Assembly (NCBI GenBank): GCA_041660605.1
Contig: JBAZWB010000001.1
Location: 622,503 to 686,502 of the forward strand
DNA: 64,000 nucleotides
Origin: Patescibacteria group bacterium
GTDB lineage: Bacteria; Patescibacteriota; Patescibacteriia; UBA10025; JAHIVO01
Direction: 5' to 3'
Under the pieces are notes generated by a model. It was not told the DNA's origin. It did no database searches and worked only from the letters and a program-made list of their open reading frames with translations. The position numbers and the translations under genes are program-made. Of the stretch, positions 1 through 64,000 are shown piece by piece. Positions within the stretch are counted from its first letter, which is position 1; each line of letters starts with the position of its first letter.

Positions 1-276
1 ATTATTGAAGTTGTTAATTGCCTCGGATAATGAAACTTTGGCATTTTCGAAGTCCTGGCTAGTTAACTGATTTTGGGCTTTTAAGAAATTATCCTTGCCG
101 CTAATCCCCTGCTGGTATATTCTCATAGCCGGCTGCCGATAAATTAAAAAAAGTAAAATCAGCCCGGAAATTAGTATAGCCAAGCTTATTATTGTCCATT
201 TGGTGTATTTATTCTTAAATAATTTTTTTATTCCTGAAGGATGCTTCGGTTGTAAAAAATTATTTTTGTTTTTCAT
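1..276 (-). CDS. Hypothetical membrane-anchored protein, N-terminal fragment. The gene starts near 276 and runs off the window start.
   Basis: Manual translation of the minus strand from the ATG at 276 gives MKNKNNFLQPKHPSGIKKLFKNKYTKWTIISLAILISGLILLFLIYRQPAMRIYQQGISGKDNFLKAQNQ..., with one hydrophobic signal-anchor helix. There is no stop codon before the window edge. It is absent from the ORF track, presumably because it is partial. Confidence 0.35.
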   Translation of the reverse strand, partial: MKNKNNFLQPKHPSGIKKLFKNKYTKWTIISLAILISGLILLFLIYRQPAMRIYQQGISGKDNFLKAQNQLTSQDFENAKVSLSEAINNFNN

Positions 277-1090
277 CTGCATTTATTATTTCTTTTCCTA
301 AATATTTAATAGAATATTTTAACCACGAAACTATATGAATTCGAGTTTGTTTACTAAAAAGGCTTATTATTCCCATCTGCTTGGCGGAATCACGGCTGTA
401 ATAATGCACTATTTCTACATCTGCAATATAAAATACTTTCCAATCATTTTCCCATAAAGTCCGGCACCAATCCATGTCTTCAAAGTACATGAAATATCTT
501 TCATCCATAAGCCCAATCTGACCGATAGCTTCATTTCTGACAATCATACCCGTCCCAATTACCCAGTCTACCGCTTTATTTGATTTGTGATCGAAGTCTA
601 GCATTAAGTGATTCCGAATATTTTTTTGCGCAAAAGGCATTTTTCTGAAAAATGTTCGGCGTAAAATCGGATAAAAAAAAGTTTGAAAGCGGCAGCAAGA
701 TACCTGCGTAGTGCCATTGGGATTAATCAATTTGGGGCCGGCCAGTCCCGCTTCCGGATGGCTGTCCATGAATTGGGCTAGCTTTTCAATGGCGCCTTTC
801 TGAACCACAGTCGTATCCATGTTTAAAATCAAATAATAGCGGCCTTCAATTGATCTAATACCAATATTTACACTGCGTGAGTAGCCAATATTTTTTTCTA
901 ATGGGATAAGTCTGACTTCTGGAAATTGTTCTCTGACCATTTCAACACTATCATCGTTAGAGTGGCTGTCAACCACAGTAATTTTATATTTTAATGTAGC
1001 TTCAGAAAGATTCTCAAACAACGATTTCAAGCATTGTCTCAATAACCCTCGCCCATTATAATTAACTATTACAATTGATATATCAAGCAT
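260..1090 (-). CDS. Family 2 glycosyltransferase
   Basis: The N-terminus is ISIVIVNYNG...VVDSHSNDDS. The fold is GT-A with a DxD-like motif, typical of GT2. Confidence 0.8.
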   Translation of the reverse strand: MLDISIVIVNYNGRGLLRQCLKSLFENLSEATLKYKITVVDSHSNDDSVEMVREQFPEVRLIPLEKNIGYSRSVNIGIRSIEGRYYLILNMDTTVVQKGAIEKLAQFMDSHPEAGLAGPKLINPNGTTQVSCCRFQTFFYPILRRTFFRKMPFAQKNIRNHLMLDFDHKSNKAVDWVIGTGMIVRNEAIGQIGLMDERYFMYFEDMDWCRTLWENDWKVFYIADVEIVHYYSRDSAKQMGIISLFSKQTRIHIVSWLKYSIKYLGKEIINADEKQK

Positions 1091-1156
1091 AATTATGCGA
1101 ATTGTTGTATTTTACGGAAAAATAGACGTGCAGATATTGTACCAAATAAAATGCAT

Positions 1157-2695
1157 TTAATCAATGCTTTTGGGTGCAGATTCAATTTCGCTATCAATTA
1201 AATTTTGCTTAATTAGAAAATCACTAAAAGCTGCGGCAATGACGATCAAAAAAATACCTAGCGGGTGATTCAAATATGGAGTTGTGGCGTGAGTTACCAG
1301 TAACGCAATTAGCGAAAATATCAAACCCAGGACTAATAAATAAACAATTCTGAACTTTGTAATCTTCATAAGTTTCAGGCAATTGCTGAATATTCTCCAT
1401 ATAAAATAAAGATATACGATCAATCCTAGCATCCCGATTTTAATGGCAATATCTAAGTAGCCCCATTCAAATGCATAACTGGTATAGATACCGCCATTGA
1501 CATTTTTTGTCCTCGGATCTGATGATTTGTAACTGACAGTTGTACCAAAACCCGAACCCATTACTGGATTTTCCATTACTTTACTGGCTAATGGTTTAAG
1601 CAGATCATAGCGACTGACCAAAGCAGCTTCTTCTGTTTGAGTGATGCGATCCTTGATCAAACTACCGGTAGAAATTTGATTGGCCTTACTCCCTGGGATT
1701 TTAATATTTACTAAAAAAGTAATTGTCGCTAAATTAATTATAATAATTATTAAGGAAATTAACGCAATTTTTCCCAGACTTTTGATTCCTAATTTTTCTT
1801 TGAATATTAAATATACCAGCAAAAGAACAAAACTAACAGCTAAGGCTAGCCACAGGCTTCGTGAAAAGCTGATTATTAATGTTGTGCTATTTAAAAACAA
1901 CATAATAAATAAAAAAGTCCTATTCTTTCTTTTTAATTCGTCATTTTTATATAAAATTAGGAAAATAATGATTATCAGCAGGGCAAAAACGCACCAGATA
2001 TGGCTTTGAAAAAAAATTCTGGAGTAATTCCCTGAGATGCCTGCGATCTCCCCCACCCTGGTGTCGCGTACCCAGGTATAAACCAAACGTATTAAATCTT
2101 CTTTCGTTTGATGAGAAAAATAAAATAGCAGGAAGAATGTTTTTAAAGAAATTAAAGTCAAGCTTGCTAGCATTATTTTGAAAAAGGCTATGATCTTTTT
2201 ATAAGAATTCACTACCTGATAGGCGATAAAAATCAGACCAAAAAATAAATAAGCATTAACATCAAAAAATACATTTTTTAATATATTATGATGAATAATA
2301 CCACTAACAATACCCCAGGCAATAAAAATAACAAAAATGGTAAGTGGCCAGAATAAATTGCTATTTTTAAACACAATTTTTTTCTCCCTGATTGCGTTTA
2401 CTGCCCAGGCGACAAACACTGCCAAGAAAAGACCTAATCTGATTGATATTCTGAAATTCGACATATCATAATAAAATAAATAGCCAAAAGAGCCGGTAAT
2501 AAGTTCAGCCGTCAAAATCCAGAATCCATATTCTAGACGCCACAGTCCGACAATTAAAGTGCCGATAATCAACAAGAAGAAAATCAGTGAATTCACCAGG
2601 TTAATACTATGTCCTAAAAAGGACAAGGTTTCTAAAATTACAAGTATCAGGAATGTAATTTTGAAATAATTATCGTAAAGCTTTTCCGGTTGCAT
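1157..2695 (-). CDS. O-antigen ligase/polymerase-like (Wzy_C family) polytopic membrane protein
   Basis: About 11 predicted TM helices. An SRSLWLALA motif resembling Wzy_C/WaaL sits in a periplasmic loop. The gene lies in a glycosyltransferase cluster. Confidence 0.6.
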   Translation of the reverse strand: MQPEKLYDNYFKITFLILVILETLSFLGHSINLVNSLIFFLLIIGTLIVGLWRLEYGFWILTAELITGSFGYLFYYDMSNFRISIRLGLFLAVFVAWAVNAIREKKIVFKNSNLFWPLTIFVIFIAWGIVSGIIHHNILKNVFFDVNAYLFFGLIFIAYQVVNSYKKIIAFFKIMLASLTLISLKTFFLLFYFSHQTKEDLIRLVYTWVRDTRVGEIAGISGNYSRIFFQSHIWCVFALLIIIIFLILYKNDELKRKNRTFLFIMLFLNSTTLIISFSRSLWLALAVSFVLLLVYLIFKEKLGIKSLGKIALISLIIIIINLATITFLVNIKIPGSKANQISTGSLIKDRITQTEEAALVSRYDLLKPLASKVMENPVMGSGFGTTVSYKSSDPRTKNVNGGIYTSYAFEWGYLDIAIKIGMLGLIVYLYFIWRIFSNCLKLMKITKFRIVYLLVLGLIFSLIALLVTHATTPYLNHPLGIFLIVIAAAFSDFLIKQNLIDSEIESAPKSID

Positions 2696-3654
2696 TATTT
2701 TTTTACTCTACTTATTAAATTCCAATGCCAAGGAAATTGTTTAAACCCCGGCGTTGATAATAAAAGCTTGTCCACTCCGTTATAAAATCTTTGCAGTTTT
2801 TTAGATGGTTTTGGTTCACGCCCAGCTAAGCGATGTTTTAATCTTAAATAAGAATCGTAAAATTCTAAAGTAAACTTTATTGGCTTTATTTCCAAAATTT
2901 CCAACCCCTGCTGACTAAATAATTTACGCAGCGATTTTTTATTAAAACCCGGGGTTTGATCGTCAGCAATTGAGTCGACTCCCCTCTGTCGTTTATTCCT
3001 GATGTATTTTTTCAACGGTTTCAAAAATTTAAAAATGGTTTTGTATGGCCAGCTGGCAGGTTCTACTCCTAAAATTATGTACCCATTGTTTTTGACTACT
3101 CTTTTCATCTCCTGCAAACCGATGGCAGGATTTTCTAAATGGTGAAATGATGCGGCCATCATTGCTCCGTCAAAACTATTATCCGCAAAGGGCAATTTTT
3201 CAGCTTCTGCTAAAATAAATTTCATTCTATTTAAAACTCCGTATTTCCCGGCTAGATCTCTCGCGTTCCGCAGAGCTTGAATGGAAATATCGGTGGCAAT
3301 TGATACTTTCCCTGATTTTGCTATTTCCATAGAATCTGCTCGGGTGCCGCAGCCTAGCTCGAGAATTAAAGAACCGTTGGGCAGATTTATAAGCGGGCGA
3401 CGGAAATGGTCGTGAAAATAAAAGGTCCTGTTATCCGAAAAATCGGCCGTGACGTTTTTATACTTATAATCCCAAAAATTCTGCTCTATTTTACGAAATT
3501 TTGATTCATTTTTTGTTAGTAAATCAAGTATACCGTCATTATTATTGTATTCGGCCTGGCAATTTAGACAGTGCAACAAATTTTCGTCAATTTTCAATTT
3601 TTGACAGCAATTCGGACAGTGCAATATTGGTAAAATAATTGAAAATTCATTCAT
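2695..3654 (-). CDS. Class I SAM-dependent methyltransferase with an N-terminal Trm112-like zinc ribbon
   Basis: CPNCC...CLNC is a four-Cys ribbon. LELGCGTRADSMEIAKSG is a glycine-rich SAM-binding motif I, and LPFADNSFDGAMM a motif II-like stretch. Confidence 0.75.
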   Translation of the reverse strand: MNEFSIILPILHCPNCCQKLKIDENLLHCLNCQAEYNNNDGILDLLTKNESKFRKIEQNFWDYKYKNVTADFSDNRTFYFHDHFRRPLINLPNGSLILELGCGTRADSMEIAKSGKVSIATDISIQALRNARDLAGKYGVLNRMKFILAEAEKLPFADNSFDGAMMAASFHHLENPAIGLQEMKRVVKNNGYIILGVEPASWPYKTIFKFLKPLKKYIRNKRQRGVDSIADDQTPGFNKKSLRKLFSQQGLEILEIKPIKFTLEFYDSYLRLKHRLAGREPKPSKKLQRFYNGVDKLLLSTPGFKQFPWHWNLISRVKK

Positions 3655-4550
3655 GAAGACTTGTTTTTTAATTTGAATATCTGAACAATTAAAGCTAATA
3701 ATATGCTTATTGGATAAATGATAAGCAAGGCTAAATACTCGAAGATATTTTTATGCTTAAAAAAATAGTAAAGCATACTGCGATTGAATATAATTTGTTT
3801 TGAGAGTGCATTTTTTTGCTTGAAGCTCTGCGCTCTGGCGTGAATTGCTTGCGCTTCAGGGTAATAATAGGTCAGCCAGCCGGCGATTTTGGCTCGTAAA
3901 CATAAATCCACTTCTTCATACCAGATAAAAAAATGAGTGTCAAAAAGTCCGATTTTTTTCAGCAGTTCGCGTTTTATCATAAAAAATGCTCCCATCACCT
4001 GATCAACCGGAGCTAAATTATTATAATCAAAATCGCTCATTATATATTTTTTGTATGGCACCAAATTTCTAAATATCTGATGAAGTTTCAGAAGTAAAGT
4101 TATATGTGAAAATAAATCTGGAAACCGACGGACTGATGGCTGTATGCTGCCATCTGGATATAAAAGCTGGCAACCTAAAATTCCGCACTTTTTCTGAGCC
4201 CTCATGAAGTCAACGGATTTTTCAACTGTTTGGCTGAGTATCTGGGTATCTGGATTTAATACTAATATAAATTCGCCACTGCTTTTTTTTATCCCCTGAT
4301 TGCATGCGGCAGCGAATCCTAAATTGCTGCTATTAGGGATCAAATAAACCTTAGGGAAATTGCTCTTTATCATTTCCACCGTACCATCCTCAGAATCATT
4401 ATCCATTACAAAAACCTCAAAAGTGTTATTATTAATTTTTGAATAAATTGAAGTAAGACAGGCGTGTAATTGGCTTTTGACCCGCCACGATACTATTATT
4501 ATCGAAACATCCATATCCGATATTGTACTAATTTTTAGCCTAAAAATCAA
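3651..4550 (-). CDS. Family 2 glycosyltransferase
   Basis: VSIIIVSWRV...VMDNDSEDGT shows a GT2 DxD motif. The C-terminal region is hydrophobic. Confidence 0.8.
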   Translation of the reverse strand: MIFRLKISTISDMDVSIIIVSWRVKSQLHACLTSIYSKINNNTFEVFVMDNDSEDGTVEMIKSNFPKVYLIPNSSNLGFAAACNQGIKKSSGEFILVLNPDTQILSQTVEKSVDFMRAQKKCGILGCQLLYPDGSIQPSVRRFPDLFSHITLLLKLHQIFRNLVPYKKYIMSDFDYNNLAPVDQVMGAFFMIKRELLKKIGLFDTHFFIWYEEVDLCLRAKIAGWLTYYYPEAQAIHARAQSFKQKNALSKQIIFNRSMLYYFFKHKNIFEYLALLIIYPISILLALIVQIFKLKNKSS

Positions 4551-4605
4551 ATTAAAGTTTATAACAAAAAACGTTATTAATAACTAATAGCGATTAAAAA
4601 CGCAC

Positions 4606-5250
4606 TTATTTTTTAAATTTGTTTATCAGCAGTTTAATGATATTTGTTAAATTAAATTTTGAGATTCCGCCTGTATTTAAAGGTGCGCTGAACAGGCGTT
4701 CGGGAAACCAAATGCCTTCACTGCCTTTTTTATACATACGTTTCCATAGATCCCAGTCTTGAAATCGCTTTAAGTTCTCATCAAAATAAATAAATTTACT
4801 TCTTCTGATCAGTGACATTGTACTGATGTAATTTTGTTTGAGCAGCTTCTCGCCGTTAAACGGAAAAAGATCAAATGTATGCACGCCAAATCTGAAATTT
4901 GAGTAGCAGTAAGCTTTATCCGGATTAGACTGCAAAGTGTTAGCCATTTTTTCAACCATGTCATTTTTTAATCTAACGTCAGAATCGCAAAACAAAATGA
5001 ATTCTCCTTTTGAGATATCAAATCCCCGATTTCGCGCAACAGCCGCACCACTATTTTTTTGTTTTATAATTAATAGCTTATCTTTAAAATTACTTAAAAT
5101 TTCCTGCGTTTTATCAGTTGAACCGTCGTCAACAGCTATAACTTCCAAGTTTTTATAAGTTTGATTAAAAATATCAAGTAGCGTTGCCATTAATGTTTTT
5201 TCTGATTGGTAACATGGGATGATGATGCTAACTAAAGGTATTTTATTCAT
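4606..5250 (-). CDS. Family 2 glycosyltransferase
   Basis: VSIIIPCYQSE...VDDGSTD...CDSD is a classic GT2 signature. Confidence 0.8.
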   Translation of the reverse strand: MNKIPLVSIIIPCYQSEKTLMATLLDIFNQTYKNLEVIAVDDGSTDKTQEILSNFKDKLLIIKQKNSGAAVARNRGFDISKGEFILFCDSDVRLKNDMVEKMANTLQSNPDKAYCYSNFRFGVHTFDLFPFNGEKLLKQNYISTMSLIRRSKFIYFDENLKRFQDWDLWKRMYKKGSEGIWFPERLFSAPLNTGGISKFNLTNIIKLLINKFKK

Positions 5251-6389
5251 TGTAAAATGTTTTTAATTTTTTCCATTTCATTTTGCCACCTATACTCTTT
5301 GATTACTCTATCACGTCCTTGTTCGCCCATTTTTTTACACATTTCCGGGTTTGTTAACAATTGTATTATGTATTTTGCGATTTCTTTTTCTTTTTCAGGC
5401 TCCACAATATACCCTGTATATCCATGCTTAATTACTTCGGAAATGCCACCGGAATTCCCACCAATTACCGGTTTACCGTACAAATTCGCTTCTAAAAACA
5501 CCATACCAAAACCCTCAACATCTACGGTCTCCCCGTTTTTATTCATTAATTCACGGGCCGGCATGGCAAATACATCTGCAGTACGATAAAAATACGGCAA
5601 TTGCTCATTTGTGACATTTTCAAAAAATTCAACTTTTTTTTGCATCCCTAATTTTTCTATTATTTTGCAGATTTCGTCCTTATATGGTCCTTTTCCGACG
5701 ATCAAATATTTTGCGTTTGGTATCATTTTTAGAATATACGGCAAAGAGCGGACCACCATATCCTGGCCTTTTCTCTTAACAATATTGCCAACTGTTAAAA
5801 TTATTTTTTTATCGTTTAAATTGTGCTCATTCTTAAAATTATTGAAAGATTGCTGATCAATTTTCTTTTCTATAATACTTAATGGTACTGGCTGGACTAC
5901 TATCGTATTATTCAAATTCGATCCCAACTCTATGGCCTTGTTGCGGGTATATTCGCTATTAGCAATTATGTAATTCGCATTTTTTAAGATCAGTTTAATT
6001 ATTTTCATCTTTCTCCAGGAATTCCTCATGATTACCAGATCTTGACCATAGACATAAACCAGGTAAGGCGTTTTGTAAATTTTTTTGATAATCAAACAAA
6101 TCAGGCCGATCGGCAATATCTGGCCAGCCTGAATAATTTTAATATTTTCGTTTCTAATTATCTTTCTGACTTTTTTAAGTAATAATAACCATTTGGGCCA
6201 AACAAATCTGAAAGATGAAATCATTTTGGTCCGGAAAATTTTGTATTTAGTTTCCGGGGAAATATTACTTGTTTCAGTCAAAACCACTATATTTTTCGCT
6301 CCCAGGCTATCGCATACGTTCCATAGACTCTTTGAAATACCTCCCTTGATCGGTGGAAAATATAAAGTCACCAATAACGATTTTTTCAT
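5247..6389 (-). CDS. Family 4 (GT-B) glycosyltransferase
   Basis: The C-terminus carries EGFGMVFLEANLYGKPVIGGNSGGISEVI, an E-x7-E GT4 signature. Confidence 0.8.
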   Translation of the reverse strand: MKKSLLVTLYFPPIKGGISKSLWNVCDSLGAKNIVVLTETSNISPETKYKIFRTKMISSFRFVWPKWLLLLKKVRKIIRNENIKIIQAGQILPIGLICLIIKKIYKTPYLVYVYGQDLVIMRNSWRKMKIIKLILKNANYIIANSEYTRNKAIELGSNLNNTIVVQPVPLSIIEKKIDQQSFNNFKNEHNLNDKKIILTVGNIVKRKGQDMVVRSLPYILKMIPNAKYLIVGKGPYKDEICKIIEKLGMQKKVEFFENVTNEQLPYFYRTADVFAMPARELMNKNGETVDVEGFGMVFLEANLYGKPVIGGNSGGISEVIKHGYTGYIVEPEKEKEIAKYIIQLLTNPEMCKKMGEQGRDRVIKEYRWQNEMEKIKNILQ

Positions 6390-7939
6390 AAGAATTTATT
6401 TGCAAAAGAAGAGTATAATGTCTTAATATCATTTTTGTTAACGCCCTTAAAAACGTATAATAAAACAAAATATACAGCCGCACCTAAAGGCATCAGAATG
6501 AATATTGATAAATCATTTTTTAATAATAAAAGCACGATACCCATCAAAGCAGCAGCACAAAATATTTTCAGTAAATAGTTTATCAACTTTTTTTTGTCAT
6601 ATTCTACGATTTTTCCAATCCATCTCAAACCCAGGAAAAACAGTACGATGCCGCTTATCAACGCAGCTACGGCAGCGCCATTTAAACTGTATTTTGGGAT
6701 TAAAATAATGTTTATTATTACATTAATAACCACAATAATGGCCATATTTATTGTGTTAACTACCTGCTTATTGCAGGCATTTAAAAATGCGCCAACAGGA
6801 AAATTCAAGAATACTACGATTAAACCCATAATTAATATCCTCAAAGGCTGAATTGAAGTTTCATAAACGTCCCCATACATAGTCAATATGATTTTATCAG
6901 CCAGTACGAATATTCCGATTGAGATTGGCAGCGATAATACCATCAAATAGTGCATCGCTTTTTCAAAGGTTTTAGCCAGATCTTTTCTCGAGTGTACGAA
7001 AAAATAGCTCATAGCTGGAAAAATACTGGCAGCAAAAGCTGAAGGAATAAACTCAAGCGCATATGTAAGCTTATGTGCCGTAACATACCACCCGACGAAG
7101 CTTTGCCCGGAGATCTTCAGAAGCATGAATCTGTCAGTATAAGTGTAGATTTTGACGAAAATTGCAGCAATTGCAAAAGGTAAAGCGAACTTCATAAACT
7201 TTTTAATGATTTCCATATCCCAGCGCAGCGTTACCCGAATCTTCGCTTTCTTAATCAGCATTGTAAGAGAAAATACAAAATTAAAAATACTTCCTGCGGC
7301 TACTGCAATAAAAAGAGCTTGTAATCCCCAATTCAATGAAATACTTAAAACGCCGAAAATAATGGTTAATATTTGCGTACCAATCATTCCCATTGCTTCA
7401 AATTTCATGTTTTGCAATCCTCGGAAAACCGCAAAAAAAGTCAAGGTAAATGTATCTAAGGCAACTATAACTGCATCAAGATATAAAACCGTTTTTACAA
7501 TATTTGAGTAATTAGAAAAATTTGTGTACAAACCCATAGAAAGTACCACGACCAAAGCAAAAATTAATTTTATGCCTAATACACTGCCAAGATATGATTC
7601 GGTTTTATTCGGGTCTCTGGCAATTTCACGCACCAAAACCACACTTAAACTGAAATCTATCAGGATAAGAAAAATAGGTATTAAAGATTTTACCGGATCA
7701 TAAAGTCCCAGATCCACAGGTCCCAGATATCTGGCAATATATACAAAATACAAAAAAGAGAGAATCTTTTGCAGTATAAAAGCGATGGTAAGATAGCTAG
7801 TATTTTTTAAAATTCTCTCCTGAGCTTGACCGTTATTATATGACGAGTCAATTTGATTAGCGTTTTTGCCATTGAGGAGCTCGTCGTGCTTTTTTAAGTC
7901 CATATTTTTTTCTTTCTTTGACACGAGAATCCCGGACAA
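6386..7939 (-). CDS. Wzx-like polysaccharide flippase (MOP/MATE superfamily)
   Basis: About 12-14 TM helices and a typical Wzx size. It is adjacent to the glycosyltransferases. The annotated 5' end overlaps the rpsI 3' end by 83 nt with no in-frame internal ATG, so the true start is uncertain. Confidence 0.65.
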   Translation of the reverse strand: MSGILVSKKEKNMDLKKHDELLNGKNANQIDSSYNNGQAQERILKNTSYLTIAFILQKILSFLYFVYIARYLGPVDLGLYDPVKSLIPIFLILIDFSLSVVLVREIARDPNKTESYLGSVLGIKLIFALVVVLSMGLYTNFSNYSNIVKTVLYLDAVIVALDTFTLTFFAVFRGLQNMKFEAMGMIGTQILTIIFGVLSISLNWGLQALFIAVAAGSIFNFVFSLTMLIKKAKIRVTLRWDMEIIKKFMKFALPFAIAAIFVKIYTYTDRFMLLKISGQSFVGWYVTAHKLTYALEFIPSAFAASIFPAMSYFFVHSRKDLAKTFEKAMHYLMVLSLPISIGIFVLADKIILTMYGDVYETSIQPLRILIMGLIVVFLNFPVGAFLNACNKQVVNTINMAIIVVINVIINIILIPKYSLNGAAVAALISGIVLFFLGLRWIGKIVEYDKKKLINYLLKIFCAAALMGIVLLLLKNDLSIFILMPLGAAVYFVLLYVFKGVNKNDIKTLYSSFANKFL

Positions 7940-8399
7940 GCAAATTTTTAGATTTTAATATAGGCTTCAAACTAGCATCCAAAGTCACCAGAATTCGGCT
8001 AATACCGAGCTGTATGCTGTAAGCTTGGCCACGCACGCCTCCACCCGTTACTTTAACACTGAAATCGCCAGTATTGCTAAAATTTGTAATCTTTATCGGT
8101 TCAGCTACAATTTGCCGTTCTTCAAAAATTGGGAAATAAGCATTTAAATCTTTCCCGTTTATGCTAATTTTACCATTTCCTTTTTTATAATATCTAACCC
8201 TGGCTACAGCCGATTTGCGTCTCCCTACACAGAAAACATATTCCTTTTTTACAATATTTTTTTCCGCAATTGGTATTGAAACCTTTTCTTGAGCTAAATC
8301 AGTTTTTATTGTTTTCTTTTTTGTGACTGCATGTTTCTTTTTTTTATCAGAAGTTCGCAGTATTTTTGATTTTAATTTAATAGGCGTCATATCAGACAA
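7857..8399 (-). CDS. rpsI: 30S ribosomal protein S9 with a lysine-rich N-terminal extension of about 55 aa
   Basis: GRRKSAVARVRYYKKGNGKISINGK...LVRDSRVKERKKYGLKKARRAPQWQKR is a canonical S9 core and C-terminus. Confidence 0.9.
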   Translation of the reverse strand: MSDMTPIKLKSKILRTSDKKKKHAVTKKKTIKTDLAQEKVSIPIAEKNIVKKEYVFCVGRRKSAVARVRYYKKGNGKISINGKDLNAYFPIFEERQIVAEPIKITNFSNTGDFSVKVTGGGVRGQAYSIQLGISRILVTLDASLKPILKSKNLLVRDSRVKERKKYGLKKARRAPQWQKR

Positions 8400-8757
8400 A
8401 TTTAACTTTTTTAATAATATCTTTTCTCAATTTATTTTTTGGAATCATGTTGTAAAGTACAGAAAATAATAATTTTTTTGGGTCATTCTCAAAAATTGTT
8501 CTCCAATTTTTTTGCTTCATTCCACCGGGATAACCGCTATAATGATACTTTACCATTCCATCCATTTTTTTATCAGTAATTTTAATTTTATCAAAATTTT
8601 TTATCAAAACTGATACCTGAGGTATTACATTTGGAAGATACGAAGGATCTCTCTTCCCAGTCAACATGGAAGCTATTTCACTGGCTAGCCTGCCTATGGA
8701 TTTATTTTCAGCACTAACTTCATAATTGATATGTTTTGATTTTTGGATTTTTACCAT
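8392..8757 (-). CDS. rplM: 50S ribosomal protein L13
   Basis: GRLASEIASMLTGKRDPSYLPNV...YHYSGYPGGMKQ is the L13 signature. The gene is part of an rplM-rpsI pair. Confidence 0.9.
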   Translation of the reverse strand: MVKIQKSKHINYEVSAENKSIGRLASEIASMLTGKRDPSYLPNVIPQVSVLIKNFDKIKITDKKMDGMVKYHYSGYPGGMKQKNWRTIFENDPKKLLFSVLYNMIPKNKLRKDIIKKVKFV

Positions 8758-8761
8758 ATGC

Positions 8762-9112
8762 TTAAATAAATTTTATATAAACTTCTGTTGCACCATCACC
8801 TTTACGCGGTCCGATTTTTAAAATGCTAGTATAGCCTCCTTTTCGGTTTTTATACCTAGGCGCAATATCGTTAAGCAGCTTTGTCGCAATTTTATTATTT
8901 CTAATTTTTGCGAGGATTTGTCGTCTTGCATGCAATCCGCCTTTTTTTGCGGTAGTTATTAATTTTTCTACGTATGAGCGGAGCCTTTTTGCTTTAGATA
9001 CGGTAGTCTTTATTTTTTCATATTCAATTAATGCAACAGCTAAACTTAGCTCAATATTGCGGTAAGCATAGCTGCCTTTTTTAAAATTTTTTTTGGATTT
9101 TTTATGTCTCAT
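8762..9112 (-). CDS. rplQ: 50S ribosomal protein L17
   Basis: MRHKKSKKNFKKGSYAYRN...GGYTSILKIGPRKGDGATEVYIKFI. It follows rpoA as in the conserved alpha operon. Confidence 0.92.
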   Translation of the reverse strand: MRHKKSKKNFKKGSYAYRNIELSLAVALIEYEKIKTTVSKAKRLRSYVEKLITTAKKGGLHARRQILAKIRNNKIATKLLNDIAPRYKNRKGGYTSILKIGPRKGDGATEVYIKFI

Positions 9113-9126
9113 GAATATTCAATAGT

Positions 9127-9942
9127 TTATGATTCTTTTTTTGGACGGCCGCGCTTCTTTTTTGGTTTCTGGATTTCTACCTCTTCACCTGATTTTATAG
9201 AATCGGATTTTTTTATTTCAGTACTTTTAATTTCAAGCAGTGCTTCATTTTTTGAAACGCCAAATTTCATTATTTGATTAAAATGATTGTTTAATAATTC
9301 TGCTGCATTTTTTATTGCGTCAACAGGATTTATCGTACCGTCAGTGGTAATATTCAATATCAACTTATCATAATTAGTCATTTGGCCAACACGTACATTT
9401 TCGACATTGAAATTTACATTTTTTACCGGCGTAAAAACCGCATCAACGGCGATAGTCCCCAGTGCTAATTTCTTTTTTTCAATATTTTCAACCGGCAGAT
9501 AACCCCTTCCTTTTGAAATGGTTAATTCGATATCTAACTCTGAATTTTTTTCCGTTAGATTGGCAATTATCACCTCTTTATTTACTACTTCAGCGCCGCT
9601 TGTAAGCTTGATATCTTGTGCCTTTACAATCTTCTCCCCTTTTATTTTGATATTTCCCTTTATTTCATCATCTGTTAACGTTTTAAATCTGATTTTCTTT
9701 AAATTCAGGATTATTTGAACTACATCCTCTTTGACGCCGGGAATTGAAGAAAATTCGTGATCTGCTTCTTTAATTCTAAGTGCTGTTATCGCTGAACCTG
9801 GCAAGGAAGAAAGTAAAACTCTTCGTAAAGCATTGCCTAACGTTGAGCCGTATCCAGGGTAGCAGGGTTCAATAGTAATATAAGACTGAAATTCACTGAT
9901 TTTTTTTATTTCGAATTTATCAGGTAGCTGTAAGCTTTCCAT
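9127..9942 (-). CDS. rpoA: DNA-directed RNA polymerase alpha subunit. Only the alpha-NTD is present, followed by a short basic tail.
   Basis: ITIEPCYPGYGSTLGNALRRVLLSSLPGSAITALRI matches the alpha-NTD. At 271 aa it ends KPKKKRGRPKKES and lacks the roughly 80-aa alpha-CTD. Confidence 0.9.
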   Translation of the reverse strand: MESLQLPDKFEIKKISEFQSYITIEPCYPGYGSTLGNALRRVLLSSLPGSAITALRIKEADHEFSSIPGVKEDVVQIILNLKKIRFKTLTDDEIKGNIKIKGEKIVKAQDIKLTSGAEVVNKEVIIANLTEKNSELDIELTISKGRGYLPVENIEKKKLALGTIAVDAVFTPVKNVNFNVENVRVGQMTNYDKLILNITTDGTINPVDAIKNAAELLNNHFNQIMKFGVSKNEALLEIKSTEIKKSDSIKSGEEVEIQKPKKKRGRPKKES

Positions 9943-9981
9943 ACTATTAAAATTAAATGATTAATAATTATTTAGAAAATA

Positions 9982-10614
9982 TTATCTTGAATAATATTCG
10001 ATTATTATTGGTGCATTAATATCCCCAGGTAAGTCTTCCTTGGCTGGCTGGCTGATCACTTTAGCTTGTAACTCCTTATCATCAACATAAATGAGCCACT
10101 TTGGCAGATCTTTTTTATTGATTTTTTTTACTAATTCTTCAAAAAATACCTTTTTTTTACTTAAAGGCTTTAAAGTAATAATGTCACCGACTCTTGTCTG
10201 ATATGATGAAATATCCAATTTTTTTCCATTAACAAAAATATGTCCGTGACTTATTAGCTGACTTGCTATACTTCTTGATTTTGTAAGTCCCAAACGGTAA
10301 ATGACATTATCCAGACGTAATTCAAGTAATCGTAAAAAATTATCGCTAGTTTCCCCTTTCAACTGTTTTGCTTTTTTATAGTAATTTGAAAATTGTTTTT
10401 CTAAAATATGGTAAGTTTTTGCAGCGCGCTGTTTTTCTCGGAGCTGCATGCCATATTCAGATAAACGAGAACTTCCTTTTACTCCATGCATACCAGGGGG
10501 ATAGTTCCTTTTTATCATTGCGCATTTTGGAGTAAAGCACCTCTCACCCTTTAAAAATAGTTTTTCCCCTATTCTTCGGCATTGCTTACATTTAGAATTA
10601 AGATTTTTTGCCAT
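9982..10614 (-). CDS. rpsD: 30S ribosomal protein S4
   Basis: CKQCRRIGEKLFLKGERCFTPKCA is the S4 zinc-ribbon N-terminus. An S4 RNA-binding domain follows. Confidence 0.95.
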   Translation of the reverse strand: MAKNLNSKCKQCRRIGEKLFLKGERCFTPKCAMIKRNYPPGMHGVKGSSRLSEYGMQLREKQRAAKTYHILEKQFSNYYKKAKQLKGETSDNFLRLLELRLDNVIYRLGLTKSRSIASQLISHGHIFVNGKKLDISSYQTRVGDIITLKPLSKKKVFFEELVKKINKKDLPKWLIYVDDKELQAKVISQPAKEDLPGDINAPIIIEYYSR

Positions 10615-10626
10615 ATTTAAATATAT

Positions 10627-11043
10627 TTATACTCGTCTAATTTTTGGAGGCCTACATCCATTATGTGGAATTGGCGTTATGTCTTTAATTGTTAAGACAT
10701 TAATATTATTTGCATTCAGTGCTCTAATAGCCGCTTCTCTGCCCGCACCAACGCCTTTTACAAAAACATCGACAGATTTCAAGCCTTTATTCTTGGCTTT
10801 TTCGGTAACGTCCTTTACTATGATGCTTGCCGCATAAGGTGTAGCTTTTTTAGGGCCTTTGAATCCCATATGTCCGGCAGAAGACCATGAAATAACATCT
10901 CCTTGGGGATTAGTAATGGTAATTATTGTATTATTATATGATGCCTGAATATATGCGCGACCGTGCGTAACAAAAACTTTTTTCTTAGCTTTTGATTTTT
11001 TTGGCTTTATCTTTATTTTAGGTGTATTTTCCTTAGTTTCCAT
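10627..11043 (-). CDS. rpsK: 30S ribosomal protein S11
   Basis: [36 protein letters not shown]...CRPPKIRRV. Confidence 0.95.
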
Positions 11044-11057
11044 TTGATTATATAAAA

Positions 11058-11450
11058 TTATTTTTTATCTGCAGCGCCACGTCGTCCTGAACCCATTGTT
11101 CTTCTAACATTTCCCCTGACTGTTCGTGAATTAGTTTTTGTTCTCTGCCCCCTGGCAGGTAATCCGTGCGCGTGCCTAGATCCGCGATATGAGCCGATCT
11201 CACGTAAACGCTTGACATTCATTAATATTTCTCGTTTTAATTCGCCTTCGACTTTAAATTTTTTTTCGATTAAATCACGCAGATTATTTACCTCAGCTTC
11301 GCTTAAAAGCTGTGTCTTTTTATGCTGATCAATTTTAGCTTCGGCTAAAATTTTTGAGGAGGTTGTTCTGCCAATACCAAAAATATAAGTTAACGCTATT
11401 AGTATTTCTTTATTTTGTGGCAAAGTTATGCCAGCTATACGTGCAGCCAT
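11058..11450 (-). CDS. rpsM: 30S ribosomal protein S13
   Basis: [35 protein letters not shown]. Confidence 0.95.
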
Positions 11451-11455
11451 ATTTA

Positions 11456-11569
11456 TTATCCTTGTCTTTGTTTATGCTTAGGATTAGAACAAATTACATA
11501 AACGCGTTTTTTTCTTCTAACGGTTTGGCACTTAGAGCAAATTTTTTTTACTGATGTTCTTACTTTCAT
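11456..11569 (-). CDS. rpmJ: 50S ribosomal protein L36 (37 aa). Missed by the ORF track because it is too short.
   Basis: Hand translation of the minus strand gives [37 protein letters not shown]. It sits between infA and rpsM, as in the conserved operon. Confidence 0.85.
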
Positions 11570-11573
11570 AGAA

Positions 11574-11828
11574 CTAGTGTCTATAAATGATTCTTCCTTT
11601 TGTTAAATCATAAGGGGTCATTTCGATAGTTACGTGATCACCTGGTAAAATCCTGATTTTATTAATTCTCAATCTGCCTGATAAATGAGCTTGTATTATA
11701 TGATCATTTTCTAATTTTACTTTAAAATTTGTTGCTGGCAATAATTCCTCGACTGTACCCTCAACTTCAATAAATCCTTTTTTATTCTGCTTAGAATTCA
11801 GTTGCTTATTTTCTTTATTAACTTCCAT
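11574..11828 (-). CDS. infA: Translation initiation factor IF-1 with an N-terminal extension of about 15 aa
   Basis: [31 protein letters not shown]...[24 protein letters not shown] is an S1-like OB fold. Confidence 0.9.
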
Positions 11829-12044
11829 AAATAAAATTTAATTAAAAAAAATTACCTACAATTAAGAGGCAAAAATAAAATAACTAAATAGTTAAATTTT
11901 AAGTCAATTCTTGCCTAAGGCTTGTATTCAGAATAAATAAATTTTCAAACTTGTATGTACAATTATAACAAATCAATTTTTTTTGTCAACACTAATTATT
12001 TATTAATTTCTTATACATTTAAATTTAGCTAATATTAGGTAAAT

Positions 12045-13859
12045 TTATTGTAAAATTGCTTTAATCCGTCGTATTCCAGCCGAAGAAGATTTTTCAGTAG
12101 TAATTTTAAAAAGTCCTAATTCATTTGTGTTTTTTACGTGTGGGCCACCGCAAATTTCCTTCGAAAAGTCCCCGATAGAATATACTTTAACTTTTTCGGG
12201 GTATTTTTCCTTGAAAAAAGCCAAAGCACCATTTTTTACTGCTTCAGTATAAGTCATATTTTGACAATTTATCGGTAATGCCTCTTTAATCTTTTTATTT
12301 ACTAAATTTTCAATTTTGTTTTTTTCTTCTTCAGAAATTTTGCCAGGATGCTCGAAATCAAATCTTAACCTTTCTAGATTTATATCAGAACCCTGCTGGC
12401 GCACATGATTGCCTAATATTTCTCTTAATGCCTGATGCAGCAGATGAGTAGCGGTATGATATTTTGTTATCTGATTTTTTTCTTTAGCGGTCCATTCAGA
12501 ACTGTTTATGCCATGACCACCAAATTTCGATTTAACGTCAGCTCGGGATAAATGTTGATGTTCTGCGATTTTTTTATCAAATTCTGCCTGATTAAAATCA
12601 AATCCTTTCCGGTGTAAGCGGTCAGATGATATTCCATAGGTTGAATATAAAATAAACGCCTCTTCAGCACTGATATGCTGCTGTGATAATTGTGGTTCTT
12701 TTTTTGTATTATTTAACTGGATATTCTTTAACTTACTTACGATTTGGAATACGTCTAAATCTAGAATTTTTTTATAAGCTATAAGCTCTCTAGCCATCTG
12801 CGATTTTATTGTATTTTCGTGTGTTTTTAAATCATGATACTGATCCTGATAGATTTTTATGACACAATCCGCATATTCTGAAACATTAATGTCATTGTAA
12901 ATAAACTGGTCAAGAGCACGACGAAAAATCCTTCGTAAAATGTAGCCTTGCTCCTTATTGCTAAATGAAATCCCATCAGCCAATAAAAACACACTGCCTT
13001 TTAAATGATCAGCGGCAATTTTACTGCGTACATCATCTTCCATTGTGCCTAAATAGCCAAATTGCTTATCTTTCTTTATCTGCAATAATAAAGGTTTAAA
13101 CAGGTCAGTGGCAAAAATATTTTCTTTTTTTTGCAAAATTAAAGCCAATCTTTCCAAACCCATTCCAGTGTCTATATTTTTTGTCGGTAATGCTGTAAGT
13201 TTCTTTTTTTCATCCAGGTTGAATTGCATGAATACCAGATTCCACAGTTCCATAAACCTTCCGCAGCGACAATTTGGCAGGCATTTATCTTTTAATTCGC
13301 AGGGCTGGCCGGTAAAATCATAATGTATCTCAGAACATGGACCGCAAGGTCCGGTTTTACCTGGCGGGCCCCACCAGTTTTCGCTCTTACCAAATTCGAT
13401 TATTTTTTCTTTTGGCAGGTACTTGAGCCAAATATTATAAGTTTCGATATCTTTCTTTGAATTTGAATCGCCGGAATAATAGGTAGCCCATAATTTTTTT
13501 AAATTGATACGTAATTCACTTTTTAAAAAAATCCAGGCATATTTTATAGCTTCGTTTTTAAAATAAAGGTTAAATGAAAAATTGCCAAGCATCTCAAAAA
13601 ATGTATTGTGGATATTATCCCCTACCTGATCTATATCAGAAGTTCTGAAGCATTTTTGGATTGAAACTAATTTCTGTGAATTATAAATCTGCTGAGTATT
13701 TTTTGCTCCGAGGAAAAAAGGCTTGAACTGCTGCATGCCTGCAGTTGTAAGCAATACTGATGGGTCATCCTGTGGCCAAAGAGAAGAAGACGGTACTTCA
13801 ATATGACCGGCTTTTTTGTAGTAGTGTATAAATATTTTTCTGATTTTTTCTGAAGTCAT
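12045..13859 (-). CDS. alaS: Alanine--tRNA ligase. The catalytic, tRNA-recognition and editing domains are present and the C-Ala/DHHA1 domain is absent.
   Basis: HYYKKAGHIEVPSSSLWPQDDPSVLLTTAGMQQFKPFFLG is the AlaRS class II core. HTATHLLHQALREILGNHVRQ and CGGPHVKNTNELGLFKI are the editing site. The protein ends at 604 aa. Confidence 0.9.
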   Translation of the reverse strand: MTSEKIRKIFIHYYKKAGHIEVPSSSLWPQDDPSVLLTTAGMQQFKPFFLGAKNTQQIYNSQKLVSIQKCFRTSDIDQVGDNIHNTFFEMLGNFSFNLYFKNEAIKYAWIFLKSELRINLKKLWATYYSGDSNSKKDIETYNIWLKYLPKEKIIEFGKSENWWGPPGKTGPCGPCSEIHYDFTGQPCELKDKCLPNCRCGRFMELWNLVFMQFNLDEKKKLTALPTKNIDTGMGLERLALILQKKENIFATDLFKPLLLQIKKDKQFGYLGTMEDDVRSKIAADHLKGSVFLLADGISFSNKEQGYILRRIFRRALDQFIYNDINVSEYADCVIKIYQDQYHDLKTHENTIKSQMARELIAYKKILDLDVFQIVSKLKNIQLNNTKKEPQLSQQHISAEEAFILYSTYGISSDRLHRKGFDFNQAEFDKKIAEHQHLSRADVKSKFGGHGINSSEWTAKEKNQITKYHTATHLLHQALREILGNHVRQQGSDINLERLRFDFEHPGKISEEEKNKIENLVNKKIKEALPINCQNMTYTEAVKNGALAFFKEKYPEKVKVYSIGDFSKEICGGPHVKNTNELGLFKITTEKSSSAGIRRIKAILQ

Positions 13860-13917
13860 TGTTTAATGATAAGTAATCTAGTAATATTTGTAAATATTTG
13901 ATTTGTGTCGTAAAATA

Positions 13918-14991
13918 CTATTTTATTATTGCACCACCACCCAGCATTCTCTTACCTTGGTACAATACAATAAATTGGCCTGGCGTAATTGCTCTTTGTT
14001 TTTTATTAAATGTTAATTGATAATAATTATTTGATTTGTTGACTTTACATGCCTGCAAAGGCTGCCTGTACCTGATTCTGGCTTTGCATAAAATTGGAAA
14101 GTGCGTGGTTTTATTTATCCAATTTATTTTTTTTATTACCGCACAATTTTTATACAATTTGCTTTTCAACGAATCATTACAAACAACCAAAATATTTGTT
14201 TTAAATTTCTTTTCGCAGACATAATATGGCTTTTTTGCAGCTATATTTATACCATGTCTCTGCCCTATAGTGAAGAATGGAAGCCCGTCGTGTTTTCCGA
14301 GAACGACGTTTTTTTCGTCTTTTATAAGCCCTGGTTTAATATTGATAAATTTTTTAATAAAATCTGAAAATTTTACTTTTCCAATAAAACAGATTCCCTG
14401 ACTGTCTTTTTTATCATATACCGGCAATCTGTATTTTTTCGCAATTTTTCTGACTTCCTGTTTTTTAAACCGGCCCAGAGGAAACAATGAGTGATGAAGT
14501 TGTTTTTGAGTTAATAATGACAAAAAATAAGACTGATCCTTTTTTTTATCTATTGCTTGTAATAATGTATATTCACTGTTTTTGAGTACTTTTTTCTGAA
14601 CATAATGGCCAGTTGCAATAAAATCTGCTCCCATTTTTTTTGCCTTTTCCAGAAAAACTTGAAACTTTATCTCCTTATTGCACAGCATGTCGGGATTTGG
14701 AGTTATTCCATCTTTATACCCATTAATTAAGTAATTTACAACCTTTTTTCTGTATTGCTCTTCAAAAATTTCAATTTTTCCAGGTATCTGTATTTTTTTA
14801 CAAACTGCTTTAAAATCAGCTATATCGTCTTTCCAAACGCATTGATCAGCCAATGGGTCAGACCAATTCTTCATATATACCCCAGTTACATCATACCCCT
14901 GTTTTTTTAGTAAAAGGGCGGCAACAGAAGAGTCTACGCCGCCTGACATTGCGACAAATACATGACTTTTTTTTTCTTTATTCATTTTCAA
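13918..14991 (-). CDS. mnmA: tRNA-specific 2-thiouridylase MnmA
   Basis: VFVAMSGGVDSSVAALLLKKQGYDVTGVYMKNW is a PP-loop SGGxDS motif, with a typical MnmA C-terminus. Confidence 0.9.
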   Translation of the reverse strand: MKMNKEKKSHVFVAMSGGVDSSVAALLLKKQGYDVTGVYMKNWSDPLADQCVWKDDIADFKAVCKKIQIPGKIEIFEEQYRKKVVNYLINGYKDGITPNPDMLCNKEIKFQVFLEKAKKMGADFIATGHYVQKKVLKNSEYTLLQAIDKKKDQSYFLSLLTQKQLHHSLFPLGRFKKQEVRKIAKKYRLPVYDKKDSQGICFIGKVKFSDFIKKFINIKPGLIKDEKNVVLGKHDGLPFFTIGQRHGINIAAKKPYYVCEKKFKTNILVVCNDSLKSKLYKNCAVIKKINWINKTTHFPILCKARIRYRQPLQACKVNKSNNYYQLTFNKKQRAITPGQFIVLYQGKRMLGGGAIIK

Positions 14992-16283
14992 ATATTTTCA
15001 ATTACTTCTCTGATGTTTTTCATTATTAAAGAATTGTAGTCAGATTCAGTAATATTTGACGCAGCGAGAATGGCATTTTGGGGTTTATGATTTCTTCTTC
15101 TCTGATATTTTCTTGGGTAGTTATTTTCAATACTGCCATTTGAAAATATATAAACATTAATCCTTTTTAATTTATTAATTAATTCAATTTCTGATTCTGC
15201 AAAACGTCCTTTAATGACTTTTTGGATGACTTTTATTGCGGTATCATAGAGCGCGTCACGATCCAGTAGTACAATAAATGGAATATTGAACATTTCCAGC
15301 AAATCGGCATAAATATCAATATTACTCTTACCATAGGTTTGAATTACTTTGATATTTTTTTCTCCGTGATAAAATCGGTCAATCATCGATCGCATTAAAA
15401 TATGATCAGAGGGTCCCTCTACCAGCAAGACTTTGTCCGCAAAAAACATCTCGCAATTTTCGGCATTTAGCTCCTGTTTTAACCGATCGTAATTAATTTT
15501 TTTACCCAGTAACCTTGGAGAGTATACGTGAATTGATTTTTCATCCCTGGTTACTCTGAATAGTCGATGTAAATTTGTGGTATGAATGAAAATTGGCGAA
15601 TGTGTTGTTAAAAAAATCTGGTCAAAATTATTTTCATTTTCGATGATATCAAGTAATTTTTTTACTAAGGCAGGATGCAGATGAATTTCCGGCTCTTCTA
15701 AGAGCAAAATCGTGTATTGGGGATGAAATAAATATAATAAAATCGTGAAAACTGATTTAAATCCATCTCCTAAATTATTGAAGATTTCAGCCATATTATC
15801 GCTTGACCTGACAAAAATATCATCGGTAATCAAAAGCTTGGGTATTTTTTCGTTTAATAGTTCCGTAAAACGCTTGAATTCATCAGGATATTTTTCCTTA
15901 AAATTCAGATAATCTTTTCTAATTAAATTGACATCAGGAGGGTTTGTAGCTCTTAGACGGATAATGCATCTTTTAAGAATATTTTGCGCTTTTAATAGAG
16001 TAATTTTTTCACCGTCAAGATAAAAAACCTTTAAATTGCCTCGCTGATGTAATTCTAATTCTGTGCCAAGATCACTGGTAAGGCTGAATAAAGCATCAAT
16101 TCTTGCATTCTTGTCGCATAATTTTATATTTTTTGTTGAATACAGCTGATTTATGGCATCAAGAATACTGGTTTTACCAACATTATTCTGACCTATGAAA
16201 ATATGGATTTTACCAGGGTTTTTTAAATAAAATGGATCATTTATACCTCTGTATTTCTGAATATTCAATTCTTTTATACGCAT
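14988..16283 (-). CDS. OLD-family ATP-dependent endonuclease, with an N-terminal ABC-type ATPase and a C-terminal TOPRIM domain
   Basis: Walker A is FIGQNNVGKTSILDAI. The Walker B/D-loop is TILLLEEPEIHLHPAL and the H-loop is FLTTHSP. The TOPRIM motifs are VLLVEGPSDHIL and VLLDRDALYD. It overlaps the mnmA start by 4 nt. Confidence 0.7.
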   Translation of the reverse strand: MRIKELNIQKYRGINDPFYLKNPGKIHIFIGQNNVGKTSILDAINQLYSTKNIKLCDKNARIDALFSLTSDLGTELELHQRGNLKVFYLDGEKITLLKAQNILKRCIIRLRATNPPDVNLIRKDYLNFKEKYPDEFKRFTELLNEKIPKLLITDDIFVRSSDNMAEIFNNLGDGFKSVFTILLYLFHPQYTILLLEEPEIHLHPALVKKLLDIIENENNFDQIFLTTHSPIFIHTTNLHRLFRVTRDEKSIHVYSPRLLGKKINYDRLKQELNAENCEMFFADKVLLVEGPSDHILMRSMIDRFYHGEKNIKVIQTYGKSNIDIYADLLEMFNIPFIVLLDRDALYDTAIKVIQKVIKGRFAESEIELINKLKRINVYIFSNGSIENNYPRKYQRRRNHKPQNAILAASNITESDYNSLIMKNIREVIENI

Positions 16284-16318
16284 AAGATTCCTGAATTTAT
16301 TTATAGTATATTATTAAA

Positions 16319-16774
16319 TTAATAAAGCCGTTCAACAGTTAATTTTTTATAAAATAAACTTAGTGATTTCACTTGCTGTTCGTTTGGTTCAATTAATGGT
16401 CTTTTGGTTTTTATTTTTTTAATCGCTTTTTCGGGCTTCATATTGTCTCTCATTACAAAATAGGCTGCTACTAATGTTGGCGAACGACCTTCGCCTGCAC
16501 GACAGTGAATATAGCATTTCATTTTATTTTTTACTGAATTTGCGATAAAATCGGCTCCGATTTTCAGTTGAATCTGAGATGGTGCAGTAAAATCATATAC
16601 CGGCAGCCAGAGAAAGCCAATAACACTGGACGGAGTATCTTCTTTTTCTTCCTGCAGATCAACATCGGTTTTTATGCCTATTTTTAGCAATTGCTGAAAA
16701 TGCTTCTTGCAGCAGATAGATGTGCCAATATAAATATATTTTTCAATCTGTGAATATTCCAAATGACGTTTCAT
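16319..16774 (-). CDS. Dual-specificity/tyrosine protein phosphatase (CX5R family)
   Basis: The active-site P-loop is HCRAGEGRSPTLVAAYFV (HCxxGxxRS/T). Confidence 0.7.
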   Translation of the reverse strand: MKRHLEYSQIEKYIYIGTSICCKKHFQQLLKIGIKTDVDLQEEKEDTPSSVIGFLWLPVYDFTAPSQIQLKIGADFIANSVKNKMKCYIHCRAGEGRSPTLVAAYFVMRDNMKPEKAIKKIKTKRPLIEPNEQQVKSLSLFYKKLTVERLY

Positions 16775-16825
16775 AACATTCTACATATGAATTAATTTAT
16801 TTCTTCAATGATATTCAGCAATCAT

Positions 16826-17995
16826 TTATATAGATGATAAGCTAATCGAGCCTGTACCAATTTCCAAAGTAAAATCAATCTTTTTTAAACCCTTATCGTA
16901 ATTTTCTGAAAAAAATGTTTCATCCTCAGCAATTTTCATATCGTTAACTTTTATACTGCCAGTGCCTACGGATGATTTAATACTATAGGAAACATCAATT
17001 GGAACGCTTATCTTTAACTCCCCTGTCCCGCCGCTAATGTCAGCATTTATTAATTTGGTTTCTGAATTTCCCTCAAAACCTAATTTAACCGAGCCTGTAC
17101 CGAATTCTCCCGTTATACTTGTTAAATTTTCGCTACCTAAACCGGCGATAATTAATCGGCCTGTTCCCACGTCGAAACTCAGACTGGAACTAAGCGGATT
17201 CGTACCGCTAAAATTAACATTCATTTCGCCTGTCCCAACTTTAGCATCGAAGTGCGACATTGACTGATTATTCAGGTATATTTCTGAATTTCCGGTGCCA
17301 ATATTCAAATCTAAATCCGTATCAATTTCCGAAAAACCTAGATTTACATTATAATCTGATTTTGTACCACCCCAGCCGAATATACTGAAGGCGCCATTAT
17401 TTTTATTTGAGTAGTCCAAGTTTAGACTATCATTGCTATAAACCTCAGACAATGTGGGCTCTAAATTTTGGTAATTGTATGTGGCCGTAGAAGTAAAATA
17501 GTTTTCTTTATCCGGACTATTTGACAAATTAAATTTTCCAATTCCTAATTCAGTTACTAAACTAATTTTTTTTAGATTATCGTATTTAATTTTTGGTATA
17601 TTAAATTGTTTTGTAGTTGTCTGAATTTTTTTATTGTTAAATGTAAAATTCCAGTTACTGGTAACCAATCCAAAATTATCAGCGAATATACCCGCAAACA
17701 GCGTAAAAATTATGCTTAATATTAATATTATTATTAATAAAAAAATAACCCAGGCTCCAATTTTATTTCTGCTAAAAATCATGCCCAAGCCAATTATGAT
17801 TATTAATATTGGCCAAACATATGACCAGTTTATATCAATACCTAAATTGGATAATAGCAGCAATAGTCCAAGCATTATCAAAATCAATGGCCCAAAAATT
17901 GACTTCTTTTTATTTGTAGTTTTCACATTTGAATCTGGACTTTTTTGATCTGGATTGTTTATCGTTTTATCATTATTCAATGGCTCACTGACCAT
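16826..17995 (-). CDS. LiaF/PspC-like membrane protein with a C-terminal toastrack (DUF4097-like) beta-repeat domain
   Basis: A disordered N-terminus is followed by two TM hairpins with GLLLLLSNLG...WPILIIIIGLG motifs. About 8 repeats of (V/I)GTG(S/E)(I/L/M)K/N (IGTGNSEIYLN, VGTGEMNVNF, FGTGSVKLGF and so on) are typical of toastrack domains. Confidence 0.6.
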   Translation of the reverse strand: MVSEPLNNDKTINNPDQKSPDSNVKTTNKKKSIFGPLILIMLGLLLLLSNLGIDINWSYVWPILIIIIGLGMIFSRNKIGAWVIFLLIIILILSIIFTLFAGIFADNFGLVTSNWNFTFNNKKIQTTTKQFNIPKIKYDNLKKISLVTELGIGKFNLSNSPDKENYFTSTATYNYQNLEPTLSEVYSNDSLNLDYSNKNNGAFSIFGWGGTKSDYNVNLGFSEIDTDLDLNIGTGNSEIYLNNQSMSHFDAKVGTGEMNVNFSGTNPLSSSLSFDVGTGRLIIAGLGSENLTSITGEFGTGSVKLGFEGNSETKLINADISGGTGELKISVPIDVSYSIKSSVGTGSIKVNDMKIAEDETFFSENYDKGLKKIDFTLEIGTGSISLSSI

Positions 17996-18002
17996 AATTA
18001 AT

Positions 18003-18203
18003 TTAACTTATTTTATTATTTGAGTCAGAATTTCTATAAATCAGATAAATGCCAATAATTATTATTATCACAGGTAACCAAATATTTTCCACCCACTGAT
18101 AGCCAAGATTGCCTAATAACCAAAAAATTCCAGTAATTATCATAATTATTGGCCAAAAAGATATTTTAACTTTTTTCAAATTGCTATCACTCATTTTTCT
18201 CAA
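18003..18203 (-). CDS. Small membrane protein, a paralogous LiaF/PspC-type TM hairpin module
   Basis: WPIIMIITGIFWLLGNLG...WLPVIIIIIGIYLI is the same motif as in the flanking genes. It overlaps the upstream gene by 17 nt. Confidence 0.45.
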   Translation of the reverse strand: MRKMSDSNLKKVKISFWPIIMIITGIFWLLGNLGYQWVENIWLPVIIIIIGIYLIYRNSDSNNKIS

Positions 18204-18690
18204 ACTCTTCCTGATGATTTTCTAGCTTATTTCTTTTATACAATAAAAATAAACCGGCAATTATTATTATTATAGGCCACCATTTGCCATCGGTAACCGT
18301 GCTGAGAAGTACTATGGCGGAGACGGTAGTCAAGATCCAGCCAGGTATTAGATAACCTCTATTCTTTTTTTGTGGGAAATAATAAGCGCAAAAGAAACCC
18401 AGGCCTATTGCCAGGGTAAACAAGAAGGAAGTTTCGCCGGCAAACTTATAATTTGTATATTCATTATAAAAAAAGTATAAACTATATATTATTAATATCG
18501 TACCTGGTATCAATAAGCCGCCGTCTCTATTTTTATTCCAAAAAAATATCACCCATAATGCTATGCCAGGCAAAAGTAAAAAAATAGGCCAAAATGAGCC
18601 AAAATTTATATCTAATCCAAATTGATCAGCCAGCAATAATAGTCCTAGAGCGATCATTACAACTCCCCAAAATATTCTTGATTTAGACAT
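18187..18690 (-). CDS. Membrane protein with repeated LiaF/PspC-type TM modules
   Basis: GVVMIALGLLLLADQFG...WPIFLLLPGIALWVIFF and WWPIIIIIAGLFLLY repeats are present, with 4-5 TM helices. Confidence 0.5.
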   Translation of the reverse strand: MSKSRIFWGVVMIALGLLLLADQFGLDINFGSFWPIFLLLPGIALWVIFFWNKNRDGGLLIPGTILIIYSLYFFYNEYTNYKFAGETSFLFTLAIGLGFFCAYYFPQKKNRGYLIPGWILTTVSAIVLLSTVTDGKWWPIIIIIAGLFLLYKRNKLENHQEEFEKNE

Positions 18691-18753
18691 ATCGAAAATA
18701 GATTATGTTCTAAACATAGCACATAATTTCCAATTTTTCAATAATCACTAATT

Positions 18754-20382
18754 TTATATTTTTACGATCTGCCCAGGTTTCAATGTGTGTGAATTATTCA
18801 TCTTAGGCTGATGAGGACGAAAGTTATTTTTTGCTACAGGTTTAAATTTGGGTTTTTCTTGGATCGCCTCAGGATGCTTGTCGGGGCGCTTATTATAAAA
18901 ACTCTGTGGTTTTTGCATTAATGCCTGTTGCAAGGAAATTCCCTTATTACTGCTGTCCAGTGTAATGGTTTCCAATTTGCCTATTTCAATCTCTGTCTTT
19001 TTCTCAGGCTTATTGTGAAAATTAGGAGTACTTTTTGGATGGTTAAAGGCTGATTTTTTTTGAGGGGGTTTATCGTATCCCTTTTCTTCTTTCATTACTT
19101 CATCAACGCCGGTCCAGCGTACTATTTTCTCTTCTACAATTTTACGCGGTTTTGTATACCTTTCACGGGAAACTTTAACAACTTTTCCTTTGTTATTTGT
19201 TAAAGCTGCTTCCGGCGGTAACGTTGTTGCGGAAAATGGTTCAGAGGCAACACCATCAATCATTAATTTTAAATAAACATTATATTTCGTTAAATTCAAA
19301 AGATCATCTTCTGTAAAAGTAGGAAAAAATTCTTTTGCCAAAAATTCAGCATCTGCTGCACCGACCCTAAAGCACATTATGGTACCAACGTTACCAAAAA
19401 CCGCAGCTCTCACTTCTTCATCCAGCTGTTCGATGTATTGATGAGCAAGAACTAAACTAAGTCTGTATTTTCTCGCTTCAGATAAAATACTGGCAAAACT
19501 TTCTGTGGCAAAATTTTGAAATTCGTCTACATACAAATAAAAATCTTGCCTGTCCTTTTCTTCAATGTCAACGCGGCTCATAGCGGCCAATTGTATGCGG
19601 GTTATCATCATGGCGCCCAATAAGGAAGAGTTATCTTCACCAATTCTACCCTTGGATAAGTTAAGCAGTAATATCTTATGATTATCCATCAAATTTCGTA
19701 AATCGATGGTACTTTTTGGTTGTCCAACGATATTCCTGATGATTGCGCTTGAGAGGAACTGCCCCACTTTATTTTGAATAGGCGCTATCGCTTCGTTTCT
19801 AAAATTTGTATTGTAGTTTGCGTATTCATCTACCCAGAAACTTTTTACAATCGGATCAGTTAATTTGGATACTACTTTTTGCCTGTATCTTTTATCAACC
19901 AAAATTCTGGCAATGCCGAGCATCGTCGAGCCAGGAGATTCCAAAAGGGCTAAAATTGCGTTATTTAATATATATTCCATTCTAGCGCTCCAGACACCTT
20001 CCCATATTTTTGTGAAAACACCCATTAATCCGGAAGCAACTAAATGGCGCTGAGCCGGATCAACGCTTTCCAGGACATTAAAACCGATAGGAAAATCTAC
20101 ATCTGCCGGATTGAAATAAATTACGTCGTTAATACGATATGATGGGATATACTCAATTACTTTTTCAACTAGATCGCCGTGCGGATCAACTAGGGCCAGG
20201 CCGCGCCCAGATCTAATGTCAGAAATGACCATATTTTCCAAAACGGTAGTTTTCCCCATTCCAGTTTTACCGATTAAATACATATGCCGGCGCCGGTCGT
20301 CTTCTTTTATGCCAAAAACATTGTTCGCATTGCGAAAATTTGTTTTTGCAAAAGGCGTAATGTCGCTCTTATTATTTTCCAT
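18754..20382 (-). CDS. FtsK/HerA/TrwB-superfamily P-loop ATPase (DUF87 / T4SS-coupling-protein-like). The core is cytoplasmic and the C-terminus is a low-complexity tail.
   Basis: Walker A is LIGKTGMGKTTVL, followed by LVDPHGDL. Walker B is LYVDEFQNF and the arginine-finger/sensor region is ARKYRLSLVLAHQYIEQL. There is no TM helix. The C-terminal roughly 120 aa are K/P-rich. Confidence 0.65.
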   Translation of the reverse strand: MENNKSDITPFAKTNFRNANNVFGIKEDDRRRHMYLIGKTGMGKTTVLENMVISDIRSGRGLALVDPHGDLVEKVIEYIPSYRINDVIYFNPADVDFPIGFNVLESVDPAQRHLVASGLMGVFTKIWEGVWSARMEYILNNAILALLESPGSTMLGIARILVDKRYRQKVVSKLTDPIVKSFWVDEYANYNTNFRNEAIAPIQNKVGQFLSSAIIRNIVGQPKSTIDLRNLMDNHKILLLNLSKGRIGEDNSSLLGAMMITRIQLAAMSRVDIEEKDRQDFYLYVDEFQNFATESFASILSEARKYRLSLVLAHQYIEQLDEEVRAAVFGNVGTIMCFRVGAADAEFLAKEFFPTFTEDDLLNLTKYNVYLKLMIDGVASEPFSATTLPPEAALTNNKGKVVKVSRERYTKPRKIVEEKIVRWTGVDEVMKEEKGYDKPPQKKSAFNHPKSTPNFHNKPEKKTEIEIGKLETITLDSSNKGISLQQALMQKPQSFYNKRPDKHPEAIQEKPKFKPVAKNNFRPHQPKMNNSHTLKPGQIVKI

Positions 20383-20384
20383 AA

Positions 20385-21809
20385 TTAAGCAAATGGTAAA
20401 TTAACAGGCGGTGTACCTTTAGGTTCGGCAGTTGACGTCGGCTTACCAGAGGCAGGTTTAGATGGTTGTTTCGAAAAAACGCTTTCTTCTTCCATTGGTA
20501 ATCCCATAGGCGGAGTTGATTTTCTTGCGTCAACCGTCTGTACGGAAGGTACTTTTATGTCAATTTGTGGGAAATGCCATAATGTAGCCAATTCTTCTAT
20601 ATTCAGAACGAATCCCGGCCTGCCTCTTTTCATGCTTCTATATCTATAACCCCATAAAATTCTTCTAATTCTACCTAGTAATCTTGTTTTTATGAAATAG
20701 TAGTCAATTTTAGTCCTGGTTTTTTTATTAACAACAAAACCATTTAAATTCTGCGAAGTAAATTGCGCGAATGCGCCGTTTATTGCATACGTACCCTTAG
20801 ACTTATTAAATCTGTCTTTTGGTGCTGAATATATGTATCTAATTTTTGTTTTGAAGCCAAGCTTGCCGATTTTCATGCCAACTGCTTCTACCACCTCTTT
20901 TTCCTGGGGAGATAAATGCTGCATCATACTCGGCCATTCCCTCTCTTTTTTTTGCTTTTGTTCGCCCATTTCAGTAGTTGGGACAAATGTAGCGGTAAAT
21001 GATTCAGATAACCCCCGACCTATTTCCCTGGGAAAATACATCAGATCAACTCCTTTTTTATCAGATTTCTTGCCAATCAGCTTATTAATGAGTGCTAAAC
21101 CTTTTTTCCTCCATTCCTCTCCAACTGGCGCTATGATAATTTGTATCCATAAGCTCTCTCCGGGACCCATGCGACTCATAATTTCTAAAATTGAAGCCAT
21201 GGGATCCATTAATTTCTGCGATAAACTGTGCTCAAATAACGGATAAGTCCGTATCGGATATAAATCGGTATTTTGTAATTTGAATTCTGTCCCCCATATA
21301 TCATATTTAGGATGATAAAATTCTAAAGGTTTTGGTATCATATCAACATAATCCTCAACTTCGGTAATTTCAGCATCTGGATACTGCGCATAAACGGCCG
21401 CTTCAACTAAATCGCGAAACTTAACTGGAGTGCGAATTAAAAACTGGATATACCCTTCTATACTGACAATTTCCAAACTAAAGCTTGGCTGCGTATATCC
21501 TTTGATATATTTATCTTTTAAATTTCCAGATTTTTTTATGCCGTACAAATGAGAAAAAATATGTTCAACAGCCTTAGGACTTTGTTCATTATTTTTAGGA
21601 ATGTCAATTGCCAAAAGGACAAACTTCAAGGAACTATCATAACGATTGCGAATATACTCCTTATATGCTTCCCATAATCCCCAAAATATTACAGCTAGCA
21701 CGAAAATCCATCCGCCTTTGAGAAAAATAAAAACCATGGCACTTAACGGGTTTGAAGTGCTTGGCAGGGAGTTAAATAATGTTACCGGATCAAAAAGTAA
21801 AAAATTCAT
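20385..21809 (-). CDS. Hypothetical membrane-anchored protein, operonic partner of the ATPase
   Basis: One or two N-terminal TM helices (MVFIFLKGGWIFVLAVIFWGLW). There is a 2-nt spacing to the downstream ATPase and a 19-nt spacing from the upstream regulator. The tail is P/S/T-rich. I recognise no known domain. Confidence 0.45.
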   Translation of the reverse strand: MNFLLFDPVTLFNSLPSTSNPLSAMVFIFLKGGWIFVLAVIFWGLWEAYKEYIRNRYDSSLKFVLLAIDIPKNNEQSPKAVEHIFSHLYGIKKSGNLKDKYIKGYTQPSFSLEIVSIEGYIQFLIRTPVKFRDLVEAAVYAQYPDAEITEVEDYVDMIPKPLEFYHPKYDIWGTEFKLQNTDLYPIRTYPLFEHSLSQKLMDPMASILEIMSRMGPGESLWIQIIIAPVGEEWRKKGLALINKLIGKKSDKKGVDLMYFPREIGRGLSESFTATFVPTTEMGEQKQKKEREWPSMMQHLSPQEKEVVEAVGMKIGKLGFKTKIRYIYSAPKDRFNKSKGTYAINGAFAQFTSQNLNGFVVNKKTRTKIDYYFIKTRLLGRIRRILWGYRYRSMKRGRPGFVLNIEELATLWHFPQIDIKVPSVQTVDARKSTPPMGLPMEEESVFSKQPSKPASGKPTSTAEPKGTPPVNLPFA

Positions 21810-21828
21810 TTCGTTGCTAATTTTGTTT

Positions 21829-22944
21829 TTACTCCACTAATGCATATGTCCCATCCGAGAGTTTTTTGAATTTTGTTTTATCGGTTAGCGCTAAATGAAT
21901 GGTATTCTTTTTTACCAGTCTTTGTTCAAGTACTTTCTCAACTAAATCATCGCGCGTTAATGGTTTTTCATTTTTTTGAATAATCTCTTTCAATACGTTG
22001 GCCACTACCCCAGGCTTATATCCCCACTCTTTCAGAGCATAAATGCCTCGGCCGACTAGCACATATTGATCGTTTAATATAAGTTCGTTATGGACAGTCG
22101 GAGGATAGGCTTTTCTGGTGTCAAATTTTGCGTCATTTATTCTTTTTGCAATCTCCGTAAAATGAAGAGGTTTACCATATTTTTTTAAAATTAAATAAAT
22201 TTTATCATTCATTCTTTTCGGAATTATACTCCCCCACTCAATTAATCCATATTCGTTAAAAGGATTTTTAGATATTTTCGAGCTTATTTCCAGATATGAA
22301 TGAATCGCTTCTACAGACAGTTGGATCTGATTTTTTTGGTAAAACTCGGTTTTTTGAAATTCTGAAATTACGTCATCTAGAATTACCGGTTTACTTTTTT
22401 CCTGAATTATTCGAAGTAACTCATTAATGGATTCTTTCATCAATAATATTGGCGCATGCAATATCTGCCATGATTTTTTAAATTCAATACTGAGTTTGAT
22501 TTCTTTGAATTTATGCTTAAGTAATTCAGAAATGATAAATATAATATTCTGACGATTAATTGAAGTATCTCCAACCGCCTGTAATAAAAGTTTAAGCATC
22601 ATTTCTTGATTTATTACTCCGCCATATTGTTCCAAAACAGAAAAAATTGTAGCTTCAACTGGCGAAATAATGTCGTTGAAGTTCTTTATCTTTTTAATTT
22701 TTTTTATCCCCGTTGACTCAATCTGCCTTATTCGCTCTCTGGTCACCTGATATGTTTCTCCAATTTTTTCTAAAGTTTCTCTTTCTTTGCCTAGTAATCC
22801 ATGGCGTCTCCTCAATACATCCTCTTCCCGTGAAGTAAGATTTTTTAATAATAAAGAGACTACTTCCGTAGGATTAAATTGCTCAATCTCATTCGTTTTT
22901 TTACTGCTAATTATACGGTCTAAAATTGAATTATTTTGATCCAT
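21829..22944 (-). CDS. DNA-binding protein with a sigma-70 region 4-like HTH near the N-terminus and a HARE-HTH winged helix in the C-terminal region
   Basis: LTSREEDVLRRRHGLLGKERETLEKIGETYQVTRERIRQIESTGIKKIK matches sigma region 4. KPLHFTEIAKRINDAKFDTRKAYPPTVHNELILNDQYVLVGRGIYALKEWGY matches the HARE-HTH consensus. Confidence 0.55.
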   Translation of the reverse strand: MDQNNSILDRIISSKKTNEIEQFNPTEVVSLLLKNLTSREEDVLRRRHGLLGKERETLEKIGETYQVTRERIRQIESTGIKKIKKIKNFNDIISPVEATIFSVLEQYGGVINQEMMLKLLLQAVGDTSINRQNIIFIISELLKHKFKEIKLSIEFKKSWQILHAPILLMKESINELLRIIQEKSKPVILDDVISEFQKTEFYQKNQIQLSVEAIHSYLEISSKISKNPFNEYGLIEWGSIIPKRMNDKIYLILKKYGKPLHFTEIAKRINDAKFDTRKAYPPTVHNELILNDQYVLVGRGIYALKEWGYKPGVVANVLKEIIQKNEKPLTRDDLVEKVLEQRLVKKNTIHLALTDKTKFKKLSDGTYALVE

Positions 22945-23098
22945 AGCATTAATTTAATGAAATAACATCTTTAGTATAGCATACTTTGGTATTTGTGTCA
23001 AGAGATTCCTCTGATTAAAACAAATTATTGATTTATTTGCAAATAAAAAAACATACATATTAATATATATGGGTATTGAAATTTATACTTATTTAACT

Positions 23099-24004
23099 TT
23101 ATTTGTTGGGTCTGAGTGAAAAATTTCTCCAAACTACAAGCAATGGGCTGGCAATGAATATAGATGAATATGTACCTGCAGTTATGCCGATCAGCAAAGC
23201 TAGAATGAAATACTGGATTGAACTTCCCCCGAATAAATACAGTGCCAGTAAAACTAATAATGTAGTCAATGATGTGTTTAGTGATCTAACCATCGTTTGA
23301 TTAACACTTTCATTTACCGTTTGTTCGAAAGTTTTTTCTGCATGCAATTTCAATCTTTCTCTTATTCTATCATAAACCACGATGGTGTCATGCACTGAGA
23401 ATCCCAAAACGGTAAGTAAAGCAGTGATAAATAATATATCGATCTCTACGTTAAAAAATTTTCCTAAAATTGCAAAGATCCCCACTACTATAAAAATATC
23501 ATGGACTAAAGCTATGACAGCACCCAATCCATACACCCATGGTTTAACGATATTGCCTGAAATTTTTCGAAAAGCAAAAGATATATAGAGAATTATCGAT
23601 AGTAAAACCAGTATCACAGCTATTATGGCTTTCTGTTTCAGCTCTTGCCCTATAATCGGGCCGATTGATTCAAAACTTCCTTCCTGTACATCAGGATATT
23701 TAATTTTTAATTTTGCTAAAATATCCTGATATGTCTGATTATCAATATTTTTAAGTCTGATTGTAAATTCGTTATTTCCTAGCGGCTGAACAAATATATT
23801 ATTGTCATTGGCAACTTCATTTACTAGGCTTTTGATATCACTGATTGACGGCTGTTCATTTGGGATTGTTACTCTGATCAAACTGCCACCAGTAAAATCG
23901 ATGCCCAGTTTCAAACCGCCCATGGCAATTGCAATAATGCCGGGAATCATAATAATCGCCGAAACTATAAACCAGATATTTCTTTTACCAATTAAATTAA
24001 ACAT
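23099..24004 (-). CDS. secF: Protein translocase subunit SecF
   Basis: LGIDFTGGSLIRV, followed by 6 TM helices. It is immediately downstream of secD. Confidence 0.9.
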   Translation of the reverse strand: MFNLIGKRNIWFIVSAIIMIPGIIAIAMGGLKLGIDFTGGSLIRVTIPNEQPSISDIKSLVNEVANDNNIFVQPLGNNEFTIRLKNIDNQTYQDILAKLKIKYPDVQEGSFESIGPIIGQELKQKAIIAVILVLLSIILYISFAFRKISGNIVKPWVYGLGAVIALVHDIFIVVGIFAILGKFFNVEIDILFITALLTVLGFSVHDTIVVYDRIRERLKLHAEKTFEQTVNESVNQTMVRSLNTSLTTLLVLLALYLFGGSSIQYFILALLIGITAGTYSSIFIASPLLVVWRNFSLRPNK

Positions 24005-24007
24005 AAA

Positions 24008-25687
24008 TTAACTCTGTTGAATTTTATTTTTAAGTGTTCGGCCAATTAATCCCAGATGCTTCTCAAGCCAGCCAGAAACCAGCAGTCGTAAAAACGTTCT
24101 GGTAACGGTAATTGCCGAAAACATGCTGACCAAAACACCGATACCCAGGGTTATAGCAAAGCCTTTAATAACACTAGTTCCGAACCAGGCCAGGATAAAA
24201 CACGTAATTAAGCTTGATATATTCGAATCACGGATTGAAAGCCAGGCCCGACTAAATCCTTCTTCAATTGCCAGACCTAAATTTTTACCATCTCTTAATT
24301 CTTCACGTGTGCGCTCAAAAATAAGTATATTTGCGTCTACGGCCATTCCGATTGATAATATAAAACCAGCGATTCCTGCCAAGGTTAAAGTGATGCCAGT
24401 TAATTTGAAAATTGAAACGGTAATTAAGGCATATATAAACAAGGCGATAACCGATATCAATCCTGGCAGGCGATAATAAACTATCATGAATATAGCCACC
24501 AAAGTTAAACCGATTACACCGGCTAATAAGCTTTTTTGTACTGATGCCTGGCCCAGTGTTGCGCCGATCGAATTTTGAGATACCAAAGTGATCGGTACCG
24601 GCAGAGCGCCGGCATTCAACCTCTGTACAAGCATTTTAGCTTCTTCAAGAGTAAATCCACCACCACCTGATATTACCGCACTACCATCTAAAATTGGCTC
24701 ATTCACTTTCGGTAAGGAGATCGGAGAACCATCCAAATATATGCCAACCACTTTACCGACATTTCGTTTTGTAATTTCAGCAAATAAATCCCTTCCTTCT
24801 GTATTAAATTCCAGCAAGACCTGGGGCTCATTTGTGTTTTGATCAAATTGGACGGAAGCGCGTTTTAATTCTTTACCCGAAAGTCCAGTATTGGTAAATT
24901 GCGTCTGCCCTGTAGTTGACTGTTTAGTAAATAGAATATGACTGGCGCTGACTTGATTGTCCTTTTCTCCAGTTTTTTTGATGATATGATAACCAAAATC
25001 CGTTTCTACGATCTCAGGATAGATTTCGTCAACTTTCATCTTATCAAAAACTACATTGGCAAATTCAGGCACCATCTGTTCTCTGGTAAAAAAGCCGAGA
25101 TCACCACCTTTTTTCTCTTGAGTTGTCTGATCGGTATTTCCCGGATCCTGCGAATATTGGTTAGCTAAAGCTGCAAAATCTGCGTTAGGCTTGAGTGCTT
25201 CCTGCAGAATTTCAGCCGCTTTTTGCTTAGCCTGAGCATTTGCATCGTCAATGGTTTTAATCTGATCAGCAGTAAGCGTGGTAGTAGTCTCCTCTTTAAA
25301 TTCCAAAAGAGGGGTCTCACCAATCATTTTTATTGCTTCATCGACATTTGTAACGCCAGCTAATTCCACAATAACCCGCCATTTTTCCCCTACTTTACTA
25401 GTTTGTATAACAGGCTCGGAAACGCCAAAAGCATTTACCCTGCGTTCAATTACGTCACGGACGCCATCAATAGAGGAGGCCTGGTCAGCGGCTGGAACTT
25501 GAGAAACATTCGCATCATATACTAATTGGGTTCCTCCCTGTAAATCCAAGCCTAAATGAATTTTTACTTCTTTAAAATAACTGCCAATATGGATATCCGG
25601 GCCTTTAGGATAAGCAAATAAACCGGCCAAAATAGCCAAAATAATAATACCCGCAAATGTCAGCCAGATTTTTTTCCTAAAACTCAT
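24008..25687 (-). CDS. secD: Protein translocase subunit SecD carrying a parvulin-like (PpiC-type) PPIase domain inserted in the periplasmic P1 head
   Basis: SecD motifs GLDLQGGTQLVYDANV, GETPLLEF and LNAGALPVP are present, with the RND-like TM bundle. Inside P1, roughly aa 140-250, lies DFAALANQYSQDPG...GGDLGFFTREQMVPEFANVVF...TDFGYHIIKK...SASHILF. Confidence 0.88.
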   Translation of the reverse strand: MSFRKKIWLTFAGIIILAILAGLFAYPKGPDIHIGSYFKEVKIHLGLDLQGGTQLVYDANVSQVPAADQASSIDGVRDVIERRVNAFGVSEPVIQTSKVGEKWRVIVELAGVTNVDEAIKMIGETPLLEFKEETTTTLTADQIKTIDDANAQAKQKAAEILQEALKPNADFAALANQYSQDPGNTDQTTQEKKGGDLGFFTREQMVPEFANVVFDKMKVDEIYPEIVETDFGYHIIKKTGEKDNQVSASHILFTKQSTTGQTQFTNTGLSGKELKRASVQFDQNTNEPQVLLEFNTEGRDLFAEITKRNVGKVVGIYLDGSPISLPKVNEPILDGSAVISGGGGFTLEEAKMLVQRLNAGALPVPITLVSQNSIGATLGQASVQKSLLAGVIGLTLVAIFMIVYYRLPGLISVIALFIYALITVSIFKLTGITLTLAGIAGFILSIGMAVDANILIFERTREELRDGKNLGLAIEEGFSRAWLSIRDSNISSLITCFILAWFGTSVIKGFAITLGIGVLVSMFSAITVTRTFLRLLVSGWLEKHLGLIGRTLKNKIQQS

Positions 25688-25780
25688 AAATTAAATATAA
25701 AAAAAAGACAGATATATATCATATTCATAATACTGTCTATTATATCAAATTAGTTTATTTATGGCTATAGAAGGAATTAT

Positions 25781-27187
25781 CTATGGCTGAACAATTACCG
25801 TTGTGCCAATAGATGTGAAATTATAGAGCCATTCTGCATCCGGATAAGCAATATTTACGCAGCCATGACTCATCTTATGTCCAAAATTGTTATGCCAATA
25901 GGCTCCATGCAATAACCGGCTGCCATCAAAACGCATGTTCCACAAAGTATTTGGTAAATAGTAATCCGGACCGGAATAAAGCTTTGAATAAATTTTTTGG
26001 CTGACCTTAAAATTTCCAGGCTGCGTATCCATTCCTGGGATTCCAGTTGAAACTAAAAAAGTTTTTAATAGCAGGCCGCCTTCGTAGGCCCACAATCTTT
26101 GTTCTGATATATCAACAAGAATTTTTGAAACTTTACCCTGATAATTTTTTTTATTTGGTATAGTTATTAGTTCATCATCTCCATCTCCATTAATGTCACC
26201 GCTTGCAATATTTACTCCGCCTCTGAAATCATTTTCATATGCAAAGAAATTTAGACTTTTCACTTCTCCATAAGCCTCAAAAGCTCTGACTTGCGGCCCC
26301 CCGCCTGTATTAGCTGCCGCGACTATTTCATCTAATCCGTCTCCGTCAATATCCGCACCGGCTAAATTTACCCCACCCATAAAATTTTGTGGAAAAGCTT
26401 TAAACTCGCCTAATGGCGGCTGATTAGCACCAACTTTAATTACTTTTATCCAGGCGGAGTCCTGGCTTTGAACACCGAGAATTAATTCATCTTCTATACC
26501 GCCATCAACATTAGCGACAGCCAGACTAACGCCGCCTGTAAAATCTGGATGAAATGGGTAGACATTAAAATCCAGCTTATCGCCATAACGATTAAAGATA
26601 TTTACTTTCGGTTCAGTATTATAAGCTGGAGCTACGATAATTTCTTTCAGTCCGCCTCCGTCAATATCCCCTACTGCAACATTAAATCCAGCTTTCATAT
26701 TTCTGTCATAGGCAAAAAATCCGGGAGTAAATACCGGTTCACCATATCTATTAAATACTCTAATATGGGCCGAGCCTTCTGATTTCGGTGCTGTTACTAT
26801 TTCCGCATTACCATCTCCATCCAAATCACCGCAAGCGACATTCACCCCTCCATGAAATTTGACGTCATAAGCAAAAAATCCGGGAGTAAAAACAGCGCTT
26901 CCCTTACTATCAAAAATTCTGACCTGAGGGCCTCCGCCTATACCGGCACTAACTACAATTTCATCGACACCATTCCCATCCAGATCACATATAGCAACCG
27001 ATCCGCCACCGTTAAAATTCTGTCCGAAAGGAGTAATACTATCCCGTATAGGAGAAGAATCAGCTTTAAATATTTTTATCTCTGTACTTCTTTCATCAAA
27101 CGCGCTAGCAATCCTAGGTAAAACAAAAAAACACGTTATTAATATAAATAATACGTATAATTTCAGCATTTTGCTGATTTTAGCCAT
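25781..27187 (-). CDS. Secreted FG-GAP/beta-propeller repeat protein fused to a C-terminal L,D-transpeptidase (YkuD) catalytic domain
   Basis: A signal peptide is present. Repeated GDLDGDGNAEIV, GDIDGGGLKEII, ADIDGDGLDEIV and GDINGDGDDELI motifs are calcium-binding FG-GAP-like. The C-terminus reads LHGAYWHNNFGHKMSHGCVNIAYPDAEWLY, the L,D-transpeptidase His...SHGC motif. Confidence 0.75.
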   Translation of the reverse strand: MAKISKMLKLYVLFILITCFFVLPRIASAFDERSTEIKIFKADSSPIRDSITPFGQNFNGGGSVAICDLDGNGVDEIVVSAGIGGGPQVRIFDSKGSAVFTPGFFAYDVKFHGGVNVACGDLDGDGNAEIVTAPKSEGSAHIRVFNRYGEPVFTPGFFAYDRNMKAGFNVAVGDIDGGGLKEIIVAPAYNTEPKVNIFNRYGDKLDFNVYPFHPDFTGGVSLAVANVDGGIEDELILGVQSQDSAWIKVIKVGANQPPLGEFKAFPQNFMGGVNLAGADIDGDGLDEIVAAANTGGGPQVRAFEAYGEVKSLNFFAYENDFRGGVNIASGDINGDGDDELITIPNKKNYQGKVSKILVDISEQRLWAYEGGLLLKTFLVSTGIPGMDTQPGNFKVSQKIYSKLYSGPDYYLPNTLWNMRFDGSRLLHGAYWHNNFGHKMSHGCVNIAYPDAEWLYNFTSIGTTVIVQP

Positions 27188-27293
27188 AATTTTTTTATTT
27201 ATTTTTGCTTTATGTATTTATTCTATCATATTTTTATGTTTTTGTAAAGTACAATCTTCTGAAAAACACAGGATTACGTCTAAATATCAAATC

Positions 27294-27827
27294 TTACTTC
27301 GCCTTGTCAATCAAATCATCCAGCATCTTTTTCAAATTCCCAGTAATTTTTTCATTATTAATCTCATTTTTTTCGTTAAAAAGATTTTCAACAAATGGAA
27401 AATATATTGCCGGAATCACAATTTGAAAACCAAGATAGACTGCTATATTGATAAAATTTTCTACTGCTCGGGCTCCGCCAATTGCTCCAGACGATACGCC
27501 ACATAAACCTAAAGGTTTGCCTTTTGCCTGTTTTCCAATTTTATCAATAAAAATTTTTAATTCACCGGGAAAAGCATGATTGTATTCAGGCATTACTATG
27601 ATTAATCCATTTGCATTATTAATTATTTCCTGAACTTGTTTGACTAGTTCACCAGTTTCCTTCGGTGCTATTGTAGCGGAAGATAAATAATTTTTAATAT
27701 CAATTATTTCACTGCTAATGCTTTTGATTTTTTTTATTTCATTTAAAACAAATCGTGCAACTTTTTCGGATAATCTGCCTTCTCTCGCTGTGCCAAGAAT
27801 AATTGGGATATTAAATCGGTTGGTCAT
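27294..27827 (-). CDS. NAD(P)H-dependent FMN reductase (flavodoxin-like fold)
   Basis: IPIILGTAREGRLSEKVARFV...MPEYNHAFPGELKIFIDKIG. Confidence 0.75.
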   Translation of the reverse strand: MTNRFNIPIILGTAREGRLSEKVARFVLNEIKKIKSISSEIIDIKNYLSSATIAPKETGELVKQVQEIINNANGLIIVMPEYNHAFPGELKIFIDKIGKQAKGKPLGLCGVSSGAIGGARAVENFINIAVYLGFQIVIPAIYFPFVENLFNEKNEINNEKITGNLKKMLDDLIDKAK

Positions 27828-27842
27828 ATAAAATATTATTTA

Positions 27843-28223
27843 TTATTTTGAATAAAAGATAAAAAATAATGAGATGAAAGTTGACCAAAAAAACGCCGCA
27901 AGTAATAAAGTATTAAATATTCCCAATAGTAAGTAGCTGGTATTATAACCTTTTATAGCCAAATAAAAACTGCAAATCAGGGTGTATAGGCTTATTACAA
28001 TATACAGATAAGTCCAAGTATTAGCGTCGATTTTTTCAGAAAAATATGAATGAGATGAACCTAACTGGATGATAACTGGCAAAAAAAATAATCCAAAAAT
28101 TGTTACAAGCCACAGCAGACCCAGTGTTCCATAAACAAAAATCTTCTTTGAAACTCCCGGATCCTTTTCGGCTGTTTCCAATGGATTTGATGAATCTAAT
28201 TGAAAGGCTCGGTTGGTAGGCAC
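27843..28223 (-). CDS. Hypothetical 3-TM membrane protein
   Basis: Three hydrophobic helices. The gene lies immediately upstream of, and co-directional with, the ABC-2 permease. Confidence 0.4.
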   Translation of the reverse strand: MPTNRAFQLDSSNPLETAEKDPGVSKKIFVYGTLGLLWLVTIFGLFFLPVIIQLGSSHSYFSEKIDANTWTYLYIVISLYTLICSFYLAIKGYNTSYLLLGIFNTLLLAAFFWSTFISLFFIFYSK

Positions 28224-28229
28224 AATTGA

Positions 28230-29033
28230 TTATATGGCGATATCGCGTTTATTAAAAAAATATAAGGCTAAGCCGGTCAATAAGATTGAGGATAAAACAA
28301 ATATTAAAATCGAAGTTAAATTCAAGGTATTATGAATTAACGCGTCATTTGAGGAATAATAGTGAAAAAATGAACCGTATTTCAATCCATCGAAATTTTC
28401 TTTTAAGCTTGAGATTAAATTTAGGACATACATAGCGATCAAAATTCCTCCAGCGGACATATATACCTTACTGCGTTCAGAAAAAATAGCAGAGAAAAAA
28501 ATTGCCAAGCTAAAAACCGCCCAACCGAATAAAAATGAAATCAACGCCAATGAAACATAATTAGGAGCAACAAAATCAATATTATGAATTTTAGCCAGGG
28601 GGAAAACAGCGAAAATCGACGTTATTGAAAAAGCGAACAGGCTAAAAATACCAACAAAATATTTAGAAAAAAATATTTTTATCCTAGAAACTGGGCGCGA
28701 GAGAAGCAATTCTACCGTACCGCGTTCAATTTCCCCGGCTAAACTATTCCCCGCAATTGCGATCAGCATGAAAATGACCATTATCGGCCAAATTATGCTG
28801 AATTGCTCCATTGATAAAAAATTCTCAAGCGTATCAAAGGTTATTTCATCCAAACCAAAAGCCTTGGCAAAGCTTTCAGGATAGTTTTTCATAAGTTCGT
28901 TAAAACTCTCCGATTGCTGCTGAATTGAAGGAAATAATGCTATATACATCCATAATAAAACAATGCCCGCTAAGCAAAAAATTAACAACGAGATCTTCCT
29001 GTCTTTTAAAAACCTTAAAAAAATTACTAGCAT
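28230..29033 (-). CDS. ABC-2 type exporter permease
   Basis: Six TM helices. Size and topology are typical of an ABC-2 permease. It is 5 nt downstream of the ABC ATPase. Confidence 0.6.
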   Translation of the reverse strand: MLVIFLRFLKDRKISLLIFCLAGIVLLWMYIALFPSIQQQSESFNELMKNYPESFAKAFGLDEITFDTLENFLSMEQFSIIWPIMVIFMLIAIAGNSLAGEIERGTVELLLSRPVSRIKIFFSKYFVGIFSLFAFSITSIFAVFPLAKIHNIDFVAPNYVSLALISFLFGWAVFSLAIFFSAIFSERSKVYMSAGGILIAMYVLNLISSLKENFDGLKYGSFFHYYSSNDALIHNTLNLTSILIFVLSSILLTGLALYFFNKRDIAI

Positions 29034-29038
29034 ACTAA

Positions 29039-29908
29039 TTATTCGTAAAATTCTAAAAATATATCCTCCAATGCGGCCTGAGAAATGCTTAAGTCCTTAA
29101 TATTATACTTGCTGATTTTTTTTATTAGCGGATTGATATCGCCTTTGACGTTGATAACAATATAATTAGAAGTTTCTTTTACAAGTTCGTTATTCTCGTC
29201 TATAAATTCATCCTTATTAAAACTACCGGAGAAATAAATATGCACATGAGTTAATTTTTTTTCTTTTAAGCTTAAAATGCTTTCAGTAGCAACAATTTTC
29301 CCTTTTTTTATGATCGCCACTCTGTCACATATCTTATCGACCTCGGATAAATTATGGGACGACATAAATATCGTTACTCCATTTTTTGCTTCTTTTTCCA
29401 GTAATTCATAAACCTCATTTTGCAATAACGGATCAAGAGCATTAGTAGGTTCATCCATAATAAGCAAATCAGGTCTGGTCATTAAAGCAAGAATAATCGC
29501 TAATTTCTGTTTGTTGCCGGACGAGAGCTGTTTTACTTTTATACTTGCATCAAAATCAAGAACATTCATCAATTCAGATGATCTGTCATTTTCTCCATTA
29601 AGATTTTTTACAAAGTTAATGTGAGTTTGACCGTCCCATTTTTCATATAAACGAACATTTCCGGATAAATAACCGATTTTTTTAATTATTTCAACGCTTT
29701 CTTTTCGCGTGTCTTTGCCAAAAATTTTAATCATTCCGCTTGTAGGCCTGATAAAGCTTAGCATGGCTCTGATGGTAGTTGTTTTACCGGCTCCATTAGG
29801 GCCTAAAAAACCAAAAATTTGGCCCTGATCAACATCCAAACTGATGTCATCAATGGCTTTTGTGTTTCCAAAATATTTGCGTAAACTGGATATTTCAATC
29901 GTTTTCAT
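29039..29908 (-). CDS. ABC transporter ATP-binding protein
   Basis: Walker A is GFLGPNGAGKTTTIRAM. The signature is LSSGNKQKLAIILAL and Walker B is LLIMDEPTNALD. Confidence 0.9.
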   Translation of the reverse strand: MKTIEISSLRKYFGNTKAIDDISLDVDQGQIFGFLGPNGAGKTTTIRAMLSFIRPTSGMIKIFGKDTRKESVEIIKKIGYLSGNVRLYEKWDGQTHINFVKNLNGENDRSSELMNVLDFDASIKVKQLSSGNKQKLAIILALMTRPDLLIMDEPTNALDPLLQNEVYELLEKEAKNGVTIFMSSHNLSEVDKICDRVAIIKKGKIVATESILSLKEKKLTHVHIYFSGSFNKDEFIDENNELVKETSNYIVINVKGDINPLIKKISKYNIKDLSISQAALEDIFLEFYE

Positions 29909-29961
29909 ACAATAATCATAGCTTAAACCAGCTATTATGTGAACGATATTTTTTCATTTCA

Positions 29962-30234
29962 TTATTTGCATACGCCTAGACAAGCGCAGTGATTTTCCAA
30001 AATACCCTCACTTTTGATGCAGGAAGGCCTTAAGCAATTATTATTTCCGCAAATTCCTGCACAATCCTTGCTGGTCTGACAAACCCTATCTCTTAAACCG
30101 GCTCCCGGATTTTTAATTTCAAGGGAGTCATTCGCTGGCCTTGTCTGTAAAAACCAAAGACCGGATAATATTATTACCAGCAAAAAAGTTAAGATAGGAA
30201 TTGTCAGCTTGGCATTTACTAATTTATTATTCAT
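29962..30234 (-). CDS. Small secreted cysteine-rich peptide precursor with a defensin-like CxxxC...CxC pattern
   Basis: An N-terminal signal/anchor (IPILTFLLVIILSGLWFL) precedes a roughly 40-aa domain with 8 Cys: VCQTSKDCAGICGNNNCLRPSCIKSEGILENHCACLGVCK. Confidence 0.5.
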   Translation of the reverse strand: MNNKLVNAKLTIPILTFLLVIILSGLWFLQTRPANDSLEIKNPGAGLRDRVCQTSKDCAGICGNNNCLRPSCIKSEGILENHCACLGVCK

Positions 30235-30249
30235 AAAAAATCTATAATA

Positions 30250-30876
30250 TTAATGAAGTTTTTTAATACTTCTTAAAATTCCCCTCATTTCCTTGGTTGC
30301 GTTCAAAGAGATTGACTGGGCAATGGGTATGTAAAATTTCTCAGCTTCATTTACCCAGCGCGGAAATTTGTAGTATTTTTTATGTTTTTTGCTCAGCAGT
30401 ATCCATGAACGCATATTATCAAGCAAATCTGCGGTTTTCAAAATTCGTACTTTTTTTGTGCTTCTGATGATTCTCTCCATATGCTTAGGTTTATTTATTT
30501 TCTTTTCCGCTTCAGTCTCACCTGCTCGTCTCGGTCTGGTTACCGCTTGAATAAAATTTAACGTACTTTTGTTAAAACTTCTCAGAATTTCCTTATCAGT
30601 CAAAGTAGTGTCTTCCAGAGTATCGTGTAAAATCGCAGCACATATTAAGTCAACATTAGTAACTTTATTTTCTAATAACCATCTAGCCGTCCTGACGCAG
30701 TGAATGATGTAACCGGCTTTTTCCGCGTCTTCTTCGCTTCTTTTTTGATTTTTATGGTATTCACTAGCTAAATCTAACGCCATTAAAATTCTGGACTGAT
30801 CCTTTGATGGAAATTTTTTTATTAAAATAAGTAACTTATTTCTATTTTTAGAATAGTATCGAAAATCAATTTTCAT
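30250..30876 (-). CDS. HD-domain (p)ppGpp hydrolase-like protein, a small alarmone hydrolase of Rel/SpoT hydrolase-domain type
   Basis: LASEYHKNQKR...YIIHCVRTARWL...AAILHDTLEDT...TADLLDNMR matches the RelA/SpoT HD hydrolase signature. Confidence 0.75.
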   Translation of the reverse strand: MKIDFRYYSKNRNKLLILIKKFPSKDQSRILMALDLASEYHKNQKRSEEDAEKAGYIIHCVRTARWLLENKVTNVDLICAAILHDTLEDTTLTDKEILRSFNKSTLNFIQAVTRPRRAGETEAEKKINKPKHMERIIRSTKKVRILKTADLLDNMRSWILLSKKHKKYYKFPRWVNEAEKFYIPIAQSISLNATKEMRGILRSIKKLH

Positions 30877-31331
30877 ACTTCTTCTTCAGAAATCACGCTT
30901 ATTCCATTATTTTTTAATAAAGCAGTTGTTACACCGTCATTTTTAACGCTTTTTTTTGAAAATGTCCCATCATAGATCCTGCCACTGCCACACGATGGAC
31001 TCCCCTGTTTTAAAATGGCTTTATGCGCATTATACATTTTAGCAATTTTCAAAACCTCGTTGGCTCCTTTTATAAACTCCACAGTTACTTCATTACCGTT
31101 ACTTTCGACAACCTTGGCTTTATTATTTAAAACATCCTGACCGCCTCCATTTTGTATTTCAGCATCTAGTCTTGGCGTAGTTTGTCCGCCCAGTTGTTCG
31201 GGACAGACTGGAATTATTATTTGTTTATTCAATAAATCAGCGACTTTATCGTTATAATTATTTTTTCCGTTATATTTGCAATTTATACCCAGCAAGCAGG
31301 CACTGCAAATTATAATACTTCTATTTTCCAT
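30873..31331 (-). CDS. DUF523 family protein (TudS-like, Cys-rich)
   Basis: IIICSACLLGINCKYNGKNNYND...IIIPVCPEQLGG matches DUF523. The start was chosen at internal Met (MENRSIIICSAC) because the longer ORF to 31376 overlaps the secA 3' end by 56 nt. Confidence 0.6.
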   Translation of the reverse strand: MENRSIIICSACLLGINCKYNGKNNYNDKVADLLNKQIIIPVCPEQLGGQTTPRLDAEIQNGGGQDVLNNKAKVVESNGNEVTVEFIKGANEVLKIAKMYNAHKAILKQGSPSCGSGRIYDGTFSKKSVKNDGVTTALLKNNGISVISEEEV

Positions 31332-34089
31332 GGCACTTCTTATATTTTTTTCCTGAACCACATGGACACAGATCATTTCGACCGACCTTCTTGCCTTTTA
31401 AATTAACTAAATTACCTGCGGCGGTATGTTGCGTATCGCCCACTTTTTCCTTAACTGCCGGTTGACTGGAAGAATCTCGTTTGGTACTCATATTCTGATA
31501 AGGACTGGAAACAACCTGATCAGATGTTTTTGCCGGGGCAATAAGTTGCTGGCGTCTGGTAGCCATTGGAGTAACTGTCGAAGGCTGGCCTAAATTGACT
31601 TTAAAAATAGTATAAACAACATTCTTCTGAATATTATTAATCAATTCGTTAAAAAGATTGTAAGCTTCTTTTTTATATTCAACCAACGGATCTCTTTGGC
31701 CATAACCGCGCAGACCTATGCCGCGTCTGAGATGATCCACCATATCCAGATGCTCAATCCATAAAGTATCGATGGCGCGTAAATAAACCGCCATCTCTAT
31801 ATTTTTCATCATCACAGGGTTGTTAATCTTAGTTTCCAGATTATCATATGACAGATTCGCCAATTTCAAGAGATATTGGATTATCGTTGTCCTGGCTGCG
31901 GCATCCTGCTGTTTGTCGCCAGCTTTTTCTCTGATATCCTCCAGCCTTATACGATTTTCCAGGGCCACTGGAAAAATTGTATCAATTACTTCATAAATTT
32001 CATCTAAATTCCACTGATTTTCATTATCTGCTGAGGTGTGGAACGAGACCACTTGTTCAATTTCACTTTCAACCAGGTCTATTATTTTATCTCTCAGTCT
32101 GATCTCCTTTCCTGACTCATCTTTCATTCCTGATTCAGTTACTTCCAATATTTCATTGCGGCGCTTGTATATTACTTCCCGATGTTTATTTATAACATCG
32201 TCATATTCCACTAAATGTTTTCTGATGTCAAAATTATGGCCCTCAACTTTTTTTTGCGCGCTTTCAATGGATTTGGAGATCAAGCGGTTTTCAATTGGCA
32301 TGTCTTCCGGCAGTCCCAATTTGTCCATCATGCTTTTCATTCTGTCGGATCCGAATATTCTTAAGAGATCATCTTCCATAGAAACAAAAAACTGCGAAGA
32401 ACCGGGATCTCCCTGCCTGCCTGCGCGACCGCGCAATTGATTGTCAATTCTACGTGATTCGTGTCTTTCCGTGCCAAGGACATGCAAACCGCCTAATTTT
32501 ATAACTTCCGCCTGTTCATTTTTATCCGGATGCGGTCCGCCTAAAATAATGTCAACACCACGACCGGCCATATTTGTGGCCACCGTCACTGCCCCCTTTT
32601 TGCCTGCCTGAGCTAAAAACATAGCTTCTTTTTCATGATTCTTTGCATTTAATACGTTATGTTTGATCCCCTCTCTTTCCAGCAATTGACTGATGATTTC
32701 ATTTTTCTCTATTGAAATGGTGCCAACTAAAATCGGCTGGCCCAATTCGGTGCGAATTTTTATTTCCTTAACCAAGGCCCTGAATTTTCCAATTTCATTT
32801 TTATAAATTGAATCAGTCGAGTCTTTTCTTACCATTGGCTGATTTGTGGGAATTTCCACAACTTCTAGGGTGTATATTTTATGAAATTCTTCAGCTTCTG
32901 TCGCAGCCGTACCCGTCATACCGGCTAATTTTTTGTACATGCGGAAGTAATTTTGAAAGGTGATGGTGGCCATGGTCTGGCTTTCCTGTTTTATCTCTAC
33001 TCCTTCCTTTGCCTCTATAGCCTGATGGAGCCCTTCGGAATACCTCCTGCCATACATTAGCCGGCCGGTAAATTCATCAACTATTATTACCTCCCCTTCT
33101 TTCACGACATAATCCTTATCCTTTTGAAAAAGGGCTTTGGCTTTTAGCGATTGTTCAATGTGATGGACGGTTTCAATGCCTTCTGCTTGATAAATATTTT
33201 CGATACCCAACATTTTTTCCATTTTAGCAATTCCAATTTCCGTCAAAGTTGATGCCCTCATTTTTTCGTCAATATTATAATCTGTGTTTTCTTCCAATTG
33301 GCCCACATGCTGGGCAAATTTATAATACTTGTCGGTAGATTCTTCTGCCGGCGAGGAAATGATCAGCGGCGTGCGTGCTTCATCGATAAGTATGCTGTCA
33401 ACTTCGTCGACAATGGCAAAATTTAAATCTCTTTGAACTTTATATTTCATTGTCGGCACCATATTGTCTCGCAAATAATCAAATCCAAATTCATTGTTAG
33501 TGCCATAAGTTATGTCAGCCAAATACGCATCCCTTCGTTCGATTAACTTCAAATGTGCCAAACGTTCATCCGTAACGTCCTTTTCGCTGTAATTTTCGTC
33601 AAAAATAAAAGCTTGCTCATGCGTGATGCAGGCAACCTTCAATCCTAAAAAATTAAGTGCGACTCCATACCAGCCGGCGTCTCTTTTTGCCAAATAATCA
33701 TTAACCGTAACTATATGTACTCCTTTGCCCTCTAACGCATTTAGGTATGCGGAAATGGCGGCTGATAAAGTTTTGCCTTCACCAGTCTTTTGTTCAGCAA
33801 TTTTCCCCTGATGAAGGACTATAGCCGCCATCAGCTGTACGTCATAGGCTCTTTGCTTGACTGTTCTTTTTATCGCTTCTCTGATCACGGCGCAAGATTC
33901 GGGCAAAATCTCGTCAATTTTTTTACCCTGGCTAAGTTCTTCTTTGAATTGTTGTGTTTTTTTTCTTAAATCTTGGTCATTTAAAGAAGAAACTTGCTTT
34001 TCAAATGAATTAATTTTATCAATAAAAGGACGTAAATTTTTTATTACGTTTTTGTTGCTACTGCCAAGTAAGTTAGTTAAAAAAGACAT
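31321..34089 (-). CDS. secA: Protein translocase ATPase SecA
   Basis: A full-length SecA with DEAD motor domains, PPXD and HSD, and the C-terminal zinc finger CPCGSGKKYKKCHGK. Confidence 0.95.
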   Translation of the reverse strand: MSFLTNLLGSSNKNVIKNLRPFIDKINSFEKQVSSLNDQDLRKKTQQFKEELSQGKKIDEILPESCAVIREAIKRTVKQRAYDVQLMAAIVLHQGKIAEQKTGEGKTLSAAISAYLNALEGKGVHIVTVNDYLAKRDAGWYGVALNFLGLKVACITHEQAFIFDENYSEKDVTDERLAHLKLIERRDAYLADITYGTNNEFGFDYLRDNMVPTMKYKVQRDLNFAIVDEVDSILIDEARTPLIISSPAEESTDKYYKFAQHVGQLEENTDYNIDEKMRASTLTEIGIAKMEKMLGIENIYQAEGIETVHHIEQSLKAKALFQKDKDYVVKEGEVIIVDEFTGRLMYGRRYSEGLHQAIEAKEGVEIKQESQTMATITFQNYFRMYKKLAGMTGTAATEAEEFHKIYTLEVVEIPTNQPMVRKDSTDSIYKNEIGKFRALVKEIKIRTELGQPILVGTISIEKNEIISQLLEREGIKHNVLNAKNHEKEAMFLAQAGKKGAVTVATNMAGRGVDIILGGPHPDKNEQAEVIKLGGLHVLGTERHESRRIDNQLRGRAGRQGDPGSSQFFVSMEDDLLRIFGSDRMKSMMDKLGLPEDMPIENRLISKSIESAQKKVEGHNFDIRKHLVEYDDVINKHREVIYKRRNEILEVTESGMKDESGKEIRLRDKIIDLVESEIEQVVSFHTSADNENQWNLDEIYEVIDTIFPVALENRIRLEDIREKAGDKQQDAAARTTIIQYLLKLANLSYDNLETKINNPVMMKNIEMAVYLRAIDTLWIEHLDMVDHLRRGIGLRGYGQRDPLVEYKKEAYNLFNELINNIQKNVVYTIFKVNLGQPSTVTPMATRRQQLIAPAKTSDQVVSSPYQNMSTKRDSSSQPAVKEKVGDTQHTAAGNLVNLKGKKVGRNDLCPCGSGKKYKKCHGK

Positions 34090-34175
34090 ATTTTAGGTTA
34101 TTTTCATTAATATTGTGAATATATATTAACTAAAATATGCTTTTTTTACAAGACTAACAAATTTCTGTAGCAGTT

Positions 34176-34721
34176 TTATTGATTTCCTTTTTCAACAAAT
34201 TTTTTTATCCAGATTGCCATTATCGGCACTAATGACAGCTGGATTAAAATTCCAGGCCACGCAATTTTCGTTGCCAGCCAGACACTGATAAAAGGATTTA
34301 ACTGGCCAGAAGAAAATAAGGTCAATGCTGCGATCAATCCCAGCCTGCCAATTATCATGGAAAAAATTAGCGATAGATATATATTTAAATTCAGTTTCTC
34401 CCGGAAAATTCCGGCCAATAAACCATAAAAAGTCAACTCTGCGGTTATCTGCGGTAAGACTGCGAGCATTGGCATTCCTGACGTGGCAAAACTAACCAGA
34501 GGTGTAAAAAGTCCGACAATTAAGCCAGTTCTCCAGCCAAAAATTAAACCCGCTATCAATACAAAAATATGCATTGGTAAAAAAATAGGGCCGGCCAGAT
34601 TGAATTGATGCGTAAACTGCGGTAAGCCTACCGCTAAAGCCACAAAAAGTGAGGTAAACGCTATTAATTCTATTTTTTCTATTCTGACTATTGGTAATGA
34701 TAAAGAATTAATTTTTTGCAT
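34176..34721 (-). CDS. Hypothetical polytopic membrane protein, possibly an ECF-S-component-like transporter subunit
   Basis: About 5-6 TM helices and an S-component-like size. I recognise no motif. Confidence 0.35.
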   Translation of the reverse strand: MQKINSLSLPIVRIEKIELIAFTSLFVALAVGLPQFTHQFNLAGPIFLPMHIFVLIAGLIFGWRTGLIVGLFTPLVSFATSGMPMLAVLPQITAELTFYGLLAGIFREKLNLNIYLSLIFSMIIGRLGLIAALTLFSSGQLNPFISVWLATKIAWPGILIQLSLVPIMAIWIKKFVEKGNQ

Positions 34722-34730
34722 AAATGTTTA

Positions 34731-35111
34731 TCAATTTTTAATCAGTTTAAATAATGTTTTTCCATTTGATTTTTTTATGTACTGCAATGCCTGGCGATGT
34801 GATTGCTTTAACATCTTTTCTAAAATTGACTGTAATTTAATAATAATTATCCTTTTATTTTTGTAGAAAACCGCCTTTTCGAATTCTTTTTTCCTGATTG
34901 TTTTTATCTTATTTTTTCCAAGCGTACATCCGGTAGAAAGCTGTAATCCGTCAAGCAGGCATGAAACTGGAGGATTTATTTTTGTATAAATCGTAATTTT
35001 ATCAATATTTGATAGATGCCTTCTCACATAAGCACCCATGACATATCCCAAAACTACATATGGTCCAATATGGCCATGAAGTGATTTTATAATCTTTAAA
35101 TTAACTTTCAT
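34731..35111 (-). CDS. FmdE-family domain protein
   Basis: LHGHIGPYVVLGYVMG...DGLQLSTGCTLGKN resembles the FwdE/FmdE HGHxCPG...TGCTxGK pattern. Confidence 0.45.
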   Translation of the reverse strand: MKVNLKIIKSLHGHIGPYVVLGYVMGAYVRRHLSNIDKITIYTKINPPVSCLLDGLQLSTGCTLGKNKIKTIRKKEFEKAVFYKNKRIIIIKLQSILEKMLKQSHRQALQYIKKSNGKTLFKLIKN

Positions 35112-35989
35112 TTCTTCAAATAATCTGAAATGATTTTATAAACTAATTTTGCTGCTAAGAAATCTGGTGCCTCAATACCGGGCATTGGTTTTAATTCCAC
35201 TACGTCAGCGCCTATCAAATTTACTTTGCTGATTAACTCATCAATAAATTTAATGGTTTCATGCCAGTAATGACCGCCTGGTTCAGGAGTACCCACGGAT
35301 GGCATAATGCTCGGATCAAAAAAATCCAGATCAAAAGTTAAATATACGTTCTTTGTTAACTTTTTCAATACTTCATTGATATTTGGCAGCTGTGGCGCAA
35401 AATAGACTGATTTTTTGGATTTTTTCTGAAGGTATTTATTGATCTGCGGATTCATATTGCGAACGCCGAATGAAACTACTGGAATCTTTTTTTCTTCTAA
35501 CCGGCGAATGACGCAAGCATGGCTGAATGGCGTGCCTTCATATTCAGACAAAACGTCAGTATGGGCGTCAAAATGCAAAATTGATATATTTTTATACTTT
35601 TTTTGCAGGGCTTCGATACAGCCGTATGTGATTGAATGTTCGCCGCCCAATACCATTGGAAATTTATCGTACTTAACTGCAAAATCATAGACAGCCTGGC
35701 TAATGCCGCCCAAGGAAAGTTTAATAGAGCTTTTATGCGGTCTAATCTCTTCTGCAGTAAAAAAATCGCTGGTTTTAATGTTAAAAGCAGTGCCATTTTC
35801 TTCTATATCCCAAAGTTCATCCATAAATCTAGAAGCATTTATTATCGCCTGGGGACCCTGGCTGGTACCGACTCCATAAGATACCGTTGATTCAAAAGCT
35901 ATTGGTAAAACAACGACTCTGGCGCTTTCAAACGTTGCGCCGAAATTTGCCCCAAAATTAAACGGTAATATTTCGTAATTTTTTTTCAT
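35108..35989 (-). CDS. speB: Agmatinase (ureohydrolase/arginase family)
   Basis: Mn-binding motifs GGEHSIT, HFDAHTD and DLDFFDPS are present. The gene lies in a polyamine context beside speA. Confidence 0.8.
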   Translation of the reverse strand: MKKNYEILPFNFGANFGATFESARVVVLPIAFESTVSYGVGTSQGPQAIINASRFMDELWDIEENGTAFNIKTSDFFTAEEIRPHKSSIKLSLGGISQAVYDFAVKYDKFPMVLGGEHSITYGCIEALQKKYKNISILHFDAHTDVLSEYEGTPFSHACVIRRLEEKKIPVVSFGVRNMNPQINKYLQKKSKKSVYFAPQLPNINEVLKKLTKNVYLTFDLDFFDPSIMPSVGTPEPGGHYWHETIKFIDELISKVNLIGADVVELKPMPGIEAPDFLAAKLVYKIISDYLKK

Positions 35990-36002
35990 TTTAGAAAATT
36001 AA

Positions 36003-37103
36003 TTAAAGGTTTAGTAAGTAAGCAGCTAACCAGGGAAAAACAACGGTAACATCACTTTGAATTATTTGGTAATAGCTTTGCGTAGAAAGCTTATCCCAGG
36101 TAATTTTTTCTTTACCTCCGGCTCCAGAATACGAACCAAAAGACATTGGCGAAGAACCGATTTCAATAAATCCTGCCCAGCTCCTGACATTTTTAATTCT
36201 TAAATCATGCTTCAAGGATGGAATAACGCAAATCGGAAAATCAGCTGCGATGCCTCCGCCTAACTGGAGGAAAGCAACCGGATGTTCTTTTGAAACCGAC
36301 ATATACCAATCATAAAGAAAGTGAAAATATTCAATCCCGGTTTTCATGACATTTTGATTGAAAGTAACATCACTTTTTTTCTTATGCTTACCGCGATACG
36401 TATAGCTGGAAAATATATTGCCCATAGTTGAGTCCTCAAAGCCTGGAATAACGATGGGAATATTTTTCTCAAAAGCTGCATAGGCCCAGCAGTCATTTAT
36501 ATTGCTCTGCGGATCAGGCGAGATTAATTTCTCCGAAAATAATCTTCTGAAATATTCGTGCGGAAAATAGCGTTGAGATTTTTTTTCAGCCTGCCGCCAC
36601 ATTTTCAAAAGATGCGGTTCCATAATTCTGACACTCTCATCTTCAGGCAAAAAAGTATCCGTTATTCTGCGCAGGCCAGCGTCTCTAAGCTCAGCTTCCT
36701 GTTCCGGCGTCAGTTCAGTGTACCTGGGAATATAAGCATAATGCGAATGGGCTACATACCTATAATAAGATTCCTCATGGTTCGCGCCCGTAGCCGAGAT
36801 CAGATGGACCTTGTTTTTTCTGATCAATTCAGCCAGCATCACTCCTATTTGAAATGAACTTAAGGCTCCGGCTAAAGTCACTACCAGCTTGCCACCATTA
36901 TCAAGATGTTTTTTTAGCCATTCCGCTGATTGTAAAGTAGCGCCGGCATTGCAGTGCTGTAACGTTATTTTAGCATACGCAGATATACGCGCTTCCTGTT
37001 TTTTAATATTTTCAGTCAGAGATAATCCGGAATTCTTTTTATTCTCCAGGATAATTAATTTCCGCAAAGATGGAGATAGCTTATTTAATGCTTTATTATC
37101 CAT
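36003..37103 (-). CDS. Deoxyhypusine synthase-like protein, a homospermidine-synthase-type NAD-dependent aminobutyl transferase
   Basis: Features of the DHS family are present: VTLAGALSS, ISATGANHEE and GGGIAADFPI. It sits between the agmatinase and speA. Confidence 0.75.
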   Translation of the reverse strand: MDNKALNKLSPSLRKLIILENKKNSGLSLTENIKKQEARISAYAKITLQHCNAGATLQSAEWLKKHLDNGGKLVVTLAGALSSFQIGVMLAELIRKNKVHLISATGANHEESYYRYVAHSHYAYIPRYTELTPEQEAELRDAGLRRITDTFLPEDESVRIMEPHLLKMWRQAEKKSQRYFPHEYFRRLFSEKLISPDPQSNINDCWAYAAFEKNIPIVIPGFEDSTMGNIFSSYTYRGKHKKKSDVTFNQNVMKTGIEYFHFLYDWYMSVSKEHPVAFLQLGGGIAADFPICVIPSLKHDLRIKNVRSWAGFIEIGSSPMSFGSYSGAGGKEKITWDKLSTQSYYQIIQSDVTVVFPWLAAYLLNL

Positions 37104-37122
37104 AAATTAAAATGATTAATTA

Positions 37123-38406
37123 TTATAAATAATCCCAAGTTTGCAATAAATCGCTGTCGGAATACCATCTCTCACCGATATCAACTCTATAAAACATATT
37201 TTGCAGCCGGATATTTTTAATGCGATTATAAGCCTGCCTTCTGGCGTCATCGACTGTATTGCCGCTGCCGGAAATAACCAGGGCGTAACCTGATTGTCCG
37301 GCTATTCTGAGTTTTCCGTCAATCATTTTCACGTCACCCAGATGGATGCCGTCCCAATCCGGATGATTTCTCCTGAATAATATCGATAAATCGCGGTAAA
37401 CGGAGATAGTTTCCTGATCATCTGAAAGATATGGATCAATAATACAGCAAATGCCCACTTGAAATCCTTTTTTTACGGGAATGTTGAAAGTTTCTCCTGA
37501 AGCCAGCCTATAAAAAAATTCTCCCAGCGGCATCTCTATCCCTATTGCCTGTACATCTATAGTCGGATAGCCGAATCGGGAAGTAAATTCGAGCGGATAG
37601 ATGCCGCGGGCATTAACAATGCAATTAATATCAAAATAGCCGACATAACCAGAGGCCGTAAGCTTTTCCTTAAGCTTACCCATGGTATTTTTAAACAAAC
37701 CATTTGGCTGAGCCCAAAACATTAGTGCTCCCATGTCCCCTGTCAGTGGCCCTAGATCACCGGGAAAAAGCCTTTTGTGCTCAAAATTAATATTAATAGG
37801 GGTTAGGAATTCTTTGCCGTTAAAAAATGCTCCGACCGCGGTTTCTACCCCTGAGGCGTATTTTTGTAATTGAAATGTCTTTATTTTTGATCGCCAGATT
37901 CTTTTATTTGACTGCAGCAGCTCAAGTATGTCAGCACCGTTTTCCTCCTCTCCTATAAACAATAGATCTTTGAACTCCTGGGCAGCGCCACTTGGCTTAA
38001 AAACATAACGTCCGGGATTTTTTTGCAAAAAATGAATGGCTGAATCAAAACTATGGAAATCCCAGTGCGGTAAAATCAGAAGTCCGGCTTTCTGCATTTC
38101 TGTCTGACCAAAATTTCTATCATCTTCCAACTTGTCGGTATAAACACTGCCGCCAATTACCTTTTTCCCGGATTTTCTTAAAGCATCCGCTTCATTACCA
38201 AAACCCACATCATCAAATATGATCACGTCAGCCCAATCTATAAAATCTTTCCAATTTTTTACTTTCATTAAAATACCGTCATAAACGTCAGAATCTGTTT
38301 TTGATTTGATATACACTTTAACTTCATGCCCTTCTTTTTGTATACGCCAGGCAATGTCACCGCTCAAGCTTTCCCATGAGACGAATAGAAATTTTTTATG
38401 TGTCAT
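37123..38406 (-). CDS. PurD-like ATP-grasp ligase (phosphoribosylamine--glycine ligase homolog) of uncertain substrate
   Basis: VFKPSGAAQ, FPGDLGPLTGDMGAL, YVGYFDINCIVNARGIYPLEFTSRFGYP and GNTVDDARRQAYNRIKNIRLQNMFYRVDIG align with the PurD A/B/C domains. The start was moved to MTHKKFLFVSW because the longer ORF to 38574 overlaps speA by 146 nt. Confidence 0.6.
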   Translation of the reverse strand: MTHKKFLFVSWESLSGDIAWRIQKEGHEVKVYIKSKTDSDVYDGILMKVKNWKDFIDWADVIIFDDVGFGNEADALRKSGKKVIGGSVYTDKLEDDRNFGQTEMQKAGLLILPHWDFHSFDSAIHFLQKNPGRYVFKPSGAAQEFKDLLFIGEEENGADILELLQSNKRIWRSKIKTFQLQKYASGVETAVGAFFNGKEFLTPININFEHKRLFPGDLGPLTGDMGALMFWAQPNGLFKNTMGKLKEKLTASGYVGYFDINCIVNARGIYPLEFTSRFGYPTIDVQAIGIEMPLGEFFYRLASGETFNIPVKKGFQVGICCIIDPYLSDDQETISVYRDLSILFRRNHPDWDGIHLGDVKMIDGKLRIAGQSGYALVISGSGNTVDDARRQAYNRIKNIRLQNMFYRVDIGERWYSDSDLLQTWDYL

Positions 38407-38428
38407 TTCCGTATATGATGTATAATAT

Positions 38429-39997
38429 TTACCACCCAAATAATTTTCCCACATCATCGGGCGTTTCACGGCGGCGAATGACTTTTGTTTCGCCATTTTG
38501 CGCAATAATTTTTGCCGGAGAAGACAATAAGCAATGGTGGGAAGCCAGCGCATCCTGATAAGCTCCAGTATCAAAAAATGAAATATATAATGATTCGTTT
38601 TCAGGTAAATTATCCAGGCTTGGCAGCATTATATAATTTCCATGAGCGATGTATTTGTCATCTGAATCACAAGATGAGCCAGCCAGCCAGGCCCTGATCA
38701 GCTTTTTGCTATCTGCAGCATTTACAGGCACCACGTGCCATTTCTGGTGCAAAGCCCAGGTATCCAGTAAATCATTCATAAAACTGCCATCGATAATATA
38801 CCATTTTCTGGCATTTCCTTTGGGAATATTTTTTTCACCAATAACCTTAAAAATTGAAATCTGTGCCGGTGCAACGATATATCGCCCCCATTCACAAATT
38901 AGATTTGGATGCGAGATGCCTTCCCGGTCAGCCGTATTTTGCAAAAATTTAATGATTTTTCTGGTTAAACCTTCAATGCCATATTGCCTTTTGCGTTCAT
39001 AAGGGATAGGCATGCCACCGCCGATATCCAGCGTGTCCAAGGTTGGGTTCAGCTTTTTCAGCTTAATGTAAATATCCATGGCTTTCTTGATCGGCGACAT
39101 AATATCCTCAAGTAGTTCAATTTGCGAGCCGACATGATAATGCAAAATTTTTAAGTTACGTATCTTACCGATTTTTAATAGCTCCTGAGGCAAAAATCCG
39201 AAACGATTTATTTTTTTATCCCAGTGCGAATGGACTTTAATATCTAAATCAACTCTTATGCCAACATCACCTTTATATGTCTGTAAAAACCTTAATTCAT
39301 TAAAATCTTCTATAATGGGAATTATCGAGAGATTATTATTTTTTAATTCATTTATTAGATTTAAATAATCTTCTGTTTTTGGACCGTTACAAATGACTTT
39401 AATGCCCGAGTGAAAACTATTCTGCTCCCAAAGTTTTTTTACTAAAAAAAGTTCGTTGTAAGAGCCGACCTCCAAATTCGCTCCTTCTGCGACTAATGAT
39501 AAGATATACTCCTTATTTTGGTTTACTTTCATGGGAAAGTGGTAGTAGAATTTACCTCGGTATTTATAATACCTCATGAAAAGCCTAAATAGGTCAATCA
39601 AGTCCTCTAGCCTCTCTTTTAAAATAAAGGGGAAGAAAATTTCTAATGAGGTGCCAAATTTTTGCACTAAACTTTTGATATTATATTGGTAATTGCCTTC
39701 GAGTACTATCAATTCTCCATTTTGATTTATATCAAAGTATTGAGTATTGAAATCTTTGCCATTTAACTTCCAAAATTTTCTGATTCTTTTCAATATTTTT
39801 TTATTTATTCCTGAATCGTCCGGGCTGTGAATTATGACATCTTCTCTTTTCTTATCTTCTACAATATTTTCGGTTTTTAATATAATTTCTGTTTTAGCAT
39901 TGCTTAATTTTTTTTGTGCACCATCATCAATTTTTTGCGAATTATTTTTCATGTTTTTAATTAAATTTCTTTTAAAAAATAAGTTATCCACATTCAA
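38429..39997 (-). CDS. speA: Biosynthetic arginine decarboxylase (PLP-dependent, alanine-racemase-fold SpeA type) with an N-terminal extension of about 70 aa
   Basis: HYHVGSQ, GGGMPIPY and the C-terminal beta-barrel are present, in agmatinase/DHS context. Confidence 0.8.
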   Translation of the reverse strand: MNVDNLFFKRNLIKNMKNNSQKIDDGAQKKLSNAKTEIILKTENIVEDKKREDVIIHSPDDSGINKKILKRIRKFWKLNGKDFNTQYFDINQNGELIVLEGNYQYNIKSLVQKFGTSLEIFFPFILKERLEDLIDLFRLFMRYYKYRGKFYYHFPMKVNQNKEYILSLVAEGANLEVGSYNELFLVKKLWEQNSFHSGIKVICNGPKTEDYLNLINELKNNNLSIIPIIEDFNELRFLQTYKGDVGIRVDLDIKVHSHWDKKINRFGFLPQELLKIGKIRNLKILHYHVGSQIELLEDIMSPIKKAMDIYIKLKKLNPTLDTLDIGGGMPIPYERKRQYGIEGLTRKIIKFLQNTADREGISHPNLICEWGRYIVAPAQISIFKVIGEKNIPKGNARKWYIIDGSFMNDLLDTWALHQKWHVVPVNAADSKKLIRAWLAGSSCDSDDKYIAHGNYIMLPSLDNLPENESLYISFFDTGAYQDALASHHCLLSSPAKIIAQNGETKVIRRRETPDDVGKLFGW

Positions 39998-40087
39998 AAT
40001 ATGATGTAATTTTATATTTTTTTCACTATTAATGCAAGCCTAGCCGTAAATATAAAATTATTTTTGTATATTGGATAAAATAAATTT

Positions 40088-40999
40088 TTAAAAACCGACA
40101 TACTTTATTTCTTCCTGCAATTGAATCCCAAACTGATCCCTGGCTTGCTGTTTAATATAACTAATCAGCATAACTACATCTTCGGCCTTTGCCTCGCCAG
40201 AATTTATAATAAAGTTTGCGTGCTCTGGAGATACTTGCGCACCTCCAATTTTTTTACCACGTAAACCCAGTTTATCAATGATTTCCCAGGCCTTTTTATT
40301 AGGCGGATTCTTGAATATTGAACCAGCACACGGCAGGTTCGCAGGCTGATGCTGGCGCTTTTCCAGATAATATTTAATTTTTCGCCGAATTTCACTTGGT
40401 GACGATTCTGATAATTTCAGGACTGCCGATAAAATAATCTCTGATCCGTTATTTTTAAACCGGCTGTTTCGGTAAGAAAAATCACAATCCCTTCCGTCAA
40501 TAATTTCTATTTGACCGTGATTATTTACTATCTCTACCTTTTTTATGCATTTCTCTATCCACTCAGTTGGCGTACCGATATTCCCGGCAATGCCTCCGCC
40601 CAATGTTCCGGGTATGCCAATTAAATGCTCCAGACCGGAAAGATTTCTTAGTATTGACAATTGGATTAATTTTTGTAATTTTATCCCCGATTCTGATTTA
40701 ACCAGATCACCATTAAATTCAATATCCTTATTTTCCATTTTTATAACCAGCCCATCAAACCCCTTATCGCAAAATAAAATATTGCTGCCGCTGCCGAGAA
40801 CAAAATAATTAATTGAATTATTTCTCGAATAGTCTACCGCTTTTACTACGTCCTCGTTATTTTTTGCGATAAAAAAATATTTTGCTTTACCGCCTATTTT
40901 AAAGGTAGTATAGGCTGATAGGCTTTTATTGAATTTTACATCCTTCAATATTTTGCTGATGGAACTGCTATTTACTTTCATATATTGACATTTTAGCAC
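40088..40999 (-). CDS. murB: UDP-N-acetylenolpyruvoylglucosamine reductase MurB
   Basis: FKIGGKAKYFFIAKNNEDVVKAV and GSGSNILF show the FAD-binding domain. The gene lies in the mur gene cluster. Confidence 0.9.
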   Translation of the reverse strand: MLKCQYMKVNSSSISKILKDVKFNKSLSAYTTFKIGGKAKYFFIAKNNEDVVKAVDYSRNNSINYFVLGSGSNILFCDKGFDGLVIKMENKDIEFNGDLVKSESGIKLQKLIQLSILRNLSGLEHLIGIPGTLGGGIAGNIGTPTEWIEKCIKKVEIVNNHGQIEIIDGRDCDFSYRNSRFKNNGSEIILSAVLKLSESSPSEIRRKIKYYLEKRQHQPANLPCAGSIFKNPPNKKAWEIIDKLGLRGKKIGGAQVSPEHANFIINSGEAKAEDVVMLISYIKQQARDQFGIQLQEEIKYVGF

Positions 41000-41044
41000 A
41001 TCCTGCTAGATTAAATAAGGCTAAATTTCTGCAACGGAGGAATT

Positions 41045-41467
41045 ATGATATCGCTCCTTGAGAGTTTTTTTCCACTAAAATTCATAAAAAGAATCGTCAA
41101 GCTTGCTGAGGAAAGCGAGATTTCCTGCCTGGAAATAAGCACTTGGTTCGGCCTGCGCCAGCTGGTAATAAATAAAAAATATCGCCAACATTGCCAGACA
41201 GACAAGAAATCTACGATCGCAGCAGACGATGAATTTTATGGGATGGTCTACGCACCTGCAAAAGGAAGATTCTATTTCCATGATGCGCCATTTTTCTCGA
41301 ATTCCAATTGCCTAGTGAAACAGGGCCAATTGCTTGGCAGGATTATCAAAGGCCGGAATACCACTGATGTTTTGGCTTGCGATACGGGAATGATAATCTC
41401 AGTAATGGTCAAAAATGGCAGCAAAGTTTCAAGTGGACGACCTCTCTTTTTGATTGAAAAAAAATAA
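41045..41467 (+). CDS. Biotin/lipoyl-like (barrel-sandwich hybrid) domain protein, degenerate BCCP-like with no canonical biotinyl-lysine motif
   Basis: The C-terminal 75 aa, MVYAPAKGRFYFHDAP...VKQGQLLGRIIKGRNTTDVLACDTGMIISVMVKNGSKVSSGRPLFLIE, align to the BCCP biotinyl domain. AMKM is replaced by KGRN. It is the only plus-strand gene inside the minus-strand dcw cluster. Confidence 0.45.
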   Translation: MISLLESFFPLKFIKRIVKLAEESEISCLEISTWFGLRQLVINKKYRQHCQTDKKSTIAADDEFYGMVYAPAKGRFYFHDAPFFSNSNCLVKQGQLLGRIIKGRNTTDVLACDTGMIISVMVKNGSKVSSGRPLFLIEKK

Positions 41468-41502
41468 CCCATCTCTCTTGCTTTGCTGGATGGGTTATTC
41501 GA

Positions 41503-42852
41503 TTATTTTAACATCTGATTCAATTTCGTAATCGTGCCAGCGCCCATAGTTATAACCACGTCATTGCTTGAAGCATTTAAATTTATATATTCTTTCACAG
41601 CATTAAATCTTTTCAGAACCTTGACGACAGTCTCGTACTTTTTTATTTCTCTGGATAAATCGATAATAGATATTTTTTCGTTTTTATCGCGCCCAGCCAC
41701 ATCAAAAATATCCGTTAGGATTAATTTATCGCAACCCTTAAAAGCCGGACCGAATTGCTTTAACAATTTTTTTGTCCTATTCCGGCTGTGAGGCTGAAAA
41801 ATACACCAGATCTTCCTGCCCGGATAATATGATTTGACGGCCTGCAGCGCCGCCTTAATTTCCGTTGGATGATGCGCGTAGTCATCAATTAACGTAAATT
41901 TTTTGTCCTGATGGGTTATTTGCAGCCTTCTCCAGATGCCTTTAAAATTAAATAGGCCATTTCTTATCGTTGCCAGAGGGATACCGAATGCAATGGACAT
42001 GACGCAAGCTGCCAGTGCGTTGTATACGTTATGCTGTCCGGGAATTCGCAAGGCCAAGTCAAACTTTTCCAATCCTTTGACGCTAAAACGCAAGATCTCT
42101 CCATGCTGCATGATATGCGTGGCATAATAATCGCCTGATTCAATCCCATAGGTTATGACGCGGCAACGCGCCCGTGAAACTATTTTTTTTATATTCGGAT
42201 CATCATTGTTGGCTACTAAAATTCCGCCTTTTGGCACTCTACTAATTAATTTTTTAAAAGCTTTTTTAATGTTATCAAAATTTTTATAATAATCCAGATG
42301 GTCTTCCTCAATATTATTTATGATTAAACCTGCCGGATTATAATTTAAAAAAGCCTCTTTATATTCATCCCCTTCTGCAATAAAATATCTTCCTAAGCCA
42401 AGAATGGCGTTATCATCATTCTCCATTTTTGTCCCTACTACAACTGTTGGGTACAATTTCGCTTCTTTAAAAATACCTGCCAGCATGGCCGTTATAGTAC
42501 TTTTTCCGTGTGTACCAGAAACTATGATTGGCAAAAAATGCTCCATCATTTTGCCTAAAAATTCCGGATAAGATAACGCCTGAATTTTCATTTTTTTGGA
42601 TTTTTTCAATTCTACGTTCACTGAAGTCACGGCATTTGAATAGACAATCAGCTCCGTTTCCCGGGAAACATTATCGGCATTATGCCTGCCAATAAATATT
42701 TCTGCTCCTTTCTGACGCAACTTATCAGTAATTTCCGTGTCAATTAAATCACTGCCGGAGACTTTTTTCCCCATTTCCAATAAAAGCTTAGCCACCGCGG
42801 ATACCCCGATTCCGCCGATTCCGATAAAATGTATTTTTTCTGAAATTTTCAT
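41503..42852 (-). CDS. murC: UDP-N-acetylmuramate--L-alanine ligase MurC
   Basis: IHFIGIGGIGVSAVAKLL and GTHGKSTITAM are Mur ligase motifs. Confidence 0.9.
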   Translation of the reverse strand: MKISEKIHFIGIGGIGVSAVAKLLLEMGKKVSGSDLIDTEITDKLRQKGAEIFIGRHNADNVSRETELIVYSNAVTSVNVELKKSKKMKIQALSYPEFLGKMMEHFLPIIVSGTHGKSTITAMLAGIFKEAKLYPTVVVGTKMENDDNAILGLGRYFIAEGDEYKEAFLNYNPAGLIINNIEEDHLDYYKNFDNIKKAFKKLISRVPKGGILVANNDDPNIKKIVSRARCRVITYGIESGDYYATHIMQHGEILRFSVKGLEKFDLALRIPGQHNVYNALAACVMSIAFGIPLATIRNGLFNFKGIWRRLQITHQDKKFTLIDDYAHHPTEIKAALQAVKSYYPGRKIWCIFQPHSRNRTKKLLKQFGPAFKGCDKLILTDIFDVAGRDKNEKISIIDLSREIKKYETVVKVLKRFNAVKEYINLNASSNDVVITMGAGTITKLNQMLK

Positions 42853-43913
42853 TCGTTGATTTTTAAAATTTCAGTTGAAATGACATTCACCGCGTTCGGC
42901 AATATCATTTTTTTAATATTATCGGATAAAAAATTCAGTTTATTTGGATCTTTGAGTAAATTACTAATTTTTTCAATAAAAATTTTAGGCGATAAATTTT
43001 GCTGGTAAATTACCAGGGCGGCCTCTTTTTCAGAATAATAGTTGGCGTTTTTTTCCTGGTGTGAATCAGGCATTGGAATAATTATTGACGGCTTGCCCAA
43101 AACGGATAATTCGGTCAATGATGACAGTCCCGCCCTACTGACGACAATATCAGCCGCGGCCAGCAAATCCGGCATCTCTTTATTAATAAATTCATATTGC
43201 TGGTAATTTTCGTGTTCAATGCCGGTGACATGCTTCCCGCTCCCAGTCAGATGGACTACCTGGCAAAATTTAACTAATTCAGGCAGTGATTGATTGGTTA
43301 TCGTATTAAGGCTTTGAGCGCCAGTGCCTCCGCCCATTATCAAAACTACAGGAAATTTTTTGTTTAGAGGAAATTTTATATAGGCCCTTTCTTTGTCTCC
43401 ATTTAGTAAATCTTCCCTGGCCGGATTACCAGTCCAGATTGTTTTCTTGCTGGGAAAATATTTCAAAGTTGCCTCAAAGGTAACAGAAATTTTATGCGCA
43501 AAAACAGTCGTTAAAATATTGGAAAACGACGGTTTGATGTCCTGCTGATGAATTAAAATTTTCTTCTGCAAAGTCCAGCCAGCCCAGATTACGGGTACTG
43601 ATATGAACCCACCCGCTCCGACTATAACGTCTGGCTTTTCTTTTATAATTATCCATACGGCCTGCCAAAAACCTAAAAAAGTTAAAAAAACATCAGTAAT
43701 GTTTTTAAAATCAAAATATCTTCTAAATTTTCCGCCGTTAATGGTGTAGTATTTTAATGCGTATCCTTGCAGTAATTTCAGCTCAAGTTCTGATTTTTTT
43801 GTCCCAATAAAAATAAATTCAGTTTCTGAATCAATTTTTTTTATTTGCGTATAAACCGCCAGGAGGGGCATCACTGATCCGGCAGTTCCTCCCCCCGATA
43901 ATGCAATTTTCAT
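42849..43913 (-). CDS. murG: UDP-GlcNAc:undecaprenyl-PP-MurNAc-pentapeptide GlcNAc transferase MurG
   Basis: MKIALSGGGTAGSVMPLLAV, with a GT28 C-terminus. Confidence 0.9.
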   Translation of the reverse strand: MKIALSGGGTAGSVMPLLAVYTQIKKIDSETEFIFIGTKKSELELKLLQGYALKYYTINGGKFRRYFDFKNITDVFLTFLGFWQAVWIIIKEKPDVIVGAGGFISVPVIWAGWTLQKKILIHQQDIKPSFSNILTTVFAHKISVTFEATLKYFPSKKTIWTGNPAREDLLNGDKERAYIKFPLNKKFPVVLIMGGGTGAQSLNTITNQSLPELVKFCQVVHLTGSGKHVTGIEHENYQQYEFINKEMPDLLAAADIVVSRAGLSSLTELSVLGKPSIIIPMPDSHQEKNANYYSEKEAALVIYQQNLSPKIFIEKISNLLKDPNKLNFLSDNIKKMILPNAVNVISTEILKINE

Positions 43914-43927
43914 ATAAATTATTTTCG

Positions 43928-45031
43928 CTATTTTGCTTGCTTAGATATGTTCACCAGCACTCCCATAGCGGTAAGCGTCACAGCCAGCGCGGAACTCCCG
44001 TAGCTGACCAAAGGCAAGGGTATGCCCGTTAATGGTATTAATGTTACCATAGCGGCAATATTTATAAATGCCTGGAAGGTTATCCAGGAAACGATACCAA
44101 TGGCTACTAATTTACCAAATGTATCCGGAGCGTGACTGGCAATCTTCAGGCCACGATAGGCAAACGCCAAAAATAAGGCGATCAAAACCAAGGAAAAAAT
44201 CAAACCAAGCTCTTCGGCGATTACTGCAAAAATAGAATCACCAGTTGCTTCAGGCAAATATAAATATTTTTGCCGCGAATGGCCAAGCCCTAAGCCGAAT
44301 ATTCCACCGCTGCCAATTGCCATTAAAGCCTGGTTGATTTGATAACCTATTCCCTGGGGATCGAGAGCAGGATTCAGAAAAACAGTCAGCCTGGCCGTAC
44401 GGTATGGTGCTAATTTAATCAGAAGCAAAAAAACGCCTGAAGCGCTTAATATCAGCCAAAGTAAATGCTTGAATGGCGCTCCGGCTGAATAAAAAATTAT
44501 AAAAGCCATTAAAGCAATTGCTACCATTGTGCCCATATCGGGCTGCAGCATAATCAGAAATACGATCACGCCAACAATGATAACAAATGGTATCAGACCA
44601 TAAGCGGGATCCTTTATTCCTTCCTTATTTTTCGTGAATAACGTACTGAGGTATATCAGAAATGTTAATTTAAGAATCTCCGTTGGCTGAAATATATTTG
44701 TGCCAATATGTATCCATCTTTTAGCTCCACCATATTCATAGCCTATCCCGGGAATAAAAACCGCTAAAAGCAATATTATGCTGATAATCAATAATGGGAA
44801 AGCAAATTTTTTCCAGGTATGATAGTCAATTTTTGAAGTGATCAAGAAACCAATTATTCCTATAAGAACGCCAAATAATAATTGATGCTTTAGCAGATAA
44901 TTGCTATCGCCGAATTTTTCAAAGGAAATTACAGAACTTGCGGAAGCCAGCATTATTAATCCATAAATTAATACTATTGCGATTATAATTATCAGTTTGT
45001 AATCCGCTTTTTTATAGTTTATTCCGCTCAC
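43928..45031 (-). CDS. ftsW: SEDS-family peptidoglycan glycosyltransferase (FtsW/RodA)
   Basis: Ten TM helices with SEDS conserved loops. It is located between murD and murG. Confidence 0.85.
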   Translation of the reverse strand: MSGINYKKADYKLIIIIAIVLIYGLIMLASASSVISFEKFGDSNYLLKHQLLFGVLIGIIGFLITSKIDYHTWKKFAFPLLIISIILLLAVFIPGIGYEYGGAKRWIHIGTNIFQPTEILKLTFLIYLSTLFTKNKEGIKDPAYGLIPFVIIVGVIVFLIMLQPDMGTMVAIALMAFIIFYSAGAPFKHLLWLILSASGVFLLLIKLAPYRTARLTVFLNPALDPQGIGYQINQALMAIGSGGIFGLGLGHSRQKYLYLPEATGDSIFAVIAEELGLIFSLVLIALFLAFAYRGLKIASHAPDTFGKLVAIGIVSWITFQAFINIAAMVTLIPLTGIPLPLVSYGSSALAVTLTAMGVLVNISKQAK

Positions 45032-46413
45032 TTTAATTTTTCTATATAATTTTTAAACTGATCGCCTCTGTCAAACTCATTTACAAACATCCCAAAGCTG
45101 GCAGCTCCAGGGGAAAGGAGAACTAAATCGCCCATAGTAGCAAATTGTAGCGCAACATTCATTGCCTGTTGCATGGAGCCAGCTGCGGAATAATCAGAGA
45201 ATTTTTTTATTTTGAAACAATTAATAATTTTATTCGTTGCAGTACCTTTTAATAAAATGACTTTTTTAGCTGTGCTAATTATTTTTCCGGCAAATCGCTT
45301 ATAATCCAGCTGCTTATCAAACCCGCCGCAAATTAAAATTGGTTTTTGTTTGAAACTGTCCAAAGCGGCCACAGCTGACTCCGGAGTAGTAGCGGTCGTA
45401 TCGTTGTAAAATTTTATTCCATTTTTTTCAGCGATAAATTCCAGCCGATCCTGCAGGCCCGGATATTGTGCGATTGTCTGACGGATATATTTGGTTTTTA
45501 CGCCGTAAATTTTTGCCGCCGTTACTGCGGCCAGAATATTCAGGACATTGTGCGCTCCAAGAAGTTTAACTTCATTTTGTTTTATTATGAATTCTTTTTT
45601 TCCGTTATTATTGAAATAGATCGAGTCATTTTGCAAAAAACTCCCATTAAAATTTTTATGATTGCCAGAAAAGAACAAGACCTTCGACTTGATGTGTTTT
45701 TTCAGGCTTTTTAACTGATCGTAGAACAAAATGCAGTAATCCAGCTTTTTCTGGAAAGCAAAGATTAATTTTTTAGAATTTTTATATTCTGCTGCTGAAT
45801 CATACCTGTTTAAATGATCAGGCATTATATTGGTAATGATTGCAATATGAGGGCTTTGCCTCAGGTGAGCCATGTCTTCAAGCTGCCAGGATGACAATTC
45901 CAATATTACCGGAGTTCTATCGTTGATTTTGTTCAACACTTCTAATGGAGAAACCTTTATATTTCCGGCAATGATCGGTTTTTTTCCGGAATTCTTGATT
46001 ATTTCGCATAACAGGCTGGTAGTAGTTGATTTGCCTTTTGTACCTGTAATTCCCGTTATTTTTGCGGGACACAAACGGAAAAAGATACTTATGTCTGTCT
46101 CAATGGGAATATTATTTTTACGGGCAGTCCTTAAATATTCCGATTCCCTGGGGACTCCCGGATTTTTTATAATTAAATCGGCATTTTTAAAATCCTTATG
46201 CCGGTGATATCCCAAAATATATTTAATTTTATATTTTTTTAGCTTGCTAATAGTCGGAGATAAAGCTTTTCGAGATTTTAAATCCGTAGCTAGAATATCA
46301 GCTCCTTTTCGGGCTAACCATTTTACGGCTGCTAAACCACCACCCTGAAGGCCAAGCCCGATGACTGTTACTTTTTTACCCCTAATATTATTTAATAAAT
46401 TTTCCATAATCAA
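45028..46413 (-). CDS. murD: UDP-N-acetylmuramoylalanine--D-glutamate ligase MurD
   Basis: VTVIGLGLQGGGLAAVKWLARKGADILATDLK and GTKGKSTTTSL. Confidence 0.9.
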   Translation of the reverse strand: MIMENLLNNIRGKKVTVIGLGLQGGGLAAVKWLARKGADILATDLKSRKALSPTISKLKKYKIKYILGYHRHKDFKNADLIIKNPGVPRESEYLRTARKNNIPIETDISIFFRLCPAKITGITGTKGKSTTTSLLCEIIKNSGKKPIIAGNIKVSPLEVLNKINDRTPVILELSSWQLEDMAHLRQSPHIAIITNIMPDHLNRYDSAAEYKNSKKLIFAFQKKLDYCILFYDQLKSLKKHIKSKVLFFSGNHKNFNGSFLQNDSIYFNNNGKKEFIIKQNEVKLLGAHNVLNILAAVTAAKIYGVKTKYIRQTIAQYPGLQDRLEFIAEKNGIKFYNDTTATTPESAVAALDSFKQKPILICGGFDKQLDYKRFAGKIISTAKKVILLKGTATNKIINCFKIKKFSDYSAAGSMQQAMNVALQFATMGDLVLLSPGAASFGMFVNEFDRGDQFKNYIEKLK

Positions 46414-46500
46414 GTGCTATGTAATATACCATATTTTATCCGTTTTTGTAAGAAAAAACAGCCTTTCTCGGGGATAAGCGTATAATTCCAACTATTGCCT

Positions 46501-46749
46501 CTATTTAACTTTACTAAAGCCGTTAAAATGGATATTTGTATCTGAAAAAATTTCAATCACCCGATATCTTCCGATAGTTGAAATCTTCCCGGATATTTTT
46601 ATATGCGTTGATTCCAGAATCATGATGCTGGCCAGTGGCGCTGAAAGCCTGCCGCAACCATCAGTTTCCAATAGTGGAATTTCGCCATCCAGCCAGTAAT
46701 TCCTTTGTCCATTTTTTAAAAAGTGGTATATTTTCTCGATTTCTAACAT
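46501..46749 (-). CDS. Hypothetical small protein (82 aa) between mraY and murD
   Basis: An ORF only, with no recognisable motif. It is co-directional inside the dcw cluster. Confidence 0.3.
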   Translation of the reverse strand: MLEIEKIYHFLKNGQRNYWLDGEIPLLETDGCGRLSAPLASIMILESTHIKISGKISTIGRYRVIEIFSDTNIHFNGFSKVK

Positions 46750-46844
46750 TTCCGGAAGGCATTCTTCGGCTTTTTTGTGTCCGTTTTTAAATTCCTTGAT
46801 ATTACGAAGAGCTAAATCGGGATTGAATTCAACCTGAATGTCTA

Positions 46845-47894
46845 TTACTTATCTATTAAAAATAAAATTACGCCAATCACCGCCGTCACGCCGGAAATAA
46901 TCCAAAAACGCATGACAATTTTCGGTTCAGGCCAGCCGCGTGCTTCCAAGTGATGGTGTATCGGTGAAGATAGAAAGATTTTCCTTTTTAAAAATTTTTT
47001 GCCAGACAACTGGATTATTACGGAAAAAGATTCCACTACGAGTAGCAAACAAATTATTGGCAATAAAAGTACAGAATTCGTCAGCATTGCCACGATTCCT
47101 AAAGTCACACCCAGGGACATAGAACCCGTATCTCCCATAAAAAATCTTGCCGGATTAATATTAAACCATAAAAAAGCCAACAATGCACCTATTATTACGC
47201 CGCAAAATGTGGCTAATTCATATTTTCCTTGCGCGAAGGCAATGCAGGCGAATGCTCCAAAAGCTGCCAGTAATATTCCACCCGCCAAACCATCAAGTCC
47301 ATCGCTTTCATTTACGGAAAAAGAGGTGGAAACGATGATGATTATAAAAATTGGTATATACCACAATCCAATATCATAATTCCCCACAAAAGGCACATGT
47401 ATTGTTGTCCAGTCAAGTTTATAATAAAACCAAAAAGCGCCGAAAACCGCAATCAATGTATAGATGATCAGTTTATATCTTATTTTCATGCCACCACCTG
47501 ACGTACCAACGCCCCGGATGTTTAAAATATCATCAAATAAGCCAACTAAAGCCGAGGCAATCAGCGCTCCTAAAGGTAGTAAAGTTTGCGCCCGGGTCAA
47601 AAAATTCAATTTTTGTATAAAATCAAAATTAGTGATTTTGGATAAAACAAAAATTAGTAAAGAAAGGAAAAGAACTGTCAGCCAGATAAGTATTCCTCCC
47701 ATGGTCGGCGTGCCTGACTTGGCTTGATGAAGTTTAGAAAAGATCGGCGTGGATTCAGAGCTTCTGATTTTTTTTCCTAATTTGAATTTGTATAAAAAAA
47801 ATGTTAATAAAGGAGTCCATAAAATAGTCGTGACAAACGCAATGGTTGTCAATAAAAATATCTTAATAATATCAAAATTTTGTTCAATACCCAT
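46845..47894 (-). CDS. mraY: Phospho-N-acetylmuramoyl-pentapeptide transferase MraY
   Basis: PTMGGILIW and FMGDTGSMSLG are MraY signatures, with 10 TM helices. Confidence 0.95.
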   Translation of the reverse strand: MGIEQNFDIIKIFLLTTIAFVTTILWTPLLTFFLYKFKLGKKIRSSESTPIFSKLHQAKSGTPTMGGILIWLTVLFLSLLIFVLSKITNFDFIQKLNFLTRAQTLLPLGALIASALVGLFDDILNIRGVGTSGGGMKIRYKLIIYTLIAVFGAFWFYYKLDWTTIHVPFVGNYDIGLWYIPIFIIIIVSTSFSVNESDGLDGLAGGILLAAFGAFACIAFAQGKYELATFCGVIIGALLAFLWFNINPARFFMGDTGSMSLGVTLGIVAMLTNSVLLLPIICLLLVVESFSVIIQLSGKKFLKRKIFLSSPIHHHLEARGWPEPKIVMRFWIISGVTAVIGVILFLIDK

Positions 47895-47900
47895 AATCGG

Positions 47901-48272
47901 TCAAATATTTTGCCTGACGACGAGAAAGGCGGATAGCAAAACGAATAATAATAGAATTGCCGTAAGACTGTTTATCAAATTTGTTAATATTTTACTCTTT
48001 TTATAAATAAAAAGAGTAATAATTGCATTGATTAATATTACAATAAAACCAACCAGCGGTAAAATATACATCTGATACCAATTTCCGATTAGATCAACGC
48101 CAAAGTAAATGTTATAATGCAGATAGATTGGCTGTTCTGATGGTTTAATATTTTGGTAAATATAGAGCGAGGTAGCGCAATTGATCGCTATCTGTAAAAT
48201 AAAAAAAATTATATTAGCTTTTGACTTAAAAAAATTATTGACTATTGCTTTATTGTTGGTAAAATTGTCCAT
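47901..48272 (-). CDS. Hypothetical small membrane protein
   Basis: Three or four TM helices. Only 6 nt separate it head-to-head from the GT39 gene, so the start is uncertain. Confidence 0.3.
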   Translation of the reverse strand: MDNFTNNKAIVNNFFKSKANIIFFILQIAINCATSLYIYQNIKPSEQPIYLHYNIYFGVDLIGNWYQMYILPLVGFIVILINAIITLFIYKKSKILTNLINSLTAILLLFVLLSAFLVVRQNI

Positions 48273-48278
48273 AGATCT

Positions 48279-50066
48279 ATGAATCCTTTTATTAAAATAC
48301 TCAAAAATAAACTTTTAATCGTTGTTCTGATGTTGGCTGTAATGGCTTTTTTGCAGATTTCTTCAGTCTTGCAGGAATCGCAGACAATTGATGAAGGAAC
48401 CCATTTAGCGGCTGGCTACAGTTATTTAGTTAAACACGATTTTCGCATGAATCCAGAACATCCGCCTTTTATAAAAGAGCTGGCTGCCTTACCATTGGTA
48501 ATTATAAAAAATAAATTATCTTCTCCATTCAATTACCCCAGCTGGGATGGTTACGATGAATGGCAATTCGCCAAAGACTTAATTTACAAAAATAACATTC
48601 AAGCTGATACTATCATATTCATAGGGCGACTACCGACGATCCTGCTAAGTTTATTGCTTGGCATCTACGTCTTTCTTTGGGCTAAAGAATTGTTTGGGTA
48701 TAAGGCCGGCCTTGTCTCACTGTTTTTTTATATCCTTTGCCCCAATATTCTGGCGCACGGCAGATACATAACAACTGACCTGGGAGTTACCGCTTTCTTC
48801 TTTATTACCATATATTATTTCTACAAATATCTCAAGTACGAAAATTGGAAATTTTTGATTTTAACCGGTATTTTTTGCGGTTTAGCGCTGGCCAGTAAAT
48901 TTTCTGCGCCGATTCTTCTGCCAATTCTATTCCTGCTTTATCTGATAAAAAAACTAACCGAGCAAAATAAAACCAGAGCGCTCCTGCTTTTCAAGAAATT
49001 GCTTACTACTTTCATAACCATTGTGTTCATCAGTGGCATAATCGTCTGGGCCAGCTATGGGTTTGAAGTAAAAAAACCGCTGGACAGCAAAGACGTTCAA
49101 GACTTATATGCCCTGCAGGATTATACCATCGCTTCAAACACAGTTGATCAGCAAAGTGAACTAGTGAAAAAAGTCATTAATTATACTGATACGAGCAAAA
49201 ATTCAGGACGGACGATTCGTTCAATATTGGAAAAAGTACCCATCCCGGCATTTTCCTATTTTGACGGACTGGTGCGGGTCTATCTTCATAATTATTATGG
49301 CCATCGTTCTTACTTGCTTGGCAACTACAGTGAACTAGGCTGGTGGTATTATTTCCCCGTCGCCTTCCTGGTAAAAACTCCTGTTACCACGCAAATTTTT
49401 ATGATCGTGCTACTCATAGCAGGGGTGCTGGCCTTAGTTAAGCTAAAAATATATAGATACCCGCTAAAAGCACTGGTAAAAATACCAATACATTGGTATT
49501 TGTTGATTATCCCATCGGCAATTTTTTTTGGTTTCAGCGTAAGCGGGCATATCAATCTGGGATTGCGCCATGTATTGATTGTTTATCCTTTTATTTATGT
49601 GTCAATTGGCTACCTTGCGTCAATTATTAAAAAAACACCCGTTAAAATATTATTTACGGCTTTTTTAGTATATTATTTTTTTACTTCAATTTTAATCTAC
49701 CCAAATTATCTGGCATATTTTAATGAAATCAGCGGCGGTCCCGGTAATGGTCCGAAATATCTAGTTGATTCAAATATTGACTGGGGGCAGGATGCAAAAA
49801 AATTAAAAAAGTATATGACTGTAAATAATATCAATCACGTTTGCTTGAGTTATTTTGGCCAGGCCGATCTGGAATATTATAAAATTGACTTCAGATATTT
49901 ACCCACTGTCTTTGACAGAAGCGGCATCAAAAATATTGATTGCGTGGTAGCAATCAGCGTTACCAGTCTCTTGTCAAAAGAACGGGAATATGGCTGGCTT
50001 CTGGATTACCAACCAATAGACAAGATTGGATATTCAATTTATGTTTACGACCTGAGAAAAAAATAA
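48279..50066 (+). CDS. GT39/PMT-2-like lipid-carrier-dependent glycosyltransferase (ArnT/YkcB-like)
   Basis: The N-terminus carries DEGTHLAAGYSY and EHPPFIKELAALPL, GT-C motifs, with about 11 TM helices. The C-terminal domain is periplasmic. Confidence 0.75.
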   Translation: MNPFIKILKNKLLIVVLMLAVMAFLQISSVLQESQTIDEGTHLAAGYSYLVKHDFRMNPEHPPFIKELAALPLVIIKNKLSSPFNYPSWDGYDEWQFAKDLIYKNNIQADTIIFIGRLPTILLSLLLGIYVFLWAKELFGYKAGLVSLFFYILCPNILAHGRYITTDLGVTAFFFITIYYFYKYLKYENWKFLILTGIFCGLALASKFSAPILLPILFLLYLIKKLTEQNKTRALLLFKKLLTTFITIVFISGIIVWASYGFEVKKPLDSKDVQDLYALQDYTIASNTVDQQSELVKKVINYTDTSKNSGRTIRSILEKVPIPAFSYFDGLVRVYLHNYYGHRSYLLGNYSELGWWYYFPVAFLVKTPVTTQIFMIVLLIAGVLALVKLKIYRYPLKALVKIPIHWYLLIIPSAIFFGFSVSGHINLGLRHVLIVYPFIYVSIGYLASIIKKTPVKILFTAFLVYYFFTSILIYPNYLAYFNEISGGPGNGPKYLVDSNIDWGQDAKKLKKYMTVNNINHVCLSYFGQADLEYYKIDFRYLPTVFDRSGIKNIDCVVAISVTSLLSKEREYGWLLDYQPIDKIGYSIYVYDLRKK

Positions 50067-50078
50067 GTATCAGCAACT

Positions 50079-50107
50079 TTGATTTTTTTGTAAGAATATG
50101 CTATAAT
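50079..50107 (+). promoter_or_regulatory. Sigma-70-like promoter for the pilus operon: TTGATT, a 17-nt spacer, then TGcTATAAT (extended -10). A GGGAGG ribosome-binding site sits 4 nt before the pilB ATG.
   Basis: The sequence reads ctTTGATTtttttgtaagaataTGcTATAATat. The RBS is acGGGAGGtcaATG at 50146-50157. Confidence 0.5.
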
Positions 50108-50154
50108 ATATTCCAGTTTAATCTATTTTAGCGAGGTAATTTTACGGGAGGTCA

Positions 50155-51888
50155 ATGATACCTAATAAAGAAATAAAAACCATCCTAGAAGCGACTAAAG
50201 CTGTTCCGGAAGAACAGCTTATTGAGGCATGGAAAAAAAATGAAATGGATAACGGGGATTTGGCTAGTTACCTGATAAATAAGAACATTATATCCGAGAA
50301 TATACTCTACGAAACAGCCGGAAATTATTACAAAATTCCTTTCATTGATTTACGGCGGATGAGCATCCGGAAAGACATATTAACGCTTATACCCGAGACT
50401 ATCGTTCAAACATACCAAATTGTCGCTTTTGACAAGGATGAAACTACTTTAAAAGTCGCTTCTGTAGATCCAAAAAATTTACAAATCATTGAATTTTTAA
50501 AGAAAAAAACCGGCTTAGCAATAAAAATACATATTACTACTCCCTCAAGCATTAAAGAAGTTCTATCGTTATTTCATAAGGGGCTATCTTCGGAATTTAA
50601 AAAAATCACTAAAGGTGACCTGCTTGGCGAAGGAGAAACTAAAACTGAAGATCTGAAGCAGCTGGCTCAAGATTTACCAATCGTCAGAATCGTAGACACC
50701 TTACTGGAATATGCAATTTTCGAGGGTGCTTCTGATATACATATAGAGCCAACCGAAAATGACATTTTAGTACGATACAGAGTCGATGGAATACTCAGGG
50801 AAGTAATGCGTCTCCCAAAAAACTTACAGCCGGGAATTATTGCGCGCATTAAAATACTTTCCAATTTAAAAATAGACGAACATCGATTACCCCAGGACGG
50901 CCGTTTCAAAATTTCTACCAGTGAATATAAGATTGCTTTCCGCGTTTCAATCATTCCTGTTTTTGACGGTGAAAAAATCGTTCTGCGCTTGTTGAATGAA
51001 TCCGCAAAAATTTTAACTCTTGAGCAAGTTGGGCTGCAGTTAAAGGCACTAGAAGCCGTAAATTTAAATCTAAGCAAGCCCCAGGGTATGATCTTGGTTA
51101 CCGGCCCTACGGGAAGCGGAAAAACTACCACCCTATATACCATTCTTAATATTTTAAATGACCCAAAAGTTAACATCGCCACGATTGAAGACCCTATTGA
51201 ATACCGCATGGCGAGAGTAAATCAAAGCCAGGTAAATCCAAAAATCGGCTTTACTTTTGCCGGCGGTCTCAGATCACTACTGCGCCAGGATCCCAATATT
51301 ATAATGGTCGGAGAAATTCGCGATGGCGAAACCGCTGAAATCGCCACCCATGCCGCTATGACCGGCCACTTGGTTTTATCAACATTGCATACCAATGACG
51401 CAGTTACCACTTTACCACGGCTTGAGGAAATGGGAGTACCACCGTTTTTGGTGGCCTCTACCACGAATATTGTTATAGCCCAGCGGCTAGTAAGAAAAAT
51501 TTGCATGAATTGCATCCACAGCTATACTTTAACAAAAAAGGCCGTGGACGAGTTAAAGAAAAAAATCGACCTGGGCTCAATTTTCAATGTTCTGGAGAGC
51601 CAGGGCATAATTCTTTCTTCAAAAACTCCGATAGAATCACTATTATTTTATAAAGGCAAAGGATGCAAACAATGCAATAACACAGGCTATAAAGGCCGGA
51701 TTGGCATTTTTGAAGTTGTGGAAATTACCAGTCAAATAGCGCAAATGATTACAGAAAAAACTTCAGCAGCAAAAATATTAGAACACGCCAGATCAAAAGG
51801 CATGCTGACTATGATTGAGGATGGTTTCATCAAAGCAAAAAATGGTGTAACTACGATTGAAGAAATATTAAGGGCAACTAAAGAATAA
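50155..51888 (+). CDS. pilB: Type IV pilus assembly ATPase PilB (GspE family)
   Basis: A GSPII_E N-terminal domain is followed by Walker A GPTGSGKTTTLY and the Asp and His boxes. A tetracysteine CMNC...CKQC motif is present. Confidence 0.9.
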   Translation: MIPNKEIKTILEATKAVPEEQLIEAWKKNEMDNGDLASYLINKNIISENILYETAGNYYKIPFIDLRRMSIRKDILTLIPETIVQTYQIVAFDKDETTLKVASVDPKNLQIIEFLKKKTGLAIKIHITTPSSIKEVLSLFHKGLSSEFKKITKGDLLGEGETKTEDLKQLAQDLPIVRIVDTLLEYAIFEGASDIHIEPTENDILVRYRVDGILREVMRLPKNLQPGIIARIKILSNLKIDEHRLPQDGRFKISTSEYKIAFRVSIIPVFDGEKIVLRLLNESAKILTLEQVGLQLKALEAVNLNLSKPQGMILVTGPTGSGKTTTLYTILNILNDPKVNIATIEDPIEYRMARVNQSQVNPKIGFTFAGGLRSLLRQDPNIIMVGEIRDGETAEIATHAAMTGHLVLSTLHTNDAVTTLPRLEEMGVPPFLVASTTNIVIAQRLVRKICMNCIHSYTLTKKAVDELKKKIDLGSIFNVLESQGIILSSKTPIESLLFYKGKGCKQCNNTGYKGRIGIFEVVEITSQIAQMITEKTSAAKILEHARSKGMLTMIEDGFIKAKNGVTTIEEILRATKE

Positions 51889-51890
51889 TT

Positions 51891-53108
51891 ATGTCAGAAT
51901 TCAACTACACTGCCAGAACACAGGATGGCCAATTAAAAAAGGATCGGATTCGCATCAAGGACAAGAAAGCTCTGGCCGAATACCTGAAAAATCAAAATCT
52001 AATTTTAACTTCTTCGAAAGAAATTAAAAAAGGAGGGAGGTTTTCCCTGCAAAATCTTCTGGATAATTTATCCAGCGTCCCTATCGTTCAAAAAATATTT
52101 TTTACCCAAAATCTTTCTATCATGGTAAAAACCGGATTTTCACTCGCCGCTGCCCTAAAAACTCTGGCTCTGCAAACCACCAATAAAAAATTCCGTAATA
52201 TTTTGATAGAGATTCAGCAGGACGTAGAAAGCGGTATTTCATTTTCCAGCGCCTTGGCAAAATATCCGAAAGTTTTTCCGGAACTTTTTGTCAATATGAT
52301 TTCGGCTGGTGAAGCCAGCGGTAAACTTGATGAAATACTGATACACCTCACTGTTCAAATGAAAAAAGATCATACCATAATTTCTAAAGTAAGGTCAGCC
52401 ATGATGTATCCCTCGGTAATCGTGGTAGCCATGGTTGGTATTGGCGTAGTTATGCTGATAACAGTCATACCGCAAATGTCCTCAATTTATGCCGAAGGCG
52501 GCACTGAATTACCTTTACCAACTAAAATTTTACTGGGATTCAGCAGTTTTGTTTTAAATCAAGGTGTTTTCCTTTTGATTGCCGTATTTATTTTACTGAT
52601 TTTATTTATTAGATTAAAAAAGACTAAAAAGGGCAAACTGCTTTTGCATAAATTTCTTTTGAAACTGCCAATTTTTGGCGCGATAATCGTTAAAATTAAT
52701 ATTACTCGTTTCAGCAGGACGTTAAGTTCACTTTTAAAAACTGACATTCCAATCGTACAAACCCTACAGATCATTTCCAAGACTTTAGGCAATATATATT
52801 TCAAAAACGCCCTTATTAATGCTTCAGATAAGGTAAAAAAAGGTATCAGCATCTCAAAAACATTAGAACAGACGCCAAAACTATTTTCGCCCTTAATCAC
52901 GCAAATGATCAATATAGGCGAAGAAAGCGGTTCATTGGACACTATCTCCGAACAGATAGCGAACTTTTACGAAGAAGACGTTGACCAAACGATGTCTTCA
53001 TTGTCAACGATTATTGAGCCAATTTTAATGCTGATAATCGGAGCAGTAGTCGCTTTTGTCGCCCTCTCCGTATTGATGCCCATGTATGGATTGGTTCAAG
53101 CAATATAA
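51891..53108 (+). CDS. pilC: Type IV pilus inner-membrane platform protein PilC (GspF family)
   Basis: Two T2SSF repeats and three TM helices, immediately after pilB. Confidence 0.9.
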   Translation: MSEFNYTARTQDGQLKKDRIRIKDKKALAEYLKNQNLILTSSKEIKKGGRFSLQNLLDNLSSVPIVQKIFFTQNLSIMVKTGFSLAAALKTLALQTTNKKFRNILIEIQQDVESGISFSSALAKYPKVFPELFVNMISAGEASGKLDEILIHLTVQMKKDHTIISKVRSAMMYPSVIVVAMVGIGVVMLITVIPQMSSIYAEGGTELPLPTKILLGFSSFVLNQGVFLLIAVFILLILFIRLKKTKKGKLLLHKFLLKLPIFGAIIVKINITRFSRTLSSLLKTDIPIVQTLQIISKTLGNIYFKNALINASDKVKKGISISKTLEQTPKLFSPLITQMINIGEESGSLDTISEQIANFYEEDVDQTMSSLSTIIEPILMLIIGAVVAFVALSVLMPMYGLVQAI

Positions 53109-53109
53109 A

Positions 53110-55401
53110 ATGAAAAAAAATCATTTAAATAATCAGCGCGGTTATTCATTGCCGGAAGTTCTCATCGTACTTCTGGTTTTTACCGGGATGTTCATAGTCA
53201 TGCTGAATCTCTTCCAAAATTCGATAAAACAGCTGAACATCGCCCGGGCTAAAATTGTAGCCATTGAGCTTGGCAATGAACAGATGGAAATTTTAAGGAA
53301 CCTCCAGTACAGCGATGTCGGGGTGACCGGCAGCTCCCCTAACGGTACCATACCGGCTTCACAGGAATTGACCCGTTCAAACATCAAATTTAAAATCGAA
53401 ACGGAAATAAAGTATATCGATGATCCATTTGACGGCTGTGTCGGTGAAATTCCCGGCGAGCCCGGCAAATCCCGCTGCGCTGACGGAACCATAGTCGATA
53501 AAGTCCCTGATATACCCGCCAATAGCAATAATCCAGCAGATTATAAAAAAGCTAATATTGAGATAAGCTGGACGGAAAGCTACCCGGGCAAGCCAATTCA
53601 GCTGTCAACCATCATTGCCCCAAAAGGACTGGAGGGAGATACCACTAAAGGATTTATGCTGGTGACTATTTTTAACTCCGCTGGCGATCCTGTAGTAAAC
53701 GCTGATGTGGAAGTTATTAACAATACCCTGGTCCCGGCGTTTGATTATCATGGAAAAACGGATATCTATGGCACCGTGCAGTTGTACGACCTTGAACCGG
53801 CTGAAGACAGCTACATAGTCAAGGCCAGCTATGATGCGGAAAATTACAGCCATGACCAAACCTGCGCCCAGGACGACGCGGGAACCGGCTGCAGCGACAG
53901 TACGGGCAATCCCCTACCAATCAAACAAAACCTGACCATTTCAGCCGGCCATAACGAGGAAATAAGTTTTGCCATAGATAAACTAAGCAATCTCTCAGTC
54001 AACAGCTATACGGATAATTGTACCGCTTTGCCAAATATTGATTTGACCCTGAGCGGCGATAAAAAAATAAGCCAACCGCCGACCAGCTATTTAAAAAATG
54101 TTTTAAATTTCGTCACCAACGGTTCTGGCCAGACAAATTTACCGGCAGTTGAATGGGATTTGTACGATTTGCTGGTCAATACGCCTGGTTATGATATTGC
54201 CGGCGTAAACCATGACCTAGCCTTAAACGTCCTGCCTGACACCAGCATCGTGCTGAACGTGCTGTTGGCGCCTCATACCAGCAATTCTCTGCTATTAACC
54301 GTAAAAGACAATAATGGCACCAATTTATCCAACGCCAGCGTCAGGCTGAGAAAAGCTGATTATGATGAAACAAAAATAACCGGTCATGGGTTTATGCAGC
54401 AAACCGACTGGCTTGGCGGCAGCGGCCAGGAAAATTTTATTGATGATTCGACAAAATATTATTCTGACAACGGTAATATTGACAACAACACGAGCGGTGA
54501 GATTAGCCTTAAAAAGATTTCCTTGAATCCTTCTTTCAACGAAACTTTTGACTCAAGTACTTACCAAGACGCTGCTAATACTACCGCGGATTGGAACACT
54601 GCCGACCTGGAATTAAAGCTGCCAACTGTCAGTGGTGAATATCCAGTCGGCGTCATGCACCACGCCCAGACGACAATTATTAATTCCCAACATGGCAGGA
54701 TCGTTTCTGCCACCTTGAATGCCACTGAAGAGCTGAATGGACAATCAATCCTATATTTCCTCTCCGCCGACGGTGGAACGAACTTTGAACCTGTCAGCTT
54801 AGGCACTCCTTACGATTTCATGAATTCAGGCAGCGATTTACGGTGGCGTACGGAATTGATTTCTTCCGAAATCGATAAGACCCCAATAGTAAAAGATTTT
54901 ACGGTCAGCTATACGCTGGAATATTATGAGCAAAGCGGCGAGCTTATATCCTCAACTTTTGACTTAGGCTCGACAGCTGATTTTTCTTCCATTAACTGGG
55001 AGCCTAGCAGCCAGCCGGTGGAGACTGGTGCGGAAAACGTTAAAATCCAAATCGCCACAAATAACGATAATAGTACGTGGAATTTTACTGGTCCAGACGG
55101 CACCGGCTCTACCTTTTATAGCATAAATAATTCCACTATCAACAGCGCCAGCAATGGAAACCGCTATGTCAGGTACAAAGCCATACTCTCGACAGAAGAT
55201 GTTTACTTTACTCCAGCGCTCAGCAATTTAAGAATAGGCTATACGCAGGAATGCTTTCCGCCAGGCCAAGTTTTTTACAGAGATTTAACAAACGACACCT
55301 ACTCTATGGAAATTAAGCTTGCCGGGTTTGAAGTTTATTCGGCTAATGTCGAAATTAACGGGTATGTGACCCAAACTGTCCAATTGATTCCCACTTTATA
55401 A
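53110..55401 (+). CDS. Giant pilin-like protein with a prepilin-type N-terminus and beta-sandwich (CarboxypepD_reg-like) repeats. It is a candidate pilus tip or adhesin subunit.
   Basis: The class III signal is MKKNHLNNQRG|YSLPEVLIVLLVF, with Glu at +5. The 760-aa body includes VTIFNSAGDPVVNADVEVIN and LLLTVKDNNGTNLSNASVRL motifs. The start was set at 53110 to avoid overlap with pilC. Confidence 0.65.
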   Translation: MKKNHLNNQRGYSLPEVLIVLLVFTGMFIVMLNLFQNSIKQLNIARAKIVAIELGNEQMEILRNLQYSDVGVTGSSPNGTIPASQELTRSNIKFKIETEIKYIDDPFDGCVGEIPGEPGKSRCADGTIVDKVPDIPANSNNPADYKKANIEISWTESYPGKPIQLSTIIAPKGLEGDTTKGFMLVTIFNSAGDPVVNADVEVINNTLVPAFDYHGKTDIYGTVQLYDLEPAEDSYIVKASYDAENYSHDQTCAQDDAGTGCSDSTGNPLPIKQNLTISAGHNEEISFAIDKLSNLSVNSYTDNCTALPNIDLTLSGDKKISQPPTSYLKNVLNFVTNGSGQTNLPAVEWDLYDLLVNTPGYDIAGVNHDLALNVLPDTSIVLNVLLAPHTSNSLLLTVKDNNGTNLSNASVRLRKADYDETKITGHGFMQQTDWLGGSGQENFIDDSTKYYSDNGNIDNNTSGEISLKKISLNPSFNETFDSSTYQDAANTTADWNTADLELKLPTVSGEYPVGVMHHAQTTIINSQHGRIVSATLNATEELNGQSILYFLSADGGTNFEPVSLGTPYDFMNSGSDLRWRTELISSEIDKTPIVKDFTVSYTLEYYEQSGELISSTFDLGSTADFSSINWEPSSQPVETGAENVKIQIATNNDNSTWNFTGPDGTGSTFYSINNSTINSASNGNRYVRYKAILSTEDVYFTPALSNLRIGYTQECFPPGQVFYRDLTNDTYSMEIKLAGFEVYSANVEINGYVTQTVQLIPTL

Positions 55402-55413
55402 TAAAATACTACC

Positions 55414-56025
55414 TTGCTAATAATGAAAAATAAATCCGGATTTACACTGGTTGAAATAGTTGCCGTTATTTTCATCCTGACCTTAATCGGCATTGGTTTG
55501 GCAAGTTTTTCATTTTGGGGATATCGGTTATGGCATATCACCCAAGACCAAATTCACGCGCAGGATGAAGCCAGGGCGGCTTTTAAAAACATTGTGGGTG
55601 AAATCAGGGAAATGCAGATTTCAGATAATGGCTCTTACGCATTGGATACTGTACAGCCGAATACCATCATTTTTTACGCCAATGTGGACAGCGACACCAA
55701 AAGGGAAAAAGTAAAATACGAATTAGTAGACGGCACGTTAATCAGGTGGTATGAAAAATCTGACGCTTCCGTACCGCCGGCTTATCCAGCCTTCACTGAG
55801 GCTAATAAAATTATCGTAGCCCAAAATATTTTGAATACGGATATTTTCCAGTATTATGACGACACGTTCAATGGCAGTACGCCACCCTTGCCGCAACCAG
55901 TCCAGCTGAATGACGTTAGATTGGTTAAAATCCATTTATCGATAGATTACGATCCAGAGCGAACTCCTGCCCCGCTTGAGCTTGAGACTAACATCGCACT
56001 GAGGAATTTAAAGGACAATTTATGA
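55414..56025 (+). CDS. Minor pilin / pseudopilin-like protein
   Basis: The prepilin motif is MLIMKNKSG|FTLVEIVAVIFIL, with Glu at +5. Confidence 0.7.
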   Translation: MLIMKNKSGFTLVEIVAVIFILTLIGIGLASFSFWGYRLWHITQDQIHAQDEARAAFKNIVGEIREMQISDNGSYALDTVQPNTIIFYANVDSDTKREKVKYELVDGTLIRWYEKSDASVPPAYPAFTEANKIIVAQNILNTDIFQYYDDTFNGSTPPLPQPVQLNDVRLVKIHLSIDYDPERTPAPLELETNIALRNLKDNL

Positions 56026-57857
56026 AGAAATATTCACTAGCAGGCAATATCTATATCCCGGTACTGATAACGATAACTTTGTTTGTCAGCCTGGGCATCG
56101 TGGCTACCACTTTTATGTCCAGCCAGCATAAACTGGCTAATCAAGAAATTTATAAAGCCAAGTCATTTGAAATCGCGGAAGCCGGTACTGAATATTACCG
56201 CTGGCATTTAGCCCATGCGCAAACAGATTATCAGGATGGAACAGGCGCGCCTGGTCCCTATGTGCATACGTATAAAAATACCAGCGGTGAAAATATCGGG
56301 CAGTTTTCATTGGATATTACGCCTCCTCCTAACGGGTCTACAATTGTCTATATAAAATCATCAGGTAAAATAACTGATAAGCCAAATCTGAAAAAAATGG
56401 TAAAAGTTAAAATGGGCATCCCTTCTTTTACTAATTTCGCCGTAGCGGCCAATGATATAATGCGTTTTGGAGAAGGCACGGAAGTATTCGGCCCCATTCA
56501 TTCAAATTCGGGCATGCGTTTCGATGGTTTAGCCCATAATACGGTGACCAGCCATGAACCGACTTACACTGACCCTGATTCTGACAGATGCACTGCCCTG
56601 TCCTGGGGTGTGCATACTTGCGTAAATCCTGATGACCCTTCTCCGCCAACTGCCCTACCAACGCGCAATGACGTCTTTATGGCTGGACGTGAAGTGGATG
56701 CCGATTATCTTGATTTTGCCGGTATAACGCAGGACTTGCGAGATATGCAACTGGCGGCTGATGCAGACGGCATATACCTGACACCATCAGGAGGCAAAGG
56801 CTACCATTTGACTTTGAGGGCGGACGGGAAAATCGACATGCGGATAGTCAATTCAGAATTATACTGCCAATATTATAATGGCGGATACGGAAATTGCTCT
56901 ACCGGCGGATGTTCTAAACGAGTCTGTGCTAACCTGCCTTCACGCTCATGTACCAGAAACAGCAATTGCCCCTCATCCCCGGCACCGAGGCTTTGCCTGC
57001 CCGCGCAAACCTGCCAAATAAACGGCGACTGCCCATTGAGCGGAGTATGCCAAATGTACCCATGCAGCACTGATGGCGACTGTGACGCTGGTGGTATTTG
57101 TTCAAATTACAGAGATTTAGGCTATTGTTCCAATAATTTTAATCGTTCATGCTACCAGGACAGCGGCTGTACGTCTGGCGGTACATGCACTAAATCAAGC
57201 CATTCCATTGGTACCAGTATTGACTCAGAATCTGAATTTACATATGAATCAGCCTCTTCACTAGGCATTGACATACCTGCCAGCGGACTGATATTCGTTG
57301 AGGACGATGCCTGGATTGACGGTGTGGTTAATAATTACCGGGTGACAATTGTGGCCGCAAAAACACCTTTAGCCTCTGGCAATGCCAATATTTACCTTAA
57401 TAGCGATTTAGTCTATACTCCGCCAGGCGATGACAGCGGCGACGATGCCGTCGGTTTGATCGCCCAAAATAATATCTTAGTCGGATATTTTAGCGATAAC
57501 GATCTGGAGGTTGACGCTGCCTTAATAGCCCAAAACGGCCGGGTCGGCCGGCCTTATTACGGAATTTCCTCGTCCAGTTGGCACCTTAGCCCGGCCGGCA
57601 GCACCAATCCCGCCGGGGGTACTACCTGCGCTGAGTATCGGCAGCGGAACAGCATTACCAGCCAGGGGGCGATAGGCACATATGTTCGTTATGGCTTTGC
57701 CTGGGTAGGCAGTTTATTCACCTGCCCCGACGGGCATACCAATCAATCCGGTTATTGCACCAGAAACCTTATCTATGACGAAAACTTTTATTTTGCCCCG
57801 CCTCCCTACTTCCCTACAACCGGCCAATATCGTATAATTTCCTGGGAGGAAGAGTAA
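56022..57857 (+). CDS. PilX-like minor pilus protein with a very cysteine-rich insert
   Basis: An N-terminal hydrophobic helix (IYIPVLITITLFVSLGIVATTF) is followed by a roughly 110-aa segment with about 24 Cys: CQYYNGGYGNCSTGGCSKRVCANLPSRSCTRNSNCPSSPAPRLCLPAQTCQINGDCPLSGVCQMYPCSTDGDCDAGGICSNY... Confidence 0.5.
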   Translation: MKKYSLAGNIYIPVLITITLFVSLGIVATTFMSSQHKLANQEIYKAKSFEIAEAGTEYYRWHLAHAQTDYQDGTGAPGPYVHTYKNTSGENIGQFSLDITPPPNGSTIVYIKSSGKITDKPNLKKMVKVKMGIPSFTNFAVAANDIMRFGEGTEVFGPIHSNSGMRFDGLAHNTVTSHEPTYTDPDSDRCTALSWGVHTCVNPDDPSPPTALPTRNDVFMAGREVDADYLDFAGITQDLRDMQLAADADGIYLTPSGGKGYHLTLRADGKIDMRIVNSELYCQYYNGGYGNCSTGGCSKRVCANLPSRSCTRNSNCPSSPAPRLCLPAQTCQINGDCPLSGVCQMYPCSTDGDCDAGGICSNYRDLGYCSNNFNRSCYQDSGCTSGGTCTKSSHSIGTSIDSESEFTYESASSLGIDIPASGLIFVEDDAWIDGVVNNYRVTIVAAKTPLASGNANIYLNSDLVYTPPGDDSGDDAVGLIAQNNILVGYFSDNDLEVDAALIAQNGRVGRPYYGISSSSWHLSPAGSTNPAGGTTCAEYRQRNSITSQGAIGTYVRYGFAWVGSLFTCPDGHTNQSGYCTRNLIYDENFYFAPPPYFPTTGQYRIISWEEE

Positions 57858-57866
57858 TAAGATTTT

Positions 57867-58925
57867 ATGAAACTAAATCCATTTAAAAATCAAATTGGAC
57901 TAGACATCAGCGATTTTAAAATTCGTTTTATTCAATTTCAACTTAAAAAAAAGCATAAATATGAACTAAATTCTTTAGGAGAAGTATCTGTTCCTGCTGG
58001 TATCATTAAAAATGGCGAAATTATTGACGAAAAAGCCGTGTCTGATCTGATTAAATCGATTCTTATCAGGCCTACATCCGGAAGAATCAATACAAAGTTC
58101 GTAAACGCCTCTTTGCCCGAAAAAAAGATTTTTATCAAAACAATTTCCATCCCTAAAGTACCAGAAAATGAAATTGATGGGGCGGTCAGCTGGGGCATAG
58201 AGCAGAATATTCCCGTAACCATAGATCAGGTAAATTATGACTGGCAAATTATAGAAAAATCCAATAATGACCCGAGTAAAATGGATGTACTGGTGGCAGT
58301 TGCGCCAAAAACTCTGGTTGATACTTACACCAGAGTAATTCAGAATTCCGGACTGATTCTTATTGGCCTGGAAAATGAATCAATTGCCATTGCCAGATGT
58401 TTATTAGACCAGCAAATTAACAAAAATTATTCTACCATGATAATTGATTTAGGCCGGAGCAGGACAAACATAACAGTTTATGCCAATGCTTCTATACAAT
58501 TGAATGCTACCCTGGATATTAATGGTACGGAAATGACTAAACAAATTTCCAAAACATTAAAACTGTCGGAAAATGATGCAGAAAAAGCAAAAATAATTTG
58601 CGGCCTAGACAAGCGTAAAGCTAAAGCACAAATTTTTACAATTCTAGAGCCAATAATAATCAGATTGGCAAATAAAATAACCGAGTATTTATCCTACTAC
58701 AATAATTATTTCCCAAACAGTCAAAAAATTAAAAGTATTATTTTAACCGGCAGCGCCAGTAGTATGGTAGGCTTAACTGATTATTTGAAAAACTTTTTAA
58801 ACAATGATGTAAAAATTGGTGATCCCCAAATCAATTTGATCTCAACAAAAAAAGAAATAAAACACGACCTGCTCTCTTTTACCACGGCTATAGGTCTAGC
58901 TATTAAGGATTTTAATGATATATGA
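57867..58925 (+). CDS. pilM: Type IV pilus assembly protein PilM (actin-like ATPase fold)
   Basis: QIGLDISDFKIRFIQF is followed by ASKHA-fold motifs. It is located upstream of pilN/pilO-like genes. Confidence 0.8.
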   Translation: MKLNPFKNQIGLDISDFKIRFIQFQLKKKHKYELNSLGEVSVPAGIIKNGEIIDEKAVSDLIKSILIRPTSGRINTKFVNASLPEKKIFIKTISIPKVPENEIDGAVSWGIEQNIPVTIDQVNYDWQIIEKSNNDPSKMDVLVAVAPKTLVDTYTRVIQNSGLILIGLENESIAIARCLLDQQINKNYSTMIIDLGRSRTNITVYANASIQLNATLDINGTEMTKQISKTLKLSENDAEKAKIICGLDKRKAKAQIFTILEPIIIRLANKITEYLSYYNNYFPNSQKIKSIILTGSASSMVGLTDYLKNFLNNDVKIGDPQINLISTKKEIKHDLLSFTTAIGLAIKDFNDI

Positions 58926-59473
58926 TCATCTTGAATTTATTAAGTCAGGAAGAAAAAAAACATATAAGCTTAATAAAAAATTATTTTATTATTAAGAATG
59001 TTTCTTTCTTTATAATCAGTTTTTTAATAATCATCGCGACTATAACTATTTTTACGAACATTTTATTAGAAAATTATCTTCAATCCCTAGAAACTCAGAT
59101 AAAAAACGAAGTAAGCATCAGTTCCGAAGGCAAGATTGCTTCCATTGAAGAAGCTATCAAAGAACTTAACTCCCAACTGCTCTTAGCGAAAAACGTAGAA
59201 GAATCATATGTCCTTTGGACAAAAATTTTGACTTCTTTAGTGGAGAAGCTTCCGGAAGGAGTAACGCTGAACAATATAAATTTAAACAGTCAGGCAATGA
59301 CTTTAAAAATCAGTGGCACTGCCGTCAACCGTGACGCTTACTTGAATACGAAAAGTTCCTTGGAACTTGTGCCTTATTTCTCCAACATATCGTCTCCTAT
59401 TTCAAATCTAACGAAGAAAGACGATATTCCTTTTACTTTTGTCGGTCAGCTTACGAATTTAATTTATGAATAA
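58922..59473 (+). CDS. pilN: PilN-like bitopic pilus assembly protein
   Basis: A single TM helix (FFIISFLIIIATITIF) and a coiled periplasmic domain. It is 4-nt overlap-coupled to pilM. Confidence 0.55.
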   Translation: MIILNLLSQEEKKHISLIKNYFIIKNVSFFIISFLIIIATITIFTNILLENYLQSLETQIKNEVSISSEGKIASIEEAIKELNSQLLLAKNVEESYVLWTKILTSLVEKLPEGVTLNNINLNSQAMTLKISGTAVNRDAYLNTKSSLELVPYFSNISSPISNLTKKDDIPFTFVGQLTNLIYE

Positions 59474-59993
59474 AATATCACTAAAATTAAAAATTTATAT
59501 CTACTCCGGCCTAACAGCAGTTATTATAGGCGGCATAATTATTTTTTTTATTTATCCTTATTATAAAGAGATTAATAAATTTAGCGATCAAATTTACGAT
59601 AATCGGGTTAAACTGGCAATCTATGAACAGCAGCGTGAAAATATCGAAACGACCAGGCAAGATTATAATAAAATAAAAAATGATCTAGACAAGATTTCAA
59701 AAATATTTATCAACCAAAATGAAATATTGGATTTAATCTCCAGCTTTGAACTAATAGCTACTAATAACGAAATAGCGCAGAATATCGATATCAAGCCTAA
59801 TGACAATGAAATTGCGGAAACTTTTAATTTTGAAATTACTGCCAGCGGAAATTGGAATAATTTATTATTATATTTTTCAAATCTCGAGCATCTAGACTAT
59901 TTTGTAGAAATAAGTAATTTAAATATTCTGGAACAAAATAATCAAATTACATTAAATTTTTCCGCCAGCATACCGATAAAACAACTAGATTGA
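59466..59993 (+). CDS. pilO: PilO-like bitopic pilus assembly protein
   Basis: A single TM helix with coiled-coil and ferredoxin-like periplasmic parts. It overlaps pilN by 8 nt. Confidence 0.5.
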   Translation: MNKISLKLKIYIYSGLTAVIIGGIIIFFIYPYYKEINKFSDQIYDNRVKLAIYEQQRENIETTRQDYNKIKNDLDKISKIFINQNEILDLISSFELIATNNEIAQNIDIKPNDNEIAETFNFEITASGNWNNLLLYFSNLEHLDYFVEISNLNILEQNNQITLNFSASIPIKQLD

Positions 59994-60006
59994 AAATTAT
60001 TACTTT

Positions 60007-60288
60007 ATGAAATTTAAAATTTATTTAAAAAAAATAAAAAAATATTTGCTCAAACACCTGAATTTACTTTTGATATTAATTATCAGCATAATTTCAATCG
60101 GGATTATTTATTTTATTAATGTAAATATTTATAAAATTGTAATAGCTCCCGAAGAAATTCCGAAAAACGAAATTATTGCTAAAAAGCAAAAGGTCAATAT
60201 TGATCTGTTTAATGAAATCAGTCTGGAAATAAGTAATAAAAAAGCTGCTTCAACTGATGCTTTGCAGAACCTAAGAAACCCATTCTAG
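60007..60288 (+). CDS. Small bitopic membrane protein, possibly PilP-like, at the end of the pilus operon
   Basis: A single TM helix (LLILIISIISIGIIYFI). Assigned from its position. Confidence 0.35.
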   Translation: MKFKIYLKKIKKYLLKHLNLLLILIISIISIGIIYFINVNIYKIVIAPEEIPKNEIIAKKQKVNIDLFNEISLEISNKKAASTDALQNLRNPF

Positions 60289-60309
60289 GCCGTTTACGAT
60301 TGGCAACAT

Positions 60310-60338
60310 TTGACAAGGATCGTTAAATTGATTAGTAT
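60310..60338 (+). promoter_or_regulatory. Putative sigma-70 promoter for rpmA: TTGACA, a 17-nt spacer, then TAGTAT
   Basis: The sequence reads catTTGACAaggatcgttaaattgatTAGTATata, about 28 nt upstream of the rpmA ATG. Confidence 0.4.
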
Positions 60339-60365
60339 ATAGAAAATAATTATTAACATATAAAT

Positions 60366-60647
60366 ATGGCCCACGTAAAAGGAGCAGGCACAACCAGTTT
60401 AGGCAGGGACAGCCAAGGCCAACGTCTAGGCATAAAGCTCTACGGCGGACAATTGGCGAAAAAAGGCAGTATCATTGTCAGGCAAAAAGGCACCGTTTAT
60501 CATGCCGGCAAGAATGTTAAGCGATCCGCTAACGATACTCTGTTTTCACTTATCAATGGGATTGTTTCTTTCAAAAAGAAAAAAATCAAACTTTTTAACG
60601 GACGACTGAAGGAAACAACCTTTGTGAGCATTCTTCCTTCTAAATAA
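60366..60647 (+). CDS. rpmA: 50S ribosomal protein L27
   Basis: MAHVKGAGTTSLGRDSQGQRLGIKLYGGQLAKKGSIIVRQKGTVYHAGKNV. Confidence 0.95.
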   Translation: MAHVKGAGTTSLGRDSQGQRLGIKLYGGQLAKKGSIIVRQKGTVYHAGKNVKRSANDTLFSLINGIVSFKKKKIKLFNGRLKETTFVSILPSK

Positions 60648-60652
60648 ATATC

Positions 60653-60694
60653 AAAAAAAACCGCATTAGATCTTAAATTTGCGGTTTTTTGTTT
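60653..60694. terminator. Bidirectional rho-independent terminator between convergent rpmA (+) and pyrG (-)
   Basis: The sequence is aaaaaaaaCCGCAttagatcttaaatTTGCGGttttttgtttt. A GC stem is flanked by an A-run and a T-run, so it reads as a terminator on both strands. Confidence 0.6.
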
Positions 60695-60696
60695 TA

Positions 60697-62388
60697 TTAT
60701 TTCGAACTGGCTTTAATGAATTCCAGAAAAATAGGATGCGGTTTAAGCGGTTTTGATTTGTATTCCGGATGGCCCTGAGTAGCGATAAAGAAAGGGTGCA
60801 TGCTCTTAGGCAATTCAATAACTTCCACAAAGAAATCATCTGCTGAGGTGCCGGAGATAATCATTCCTTTTTCTTCCAGAATATTTCTATATTTATTGTT
60901 AAATTCAAATCTATGACGATGCCTCTCGGATATTTTTACGCTACCGATTGCTTTAATTTTCTCCTTAATTTTTCGCGCTTCTGAAATTACTTCACCATCG
61001 CCATATTTTAAATAGATTGAAGCAGTTAAACTCTTTTCTTTTAAATAGCAATCATACGCTCCCAAACGCATCGAAGTGCCCTCGCCTTTTATAGTTTGAT
61101 ATTTACTGGACATGGGAATGCTGTGAATTATTGGATTTTGCGTGACTGGATTTATTTCCTGCGAATTCGCGTCTTTTAGCCCAACCACATTTCTGGCAAA
61201 CTCCACGCAAGCCAACTGCATGCCATAGCAAAGGCCGAGAAACGGTATCTTCTTTTCCCTGGCGTATTTAACCGCGCTGATCTTACCCTCTGCTCCCCTG
61301 TCACCCCAGCCAATCGGCACGATGATTCCGTCAGGCTTGGCAATAATTTTTGTACCGAGTTTCTCAATATCTTCGGTATTTACTACCCGCAAAACAAGTC
61401 CGATGCCCAATTGCCAGCAGGCATGCTTGATAGCTTCAATCAAGGCGGCATAAGTATCTGATAACCCATAATCACCGGTACTATAATATTTTCCGGCAAT
61501 AACAATTTCAACTTTTTTTGTATATTTAGATTTAATTTTTTTCATTAAACGTTTCCATTCGCCCAAATGAGGTTTACGATAATTCAATTTGAAAAATTTA
61601 AGAATATTCCTGTCAAAATTTTGCTTGGCAAAAATTAACGGCAGCTCATAAATACAATTCAAGTCAGGCGCCATAATCACATTGTCTCCCGATACATTGC
61701 ATTTCAAACCAAGCAGATAGCGTCGTCTCTTATCTAACTCCGCCTCGCTTCTTAAAACTAAAAATTCCGGCATAATACCCATGCTCATAACCGTTTTCAT
61801 GGATAACTGGGTAGGCATTGTTTTTGGTTCGCCTATATGCTTAGGCATCGGCACGTAACTAACATGAATATTTAAAACTTGACCCGGCATTTTTGCTTTC
61901 ATGATCCTGCAGGCTTCATAATAAAGCATGTTTTGATATTCACCGGCCGTACCGCCTAATTCTACTATAATAATTTCATGTCCCTCGCTGGCCTGCTTGA
62001 TTCTCGAAATTATTTCATCAGAGACATGGGGAATTGCTTCAACGTCTTCTCCGTGATAGCCGAAAGAACGTTCGCGGTCTATTACGGTCTTATAAATCTG
62101 GCCCATAGTAGTGAAATTGATATGGCCCATTTCATAATTAAAAAATCTTTCGTACGTACCTAAATCCATATCTGCTTCCAAGCCGTCTTCGCATAAAAAC
62201 GGATCTCCGTGTTCAATGGGATTTATAGTGCCAGAATCGATATTAATATAATTTTCGCATTTTATTGCGCCGACTTTGTATCCCCTGTTTTTCAGCAAAT
62301 AGCCGATTGACGACGCCACCACTCCTTTTCCTAAACCTGATAAAACACCGCCTGAAACAAATATGAATTTACATTCTTTTTGGATCAT
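60697..62388 (-). CDS. pyrG: CTP synthase
   Basis: The N-terminal synthetase domain carries KFIFVSGGVLSGLGKGVVASSIG. The C-terminal glutamine amidotransferase domain carries the GLCYGMQLA catalytic Cys and the HPEY His. Confidence 0.95.
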   Translation of the reverse strand: MIQKECKFIFVSGGVLSGLGKGVVASSIGYLLKNRGYKVGAIKCENYINIDSGTINPIEHGDPFLCEDGLEADMDLGTYERFFNYEMGHINFTTMGQIYKTVIDRERSFGYHGEDVEAIPHVSDEIISRIKQASEGHEIIIVELGGTAGEYQNMLYYEACRIMKAKMPGQVLNIHVSYVPMPKHIGEPKTMPTQLSMKTVMSMGIMPEFLVLRSEAELDKRRRYLLGLKCNVSGDNVIMAPDLNCIYELPLIFAKQNFDRNILKFFKLNYRKPHLGEWKRLMKKIKSKYTKKVEIVIAGKYYSTGDYGLSDTYAALIEAIKHACWQLGIGLVLRVVNTEDIEKLGTKIIAKPDGIIVPIGWGDRGAEGKISAVKYAREKKIPFLGLCYGMQLACVEFARNVVGLKDANSQEINPVTQNPIIHSIPMSSKYQTIKGEGTSMRLGAYDCYLKEKSLTASIYLKYGDGEVISEARKIKEKIKAIGSVKISERHRHRFEFNNKYRNILEEKGMIISGTSADDFFVEVIELPKSMHPFFIATQGHPEYKSKPLKPHPIFLEFIKASSK

Positions 62389-62827
62389 CTTTTATAATAT
62401 TTATTTTAATTATACTTTCTTTCTTATTAACTATAATAGGGACATCATAATTTCCAATTTTTTTTATTGACTTTTCCAGTTTAATTATCTCCGGTTTAAT
62501 GCTAACACCGCAAATCTCGTTAATTTTTTTAGCAATTTTTTCCTTACCCAAACCCTGAAATAAAGTTAAATCATCATTGGCTCTTTCTTTAAAAACAATT
62601 TCTAATCCGTTCAGTTTAAGTAAAAACTTATCCTGCTCCTCAATCTTTTTTGATGCTTTTTCTGATAAGTTCTTGCGTTGTAGCTCGAATTTATTTTTCA
62701 ACGACTCGTTATAAATAACCGCTAATTTATTTGGTAATAAATAATTCCGCGCATAACCGTCAGTTACATTTTTAGACTCTCCTTGTTTTCCGAAATTTTT
62801 AACGTCTTTAATAAGTATAATTTGCAT
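62369..62827 (-). CDS. rplI: 50S ribosomal protein L9
   Basis: MQIILIKDVKNFGKQGESKNVTDGYARNYLLPNKLA. Confidence 0.9.
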   Translation of the reverse strand: MQIILIKDVKNFGKQGESKNVTDGYARNYLLPNKLAVIYNESLKNKFELQRKNLSEKASKKIEEQDKFLLKLNGLEIVFKERANDDLTLFQGLGKEKIAKKINEICGVSIKPEIIKLEKSIKKIGNYDVPIIVNKKESIIKINIIKDDPKRM

Positions 62828-62841
62828 ATATCTAGTATATT

Positions 62842-63123
62842 TTAGTATAAAATTTCAAAACGATCAAATTGTCGGGTACTTTGGATTTTTTTAGCCTCAA
62901 TTTTTTTAATTTTTGCTATATTTATGCCATTATTCAGCCAGCCGATAAAATCTTGTATTTTTTCCTCCTCTCCCACAATGATTATTTCAACGCTTTTGTC
63001 GGGTAAATTTTTAGCGTAGCCTTTTAGAGTTTTATCTAGTGCATACTGTCTTACTTGATACCGCAAACCAACGCCCTGGACCAAACCAAATACCAAAATG
63101 CGCCACGATTCTGCCATCGTCAC
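62842..63123 (-). CDS. Acylphosphatase
   Basis: VFGLVQGVGLRYQVRQYALDKTLKGYAKNLPDKSVEIIIVGEE is the acylphosphatase V-x-G-x-V-Q-G-V-x-F-R signature. Confidence 0.85.
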   Translation of the reverse strand: MTMAESWRILVFGLVQGVGLRYQVRQYALDKTLKGYAKNLPDKSVEIIIVGEEEKIQDFIGWLNNGINIAKIKKIEAKKIQSTRQFDRFEILY

Positions 63124-64000
63124 TCAAGTAAATATTTTATCGCCGTGTCGAGTTGTGGATCTTTGCTGTTATTGTAATCGTCGTCGGTTAAAACTACCTG
63201 CTGGTCAGGGGTAATGCCTTCGTCATTGATAGATTTACCATTTGGAGTGTACCACTTGGCGACAGTCAATTTAAGCGATGATCCGTCTGTAAATTCCTCG
63301 TAATCTTGTATGGATCCTTTGCCATAGGTGAGTTCCCCGATTATTTTTGCGCGGTGGTAGTCTTGCAAAGCTCCAGCGACAATTTCCGATGCTGAAGCGC
63401 TGCCATTATTCACCAGTACTGCGGTTTTAATATTCAGCAATTTTGCGGTCTGTTCCGACTTATACTCCTTCTTTGAACTGCCAAAATCTTCAATGACAAT
63501 TGTCTGTTTTTCAACAAACTGGCCGGCTATCTCAACGGCGCTGTCTAGATATCCGCCTGGATTGTTTCGCATATCCAGAATTATGCCTTTCGGATCCTGC
63601 AAAATGATTTCACTGGCTAGGTTATTGAAATCGCCTGCCGTATCGCTGTCAAAATGCACTATGTCTATATAGGCAATTTTATTATCCAGCATTTTCCAGG
63701 TAACACTTTCAGTTTTTATCACATCTCTGGTTATTTCAATATCTTTTACGTCAGTTTCTCCGGCGCGCAGGACTGTCAGGACTACTTTTGTATCCTTTTT
63801 TCCGCGGATCAAACTTATAGCCTGATCAAGGCTCATCTCTGTAGTATCCTGCTGATCTATCTTCAGAATTTTATCTCCGGCCTTTAATCCGGCTTTTGCA
63901 GCAGGAGAATTCGGCAATGGGGCAATGATGGTCAACTGATTGTCTTTTATGCCAATTTCCGCGCCGATACCTTCAAAACTGCCGCTTAACTCCTTATTAA
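63120..64000 (-). CDS. ctpA: Carboxyl-terminal processing protease (S41 family), C-terminal part. The gene continues upstream beyond the window end.
   Basis: The PDZ domain (AAKAGLKAGDKILKIDQQD) and the S41 catalytic region (DMRNNPGGYLDSAVEIAG, SASASEIVAGALQD) are present. The reading frame stays open to position 64000. Confidence 0.8.
   Translation of the reverse strand, partial: NKELSGSFEGIGAEIGIKDNQLTIIAPLPNSPAAKAGLKAGDKILKIDQQDTTEMSLDQAISLIRGKKDTKVVLTVLRAGETDVKDIEITRDVIKTESVTWKMLDNKIAYIDIVHFDSDTAGDFNNLASEIILQDPKGIILDMRNNPGGYLDSAVEIAGQFVEKQTIVIEDFGSSKKEYKSEQTAKLLNIKTAVLVNNGSASASEIVAGALQDYHRAKIIGELTYGKGSIQDYEEFTDGSSLKLTVAKWYTPNGKSINDEGITPDQQVVLTDDDYNNSKDPQLDTAIKYLLE

Follow-up and report, generated by a model that had tools for sequence, protein, structure and literature searches.

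The RNA polymerase alpha subunit encoded by an ultra-small bacterium of the Patescibacteria (CPR) has no alpha-CTD and ends in a disordered tail of 44 residues with a single motif, KKKRGRPKK, which by sequence and context is an AT-hook and is predicted to bind DNA. In bacterial RNA polymerase the alpha-CTD is regarded as universal. It reads UP elements and is the principal place at which class I activators dock. We propose that two tethered AT-hooks per polymerase contact the minor groove on the upstream side of the -35 element, forming a minimal analogue of the alpha-CTD at UP elements, with activator docking lost, and we put the probability of this reading at roughly 0.55. What we infer in this model is the binding to DNA, the position at the promoter and the effect on transcription.

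A complete alpha-NTD and a missing alpha-CTD

Positions refer to the window, that is, the whole 64-kb stretch of DNA that was analysed. The features at and next to rpoA are the following:

9127-9942, minus strand: rpoA coding sequence, 271 aa plus stop (open reading frame; Pfam; NCBIfam TIGR02027)
9262-9942, minus strand: alpha-NTD, residues 1-227, the platform for dimerisation and beta/beta' assembly (alignments; AlphaFold2)
9169-9261, minus strand: disordered linker, residues 228-258, hypervariable and Glu/Lys-rich (AlphaFold2 pLDDT 32-50; alignment)
9136-9168, minus strand: AT-hook, K259-PKKKRGRPK-K269, followed by E-S and the stop (sequence; PF02178; homologues)
8762-9112, minus strand: rplQ, encoding L17 (open reading frame and Pfam Ribosomal_L17)

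The minus strand carries the distal part of a ribosomal-protein cluster (infA, rpsM, rpsK, rpsD, rpoA, rplQ, rplM, rpsI), in which the operon slot rpsM-rpsK-rpsD-rpoA-rplQ is conserved, as read from the map of open reading frames, the flanking Pfam matches to S4 and L17 and the S13 and S11 reading frames upstream. Local GC content lies between 32 and 46% in 2-kb windows, with 32% around rpoA and about 34% for the genome. The 271-residue product ends ...EVEIQKPKKKRGRPKKES before the stop, a C-terminus that can also be written as ...SGEEVEIQKPKKKRGRPKKES, and the last 13 residues are KPKKKRGRPKKES. Elsewhere in the window a 483-aa open reading frame lies at 37.1-38.4 kb, and Rfam and tRNA scans of the 64 kb returned nothing relevant.

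The alpha-NTD is intact, as the original prediction had it. Pfam places RNA_pol_L at residues 25-221 (profile 1-74 in full) and RNA_pol_A_bac at residues 56-171 (profile 2-119 of 119), and the Rpb3/Rpb11-type dimerisation domain and the RpoA insert domain are thus both represented by full profiles (PF01193, E=3.3e-24; PF01000, E=3.5e-28). BLASTP aligns residues 7-227 with residues 11-234 of E. coli alpha at 37% identity, and among solved structures the best match is 9n9p_A (330 aa), whose residues 6-228 align with residues 4-224. Consistently, AlphaFold2 confidence computed from a 33-sequence alignment is mostly above a pLDDT of 90 up to about residue 228, and the two arginines of GNALRR (R40, R41) are invariant in the homologue alignment. 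The protein is of the bacterial type, scoring 264-279 bits with the bacterial equivalog models as against 26 bits with archaeal RpoD. Its score for TIGR02027 is 263.8 bits, above the cut-off of 227.8; yet the rpoA equivalogs, whose cut-offs are passed, are covered only over positions 3-226 in the 298-position model and 3-247 in the 320-position model. Membership of the RpoA family follows from the NTD, the equivalog score and the gene position, and the third hallmark of that family, the alpha-CTD, is missing.

The absence of the alpha-CTD is borne out by several searches. Pfam finds no match to PF03118 in the subunit even at E<=1, and BLASTP aligns no part of it to the E. coli CTD. A profile HMM that we built from 30 CTD sequences, and that also served to classify the alpha subunits discussed below, finds nothing in the subunit itself or in the six frames of the 64-kb window (E<=10, filters off); tblastn of the E. 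coli and B. subtilis-like CTDs against the same 64 kb gives a best E of about 5. The HMM is likewise negative in the 3-kb flanks of 21 CTD-less loci, and it recovers the CTD in rpoA of 57 positive-control loci. Since the domain matches end at about residue 227 and model confidence is low beyond that point, the subunit comprises a complete NTD followed by the disordered tail. Pfam, NCBIfam and the alignment with E. coli thus all agree with the earlier claim that the CTD is gone; the same claim was right in assigning only a short tail to the protein but put it at about 35 residues, when its length is closer to 44.

A sequencing error or frameshift, which the original prediction had discounted on account of the normal spacing to rplQ, is ruled out as the cause. 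The identical protein is present in NCBI (MFA6098464.1, MFA6495582.1), JGI, ENA and Logan assemblies, the contig has 960,449 bp, and several of the 120 best homologues, all of which share the architecture, lie on contigs of 0.65-1.3 Mb. In addition, rplQ begins 14 nt past the rpoA stop, so that there is no space for a downstream CTD, be it in frame or frameshifted.

The AT-hook tail and its conservation

The hook lies within a disordered segment, given that pLDDT falls below 50 for residues 234-237 and 243-271; one helix is predicted in the linker (residues 228-258), at low confidence, and the sequence flanking the hook is hypervariable and of low complexity. PF02178 (AT_hook) is the sole Pfam match on the 50-aa tail, at E=0.037 and 14.3 bits, under the cut-off of 17.4; sub-threshold profile scores are usual for a motif of 9-13 residues such as the AT-hook. 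The R-G-R-P core is flanked on both sides by lysine or arginine, and KPKKKRGRPKK agrees by eye at 8 of 11 positions with the AT-hook consensus TPKRPRGRPKK (PMC11354804), in keeping with the assignment made in the original prediction. From the composition of the window's proteins, [KR]2-RGRP-[KR]2 is expected 1.4e-5 times by chance among their approximately 20,000 residues, and no other GRP with basic flanks turns up in any of the six frames of the 64 kb. The motif is not a product of chance. It does not amount to an HMGA-like domain, which is marked by several hooks together with an acidic region: the acidic linker is present here, but there is one hook per chain, and the likeness is therefore functional only.

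The nearest set, made up of the best 120 homologues (49-100% identity, 243-301 aa), is uniform in lacking the alpha-CTD, with PF03118 missing from 120 of 120. RGRP occurs in 102 of these proteins, always 3-11 residues from the C-terminus, the exact KKKRGRPKK in 62 and the looser [RK]G[RK]P in 103; across the 103 hook-bearing homologues KK-RGRP-[KR]K is invariant. The linker ahead of the hook, in 102 homologues, has 21-66 residues (median about 40), is 29% acidic and 18% basic, and is not alignable.

Could so short a conserved stretch reflect a nucleotide signal rather than a peptide? Among seven genomes (that of the window and six relatives) the codons of the core vary, with CGC, CGA, CGT or AGG for the first arginine, GGC or GGT for glycine, CGT, CGG, AGA or CGC for the second arginine and CCA, CCC or CCT for proline. 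The lysine codons vary as well, the residues being invariant, and the spacer between the rpoA stop and rplQ differs between the genomes in both sequence and length. Because the codons change synonymously and the spacer is variable, selection acts on the peptide, and a signal for rplQ that overlaps the motif at the DNA or RNA level is ruled out as the source of the conservation. The hook tail is thus genuine, and purifying selection maintains it at the protein level.

Distribution across Patescibacteria

To place the tail in a wider context we pooled 350 alpha subunits from a scan of GTDB with one genome per species (among the matches listed), the 150 nearest representatives at 50% identity and the 120 nearest homologues. 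They fall into four classes:

alpha-CTD present: 145 of 350
AT-hook tail: 113 of 350
other Lys/Arg-rich tail: 44 of 350
neither: 48 of 350, including some plainly garbled or truncated predictions

A basic-flanked hook is thus found in 0 of 145 CTD-bearing and 113 of 205 CTD-less subunits, counts in which the sequences are not phylogenetically independent, and within this sample of 350 the hook and the alpha-CTD are mutually exclusive. The hook occurs in at least 113 sequence clusters (109 distinct at 90% clustering and four representatives at 50%).

Among the matches listed, the bacteria outside the CPR (Bacteroidota, Chloroflexota and others) all have the CTD. It is also kept in many Patescibacteria, at loci labelled Doudna-, Moran-, Azam-, Andersen-, Woyke- and Ryanbacteria. 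Hook-type subunits come from loci labelled Veblenbacteria and Kuenenbacteria and from proteins labelled Kerfeldbacteria, all three of which we take to be orders of the GTDB class ABY1. Further CTD-less Patescibacteria carry tails rich in lysine, alanine and proline that resemble histone H1, as in Staskawiczbacteria (...KAPKAKKAKTVKAKKSNAKKK), and some, namely L008 (232 aa), L026 and L033, have no basic tail at all. Since sister lineages thus make do with plain Lys/Arg-rich tails or with none, the hook is dispensable in evolutionary terms. The suggestion in the original prediction that it may replace the alpha-CTD accordingly keeps its plausibility, given the conservation and the mutual exclusivity, but such a replacement is not obligatory.

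The CTD was lost at least twice, because CTD-less subunits of the Moranbacteria type are closer to the CTD-bearing L012 (60-69% identity) than to any hook-type subunit (only 53-55%). The neighbour-joining tree is crude (234 columns, no bootstrap) and is relied on for these losses only together with the pairwise identities.

An adaptation to AT-rich genomes, to which the hook had originally been linked, finds no support. Hook-type loci span 30-55% GC, the upper end being L001 of the Veblenbacteria at 55%, and relatives with loci of 42-55% GC retain this hook too; it is therefore not tied to an AT-rich genome. Nor is there a link to the Lys-rich N-terminal extension of rpsI, whose presence is confirmed (in the 180-residue product the Pfam S9 match begins at residue 59; counted from the first ATG, the extension has 52 aa, 16 of them lysine or arginine), because Patescibacteria commonly have such an extension irrespective of the type of alpha. 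A full-text search of the literature, covering few subscription journals, turned up no paper on the loss of the alpha-CTD or on an AT-hook in rpoA in CPR/Patescibacteria, and a prior description is likely absent.

Proposed contact with upstream promoter DNA

How might a hook-tailed alpha subunit act at a promoter? AT-hooks are disordered peptides whose RGR core sits in the narrow minor groove of A/T tracts. A/T tracts are also what the alpha-CTD reads in UP elements (PMC12641261). Two bacterial precedents for hooks associated with RNA polymerase are known. The C-terminal AT-hook of WhiB7 from Mycobacterium, tethered to the polymerase via sigma-A, occupies the minor groove at an AT-rich motif in its target promoter (PMC10243135, PMC8786299), and CarD of Myxococcus, which is intrinsically unfolded and RNAP-associated, combines an acidic segment with RGRP hooks and binds AT tracts upstream of a promoter (PMC4374960). 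The match to the consensus, the disorder, the likeness to the reading of UP elements and these two precedents together lead us to propose a clamp on upstream DNA that is formed by two hooks.

We envision that the alpha-NTD assembles the polymerase in the usual way and that, because alpha is a dimer, each polymerase would carry two tethered hooks. The RGR core of each hook would most likely enter A/T-rich DNA upstream of -35 by way of its narrow minor groove, and a linker with a median of about 40 residues could span several helical turns. The hooks would give promoter complexes a weak, largely sequence-tolerant extra binding energy that stabilises them, and this contact would be independent of activators. 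The roles of the alpha-CTD in protein docking, which involve class I activators, sigma region 4 and NusA, would be lost. When off the DNA, the hook may be masked by the acidic linker, as in HMGA and CarD. A loss of activator docking would fit the report that regulators of the CRP/FNR type are notably absent from CPR, an absence that had been suggested as a check in the original prediction (PMC12531629).

Specificity for UP-like elements would be low, because runs of A/T occur in almost any intergenic DNA at about 34% GC. Moreover, a single AT-hook binds weakly, and HMGA and CarD use three to four hooks, both of which count against a model with two. One site in the window can be set beside the model:

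11962-11989, minus strand: candidate promoter of the infA-rpsM-rpsK-rpsD-rpoA-rplQ-rplM-rpsI operon (TTGACA, 16 nt, TG-n-TATAAT; 12/12, by consensus match only)

This candidate, which lies upstream of infA and has an extended -10, is preceded by an unbroken A/T run of 17 bp at about -40 to -56, which is consistent with the model and uninformative at about 34% GC; promoter-like sigma-70 sites in the region number 18 as against 17.9 expected from shuffled sequence.

Alternatively, the tail may be a generic polycationic tether that provides non-specific affinity for the nucleoid, in support either of promoter search by sliding or of retention on DNA in a tiny cell, and the GRP core would then be one of several equivalent basic solutions without any UP-like role. 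We consider this unlikely, though it is the most serious competitor. Within the hook clade itself the core has degenerated in some close relatives, where KKKRKVKAKK, KKKRARAKK or KKKKGKAKK stands in place of the hook (or else KKKAGRPKK), and other CTD-less Patescibacteria have the H1-like tails already mentioned, of which KAPKAKKAKTVKAKK is an example; perhaps, to go by these sister-lineage tails, only generic positive charge matters. A plain tether does not readily account for the exact RGRP that 102 of the 120 homologues retain, at NTD identities as low as about 50%, spelled in AT-rich genomes with the G+C-rich codons of arginine, glycine and proline, which argues for a constraint beyond what charge alone needs. 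The geometry of promoter-bound polymerase would, in addition, put the hook beside upstream DNA. The tether and the promoter contact consequently overlap as models, because the hook adjoins promoter-upstream DNA whenever the polymerase is bound to a promoter.

A different target altogether would be RNA, in the form of the nascent transcript, rRNA or the ribosome, with a role for instance in elongation, termination or the coupling of transcription to translation. Extended AT-hooks bind RNA, in E. coli NusA comes within reach of the alpha-CTD close to the channel through which RNA exits, and a linker of about 40 residues could itself reach the region of that channel. The motif, however, fits the classical short AT-hook consensus for DNA binding, and the distant basic patches of extended hooks are missing, because the linker is acidic. 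The known bacterial hooks linked to RNA polymerase, those of WhiB7 and CarD, bind DNA (PMC10243135, PMC4374960), and we regard an RNA target as improbable.

It is more doubtful still that the tail serves as a short linear motif recognised by another protein, for example an acidic regulator or a sigma or delta-like factor, and does not bind nucleic acid. The domain that it replaces is a hub for protein docking, and the set of polymerase accessory proteins is non-standard, the window encoding, at 21829-22944, an unusual protein that combines sigma region 4 with a HARE-HTH (delta-like) domain; nevertheless, the motif is a textbook nucleic-acid-binding peptide, and its decay into plain Lys-rich tails is better explained by electrostatic binding to DNA than by specific recognition of a protein. 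Least probable is an artefactual or split rpoA with a CTD encoded elsewhere and a functionless low-complexity tail, for which it can be said that our search in this genome covered 64 kb out of about 0.96 Mb, but against which stand the identical proteins of independent assemblies, the relatives on 0.65-1.3 Mb contigs, the common architecture of all 120 nearest homologues, the 14 nt to rplQ, the CTD HMM that was negative in six frames of the window and in the flanks of 21 CTD-less loci and found its target at 57 positive ones, and a motif kept despite synonymous change.

Returning to the proposed pair of hooks on upstream DNA, how does such an enzyme compare with known polymerases? With canonical bacterial alpha it shares an orthologous NTD (the 37% identity to E. 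coli 11-234), the operon slot S13-S11-S4-rpoA-L17 and a flexible tether ending in a module that is expected at the minor groove of A/T-rich DNA. It differs in that this module is a hook of about 11 residues instead of a folded HhH domain of about 80 residues (PF03118), in the lack of a surface for class I activators, sigma region 4 and NusA, and in a linker that is longer (median about 40 aa) and acidic, that of E. coli alpha having about 14-20 aa. The E. coli truncations alpha-235 and alpha-256 of Igarashi and Ishihama (1991) end at about the same boundary; reportedly they assemble into active core and transcribe activator-independent promoters, and the resulting enzymes are said to be unable to support CRP- or UP-dependent transcription. 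Those proteins are laboratory mutants, whereas here an entire lineage has the short form as its natural wild type, accompanied by a conserved AT-hook. Archaeal RpoD and eukaryotic Rpb3/AC40 are alpha-NTD homologues that naturally lack an alpha-CTD, but they belong to other domains of life with other initiation machinery and have no AT-hook tail.

The two precedents also differ from the hook described here. WhiB7 shares with it a single AT-hook attached to the polymerase, the contact with DNA being in our case predicted from sequence. It is, however, a separate, regulated Fe-S factor that sits on sigma-A region 4 and serves specific promoters, whereas the hook of alpha belongs to a core subunit and is therefore constitutive, with two copies per polymerase. 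CarD has the same layout of an acidic segment followed by hooks and is likewise disordered and RNAP-associated, but it has four hooks and a Tudor-like domain on RNAP beta, is confined to myxobacteria and acts as a regulator that can be dispensed with, unlike a core subunit. Other basic, disordered (H1-like) domains can take the place of its hook domain (PMC4374960), much as hooks and Lys-rich tails interchange among the related CTD-less subunits.

AT-hooks have been called rare in bacteria (PMC8786299), and here one is placed in a core polymerase subunit across at least 113 sequence clusters. A natural, lineage-wide alpha without a CTD shows that this domain is dispensable in a whole and very diverse branch of bacteria. 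The hook tail suggests that the function retained is a cheap contact with the minor groove of DNA and that the function dropped is activator docking, which fits the sparse regulator repertoire of CPR. Hook-tailed alpha also offers a natural minimal design for engineered polymerases. Tentatively, and at somewhat less than even odds, we suggest that a large lineage of Patescibacteria, with Kerfeldbacteria, Veblenbacteria and Kuenenbacteria among its labelled members, has permanently swapped the alpha-CTD for a single AT-hook in the core enzyme, the CTD having been lost independently in other CPR as well. If so, these bacteria would transcribe their genes without activation that depends on the alpha-CTD, a hard-wired clamp on the minor groove would be their only contact with upstream promoter DNA, and their polymerase would represent a natural minimal architecture not previously described.

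Flanks of the rpoA operon

11962-11989, upstream to about 12010, minus strand: candidate sigma-70 promoter with an extended -10 element (perfect consensus match)
7857-8399, minus strand: rpsI, with an N-terminal extension at residues 1 to about 55 of its product (Pfam and ORF reading)
6386-7939, minus strand: polysaccharide-biosynthesis/MurJ-like ORF, 517 aa (mechanical ORF call, TTG start)

The 216-bp gap upstream of infA contains a candidate promoter that reads TTGACA, 16 nt, TG-n-TATAAT and is preceded by 17 bp of unbroken A/T sequence, spanning roughly -40 to -56. Judging from its sequence, this site is likely to be the promoter of the rpoA-containing operon. At the opposite end of the operon, the Lys-rich N-terminal extension of the rpsI product (S9) described in the original prediction is real, and comprises 52 aa counted from the first ATG, 16 of them K/R. 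K/A/P-rich S9 extensions of 20-80 aa are found in many Patescibacteria loci and, because similar extensions accompany every type of alpha subunit (with the CTD, with the AT-hook tail or with neither), the S9 extension is independent of the rpoA tail. The TTG start of the MurJ-like ORF creates an 83-nt overlap with the end of rpsI; the true start is probably located further downstream, for example at the internal Met in ...KNMDLKK.

Doubtful labels and long forms among rpoA homologues

Four of the rpoA loci sampled from genome contigs (L012, L029, L033 and L052) derive from TPA assemblies labelled 'uncultured Bdellovibrionales' or 'Gammaproteobacteria'. Their rpoA sequences cluster with Patescibacteria and include hook-type and CTD-less forms, and the taxonomic labels are probably wrong. 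Three homologues from the 50%-identity protein library, P0121 (569 aa), P0123 (526 aa) and P0143 (664 aa), are unusually long and each contain two matched stretches; a tandem arrangement or fusion of alpha subunits may account for this, as may mis-assembly.

Genes upstream of the operon

12045-13859, minus strand: alanyl-tRNA synthetase, only 604 aa (domain matches to the class II core, 5-469, and to tRNA_SAD, 557-599)
14988-16283, minus strand: OLD-family-like ATPase with a TOPRIM domain (domain matches to AAA_21/AAA_15 and OLD-like_TOPRIM)
16319-16774, minus strand: dual-specificity phosphatase (DSPc domain match), adjoining the OLD-family-like ATPase
18754-20382, minus strand: VirD4/TraD-like type IV coupling protein (TrwB_AAD_bind, TraG-D_C)

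Typical AlaRS is about 870 aa long, and its C-terminal region is covered by no domain match in the synthetase encoded here. The domain layout of the OLD-family-like ATPase is a defence-type nuclease architecture. Next after the coupling protein gene comes a 474-aa ORF (20385-21809) with no match in Pfam or NCBIfam.

A protein combining sigma region 4 with HARE-HTH

21829-22944, minus strand: sigma region 4 and HARE-HTH protein, 371 aa (Pfam, TIGR04567)

This protein is encoded in the same genome as the CTD-less alpha subunit; the alpha-CTD normally contacts sigma region 4. Its N-terminus harbors a sigma-70 region 4 at residues ~19-88 (Pfam E=7.7e-12), which is nearest to that of RpoD, and sigma region 2 is absent from the protein. 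The C-terminal HARE-HTH resembles the RNAP delta subunit's N-terminal domain; its TIGR04567 score is 31.6 bits, short of the model's cut-off of 42. We regard the protein as an unusual candidate RNAP-associated factor.

What the first reader, a model, noticed from the sequence alone, without database searches (positions are those of the whole stretch)
14988..16774. Standalone OLD-family ABC-ATPase/TOPRIM nuclease with an adjacent Cys-based dual-specificity phosphatase, wedged between mnmA and an envelope-stress module
The 431-aa protein has a complete ABC ATPase head (Walker A GQNNVGKTS, Walker B/D-loop LLLEEPEIHLHP, H-loop TTHSP) fused to a TOPRIM nuclease (LLVEGPSD and LLDRD). This is the architecture of P2 Old, Gabija GajA and PARIS AriA/B, all anti-phage effectors. 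No UvrD/GajB-like helicase partner is present here. The nearest co-directional neighbour is instead a CX5R protein phosphatase (HCRAGEGRS), 36 nt downstream. An OLD nuclease paired with a phosphatase is not a described defence configuration. At 431 aa the protein is also shorter than typical OLD or GajA proteins. The 4-nt overlap with the housekeeping mnmA is unusual for a defence gene and could mean operon capture.
Basis: partly seen in the sequence, partly recalled or inferred. Interest (0 to 1): 0.7.

Follow-up and report, generated by a model that had tools for sequence, protein, structure and literature searches.

The report
Lineage-fixed OLD nuclease in CPR bacteria
The gene is a real, catalytically intact OLD-type ATPase-nuclease, but it is a compact version inherited vertically as a fixed chromosomal gene in tiny CPR bacteria, and the neighbouring phosphatase is only a local neighbour, not a defence partner.

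Summary
Window 14988-16283 (-) encodes a 431-aa ABC-ATPase + TOPRIM protein of the OLD family. Window 16319-16774 (-) encodes a 151-aa CX5R dual-specificity phosphatase (DUSP).

- The OLD protein has no helicase, reverse-transcriptase or AriA partner.
- It belongs to a compact clade found only in Patescibacteria (CPR) and DPANN archaea. This is the uncharacterised clade "U2" of Yang et al. 2025.
- It is not a sporadic defence gene. Each genomic-context group is one clade in the OLD tree, and OLD divergence tracks mnmA and alaS (Mantel r 0.90-0.95).
- Every informative mnmA-anchored locus of the window's lineage carries it (6/6 inspected, 18 more inferred).
- It is absent from viral, phage and plasmid collections, and it always sits among housekeeping genes. 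In DPANN it lies between dnaK and dnaJ.
- The DUSP is adjacent only in the window's own sub-lineage (about two-thirds of loci, 0 of 68 elsewhere). DUSP relatives occur without OLD.

An OLD+DUSP defence pair is therefore not supported.

My preferred reading is an ATP-gated two-metal nuclease fixed as a resident cellular gene, with a Cran1-like lifestyle. A lineage-fixed single-gene defence remains a serious rival. Interest is moderate.

The parts
14988..16283 (-). Gene for the 431-aa OLD-family ATPase/TOPRIM nuclease (CPR/DPANN clade 'U2')
15504..16283 (-). ABC ATPase head, residues about 1-260. Walker A G31-S39 (K37); R109 as a Q-loop candidate; signature-like G172xG174F; Walker B E196/E197; D-loop H203; H-loop H228. 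The helical insert is short (about residues 111-170).
   Evidence: Motif positions. Invariant columns in alignment A1. Equivalence to TsOLD K34/H140/E276/H283/H310 from PMC7049728 and the HMM alignment. Secondary structure.
14988..15434 (-). TOPRIM nuclease domain plus C-terminal helices, residues 284-431. Metal A E289/D341/D343; metal B D293/S384/E386; R391 or K392 as the transition-state Arg/Lys. There is no Class 2 helical insert.
   Evidence: PF20469 at residues 280-343. Invariant E289, D293, D341, D343, E386. Spacing matches TsOLD E377/D381/D431/D433/S478/E480/R487.
15435..15503 (-). ATPase-TOPRIM linker, residues 261-283: the clade-specific motif RLxQELNA[DE]NxEMFFAD, the most conserved stretch of the family
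   Evidence: Region conservation 0.75. The motif served as a diagnostic peptide pattern.
16284..16318 (-). 35-nt DUSP-OLD spacer with an AGGA Shine-Dalgarno-like motif. No terminator-like hairpin lies in the spacer; two weak promoter-like matches (9-10 of 12) lie inside the DUSP gene upstream.
   Evidence: Sequence. Scan.
16319..16774 (-). Upstream neighbour: 151-aa Cys-based dual-specificity phosphatase (HCRAGEGRS). A syntenic neighbour, not a conserved partner of OLD.
   Evidence: Pfam DSPc 1e-20. No PADLOC hit. Adjacent to OLD only in clade A. Homologues occur without OLD.
13918..14991 (-). Downstream neighbour mnmA (tRNA 2-thiouridylase). The start is either TTG 14991 (4-nt overlap) or ATG 14985 (2-nt gap). 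It is followed by alaS, infA, rpmJ, rpsM, rpsK, rpsD, rpoA and rplQ.
16826..22944 (-). Upstream co-directional context: three LiaF-like membrane proteins (16826-18690), a TrwB/VirD4-like ATPase (18754-20382), a DUF8128 protein (20385-21809) and a Sigma70_r4/HARE-HTH protein (21829-22944). The strongest promoter-like site (11 of 12, with TG) of this upstream context lies at 23001-22973.
   Evidence: The trio is conserved across CPR.

Best explanation
The 431-aa protein is a catalytically intact, stand-alone OLD-family enzyme: an ABC ATPase head fused to a TOPRIM nuclease. It belongs to a compact clade restricted to CPR bacteria and DPANN archaea (clade U2 of Yang et al. 2025).

Its architecture is a minimal Class-1-like OLD. 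It has no TOPRIM helical insert, and the helical insert in the ATPase domain is shortened.

Inferred mechanism, by homology to TsOLD and Cran1: ATP binding and hydrolysis by the head (K37, E197, H203, H228) licenses two-metal cleavage or nicking of nucleic acid by the TOPRIM site (E289/D341/D343 and D293/S384/E386, with R391 or K392).

Shown here: the gene is fixed in the chromosome and inherited vertically among housekeeping genes, and the DUSP is an incidental lineage-local neighbour.

Inferred role: a resident cellular function such as genome maintenance or cell-cycle control, comparable in lifestyle to the archaeal class 5 OLD Cran1, rather than a mobile phage-triggered defence module.
For: Family and active site:
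- Pfam, PADLOC and PDB profile hits.
- AF2 model pLDDT 88.5.
- All catalytic residues are invariant in 25 homologues at 37-61% identity and map onto the mutationally validated TsOLD residues.

No partner:
- The neighbours differ between lineages: mnmA/alaS; DUF6938 / EamA-like / GH-like; glycogen genes; hisIE/HAD; grpE-dnaK-[OLD]-dnaJ in DPANN.
- None is a helicase, reverse transcriptase or AriA.

Vertical inheritance:
- At least 378 species-level genomes carry it, nearly all CPR.
- Every context group is monophyletic in the OLD tree, and DPANN is sister to CPR.
- OLD pairwise identity co-varies with mnmA (r 0.95), alaS (0.90) and GlgA (0.98), and its mean identity (0.52) is like mnmA (0.55) and alaS (0.58).
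- Only about 33 representatives at 50% identity exist, with a sharp score gap to other OLD proteins.

Core gene in its lineage:
- Of the lineage-A mnmA clusters, 18 share the same longest contig length as an OLD cluster.
- Of 7 further clusters looked up, 6/6 informative loci carry OLD. One is split only by a 100-N scaffold gap.

Not mobile:
- No full-length member in IMG/VR, INPHARED phages or PLSDB plasmids.
- GC and GC3 match the neighbours.
- The scanned ORFs (about positions 260-37100) gave no defence-gene, integrase or transposase hits, and the 64-kb window has no tRNA.

Precedent: Cran1, a vertically inherited, essential, non-defence OLD in Sulfolobales (PMC12796447).
Against: - Every bacterial OLD characterised so far acts in phage defence. 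Class 1 OLD proteins are by definition isolated genes, and E. coli YbjD is a chromosomal OLD with anti-phage phenotypes.
- The least conserved parts (residues 51-170 and 346-376) could be a diversifying sensor surface.
- Lineage-wide prevalence was measured only for the window's lineage, and partly by the indirect contig-length match.
- Sharing between CPR and DPANN implies at least one old inter-domain transfer.
- There is no experimental or expression data, and no activity or substrate has been shown.
- The protein is not homologous to Cran1 beyond the generic ATPase motifs, so the analogy concerns lifestyle only.
- CPR phages and plasmids are poorly represented in the collections searched.
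Confidence: 0.5

Rival explanations
1. A single-gene, Class-1-type OLD anti-phage defence that became fixed in these small genomes. It would be constitutive innate immunity: the ATPase senses infection and the TOPRIM domain nicks phage or host DNA or cleaves tRNA, giving abortive infection.
For: - All characterised bacterial OLD proteins are defensive: P2 Old, Vc OLD, GajA, Eco8, AriAB, YbjD.
- The top PADLOC models are Old and GajA.
- The closest structures are TsOLD and GajA.
- The stand-alone context matches the operational Class 1 definition.
- The helical and beta regions of the ATPase are variable.
Against: - Characterised defensive Class 1 genes lie on prophages or sporadic mobile islands (P2; the V. 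cholerae PDE next to DarTG).
- This clade is absent from the viral, phage and plasmid sets searched.
- It is strictly syntenic and co-diverges with housekeeping genes.
- It is present in all informative loci of its lineage.
- It is embedded in housekeeping operons, including dnaK-dnaJ.
- All NCBIfam defence equivalogs score far below their cut-offs.
Confidence: 0.38
2. One reading: OLD and the adjacent CX5R phosphatase form a new two-gene defence system, with the phosphatase as sensor, regulator or co-effector.
For: - The genes are co-directional with a 35-nt spacer and no terminator-like hairpin in the spacer.
- The adjacency is kept in about two-thirds of clade-A loci.
Against: - 0 of 68 OLD loci outside clade A have a DUSP.
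- Six clade-A loci keep OLD without it (L005, L060, L081, L082, L222, L223).
- DUSP homologues at 44% identity sit beside a two-component system, inside a GAPDH-Rpe sugar-phosphate cluster, or elsewhere, all without OLD.
- There is no co-divergence (Mantel r 0.12, p 0.32).
- There is no PADLOC match for the DUSP.
- Every adjacency in this block is equally conserved, so the pair carries no special signal.
Confidence: 0.04
3. A nuclease acting on tRNA or other RNA and tied to translation. P2 Old and AriB cut tRNA, and here the gene abuts mnmA (s2U34 of tRNA-Lys/Glu/Gln) and alaS.
For: - OLD/TOPRIM nucleases can cleave tRNA (PMC12445682 and PMC12409363, listed).
- OLD-mnmA-alaS adjacency is kept throughout clade A.
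Against: - The mnmA-alaS-infA block is old CPR synteny that mostly lacks OLD: 3 of 80 VirD4-anchored loci have it.
- Other lineages place OLD next to unrelated genes.
- Extra genes can separate OLD from mnmA.
Confidence: 0.06
4. A RecF/SbcC/SMC-type housekeeping ATPase without a functional TOPRIM domain.
Against: - The TOPRIM domain passes the Pfam cut-off (62.6 bits against 23.2).
- All metal-binding residues are invariant.
- Full-length OLD structures match best.
Confidence: 0.01

Closest known systems
Class 1 OLD nucleases (Thermus scotoductus OLD, PDB 6P74; P2 Old; V. cholerae OLD; E. coli YbjD)
   Same: - A single gene with no dedicated partner.
- N-terminal ABC ATPase plus C-terminal TOPRIM, without the Class 2 helical insert.
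- The same catalytic set: Walker A Lys, Walker B Glu, D-loop His, H-loop His; E/DxD and D/SxE metal sites; a downstream Arg/Lys.
- Best sequence and fold match.
   Different: - About 95 aa shorter, mainly through a reduced helical ('dimerization') insert in the ATPase.
- It forms a separate clade (U2) outside Class 1 in the published tree.
- It is restricted to CPR and DPANN.
- It is chromosomally fixed and vertically inherited, rather than prophage- or island-borne.
Class 5 OLD, Cran1 of Sulfolobales (PMC12796447)
   Same: - A small OLD (about 55 kDa) confined to one lineage.
- Vertically inherited with conserved synteny.
- Not associated with defence genes.
- Intact ATPase and nuclease sites.
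   Different: - No specific homology. Only the Walker A and Walker B/H-loop regions align.
- Cran1 has a TOPRIM helical insert and a conserved membrane-protein partner. This clade has neither.
- The Cran1 function (essential, cell-cycle) is shown by experiment. Here nothing is.
Gabija GajA (Class 2 OLD)
   Different: - No GajB/UvrD-like helicase in any of more than 100 loci.
- No TOPRIM helical insert.
- About 150 aa shorter.
PARIS AriA/AriB (Class 4) and retron Eco8 OLD (Class 3)
   Same: ABC ATPase and TOPRIM chemistry. Weaker profile and fold matches.
   Different: - The domains are fused in one protein, unlike split AriA/AriB.
- No reverse transcriptase nearby and no Rfam ncRNA hit in the window.
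- The NCBIfam Eco8 score is 60 bits against a cut-off of 250.

Membership tests
OLD family (ABC ATPase + TOPRIM nuclease) | N-terminal ABC/SMC-like ATPase with Walker A, Walker B, D-loop and H-loop | tested here: met
   AAA_21 2e-22 and AAA_15 3e-19. K37, E197, H203 invariant and H228 nearly invariant. Fold match to OLD, SMC and Rad50 heads.
OLD family (ABC ATPase + TOPRIM nuclease) | C-terminal OLD-type TOPRIM with a Glu and a DxD metal site | tested here: met
   PF20469 at 62.6 bits against a cut-off of 23.2. E289, D293, D341, D343 invariant.
Class 1 OLD | Isolated gene with no UvrD-like helicase, reverse transcriptase or AriA next to it | tested here: met
   Neighbour clustering across 80 OLD-anchored loci, plus later loci. 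None of the recurrent neighbour families that were given a Pfam scan is one of these partners.
Class 1 OLD | Metal B SxE site and a downstream Arg/Lys with TsOLD-like spacing, and no C-terminal helical domain | tested here: met
   S384-x-E386 lies 41 residues after D343 (45 in TsOLD). R391/K392 lie 5-6 residues after E386 (7 in TsOLD). Residue-level superposition was not done.
Class 1 OLD | Four-helix dimerization domain inserted in the ATPase; stable homodimer | tested here: inconclusive
   The model shows four short helices between residues 118 and 186, and the N-terminal half is about 63 residues shorter than in TsOLD. The oligomeric state cannot be tested with these tools.
Class 1 OLD | Phylogenetic placement inside the Class 1/2 clade | tested here: not met
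   Dataset EV1 of PMC12796447 places the close relative OIP80295 (about equal to P0101) and Kerfeldbacteria and DPANN sequences in a separate clade, U2. There is a sharp bit-score gap to other OLD proteins.
Clade U2 (CPR/DPANN OLD, uncharacterised) | Sequence membership: RLxQELNA[DE]N linker, EPE[IT]HLHP, NYP[RK][KR]YQ motifs; CPR or DPANN host | tested here: met
   Alignment A1. The pattern-based scan finds at least 378 species, nearly all CPR or DPANN. U2 sequences in the supplement share these motifs.
Gabija (Class 2) | Adjacent GajB helicase and a TOPRIM helical insert | tested here: not met
   No helicase in the window or in any homologous locus. The DxD-SxE spacing is Class-1-like.
Retron type I-B (Class 3) / PARIS (Class 4) | Adjacent reverse transcriptase plus ncRNA, or split AriA/AriB genes | tested here: not met
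   No reverse transcriptase among the neighbours. No Rfam hit. The domains are fused. NCBIfam Eco8 scores 60 against 250.
Class 5 (Cran1) | Specific sequence homology, a TOPRIM helical insert and a conserved membrane-protein partner | tested here: not met
   BLASTP aligns only the generic ATPase motifs. There is no conserved partner.
Anti-phage defence gene (behavioural criteria) | Patchy distribution, horizontal transfer, location in defence islands or mobile elements | tested here: not met
Anti-phage defence gene (behavioural criteria) | Protection against phage infection | not testable with these tools
   Requires a phage-challenge experiment.
Dual-specificity phosphatase (the neighbour) | DSPc fold with an HCX5R(S/T) P-loop and an upstream general-acid Asp | tested here: met
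   PF00782 at 74 bits against a cut-off of 33.5. HCRAGEGRS 90-98 and D61 in PVYDFTAP.

The most novel reading that the evidence does not exclude
The CPR/DPANN clade U2 may be a domesticated OLD nuclease with a housekeeping role in ultra-small cells. It would be a bacterial counterpart, by lifestyle, of archaeal Cran1.

Possible roles include nicking or processing chromosomal DNA during replication, repair or division, or a stress-linked function, given that the gene sits inside the dnaK operon in DPANN. If so, non-defence OLD functions would have arisen at least twice, and OLD would be part of the conserved gene set of several CPR lineages.
Probability: 0.4. Interest if true: 0.7.

Novelty: new variant of a known kind. 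Interest (0 to 1): 0.45.

Why it matters
OLD nucleases are usually treated as phage-defence effectors. Only one exception is known (Cran1, in an archaeon), and whether OLD enzymes have non-antiviral roles is an open question in that field.

A compact OLD clade that is fixed and vertically inherited across hundreds of CPR species would be a second, independent candidate, and the first in bacteria. It sits in operons with tRNA-modification, tRNA-synthetase or chaperone genes.

It also warns against annotating every OLD hit as 'defence' when defence systems are counted in CPR and DPANN genomes. At 431 aa the protein is small and may suit structural and biochemical work as a minimal OLD.

Tried and rejected
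- **afdb50 fold search**, intended to find Cran1-like models. The library was unavailable.
- **Direct comparison with Cran1**, using the sequence in the paper's supplement. Only generic ATPase motifs align, so class 5 membership was rejected.
- **Promoter and terminator scan of 11400-23200.** Counts were not above the shuffled expectation, so the 'one long operon' idea stays an inference.
- **tRNA and Rfam scans of the window.** Nothing was found, so there is no retron ncRNA and no integration hallmark.
- **PADLOC on the DUSP, the LiaF-like protein and DUF8128.** No hits. The VirD4-like ATPase gave only weak mad8/HerA matches.
- **NCBIfam.** All hits were far below the cut-offs.
- **VirD4-anchored metagenome scan**, meant as an unbiased prevalence test. 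It mostly sampled other CPR lineages, and only 3 of 80 loci had OLD in the slot. It shows that the slot is lineage-specific but does not measure prevalence.
- **mnmA-anchored look-ups** were used for prevalence instead. L225 was uninformative because the contig ends too early.
- **A tRNA-linked role suggested by the mnmA adjacency** was considered and ranked low, because the adjacency is confined to one lineage.
Full report
**1. What is in the sequence**

All genes in the region lie on the minus strand.
- Window 14988-16283 encodes a 431-aa protein.
- Window 16319-16774 encodes a 151-aa protein.
  - In the large protein: Walker A GQNNVGKTS 31-39, Walker B/D-loop LLLEEPEIHLHP 193-204, H-loop TTHSP 226-230, and TOPRIM LLVEGPSD 286-293 and LLDRD 339-343.
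  - In the small protein: HCRAGEGRS 90-98.
- Pfam assigns AAA_21 (2e-22), AAA_15 (3e-19) and OLD-like_TOPRIM PF20469 (5e-17, above its cut-off) to the large protein, and DSPc (1e-20) to the small one.
- The best PADLOC models for the large protein are 'Old' (1e-32) and many GajA models. Nothing in PADLOC matches the phosphatase.

Three details need correction.
- The phosphatase is upstream of OLD on the coding strand, with a 35-nt spacer.
- The 4-nt overlap with mnmA depends on choosing a TTG start. With the ATG used by a public gene call there is a 2-nt gap.
- The junction is not conserved in relatives.

**2. Surroundings**

- Downstream on the coding strand lie mnmA, a 604-aa alaS, infA, rpmJ, rpsM, rpsK, rpsD, rpoA and rplQ.
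- Upstream lie three LiaF-like membrane proteins, a TrwB/VirD4-like ATPase, a DUF8128 protein and a Sigma70_r4/HARE-HTH protein. Beyond them are secF, secD, an L,D-transpeptidase, an ABC transporter and secA.
- The remaining ORFs scanned (positions 260-7939 and 34176-37103) encode glycosyltransferases and other housekeeping functions.
- The scanned ORFs (about positions 260-37100) include no integrase, transposase or recognised defence gene. The 64-kb window has no tRNA and no Rfam hit at gathering thresholds.
- GC content (0.31) and GC3 (0.28) of the OLD gene match those of mnmA and alaS.
- The exact protein is recorded on contigs of up to 960 kb, labelled Patescibacteria.
- This is a housekeeping stretch of a CPR chromosome, not a defence island.

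**3. Family and structure**

- A profile of 25 homologues finds the Class 1 OLD of Thermus scotoductus (6P74) as the best solved relative (2.6e-25). GajA, retron Eco8 OLD, PtuA and AriA follow.
- The residues shown by mutagenesis to be catalytic in TsOLD have counterparts here, most of them invariant:

| Role | TsOLD | This protein |
|---|---|---|
| ATPase | K34, Q-loop H140 (often Arg), E276, H283, H310 | K37, R109 (candidate), E196/E197, H203, H228 |
| Metal A | E377/D431/D433 | E289/D341/D343 |
| Metal B | D381/S478/E480 | D293/S384/E386 |
| Transition-state Arg/Lys | R487 | R391 or K392 |

  The spacing is nearly identical.
- The short length comes mainly from a reduced helical insert in the ATPase, about 63 residues fewer than TsOLD between Walker A and the signature region. 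The Class 2 TOPRIM helical domain is also absent.
- The enzyme is therefore predicted to be active in both domains. The mechanism, an ATP-controlled two-metal nuclease, is inferred by homology and has not been demonstrated.

**4. Distribution**

- The protein search returned more than 1,100 homologues. The top 120 full-length ones are all 417-475 aa at 36-61% identity, and every taxonomic name a source gives among them is Patescibacteria-type (Kerfeldbacteria, Komeilibacteria, Parcubacteria); most carry no name.
Nearly all are CPR, and a few are DPANN archaea.
- In a library of 1.84 billion representatives at 50% identity, only about 33 are full-length members. A sharp score gap separates them from ordinary OLD proteins of 600 aa or more.
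- Dataset EV1 of Yang et al. 2025 (PMC12796447) lists a near-identical relative of my P0101, together with Kerfeldbacteria, Nanoarchaeota and Woesearchaeota sequences, as the uncharacterised clade 'U2'.
- That paper read mixed bacterial/archaeal clades as consistent with defence-like horizontal spread.
- I found no paper in the searched library that discusses this clade further.

**5. Is the phosphatase a partner?**

I clustered the neighbours of 80 OLD-anchored loci.
- The DUSP is adjacent only in the window's sub-lineage (clade A, OLD 52-61% identical). There the whole block sigma-like / DUF8128 / VirD4-like / (LiaF) / DUSP / OLD / mnmA / alaS / infA is syntenic.
- Within that sub-lineage the DUSP is missing in L005, L060, L081, L082, L222 and L223.
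- None of the 68 loci from other lineages has it.
- From the DUSP side, only 46 homologues were found.
  - A 53%-identical one sits in the same synteny.
  - Homologues at 44% identity sit next to a two-component system, inside a GAPDH-Rpe-transketolase cluster, or elsewhere, all without OLD.
- DUSP divergence does not track OLD divergence (r 0.12).

The pairing is therefore shared ancestry of gene order, not a functional module.

**6. How the gene is inherited**

- Other lineages have their own stable contexts:
  - DUF6938 - OLD - EamA-like - GH-like, in about 44 loci;
  - OLD next to glycogen genes (GDE_C, GlgA);
  - hisIE - HAD - OLD in Jacksonbacteria;
  - grpE - dnaK - OLD - dnaJ in four of four DPANN loci.
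- In a neighbour-joining tree, every context group is monophyletic. DPANN is sister to all CPR rather than nested, and only one translocation is visible inside clade A.
- Pairwise identity of OLD co-varies with that of linked housekeeping genes: mnmA r 0.95, alaS 0.90, GlgA 0.98, and EamA-like, GH-like and DUF6938 about 0.9.
- The mean OLD identity (0.52) equals that of mnmA (0.55) and alaS (0.58).
- As a test not anchored on OLD, I took the mnmA proteins that are 54-66% identical to the window's.
  - Eighteen share the same longest contig length as an OLD cluster.
  - Seven others were looked up. Six informative loci all carry OLD upstream of mnmA. One of these genes is interrupted only by a 100-N scaffold gap. 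The seventh contig is too short to tell.
- No full-length member exists in IMG/VR or in phage genomes. The best plasmid hit is 31% identical over 36% of the length.
- A VirD4-anchored metagenome scan shows that the VirD4 ... mnmA-alaS-infA order is widespread in CPR. OLD occupies that slot only in this lineage (3 of 80 loci).
- OLD therefore entered the slot once and stayed.

**7. Interpretation**

Shown:
- This is a bona fide, intact, stand-alone OLD enzyme of clade U2.
- It is vertically inherited.
- It is core in its lineage.
- It is not mobile.
- It is not coupled to the DUSP.

Inferred:
- The biochemical mechanism is inferred by homology to TsOLD and Cran1.
- The biological role is also inferred.

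The behaviour contrasts with characterised defensive Class 1 OLD proteins, which lie on a prophage (P2) or on a sporadic defence element next to DarTG (V. cholerae). It resembles Cran1, the vertically inherited, essential, non-defence OLD of Sulfolobales. There is, however, no specific homology to Cran1.

I therefore favour a resident cellular function at about 0.5. A lineage-fixed single-gene defence remains a strong rival at about 0.38, because the prior from all other bacterial OLD proteins is strong and because E. coli YbjD is also a chromosomal OLD. The OLD+DUSP system is assigned about 0.04. A tRNA-linked role suggested by the mnmA adjacency gets about 0.06. A TOPRIM-less RecF-like ATPase is refuted.

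**8. Verdict**

- Novelty: a new variant of a known kind. This is a minimal, CPR/DPANN-specific OLD clade that has appeared in one published tree but has not been characterised. The finding here is its core-gene behaviour.
- Interest is moderate (0.45). It would rise if a non-defence role were demonstrated.

Noticed in passing
L072:5980-7635, L073:5146-6729, L075:5146-6726, L078:5440-6708: In four of four DPANN archaeal loci (records labelled Methanosarcinales TPA bins, Nanoarchaeota and Woesearchaeota), the homologous OLD gene is inserted between dnaK and dnaJ (grpE-dnaK-OLD-dnaJ). These versions are about 100 aa longer, through a larger insert in the ATPase.
   Followed up: partly
window 18754-22944 (-): A trio is conserved across many CPR lineages: a Sigma70_r4/HARE-HTH protein (371 aa), a DUF8128 protein (474 aa) and a TrwB/VirD4-like ATPase (542 aa, 56-84% identical across lineages). 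It often lies a few kb upstream of mnmA-alaS-infA. No other type IV secretion genes are adjacent, and its function is unknown.
   Followed up: partly
window 16826-18690 (-): Three consecutive LiaF-like membrane proteins (389, 66 and 167 aa). None of the neighbouring genes scanned is a LiaS/LiaR-type two-component gene. Their presence varies among related loci.
   Followed up: no
window 24008-25687 (-): The SecD homologue carries an inserted PPIC-type peptidyl-prolyl isomerase (rotamase) domain at residues 145-239.
   Followed up: no
window 35108-37103 (-): An arginase/agmatinase-family gene lies next to a deoxyhypusine-synthase-like gene in this CPR bacterium.
   Followed up: no
window 30250-31376 (-): A 2-thiouracil desulfurase family protein (PF04463) overlaps by 4 nt with an HD_4 domain protein.
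   Followed up: no
window 12045-13859 (-): The alanyl-tRNA synthetase is only 604 aa (catalytic core plus tRNA_SAD, with no C-terminal C-Ala region). The same short form occurs in all related loci.
   Followed up: no
L214:5001-5477: A DUSP homologue (44% identical) sits inside a glycolysis/pentose-phosphate gene cluster, between GAPDH and ribulose-phosphate 3-epimerase. This hints that these small bacterial DUSPs may act in metabolism rather than on proteins.
   Followed up: no
L224:4506-5959: The OLD gene was not called in this public scaffold only because a 100-N gap with a duplicated flank interrupts it. This is an assembly artefact that could mimic gene loss in presence/absence surveys.
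   Followed up: yes

Follow-up and report, generated by a model that had tools for sequence, protein, structure and literature searches.

The window, the 64-kb stretch of DNA that was analyzed, belongs to the chromosome of a member of the Patescibacteria (CPR) and carries on its minus strand a pair of genes, one for a soluble VirD4/TrwB-family ATPase of the type IV coupling protein (T4CP) type (18754–20382; 542 aa) and one for its partner, the DUF8128 (PF26449) subunit (20385–21809; 474 aa). The stop codon of the partner and the ATG of the ATPase are separated by a 2 nt spacer (20383–20384), with the junction reading ...GCT TAA TT ATG.... Upstream of the partner gene, at a distance of 19 nt and on the same strand, is a conserved neighbor encoding a 371 aa protein with Pfam matches to Sigma70 region 4 and HARE-HTH (21829–22944), which is probably co-transcribed with the partner gene. 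Ahead of this sigma4-HARE-HTH gene, a sigma-70-type promoter-like site (22973–23001, minus strand; TTGACA-17-TATACT with an upstream TG) has 11 of 12 matches and is the top site within the scanned region (18000–23300), making it, as a consensus match, a candidate promoter for a three-gene operon of sigma4-HARE-HTH, partner, and ATPase. Downstream of the pair are genes for LiaF-like membrane proteins, and a gene for an OLD-family nuclease (OLD/GajA-like; 14988–16283) is located 2.5 kb away. The reading frames, ATPase motifs, 2 nt gap, single transmembrane (TM) helix, disordered tails, and neighboring genes described in the initial annotation are all borne out by the window sequence and the structural models. 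The GC content across the pair (0.35–0.37) is inside the range of the remaining window; there are no integrase or other element genes around the pair and no T4SS, relaxase, or oriT-type genes in the 64 kb, and scanning it for Rfam families and tRNAs returned no matches.

The ATPase possesses four diagnostic motifs: GKTGMGKTT (residues 38–46), which includes the Walker A motif GKTGMGKT (20248–20271, minus strand; residues 38–45), DPHGD (66–70), LYVDEFQ (283–289), which includes the Walker B motif LYVDEF (19519–19536, minus strand; residues 283–288), and ARKYRLSLVLAHQ (303–315). Amongst 35 homologs, most residues of these motifs are invariant, including the Walker A (G38 through K44) and the Walker B (L283 through Q289), with the others conservatively substituted, and more than 150 positions besides the Walker A and B residues are also invariant. 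The protein had been placed in the FtsK/HerA/VirD4 clade without TM helices of its own, and this assignment holds, with no hydrophobic 19-mer above KD 1.6 (maximum, 1.33) and with T4CP family models in Pfam matched above threshold, Walker A and B intact (TrwB_AAD_bind, 49.2 bits against a cut-off of 20.5, E 4.7e-13; TraG-D_C, 27.2 against 22; T4SS-DNA_transf, 21.8 against 20.1), in addition to a match to DUF87. A search of PDB sequences with the ATPase returned TrwB and DotL as the top matches (TrwB by BLASTP: 22% identity, 305 aa, E 4e-10), and Foldseek ranked DotL (3.6e-6), Cagbeta, and TrwB above HerA (6e-3) and the C-terminal domain of VirB4 (1.7e-2), using a model with a mean pLDDT of 64 in which residues 289–383 are poor.

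By Pfam and fold, the ATPase is a member of the VirD4/TrwB T4CP family. None of the T4CP subfamily thresholds (TraD, TrbC, CD1115) were attained, with the best scores against the NCBIfam equivalogs falling short of their cut-offs (SXT_TraD, 43 bits against 366; CD1115, 40 against 250), and the T4CP trait of a TM anchor in the same polypeptide is missing from the ATPase, the anchor being carried by the separate DUF8128 reading frame. Assignments to HerA, FtsK, or VirB4 were rejected based on the Foldseek ranking and on the Pfam and NCBIfam scores, including the VirB4 model TIGR00929 (18 bits against a cut-off of 643) and the lack of a Pfam match to FtsK_SpoIIIE at E ≤ 0.01; the NCBIfam cut-offs for the archaeal Ced DNA-import ATPases were likewise not reached (CedD, 23.9 bits against 600; CedB, 14.6 against 700). 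With PADLOC, the ATPase matched mad8 (2.4e-15) and, weakly, HerA, at the superfamily level only. The C-terminal tail (residues 426–542; 18757–19107, minus strand) is disordered and rich in lysine (18%) and proline (11%), with mostly low pLDDT (<50 at residues 434–466, 469–479, and 494–531), and contains conserved short motifs, an ISLxEAL (about residues 483–489) and a terminal LxPGQ[IV]V. Some homologs have a treble-clef zinc finger in this tail (zf_Tbcl_2 in homolog P0201).

The partner, in which the initial annotation had recognized no domain, is a member of Pfam DUF8128, with PF26449 recorded for the exact protein and for nearly all of its homologs, and its homology extends to the N-terminal half of T4CPs from Actinobacteria (see below). 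Scans with Pfam (a set without PF26449) and NCBIfam returned no matches for the partner or, at E ≤ 10, for 40 family members, and there were no matches to the partner in phage genomes or PADLOC; the searchable literature holds no mention of DUF8128 or PF26449. A single hydrophobic 19-mer exceeds KD 1.6, corresponding to a TM helix at about residues 24–46 (21672–21740, minus strand) with a conserved polar motif, [HK]-G-G-W, in which G32 is invariant and G33 nearly so; the model (AF2; pLDDT 77) has a long helix at residues 21–60. With no K/R before the helix and four after it, the protein is predicted to be N-out with its bulk in the cytoplasm, and the coupling of the ATPase to a membrane-anchored partner, as initially described, is supported by this one TM helix and the 2 nt gap. 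The cytoplasmic domain is modeled as alpha/beta, and in Foldseek every one of the 13 best PDB matches to the model is a TrwK/VirB4 chain from R388, without any other P-loop protein. This likeness is structural only, with TM-scores of ~0.35, and there was no sequence-profile signal between the partner and TrwK, TrsD, or the Pfam VirB4 families (hhalign probability against single sequences of 0.5% for TrwK/VirB4 and 0.9% for pGO1 TrsD). The profile and structure searches suggested in the initial annotation identified a T4CP for the ATPase by both fold and profile, and for the partner yielded model matches to TrwK/VirB4 but no match of its profile to PDB sequences. The partner ends in a disordered tail (residues 424–474; P 20%, S 12%, T 10%; pLDDT <50), a P/S/T-rich linker that terminates in a conserved peptide, PPxNLP (residues 467–474; 20388–20411, minus strand), in which P468 is invariant and N470, L471, and P472 are at least 90% conserved.

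Homologs are numerous, with more than 3,300 found for the partner and more than 8,000 for the ATPase, and in a search of a representative library with the partner profile the best 150 of 3,100 matches were all of partner-like length (366–691 aa). A survey of 17-kb loci from 80 species-level genomes, which provides the co-occurrence check proposed in the initial annotation, found the ATPase gene directly after DUF8128 in 58, far beyond chance. The two were separate reading frames each time, with no partner/ATPase fusion (0 of 58) and a median spacer of 3 nt in these 58 other genomes, and in 46 of 79 loci the sigma4-HARE-HTH gene preceded DUF8128. The conserved neighbors are housekeeping genes, including those for SecDF, the sigma4-HARE-HTH protein, and MnmA, as well as alaS and secA; no T4SS, relaxase, defense, competence, or division genes are among them, and neither the OLD nuclease gene nor the LiaF-like genes recur as neighbors across the 80 loci. 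The ATPase core, with a median identity of 67% compared to 47% for SecF from the same loci, shows an unusual degree of conservation for a T4CP. The pair is retained by nearly all CPR and behaves as a core chromosomal module with vertical inheritance.

Outside of the CPR, relatives of the pair occur as single chains. Gene OG928_RS01290 (WP_331738717.1; 812 aa), on a plasmid of Embleya sp. NBC_00896, aligns with the window ATPase in its C-terminal half only (31% identity, E 3e-59) and is flanked by genes for a VirB4-like ATPase and a Replic_Relax protein in a cluster that also carries PrgI, TrbL-like, and NlpC/P60+SLT genes. Homologs of its N-terminal 405 aa are mostly PF26449, many of them fused to PF10412, PF01935, or PF12696, and such DUF8128-T4CP relatives are present in Streptomyces, Frankia, and Nonomuraea; actinobacterial T4SS clusters contain long T4CPs whose N-terminal half is DUF8128. 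In hhalign comparisons against the fused family, the partner profile maps onto positions 89–389 (95.3%, E 2.4e-8, 295 columns) and the ATPase profile onto positions 400–722 (100%, E 9.6e-46), and the CPR partner shares with the fused family an EELAxLxHxP motif located where the two domains meet. The partner match to the single Embleya sequence was weak (E 0.005), and use of the family alignment raised it to 95%. Kinship between the CPR and actinobacterial DUF8128 halves is at the profile level only (19% over the hhalign alignment), compared to ~31% identity for the ATPase. The initial annotation had regarded orthology to a coupling protein within a conjugative element as evidence against an uncharacterized machine; homologs do occur in an actinobacterial conjugative-type T4SS cluster, but the window pair is in none. 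Distant copies in two Bacillaceae megareplicons look fragmented.

Orphan T4CP homologs in the CPR are already known and were cataloged previously (PMC12102498), with 5,713 VirD4-like homologs in 2,918 of 3,035 CPR genomes, just 148 of which are near virB4. This amounts to about two VirD4-like genes per genome, for which a role was left open. T4CP homologs are present in 96% of CPR genomes and VirB4 in 80% (PMC12102498), and therefore some CPR genomes keep T4CP homologs without a T4SS. In the Saccharibacteria, S. epibionticum has an essential T4SS cluster in which no coupling protein is recognizable (PMC10633639). The T4CP-like SEML1_0293 of this organism (921 aa; nucleotide-binding domain at 402–719) is apparently fused and is the syntenic, presumed ortholog of the pair; directly upstream of it is SEML1_0294, which has the same domain architecture as the sigma4-HARE-HTH protein and is essential. 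In published Tn-seq data, T4SS genes are essential and comEC is dispensable, as is SEML1_0293, which was called non-essential, yet its normalized reads drop ~4-fold between T0 and T2. The essential paralog SEML1_0142, also T4CP-like, may be the actual coupling protein of the S. epibionticum T4SS.

Because the partner maps onto the N-terminal half of the fusion and the ATPase onto its C-terminal half, the CPR pair can be read as a split T4CP. We give an even chance to the full form of this reading, in which the pair is a T4CP divided between two polypeptides that functions as a second, dispensable coupling protein, most likely linked to a T4SS. The DUF8128 subunit, with one N-out TM helix and a cytoplasmic domain, would tether the ATPase to the inner membrane face, where the ATPase, presumably hexameric on this tether, would hydrolyze ATP to push its substrate, DNA or protein, to a channel in the envelope. 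The monoderm-type T4SS that the chromosomes of most Patescibacteria carry at another locus would most likely be this channel, with the pair keeping an ancestral DNA-transfer-type role, and the basic disordered tail of the ATPase is of the type that T4CPs use for substrate or adaptor recruitment. The physical complex of the two proteins, the hexamer, the type of substrate, and the T4SS link are all inferred. Several observations speak against the T4SS link or the split-T4CP reading more generally: neither a T4SS nor a relaxase is encoded in the window or the conserved neighborhood, SEML1_0293 is non-essential while the T4SS is essential, SEML1_0142 is essential, T4CP homologs occur in more genomes than VirB4 does, and the degree of ATPase core conservation is unusual. 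The purely structural likeness of the partner to VirB4 and the poor ATPase model at residues 289–383 also count against it.

A second, more doubtful possibility is that the pair is an exapted two-subunit T4CP-like motor working without a T4SS as a housekeeping DNA pump, either drawing DNA in behind ComEC in natural competence or acting in FtsK/SftA-like chromosome clearing or segregation at division. Core-genome synteny with secDF, mnmA, alaS, and secA and seemingly vertical inheritance are consistent with such a role, as are the very highly conserved ATPase core, the distribution of T4CP homologs beyond that of VirB4, and a dispensability that SEML1_0293 shares with comEC but not with the T4SS. 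Further, the ATPase tail is basic, with a zinc finger there in some homologs, the conserved gene immediately ahead of the pair, sigma4-HARE-HTH, is of a DNA-binding type, and the authors of the CPR survey stated that exaptation cannot be excluded (PMC12102498). However, the conserved neighbors in the 80 loci include no competence or division gene; the presence of an annotated ftsK in the Saccharibacteria strain TM7x weakens the case for FtsK replacement, the Pfam matches of the ATPase include neither FtsK_SpoIIIE nor a gamma domain, and the nearest characterized relatives and the fused actinobacterial homologs are all in T4SS/conjugation clusters. An extended version appears improbable, in which a T4SS-free, membrane-docked DNA pump that serves these ultra-small cells throughout the Patescibacteria, either to import DNA and scavenge nucleotides or to handle the chromosome, combines a VirB4-like domain with a VirD4-type motor as a surviving evolutionary intermediate of both T4SS ATPase families.

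The initial annotation had proposed a DNA-translocating or defense machine, of which the clade, the coupling, and the membrane anchor stand and the defense component is unsupported. A HerA-type defense module akin to Sir2-HerA, DUF4297-HerA, or the mad8 of MADS, perhaps acting with the OLD nuclease, could draw on the PADLOC matches of the ATPase and on the OLD/GajA-like gene nearby, but MADS detection needs MAD6, MAD7, and MAD8, of which there is a weak mad8-like match only, the partner has no PADLOC match, and no Sir2, DUF4297, nuclease, or methyltransferase partner or other conserved effector gene accompanies the pair. With the OLD and LiaF-like genes not conserved as neighbors, HerA below the T4CPs in the fold search, and the pair held in a fixed housekeeping synteny across CPR classes unlike that of a defense island, this explanation is largely refuted by the PADLOC and neighborhood analyses and is very improbable. 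It is harder still to credit that the two reading frames are pieces of a T4CP pseudogene that was once fused and has broken in two, left by a decaying integrated conjugative element. The fused form in Actinobacteria, and apparently in Saccharibacteria, and the fragmented-looking Bacillaceae copies would fit such a history, but the split is kept in all 58 adjacent cases with the reading frames intact, the invariant Walker A and B residues and the many other invariant positions indicate conservation that largely refutes decay, and the pair has neither integrase, relaxase, or other element genes beside it nor a GC content outside of the window range.

Patescibacteria constitute a large share of bacterial diversity and are host-dependent, with envelope machines providing the main clues to their lifestyle. 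With the split-T4CP reading, one orphan VirD4-like gene of the CPR gains an anatomy, as a two-piece coupling protein with DUF8128 as its membrane subunit. It also gains an ancestry, traced to single-chain DUF8128-T4CPs in the conjugation clusters of Actinobacteria, and DUF8128 is placed in a functional context for the first time. This reading makes the Tn-seq phenotypes interpretable, in which the syntenic counterpart is dispensable and the other T4CP-like paralog essential. If the module proves to be T4SS-independent, it would add a new type of housekeeping translocase for DNA or protein.

Amongst characterized systems, TrwB, VirD4, DotL, and Cagbeta share the fold and motifs of the nucleotide-binding domain with the ATPase and are its best structural matches. 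TrwB has two N-terminal TM helices of its own, whereas the window ATPase has none and is instead accompanied by a separate DUF8128 protein. In TraD and DotL, a C-terminal extension serves as an adaptor platform, and a likely platform of this kind is common to the ATPase and canonical coupling proteins; the K/P-rich tail with its conserved motifs was seen in the CPR proteins only and not in the actinobacterial long T4CPs. VirB4 (TrwK) and the VirB3-VirB4 attachment follow the same design logic, with a membrane-proximal N-terminal domain ahead of an FtsK/HerA-superfamily ATPase, but have no sequence-level similarity to the pair, in which the ATPase has VirD4, not the C-terminal domain of VirB4, as its nearer relative and the two parts are separate reading frames. 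TrsD of pGO1, a short VirB4-N-terminal-like protein, has no similarity to the partner. The orphan T4CP homologs of Patescibacteria (Quinonero-Coronel et al. 2025, PMC12102498) are the same protein population, VirD4-like, near-universal, and seldom near virB4, for which the DUF8128 partner or domain, the split versus fused architecture, and the actinobacterial fused relatives were not reported. SEML1_0293 shares the upstream sigma4-HARE-HTH gene with the pair, but appears fused. Finally, the actinobacterial long T4CPs are one polypeptide within a plasmid T4SS cluster (VirB4-like, PrgI, Replic_Relax, cell-wall hydrolase), whereas the window pair is two reading frames in a housekeeping chromosomal setting with no T4SS or relaxase nearby; the modules are nevertheless the same and in the same order, a TM helix, DUF8128, and a VirD4-type nucleotide-binding domain.

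The pair consists of two adjoining ORFs on the reverse strand, a membrane-anchored partner of 474 aa (20385..21809) followed by an ATPase of 542 aa (18754..20382), separated by the 2-nt gap noted in the initial annotation (junction TAA-TT-ATG) and with a GC content (0.35–0.37) inside the range for the remainder of the window. The ATPase had been placed in the broad FtsK/HerA/VirD4 clade, an assignment that holds and that Pfam and fold comparisons narrow, such that by sequence and model it is a VirD4/TrwB-type coupling protein domain. Matches to TrwB_AAD_bind (4.7e-13), TraG-D_C, T4SS-DNA_transf, and DUF87 all exceed the gathering score, while the NCBIfam models for TraD, CD1115, TrbC, CedD, and VirB4 are matched only below threshold. 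TrwB and DotL are the best solved relatives in sequence searches (22% identity to TrwB over 305 residues; BLASTP), and the AF2 model, albeit mediocre (mean pLDDT 64), best matches DotL, Cagβ, and TrwB, with HerA and the VirB4 C-terminal domain ranking well behind. All four of the sequence motifs originally named are present, most of their residues do not vary among 35 aligned homologues, and the reported lack of transmembrane helices agrees with the absence of any hydrophobic segment. The C-terminal tails of both proteins, described at the outset as K/P-rich and P/S/T-rich, are low-complexity and largely modelled with low pLDDT. The ATPase tail nevertheless contains an ISLxEAL motif, in which L484 is common to 35/35 homologues and the remainder is found in most, and ends in LxPGQ[IV]V, also kept in most. 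The tails of some candidate phyla radiation (CPR) homologues (P0201, P0226, and others; alignment columns ~520–560) additionally carry a zf_Tbcl_2 treble-clef zinc finger (CxxC...CxxC).

The partner was initially described as having no recognisable domain, and a Pfam scan with a local copy likewise finds nothing, but precomputed annotation assigns PF26449 (DUF8128) to the protein and to nearly all of its >3,300 homologues. Its predicted N-terminal anchor is borne out by a single hydrophobic segment (residues ~24–46), preceded by no K/R and followed by four, a pattern that predicts an N-out orientation with the body of the protein in the cytoplasm. In the family alignment, an [HK]GGW motif is kept inside the transmembrane helix, conservation is strong through the body, EELAxLWHFP occurs around residue 405, and a variable linker leads to a terminal PPxNLP peptide. 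Each of the 13 best PDB matches of the AF2 model (pLDDT 77, pTM 0.72) is a TrwK/VirB4 chain from the R388 type IV secretion system (T4SS; E 1e-5 to 1e-3), with TM-scores of only ~0.35. Since neither C-terminal-domain-only VirB4 structures nor other P-loop proteins occur among these 13, the modelled partner probably resembles the VirB4 N-terminal domain; no sequence-profile link between the partner and VirB4 was found.

A search of plasmids (tblastn) with the ATPase matched an 812-aa "conjugative DNA transfer family protein" (OG928_RS01290) on an Embleya linear plasmid, of which the C-terminal half alone aligns with the ATPase. The gene is set in a monoderm T4SS cluster, ordered TrbL/VirB6-like, PrgI (VirB3-like), XF1762-family, VirB4-like ATPase, type IV coupling protein (T4CP), Replic_Relax, and NlpC/P60+SLT hydrolase. 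The N-terminal 405 residues retrieved 96 proteins, all actinobacterial where a source was named, most of which possess PF26449 and many of which are fused to PF10412, PF01935, or PF12696. When a profile of 20 aligned DUF8128-fused proteins was compared with the CPR profiles, the partner family matched positions 89–389 (probability 95.3%, E 2.4e-8, 295 columns) and the ATPase family positions 400–722 (probability 100%, E 9.6e-46). As the two ORFs match the two halves of the fusion, and the gene order in the window is the domain order in the actinobacterial proteins, the pair is, on these profile alignments, a DUF8128-type T4CP split in two ORFs.

The first 600 pattern matches among GTDB species genomes yielded 580 that encode a relative of the partner, from which 80 loci were kept. 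The ATPase lies directly 3' of DUF8128 in 58 of the 80 loci, in every case as a separate ORF (median gap, 3 nt), and in ~20 loci, including some from records titled Magasanikbacteria or Falkowbacteria, it is non-adjacent and unrelated genes come next. A gene combining sigma70 region 4 with HARE-HTH is upstream of DUF8128 in 46/79 loci, and other recurrent neighbours are SecD/SecF (44 loci), MnmA (23), SecA (15), and AlaRS (13); no T4SS or defence families recur as neighbours in the 80 loci. In the same loci the ATPase core has a median identity of 67%, whereas SecF reaches 47%, the sigma-like protein 41%, and DUF8128 40%. The synteny characteristic of the CPR (SecDF, then the sigma-like gene, DUF8128, and the ATPase) also occurs in GTDB records whose titles look taxonomically wrong (e.g., loci L011, L015, L017, L023, and L031): many are titled 'uncultured Gammaproteobacteria bacterium' (from binchicken co-assemblies), another 'Candidatus Binatia', and another 'Acutalibacteraceae'.

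Outside the CPR, two circular Bacillaceae 'plasmids' of ~1 Mb, from Pontibacillus (NZ_CP062975.1, 898 kb) and Priestia megaterium (pFDU301A, NZ_CP045273.1, 1.08 Mb), each have a DUF8128-like gene that is distant (21%), and after it come fragmented pieces of a T4CP-like ATPase; in the latter, a single ORF joins the DUF8128-like part to the ATPase N-terminus. On the Pontibacillus replicon there are also operons for flagella and chemotaxis, and 7–14 kb away lies a monoderm T4SS cluster (Mbov_0395 pilin-like, VirB4-like CD1110). Both replicons may be chromids, or else the genomes of small bacteria that were co-cultured. A Sulfitobacter mediterraneus plasmid (NZ_CP081110.1) encodes a 395-aa T4CP-like protein (7001–8188 of the retrieved locus) that is 42% identical to the core of the CPR ATPase (E 5e-97); none of the actinobacterial homologues found is as close. 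No DUF8128 gene adjoins it, and transposase genes lie downstream. It could represent horizontal transfer of a CPR-type motor.

Both proteins of the pair are found, with identical sequence, in a Patescibacteria (CPR) MAG that has a longest contig of 960 kb. The remainder of the window is ordinary chromosome, with genes for ribosomal proteins, RpoA, AlaRS, MnmA, SecDF and SecA, polysaccharide synthesis, LiaF-like membrane proteins, and a mur/ftsW cluster; searches of the 64 kb revealed neither VirB4 nor a relaxase or integrase. The sigma-70 region 4 and HARE-HTH/RNAP-delta-like protein (21829–22944, reverse strand; domains at residues 32–85 and ~244–307) is a putative RNAP accessory factor or regulator of the pair. 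Because a strong promoter-like site (consensus match) precedes its gene and no convincing terminator was seen 3' of the ATPase in the window, a three-gene operon with DUF8128 and the ATPase is plausible. The SecD homologue (24008–25687, reverse) also has PpiC-type rotamase matches (PF00639/PF13616; precomputed annotation) and appears to be a SecD-PPIase fusion. An OLD-family nuclease (AAA_21/AAA_15 and OLD-like TOPRIM; 14988–16283, reverse), overlapping the mnmA start by 4 nt, and the adjoining dual-specificity phosphatase (16319–16774, reverse) do not recur in the 80 loci, which suggests that they were inserted in this lineage, possibly as a small defence gene. A polyamine-type cluster (35108–39997, reverse) of arginase/agmatinase-family, deoxyhypusine-synthase-like, ATP-grasp (GARS_A-like), and Orn/Arg decarboxylase genes is an unusual combination in a reduced genome. 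A type IV pilus cluster (50155–59993, forward) encodes a PilB-like ATPase, PilC, an N-methyl pilin, PilM, and PilN, along with proteins of 771 aa (CarboxypepD_reg matched below threshold) and 611 aa (no Pfam match); it is ~30 kb from the pair and the linkage is not conserved.

In the best-supported mechanism, DUF8128 would hold a ring of VirD4-type ATPase at the membrane, and ATP hydrolysis would drive DNA or protein into a channel in the envelope. The tails of TraD and DotL recruit substrate or adaptors, and the basic ATPase tail, with its conserved ISLxEAL and LxPGQVV motifs, would do likewise. Ancestry suggests that this channel is a T4SS, with the pair perhaps a second, dispensable coupling protein, and we give this T4SS-linked model about an even chance. 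VirD4-like homologues have been reported in 2,918 of 3,035 CPR genomes (5,713 homologues, only 148 near virB4), with VirB4 in 2,417, and exaptation was not excluded by those authors (Quinonero-Coronel et al. 2025, PMC12102498). In S. epibionticum (Saccharibacteria), the T4SS is essential and without a recognisable coupling protein (Wang et al. 2023, PMC10633639). The tables of that study list SEML1_0294 (Sigma70_r4 and HARE-HTH; Patescibacteria-enriched family) as essential by Tn-seq and SEML1_0293, directly downstream (921 aa, TrwB domain 402–719), as non-essential, flagged as a core and Patescibacteria-enriched family, with normalised reads of 5817, 2940, and 1372 across T0–T2 (~4-fold fall); a second T4CP-like gene, SEML1_0142, is essential. 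Based on the shared upstream gene, SEML1_0293 is the likely orthologue of the pair and, from its length and domain position, is apparently a fused form.

The main rival, that the pair is now independent of any T4SS and pumps DNA in competence or in the handling of the chromosome, draws on the dispensability of SEML1_0293 beside an essential T4SS, the occurrence of T4CP homologues in 96% versus VirB4 in 80% of CPR genomes, the extreme ATPase conservation, and the housekeeping synteny, but the ancestry of the pair points to a T4SS and the rival is judged the less likely of the two. The remnant of a decaying element is essentially excluded by the split conserved in 58 loci and the motifs conserved in 35 homologues, and so is the defence-associated machine suggested initially, since PADLOC returns only a weak mad8/HerA superfamily match and no effector or partner gene is present.

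Earlier work on the CPR already lists this ATPase class among orphan T4CP homologues, and DUF8128 is in Pfam, though neither DUF8128 nor PF26449 is mentioned in the searchable literature. Within that literature, the pairing of the two genes, their core-genome synteny, the split-versus-fused relation to actinobacterial conjugative T4CPs, and the predicted VirB4-like fold of DUF8128 are new. The anatomy of the pair helps to interpret CPR biology, and the idea of a split T4CP is directly testable in S. epibionticum. The conjugative protein of Embleya shares the anchor design of the partner, in that it too has a single hydrophobic helix at the N-terminus, after which comes a stretch rich in Arg.
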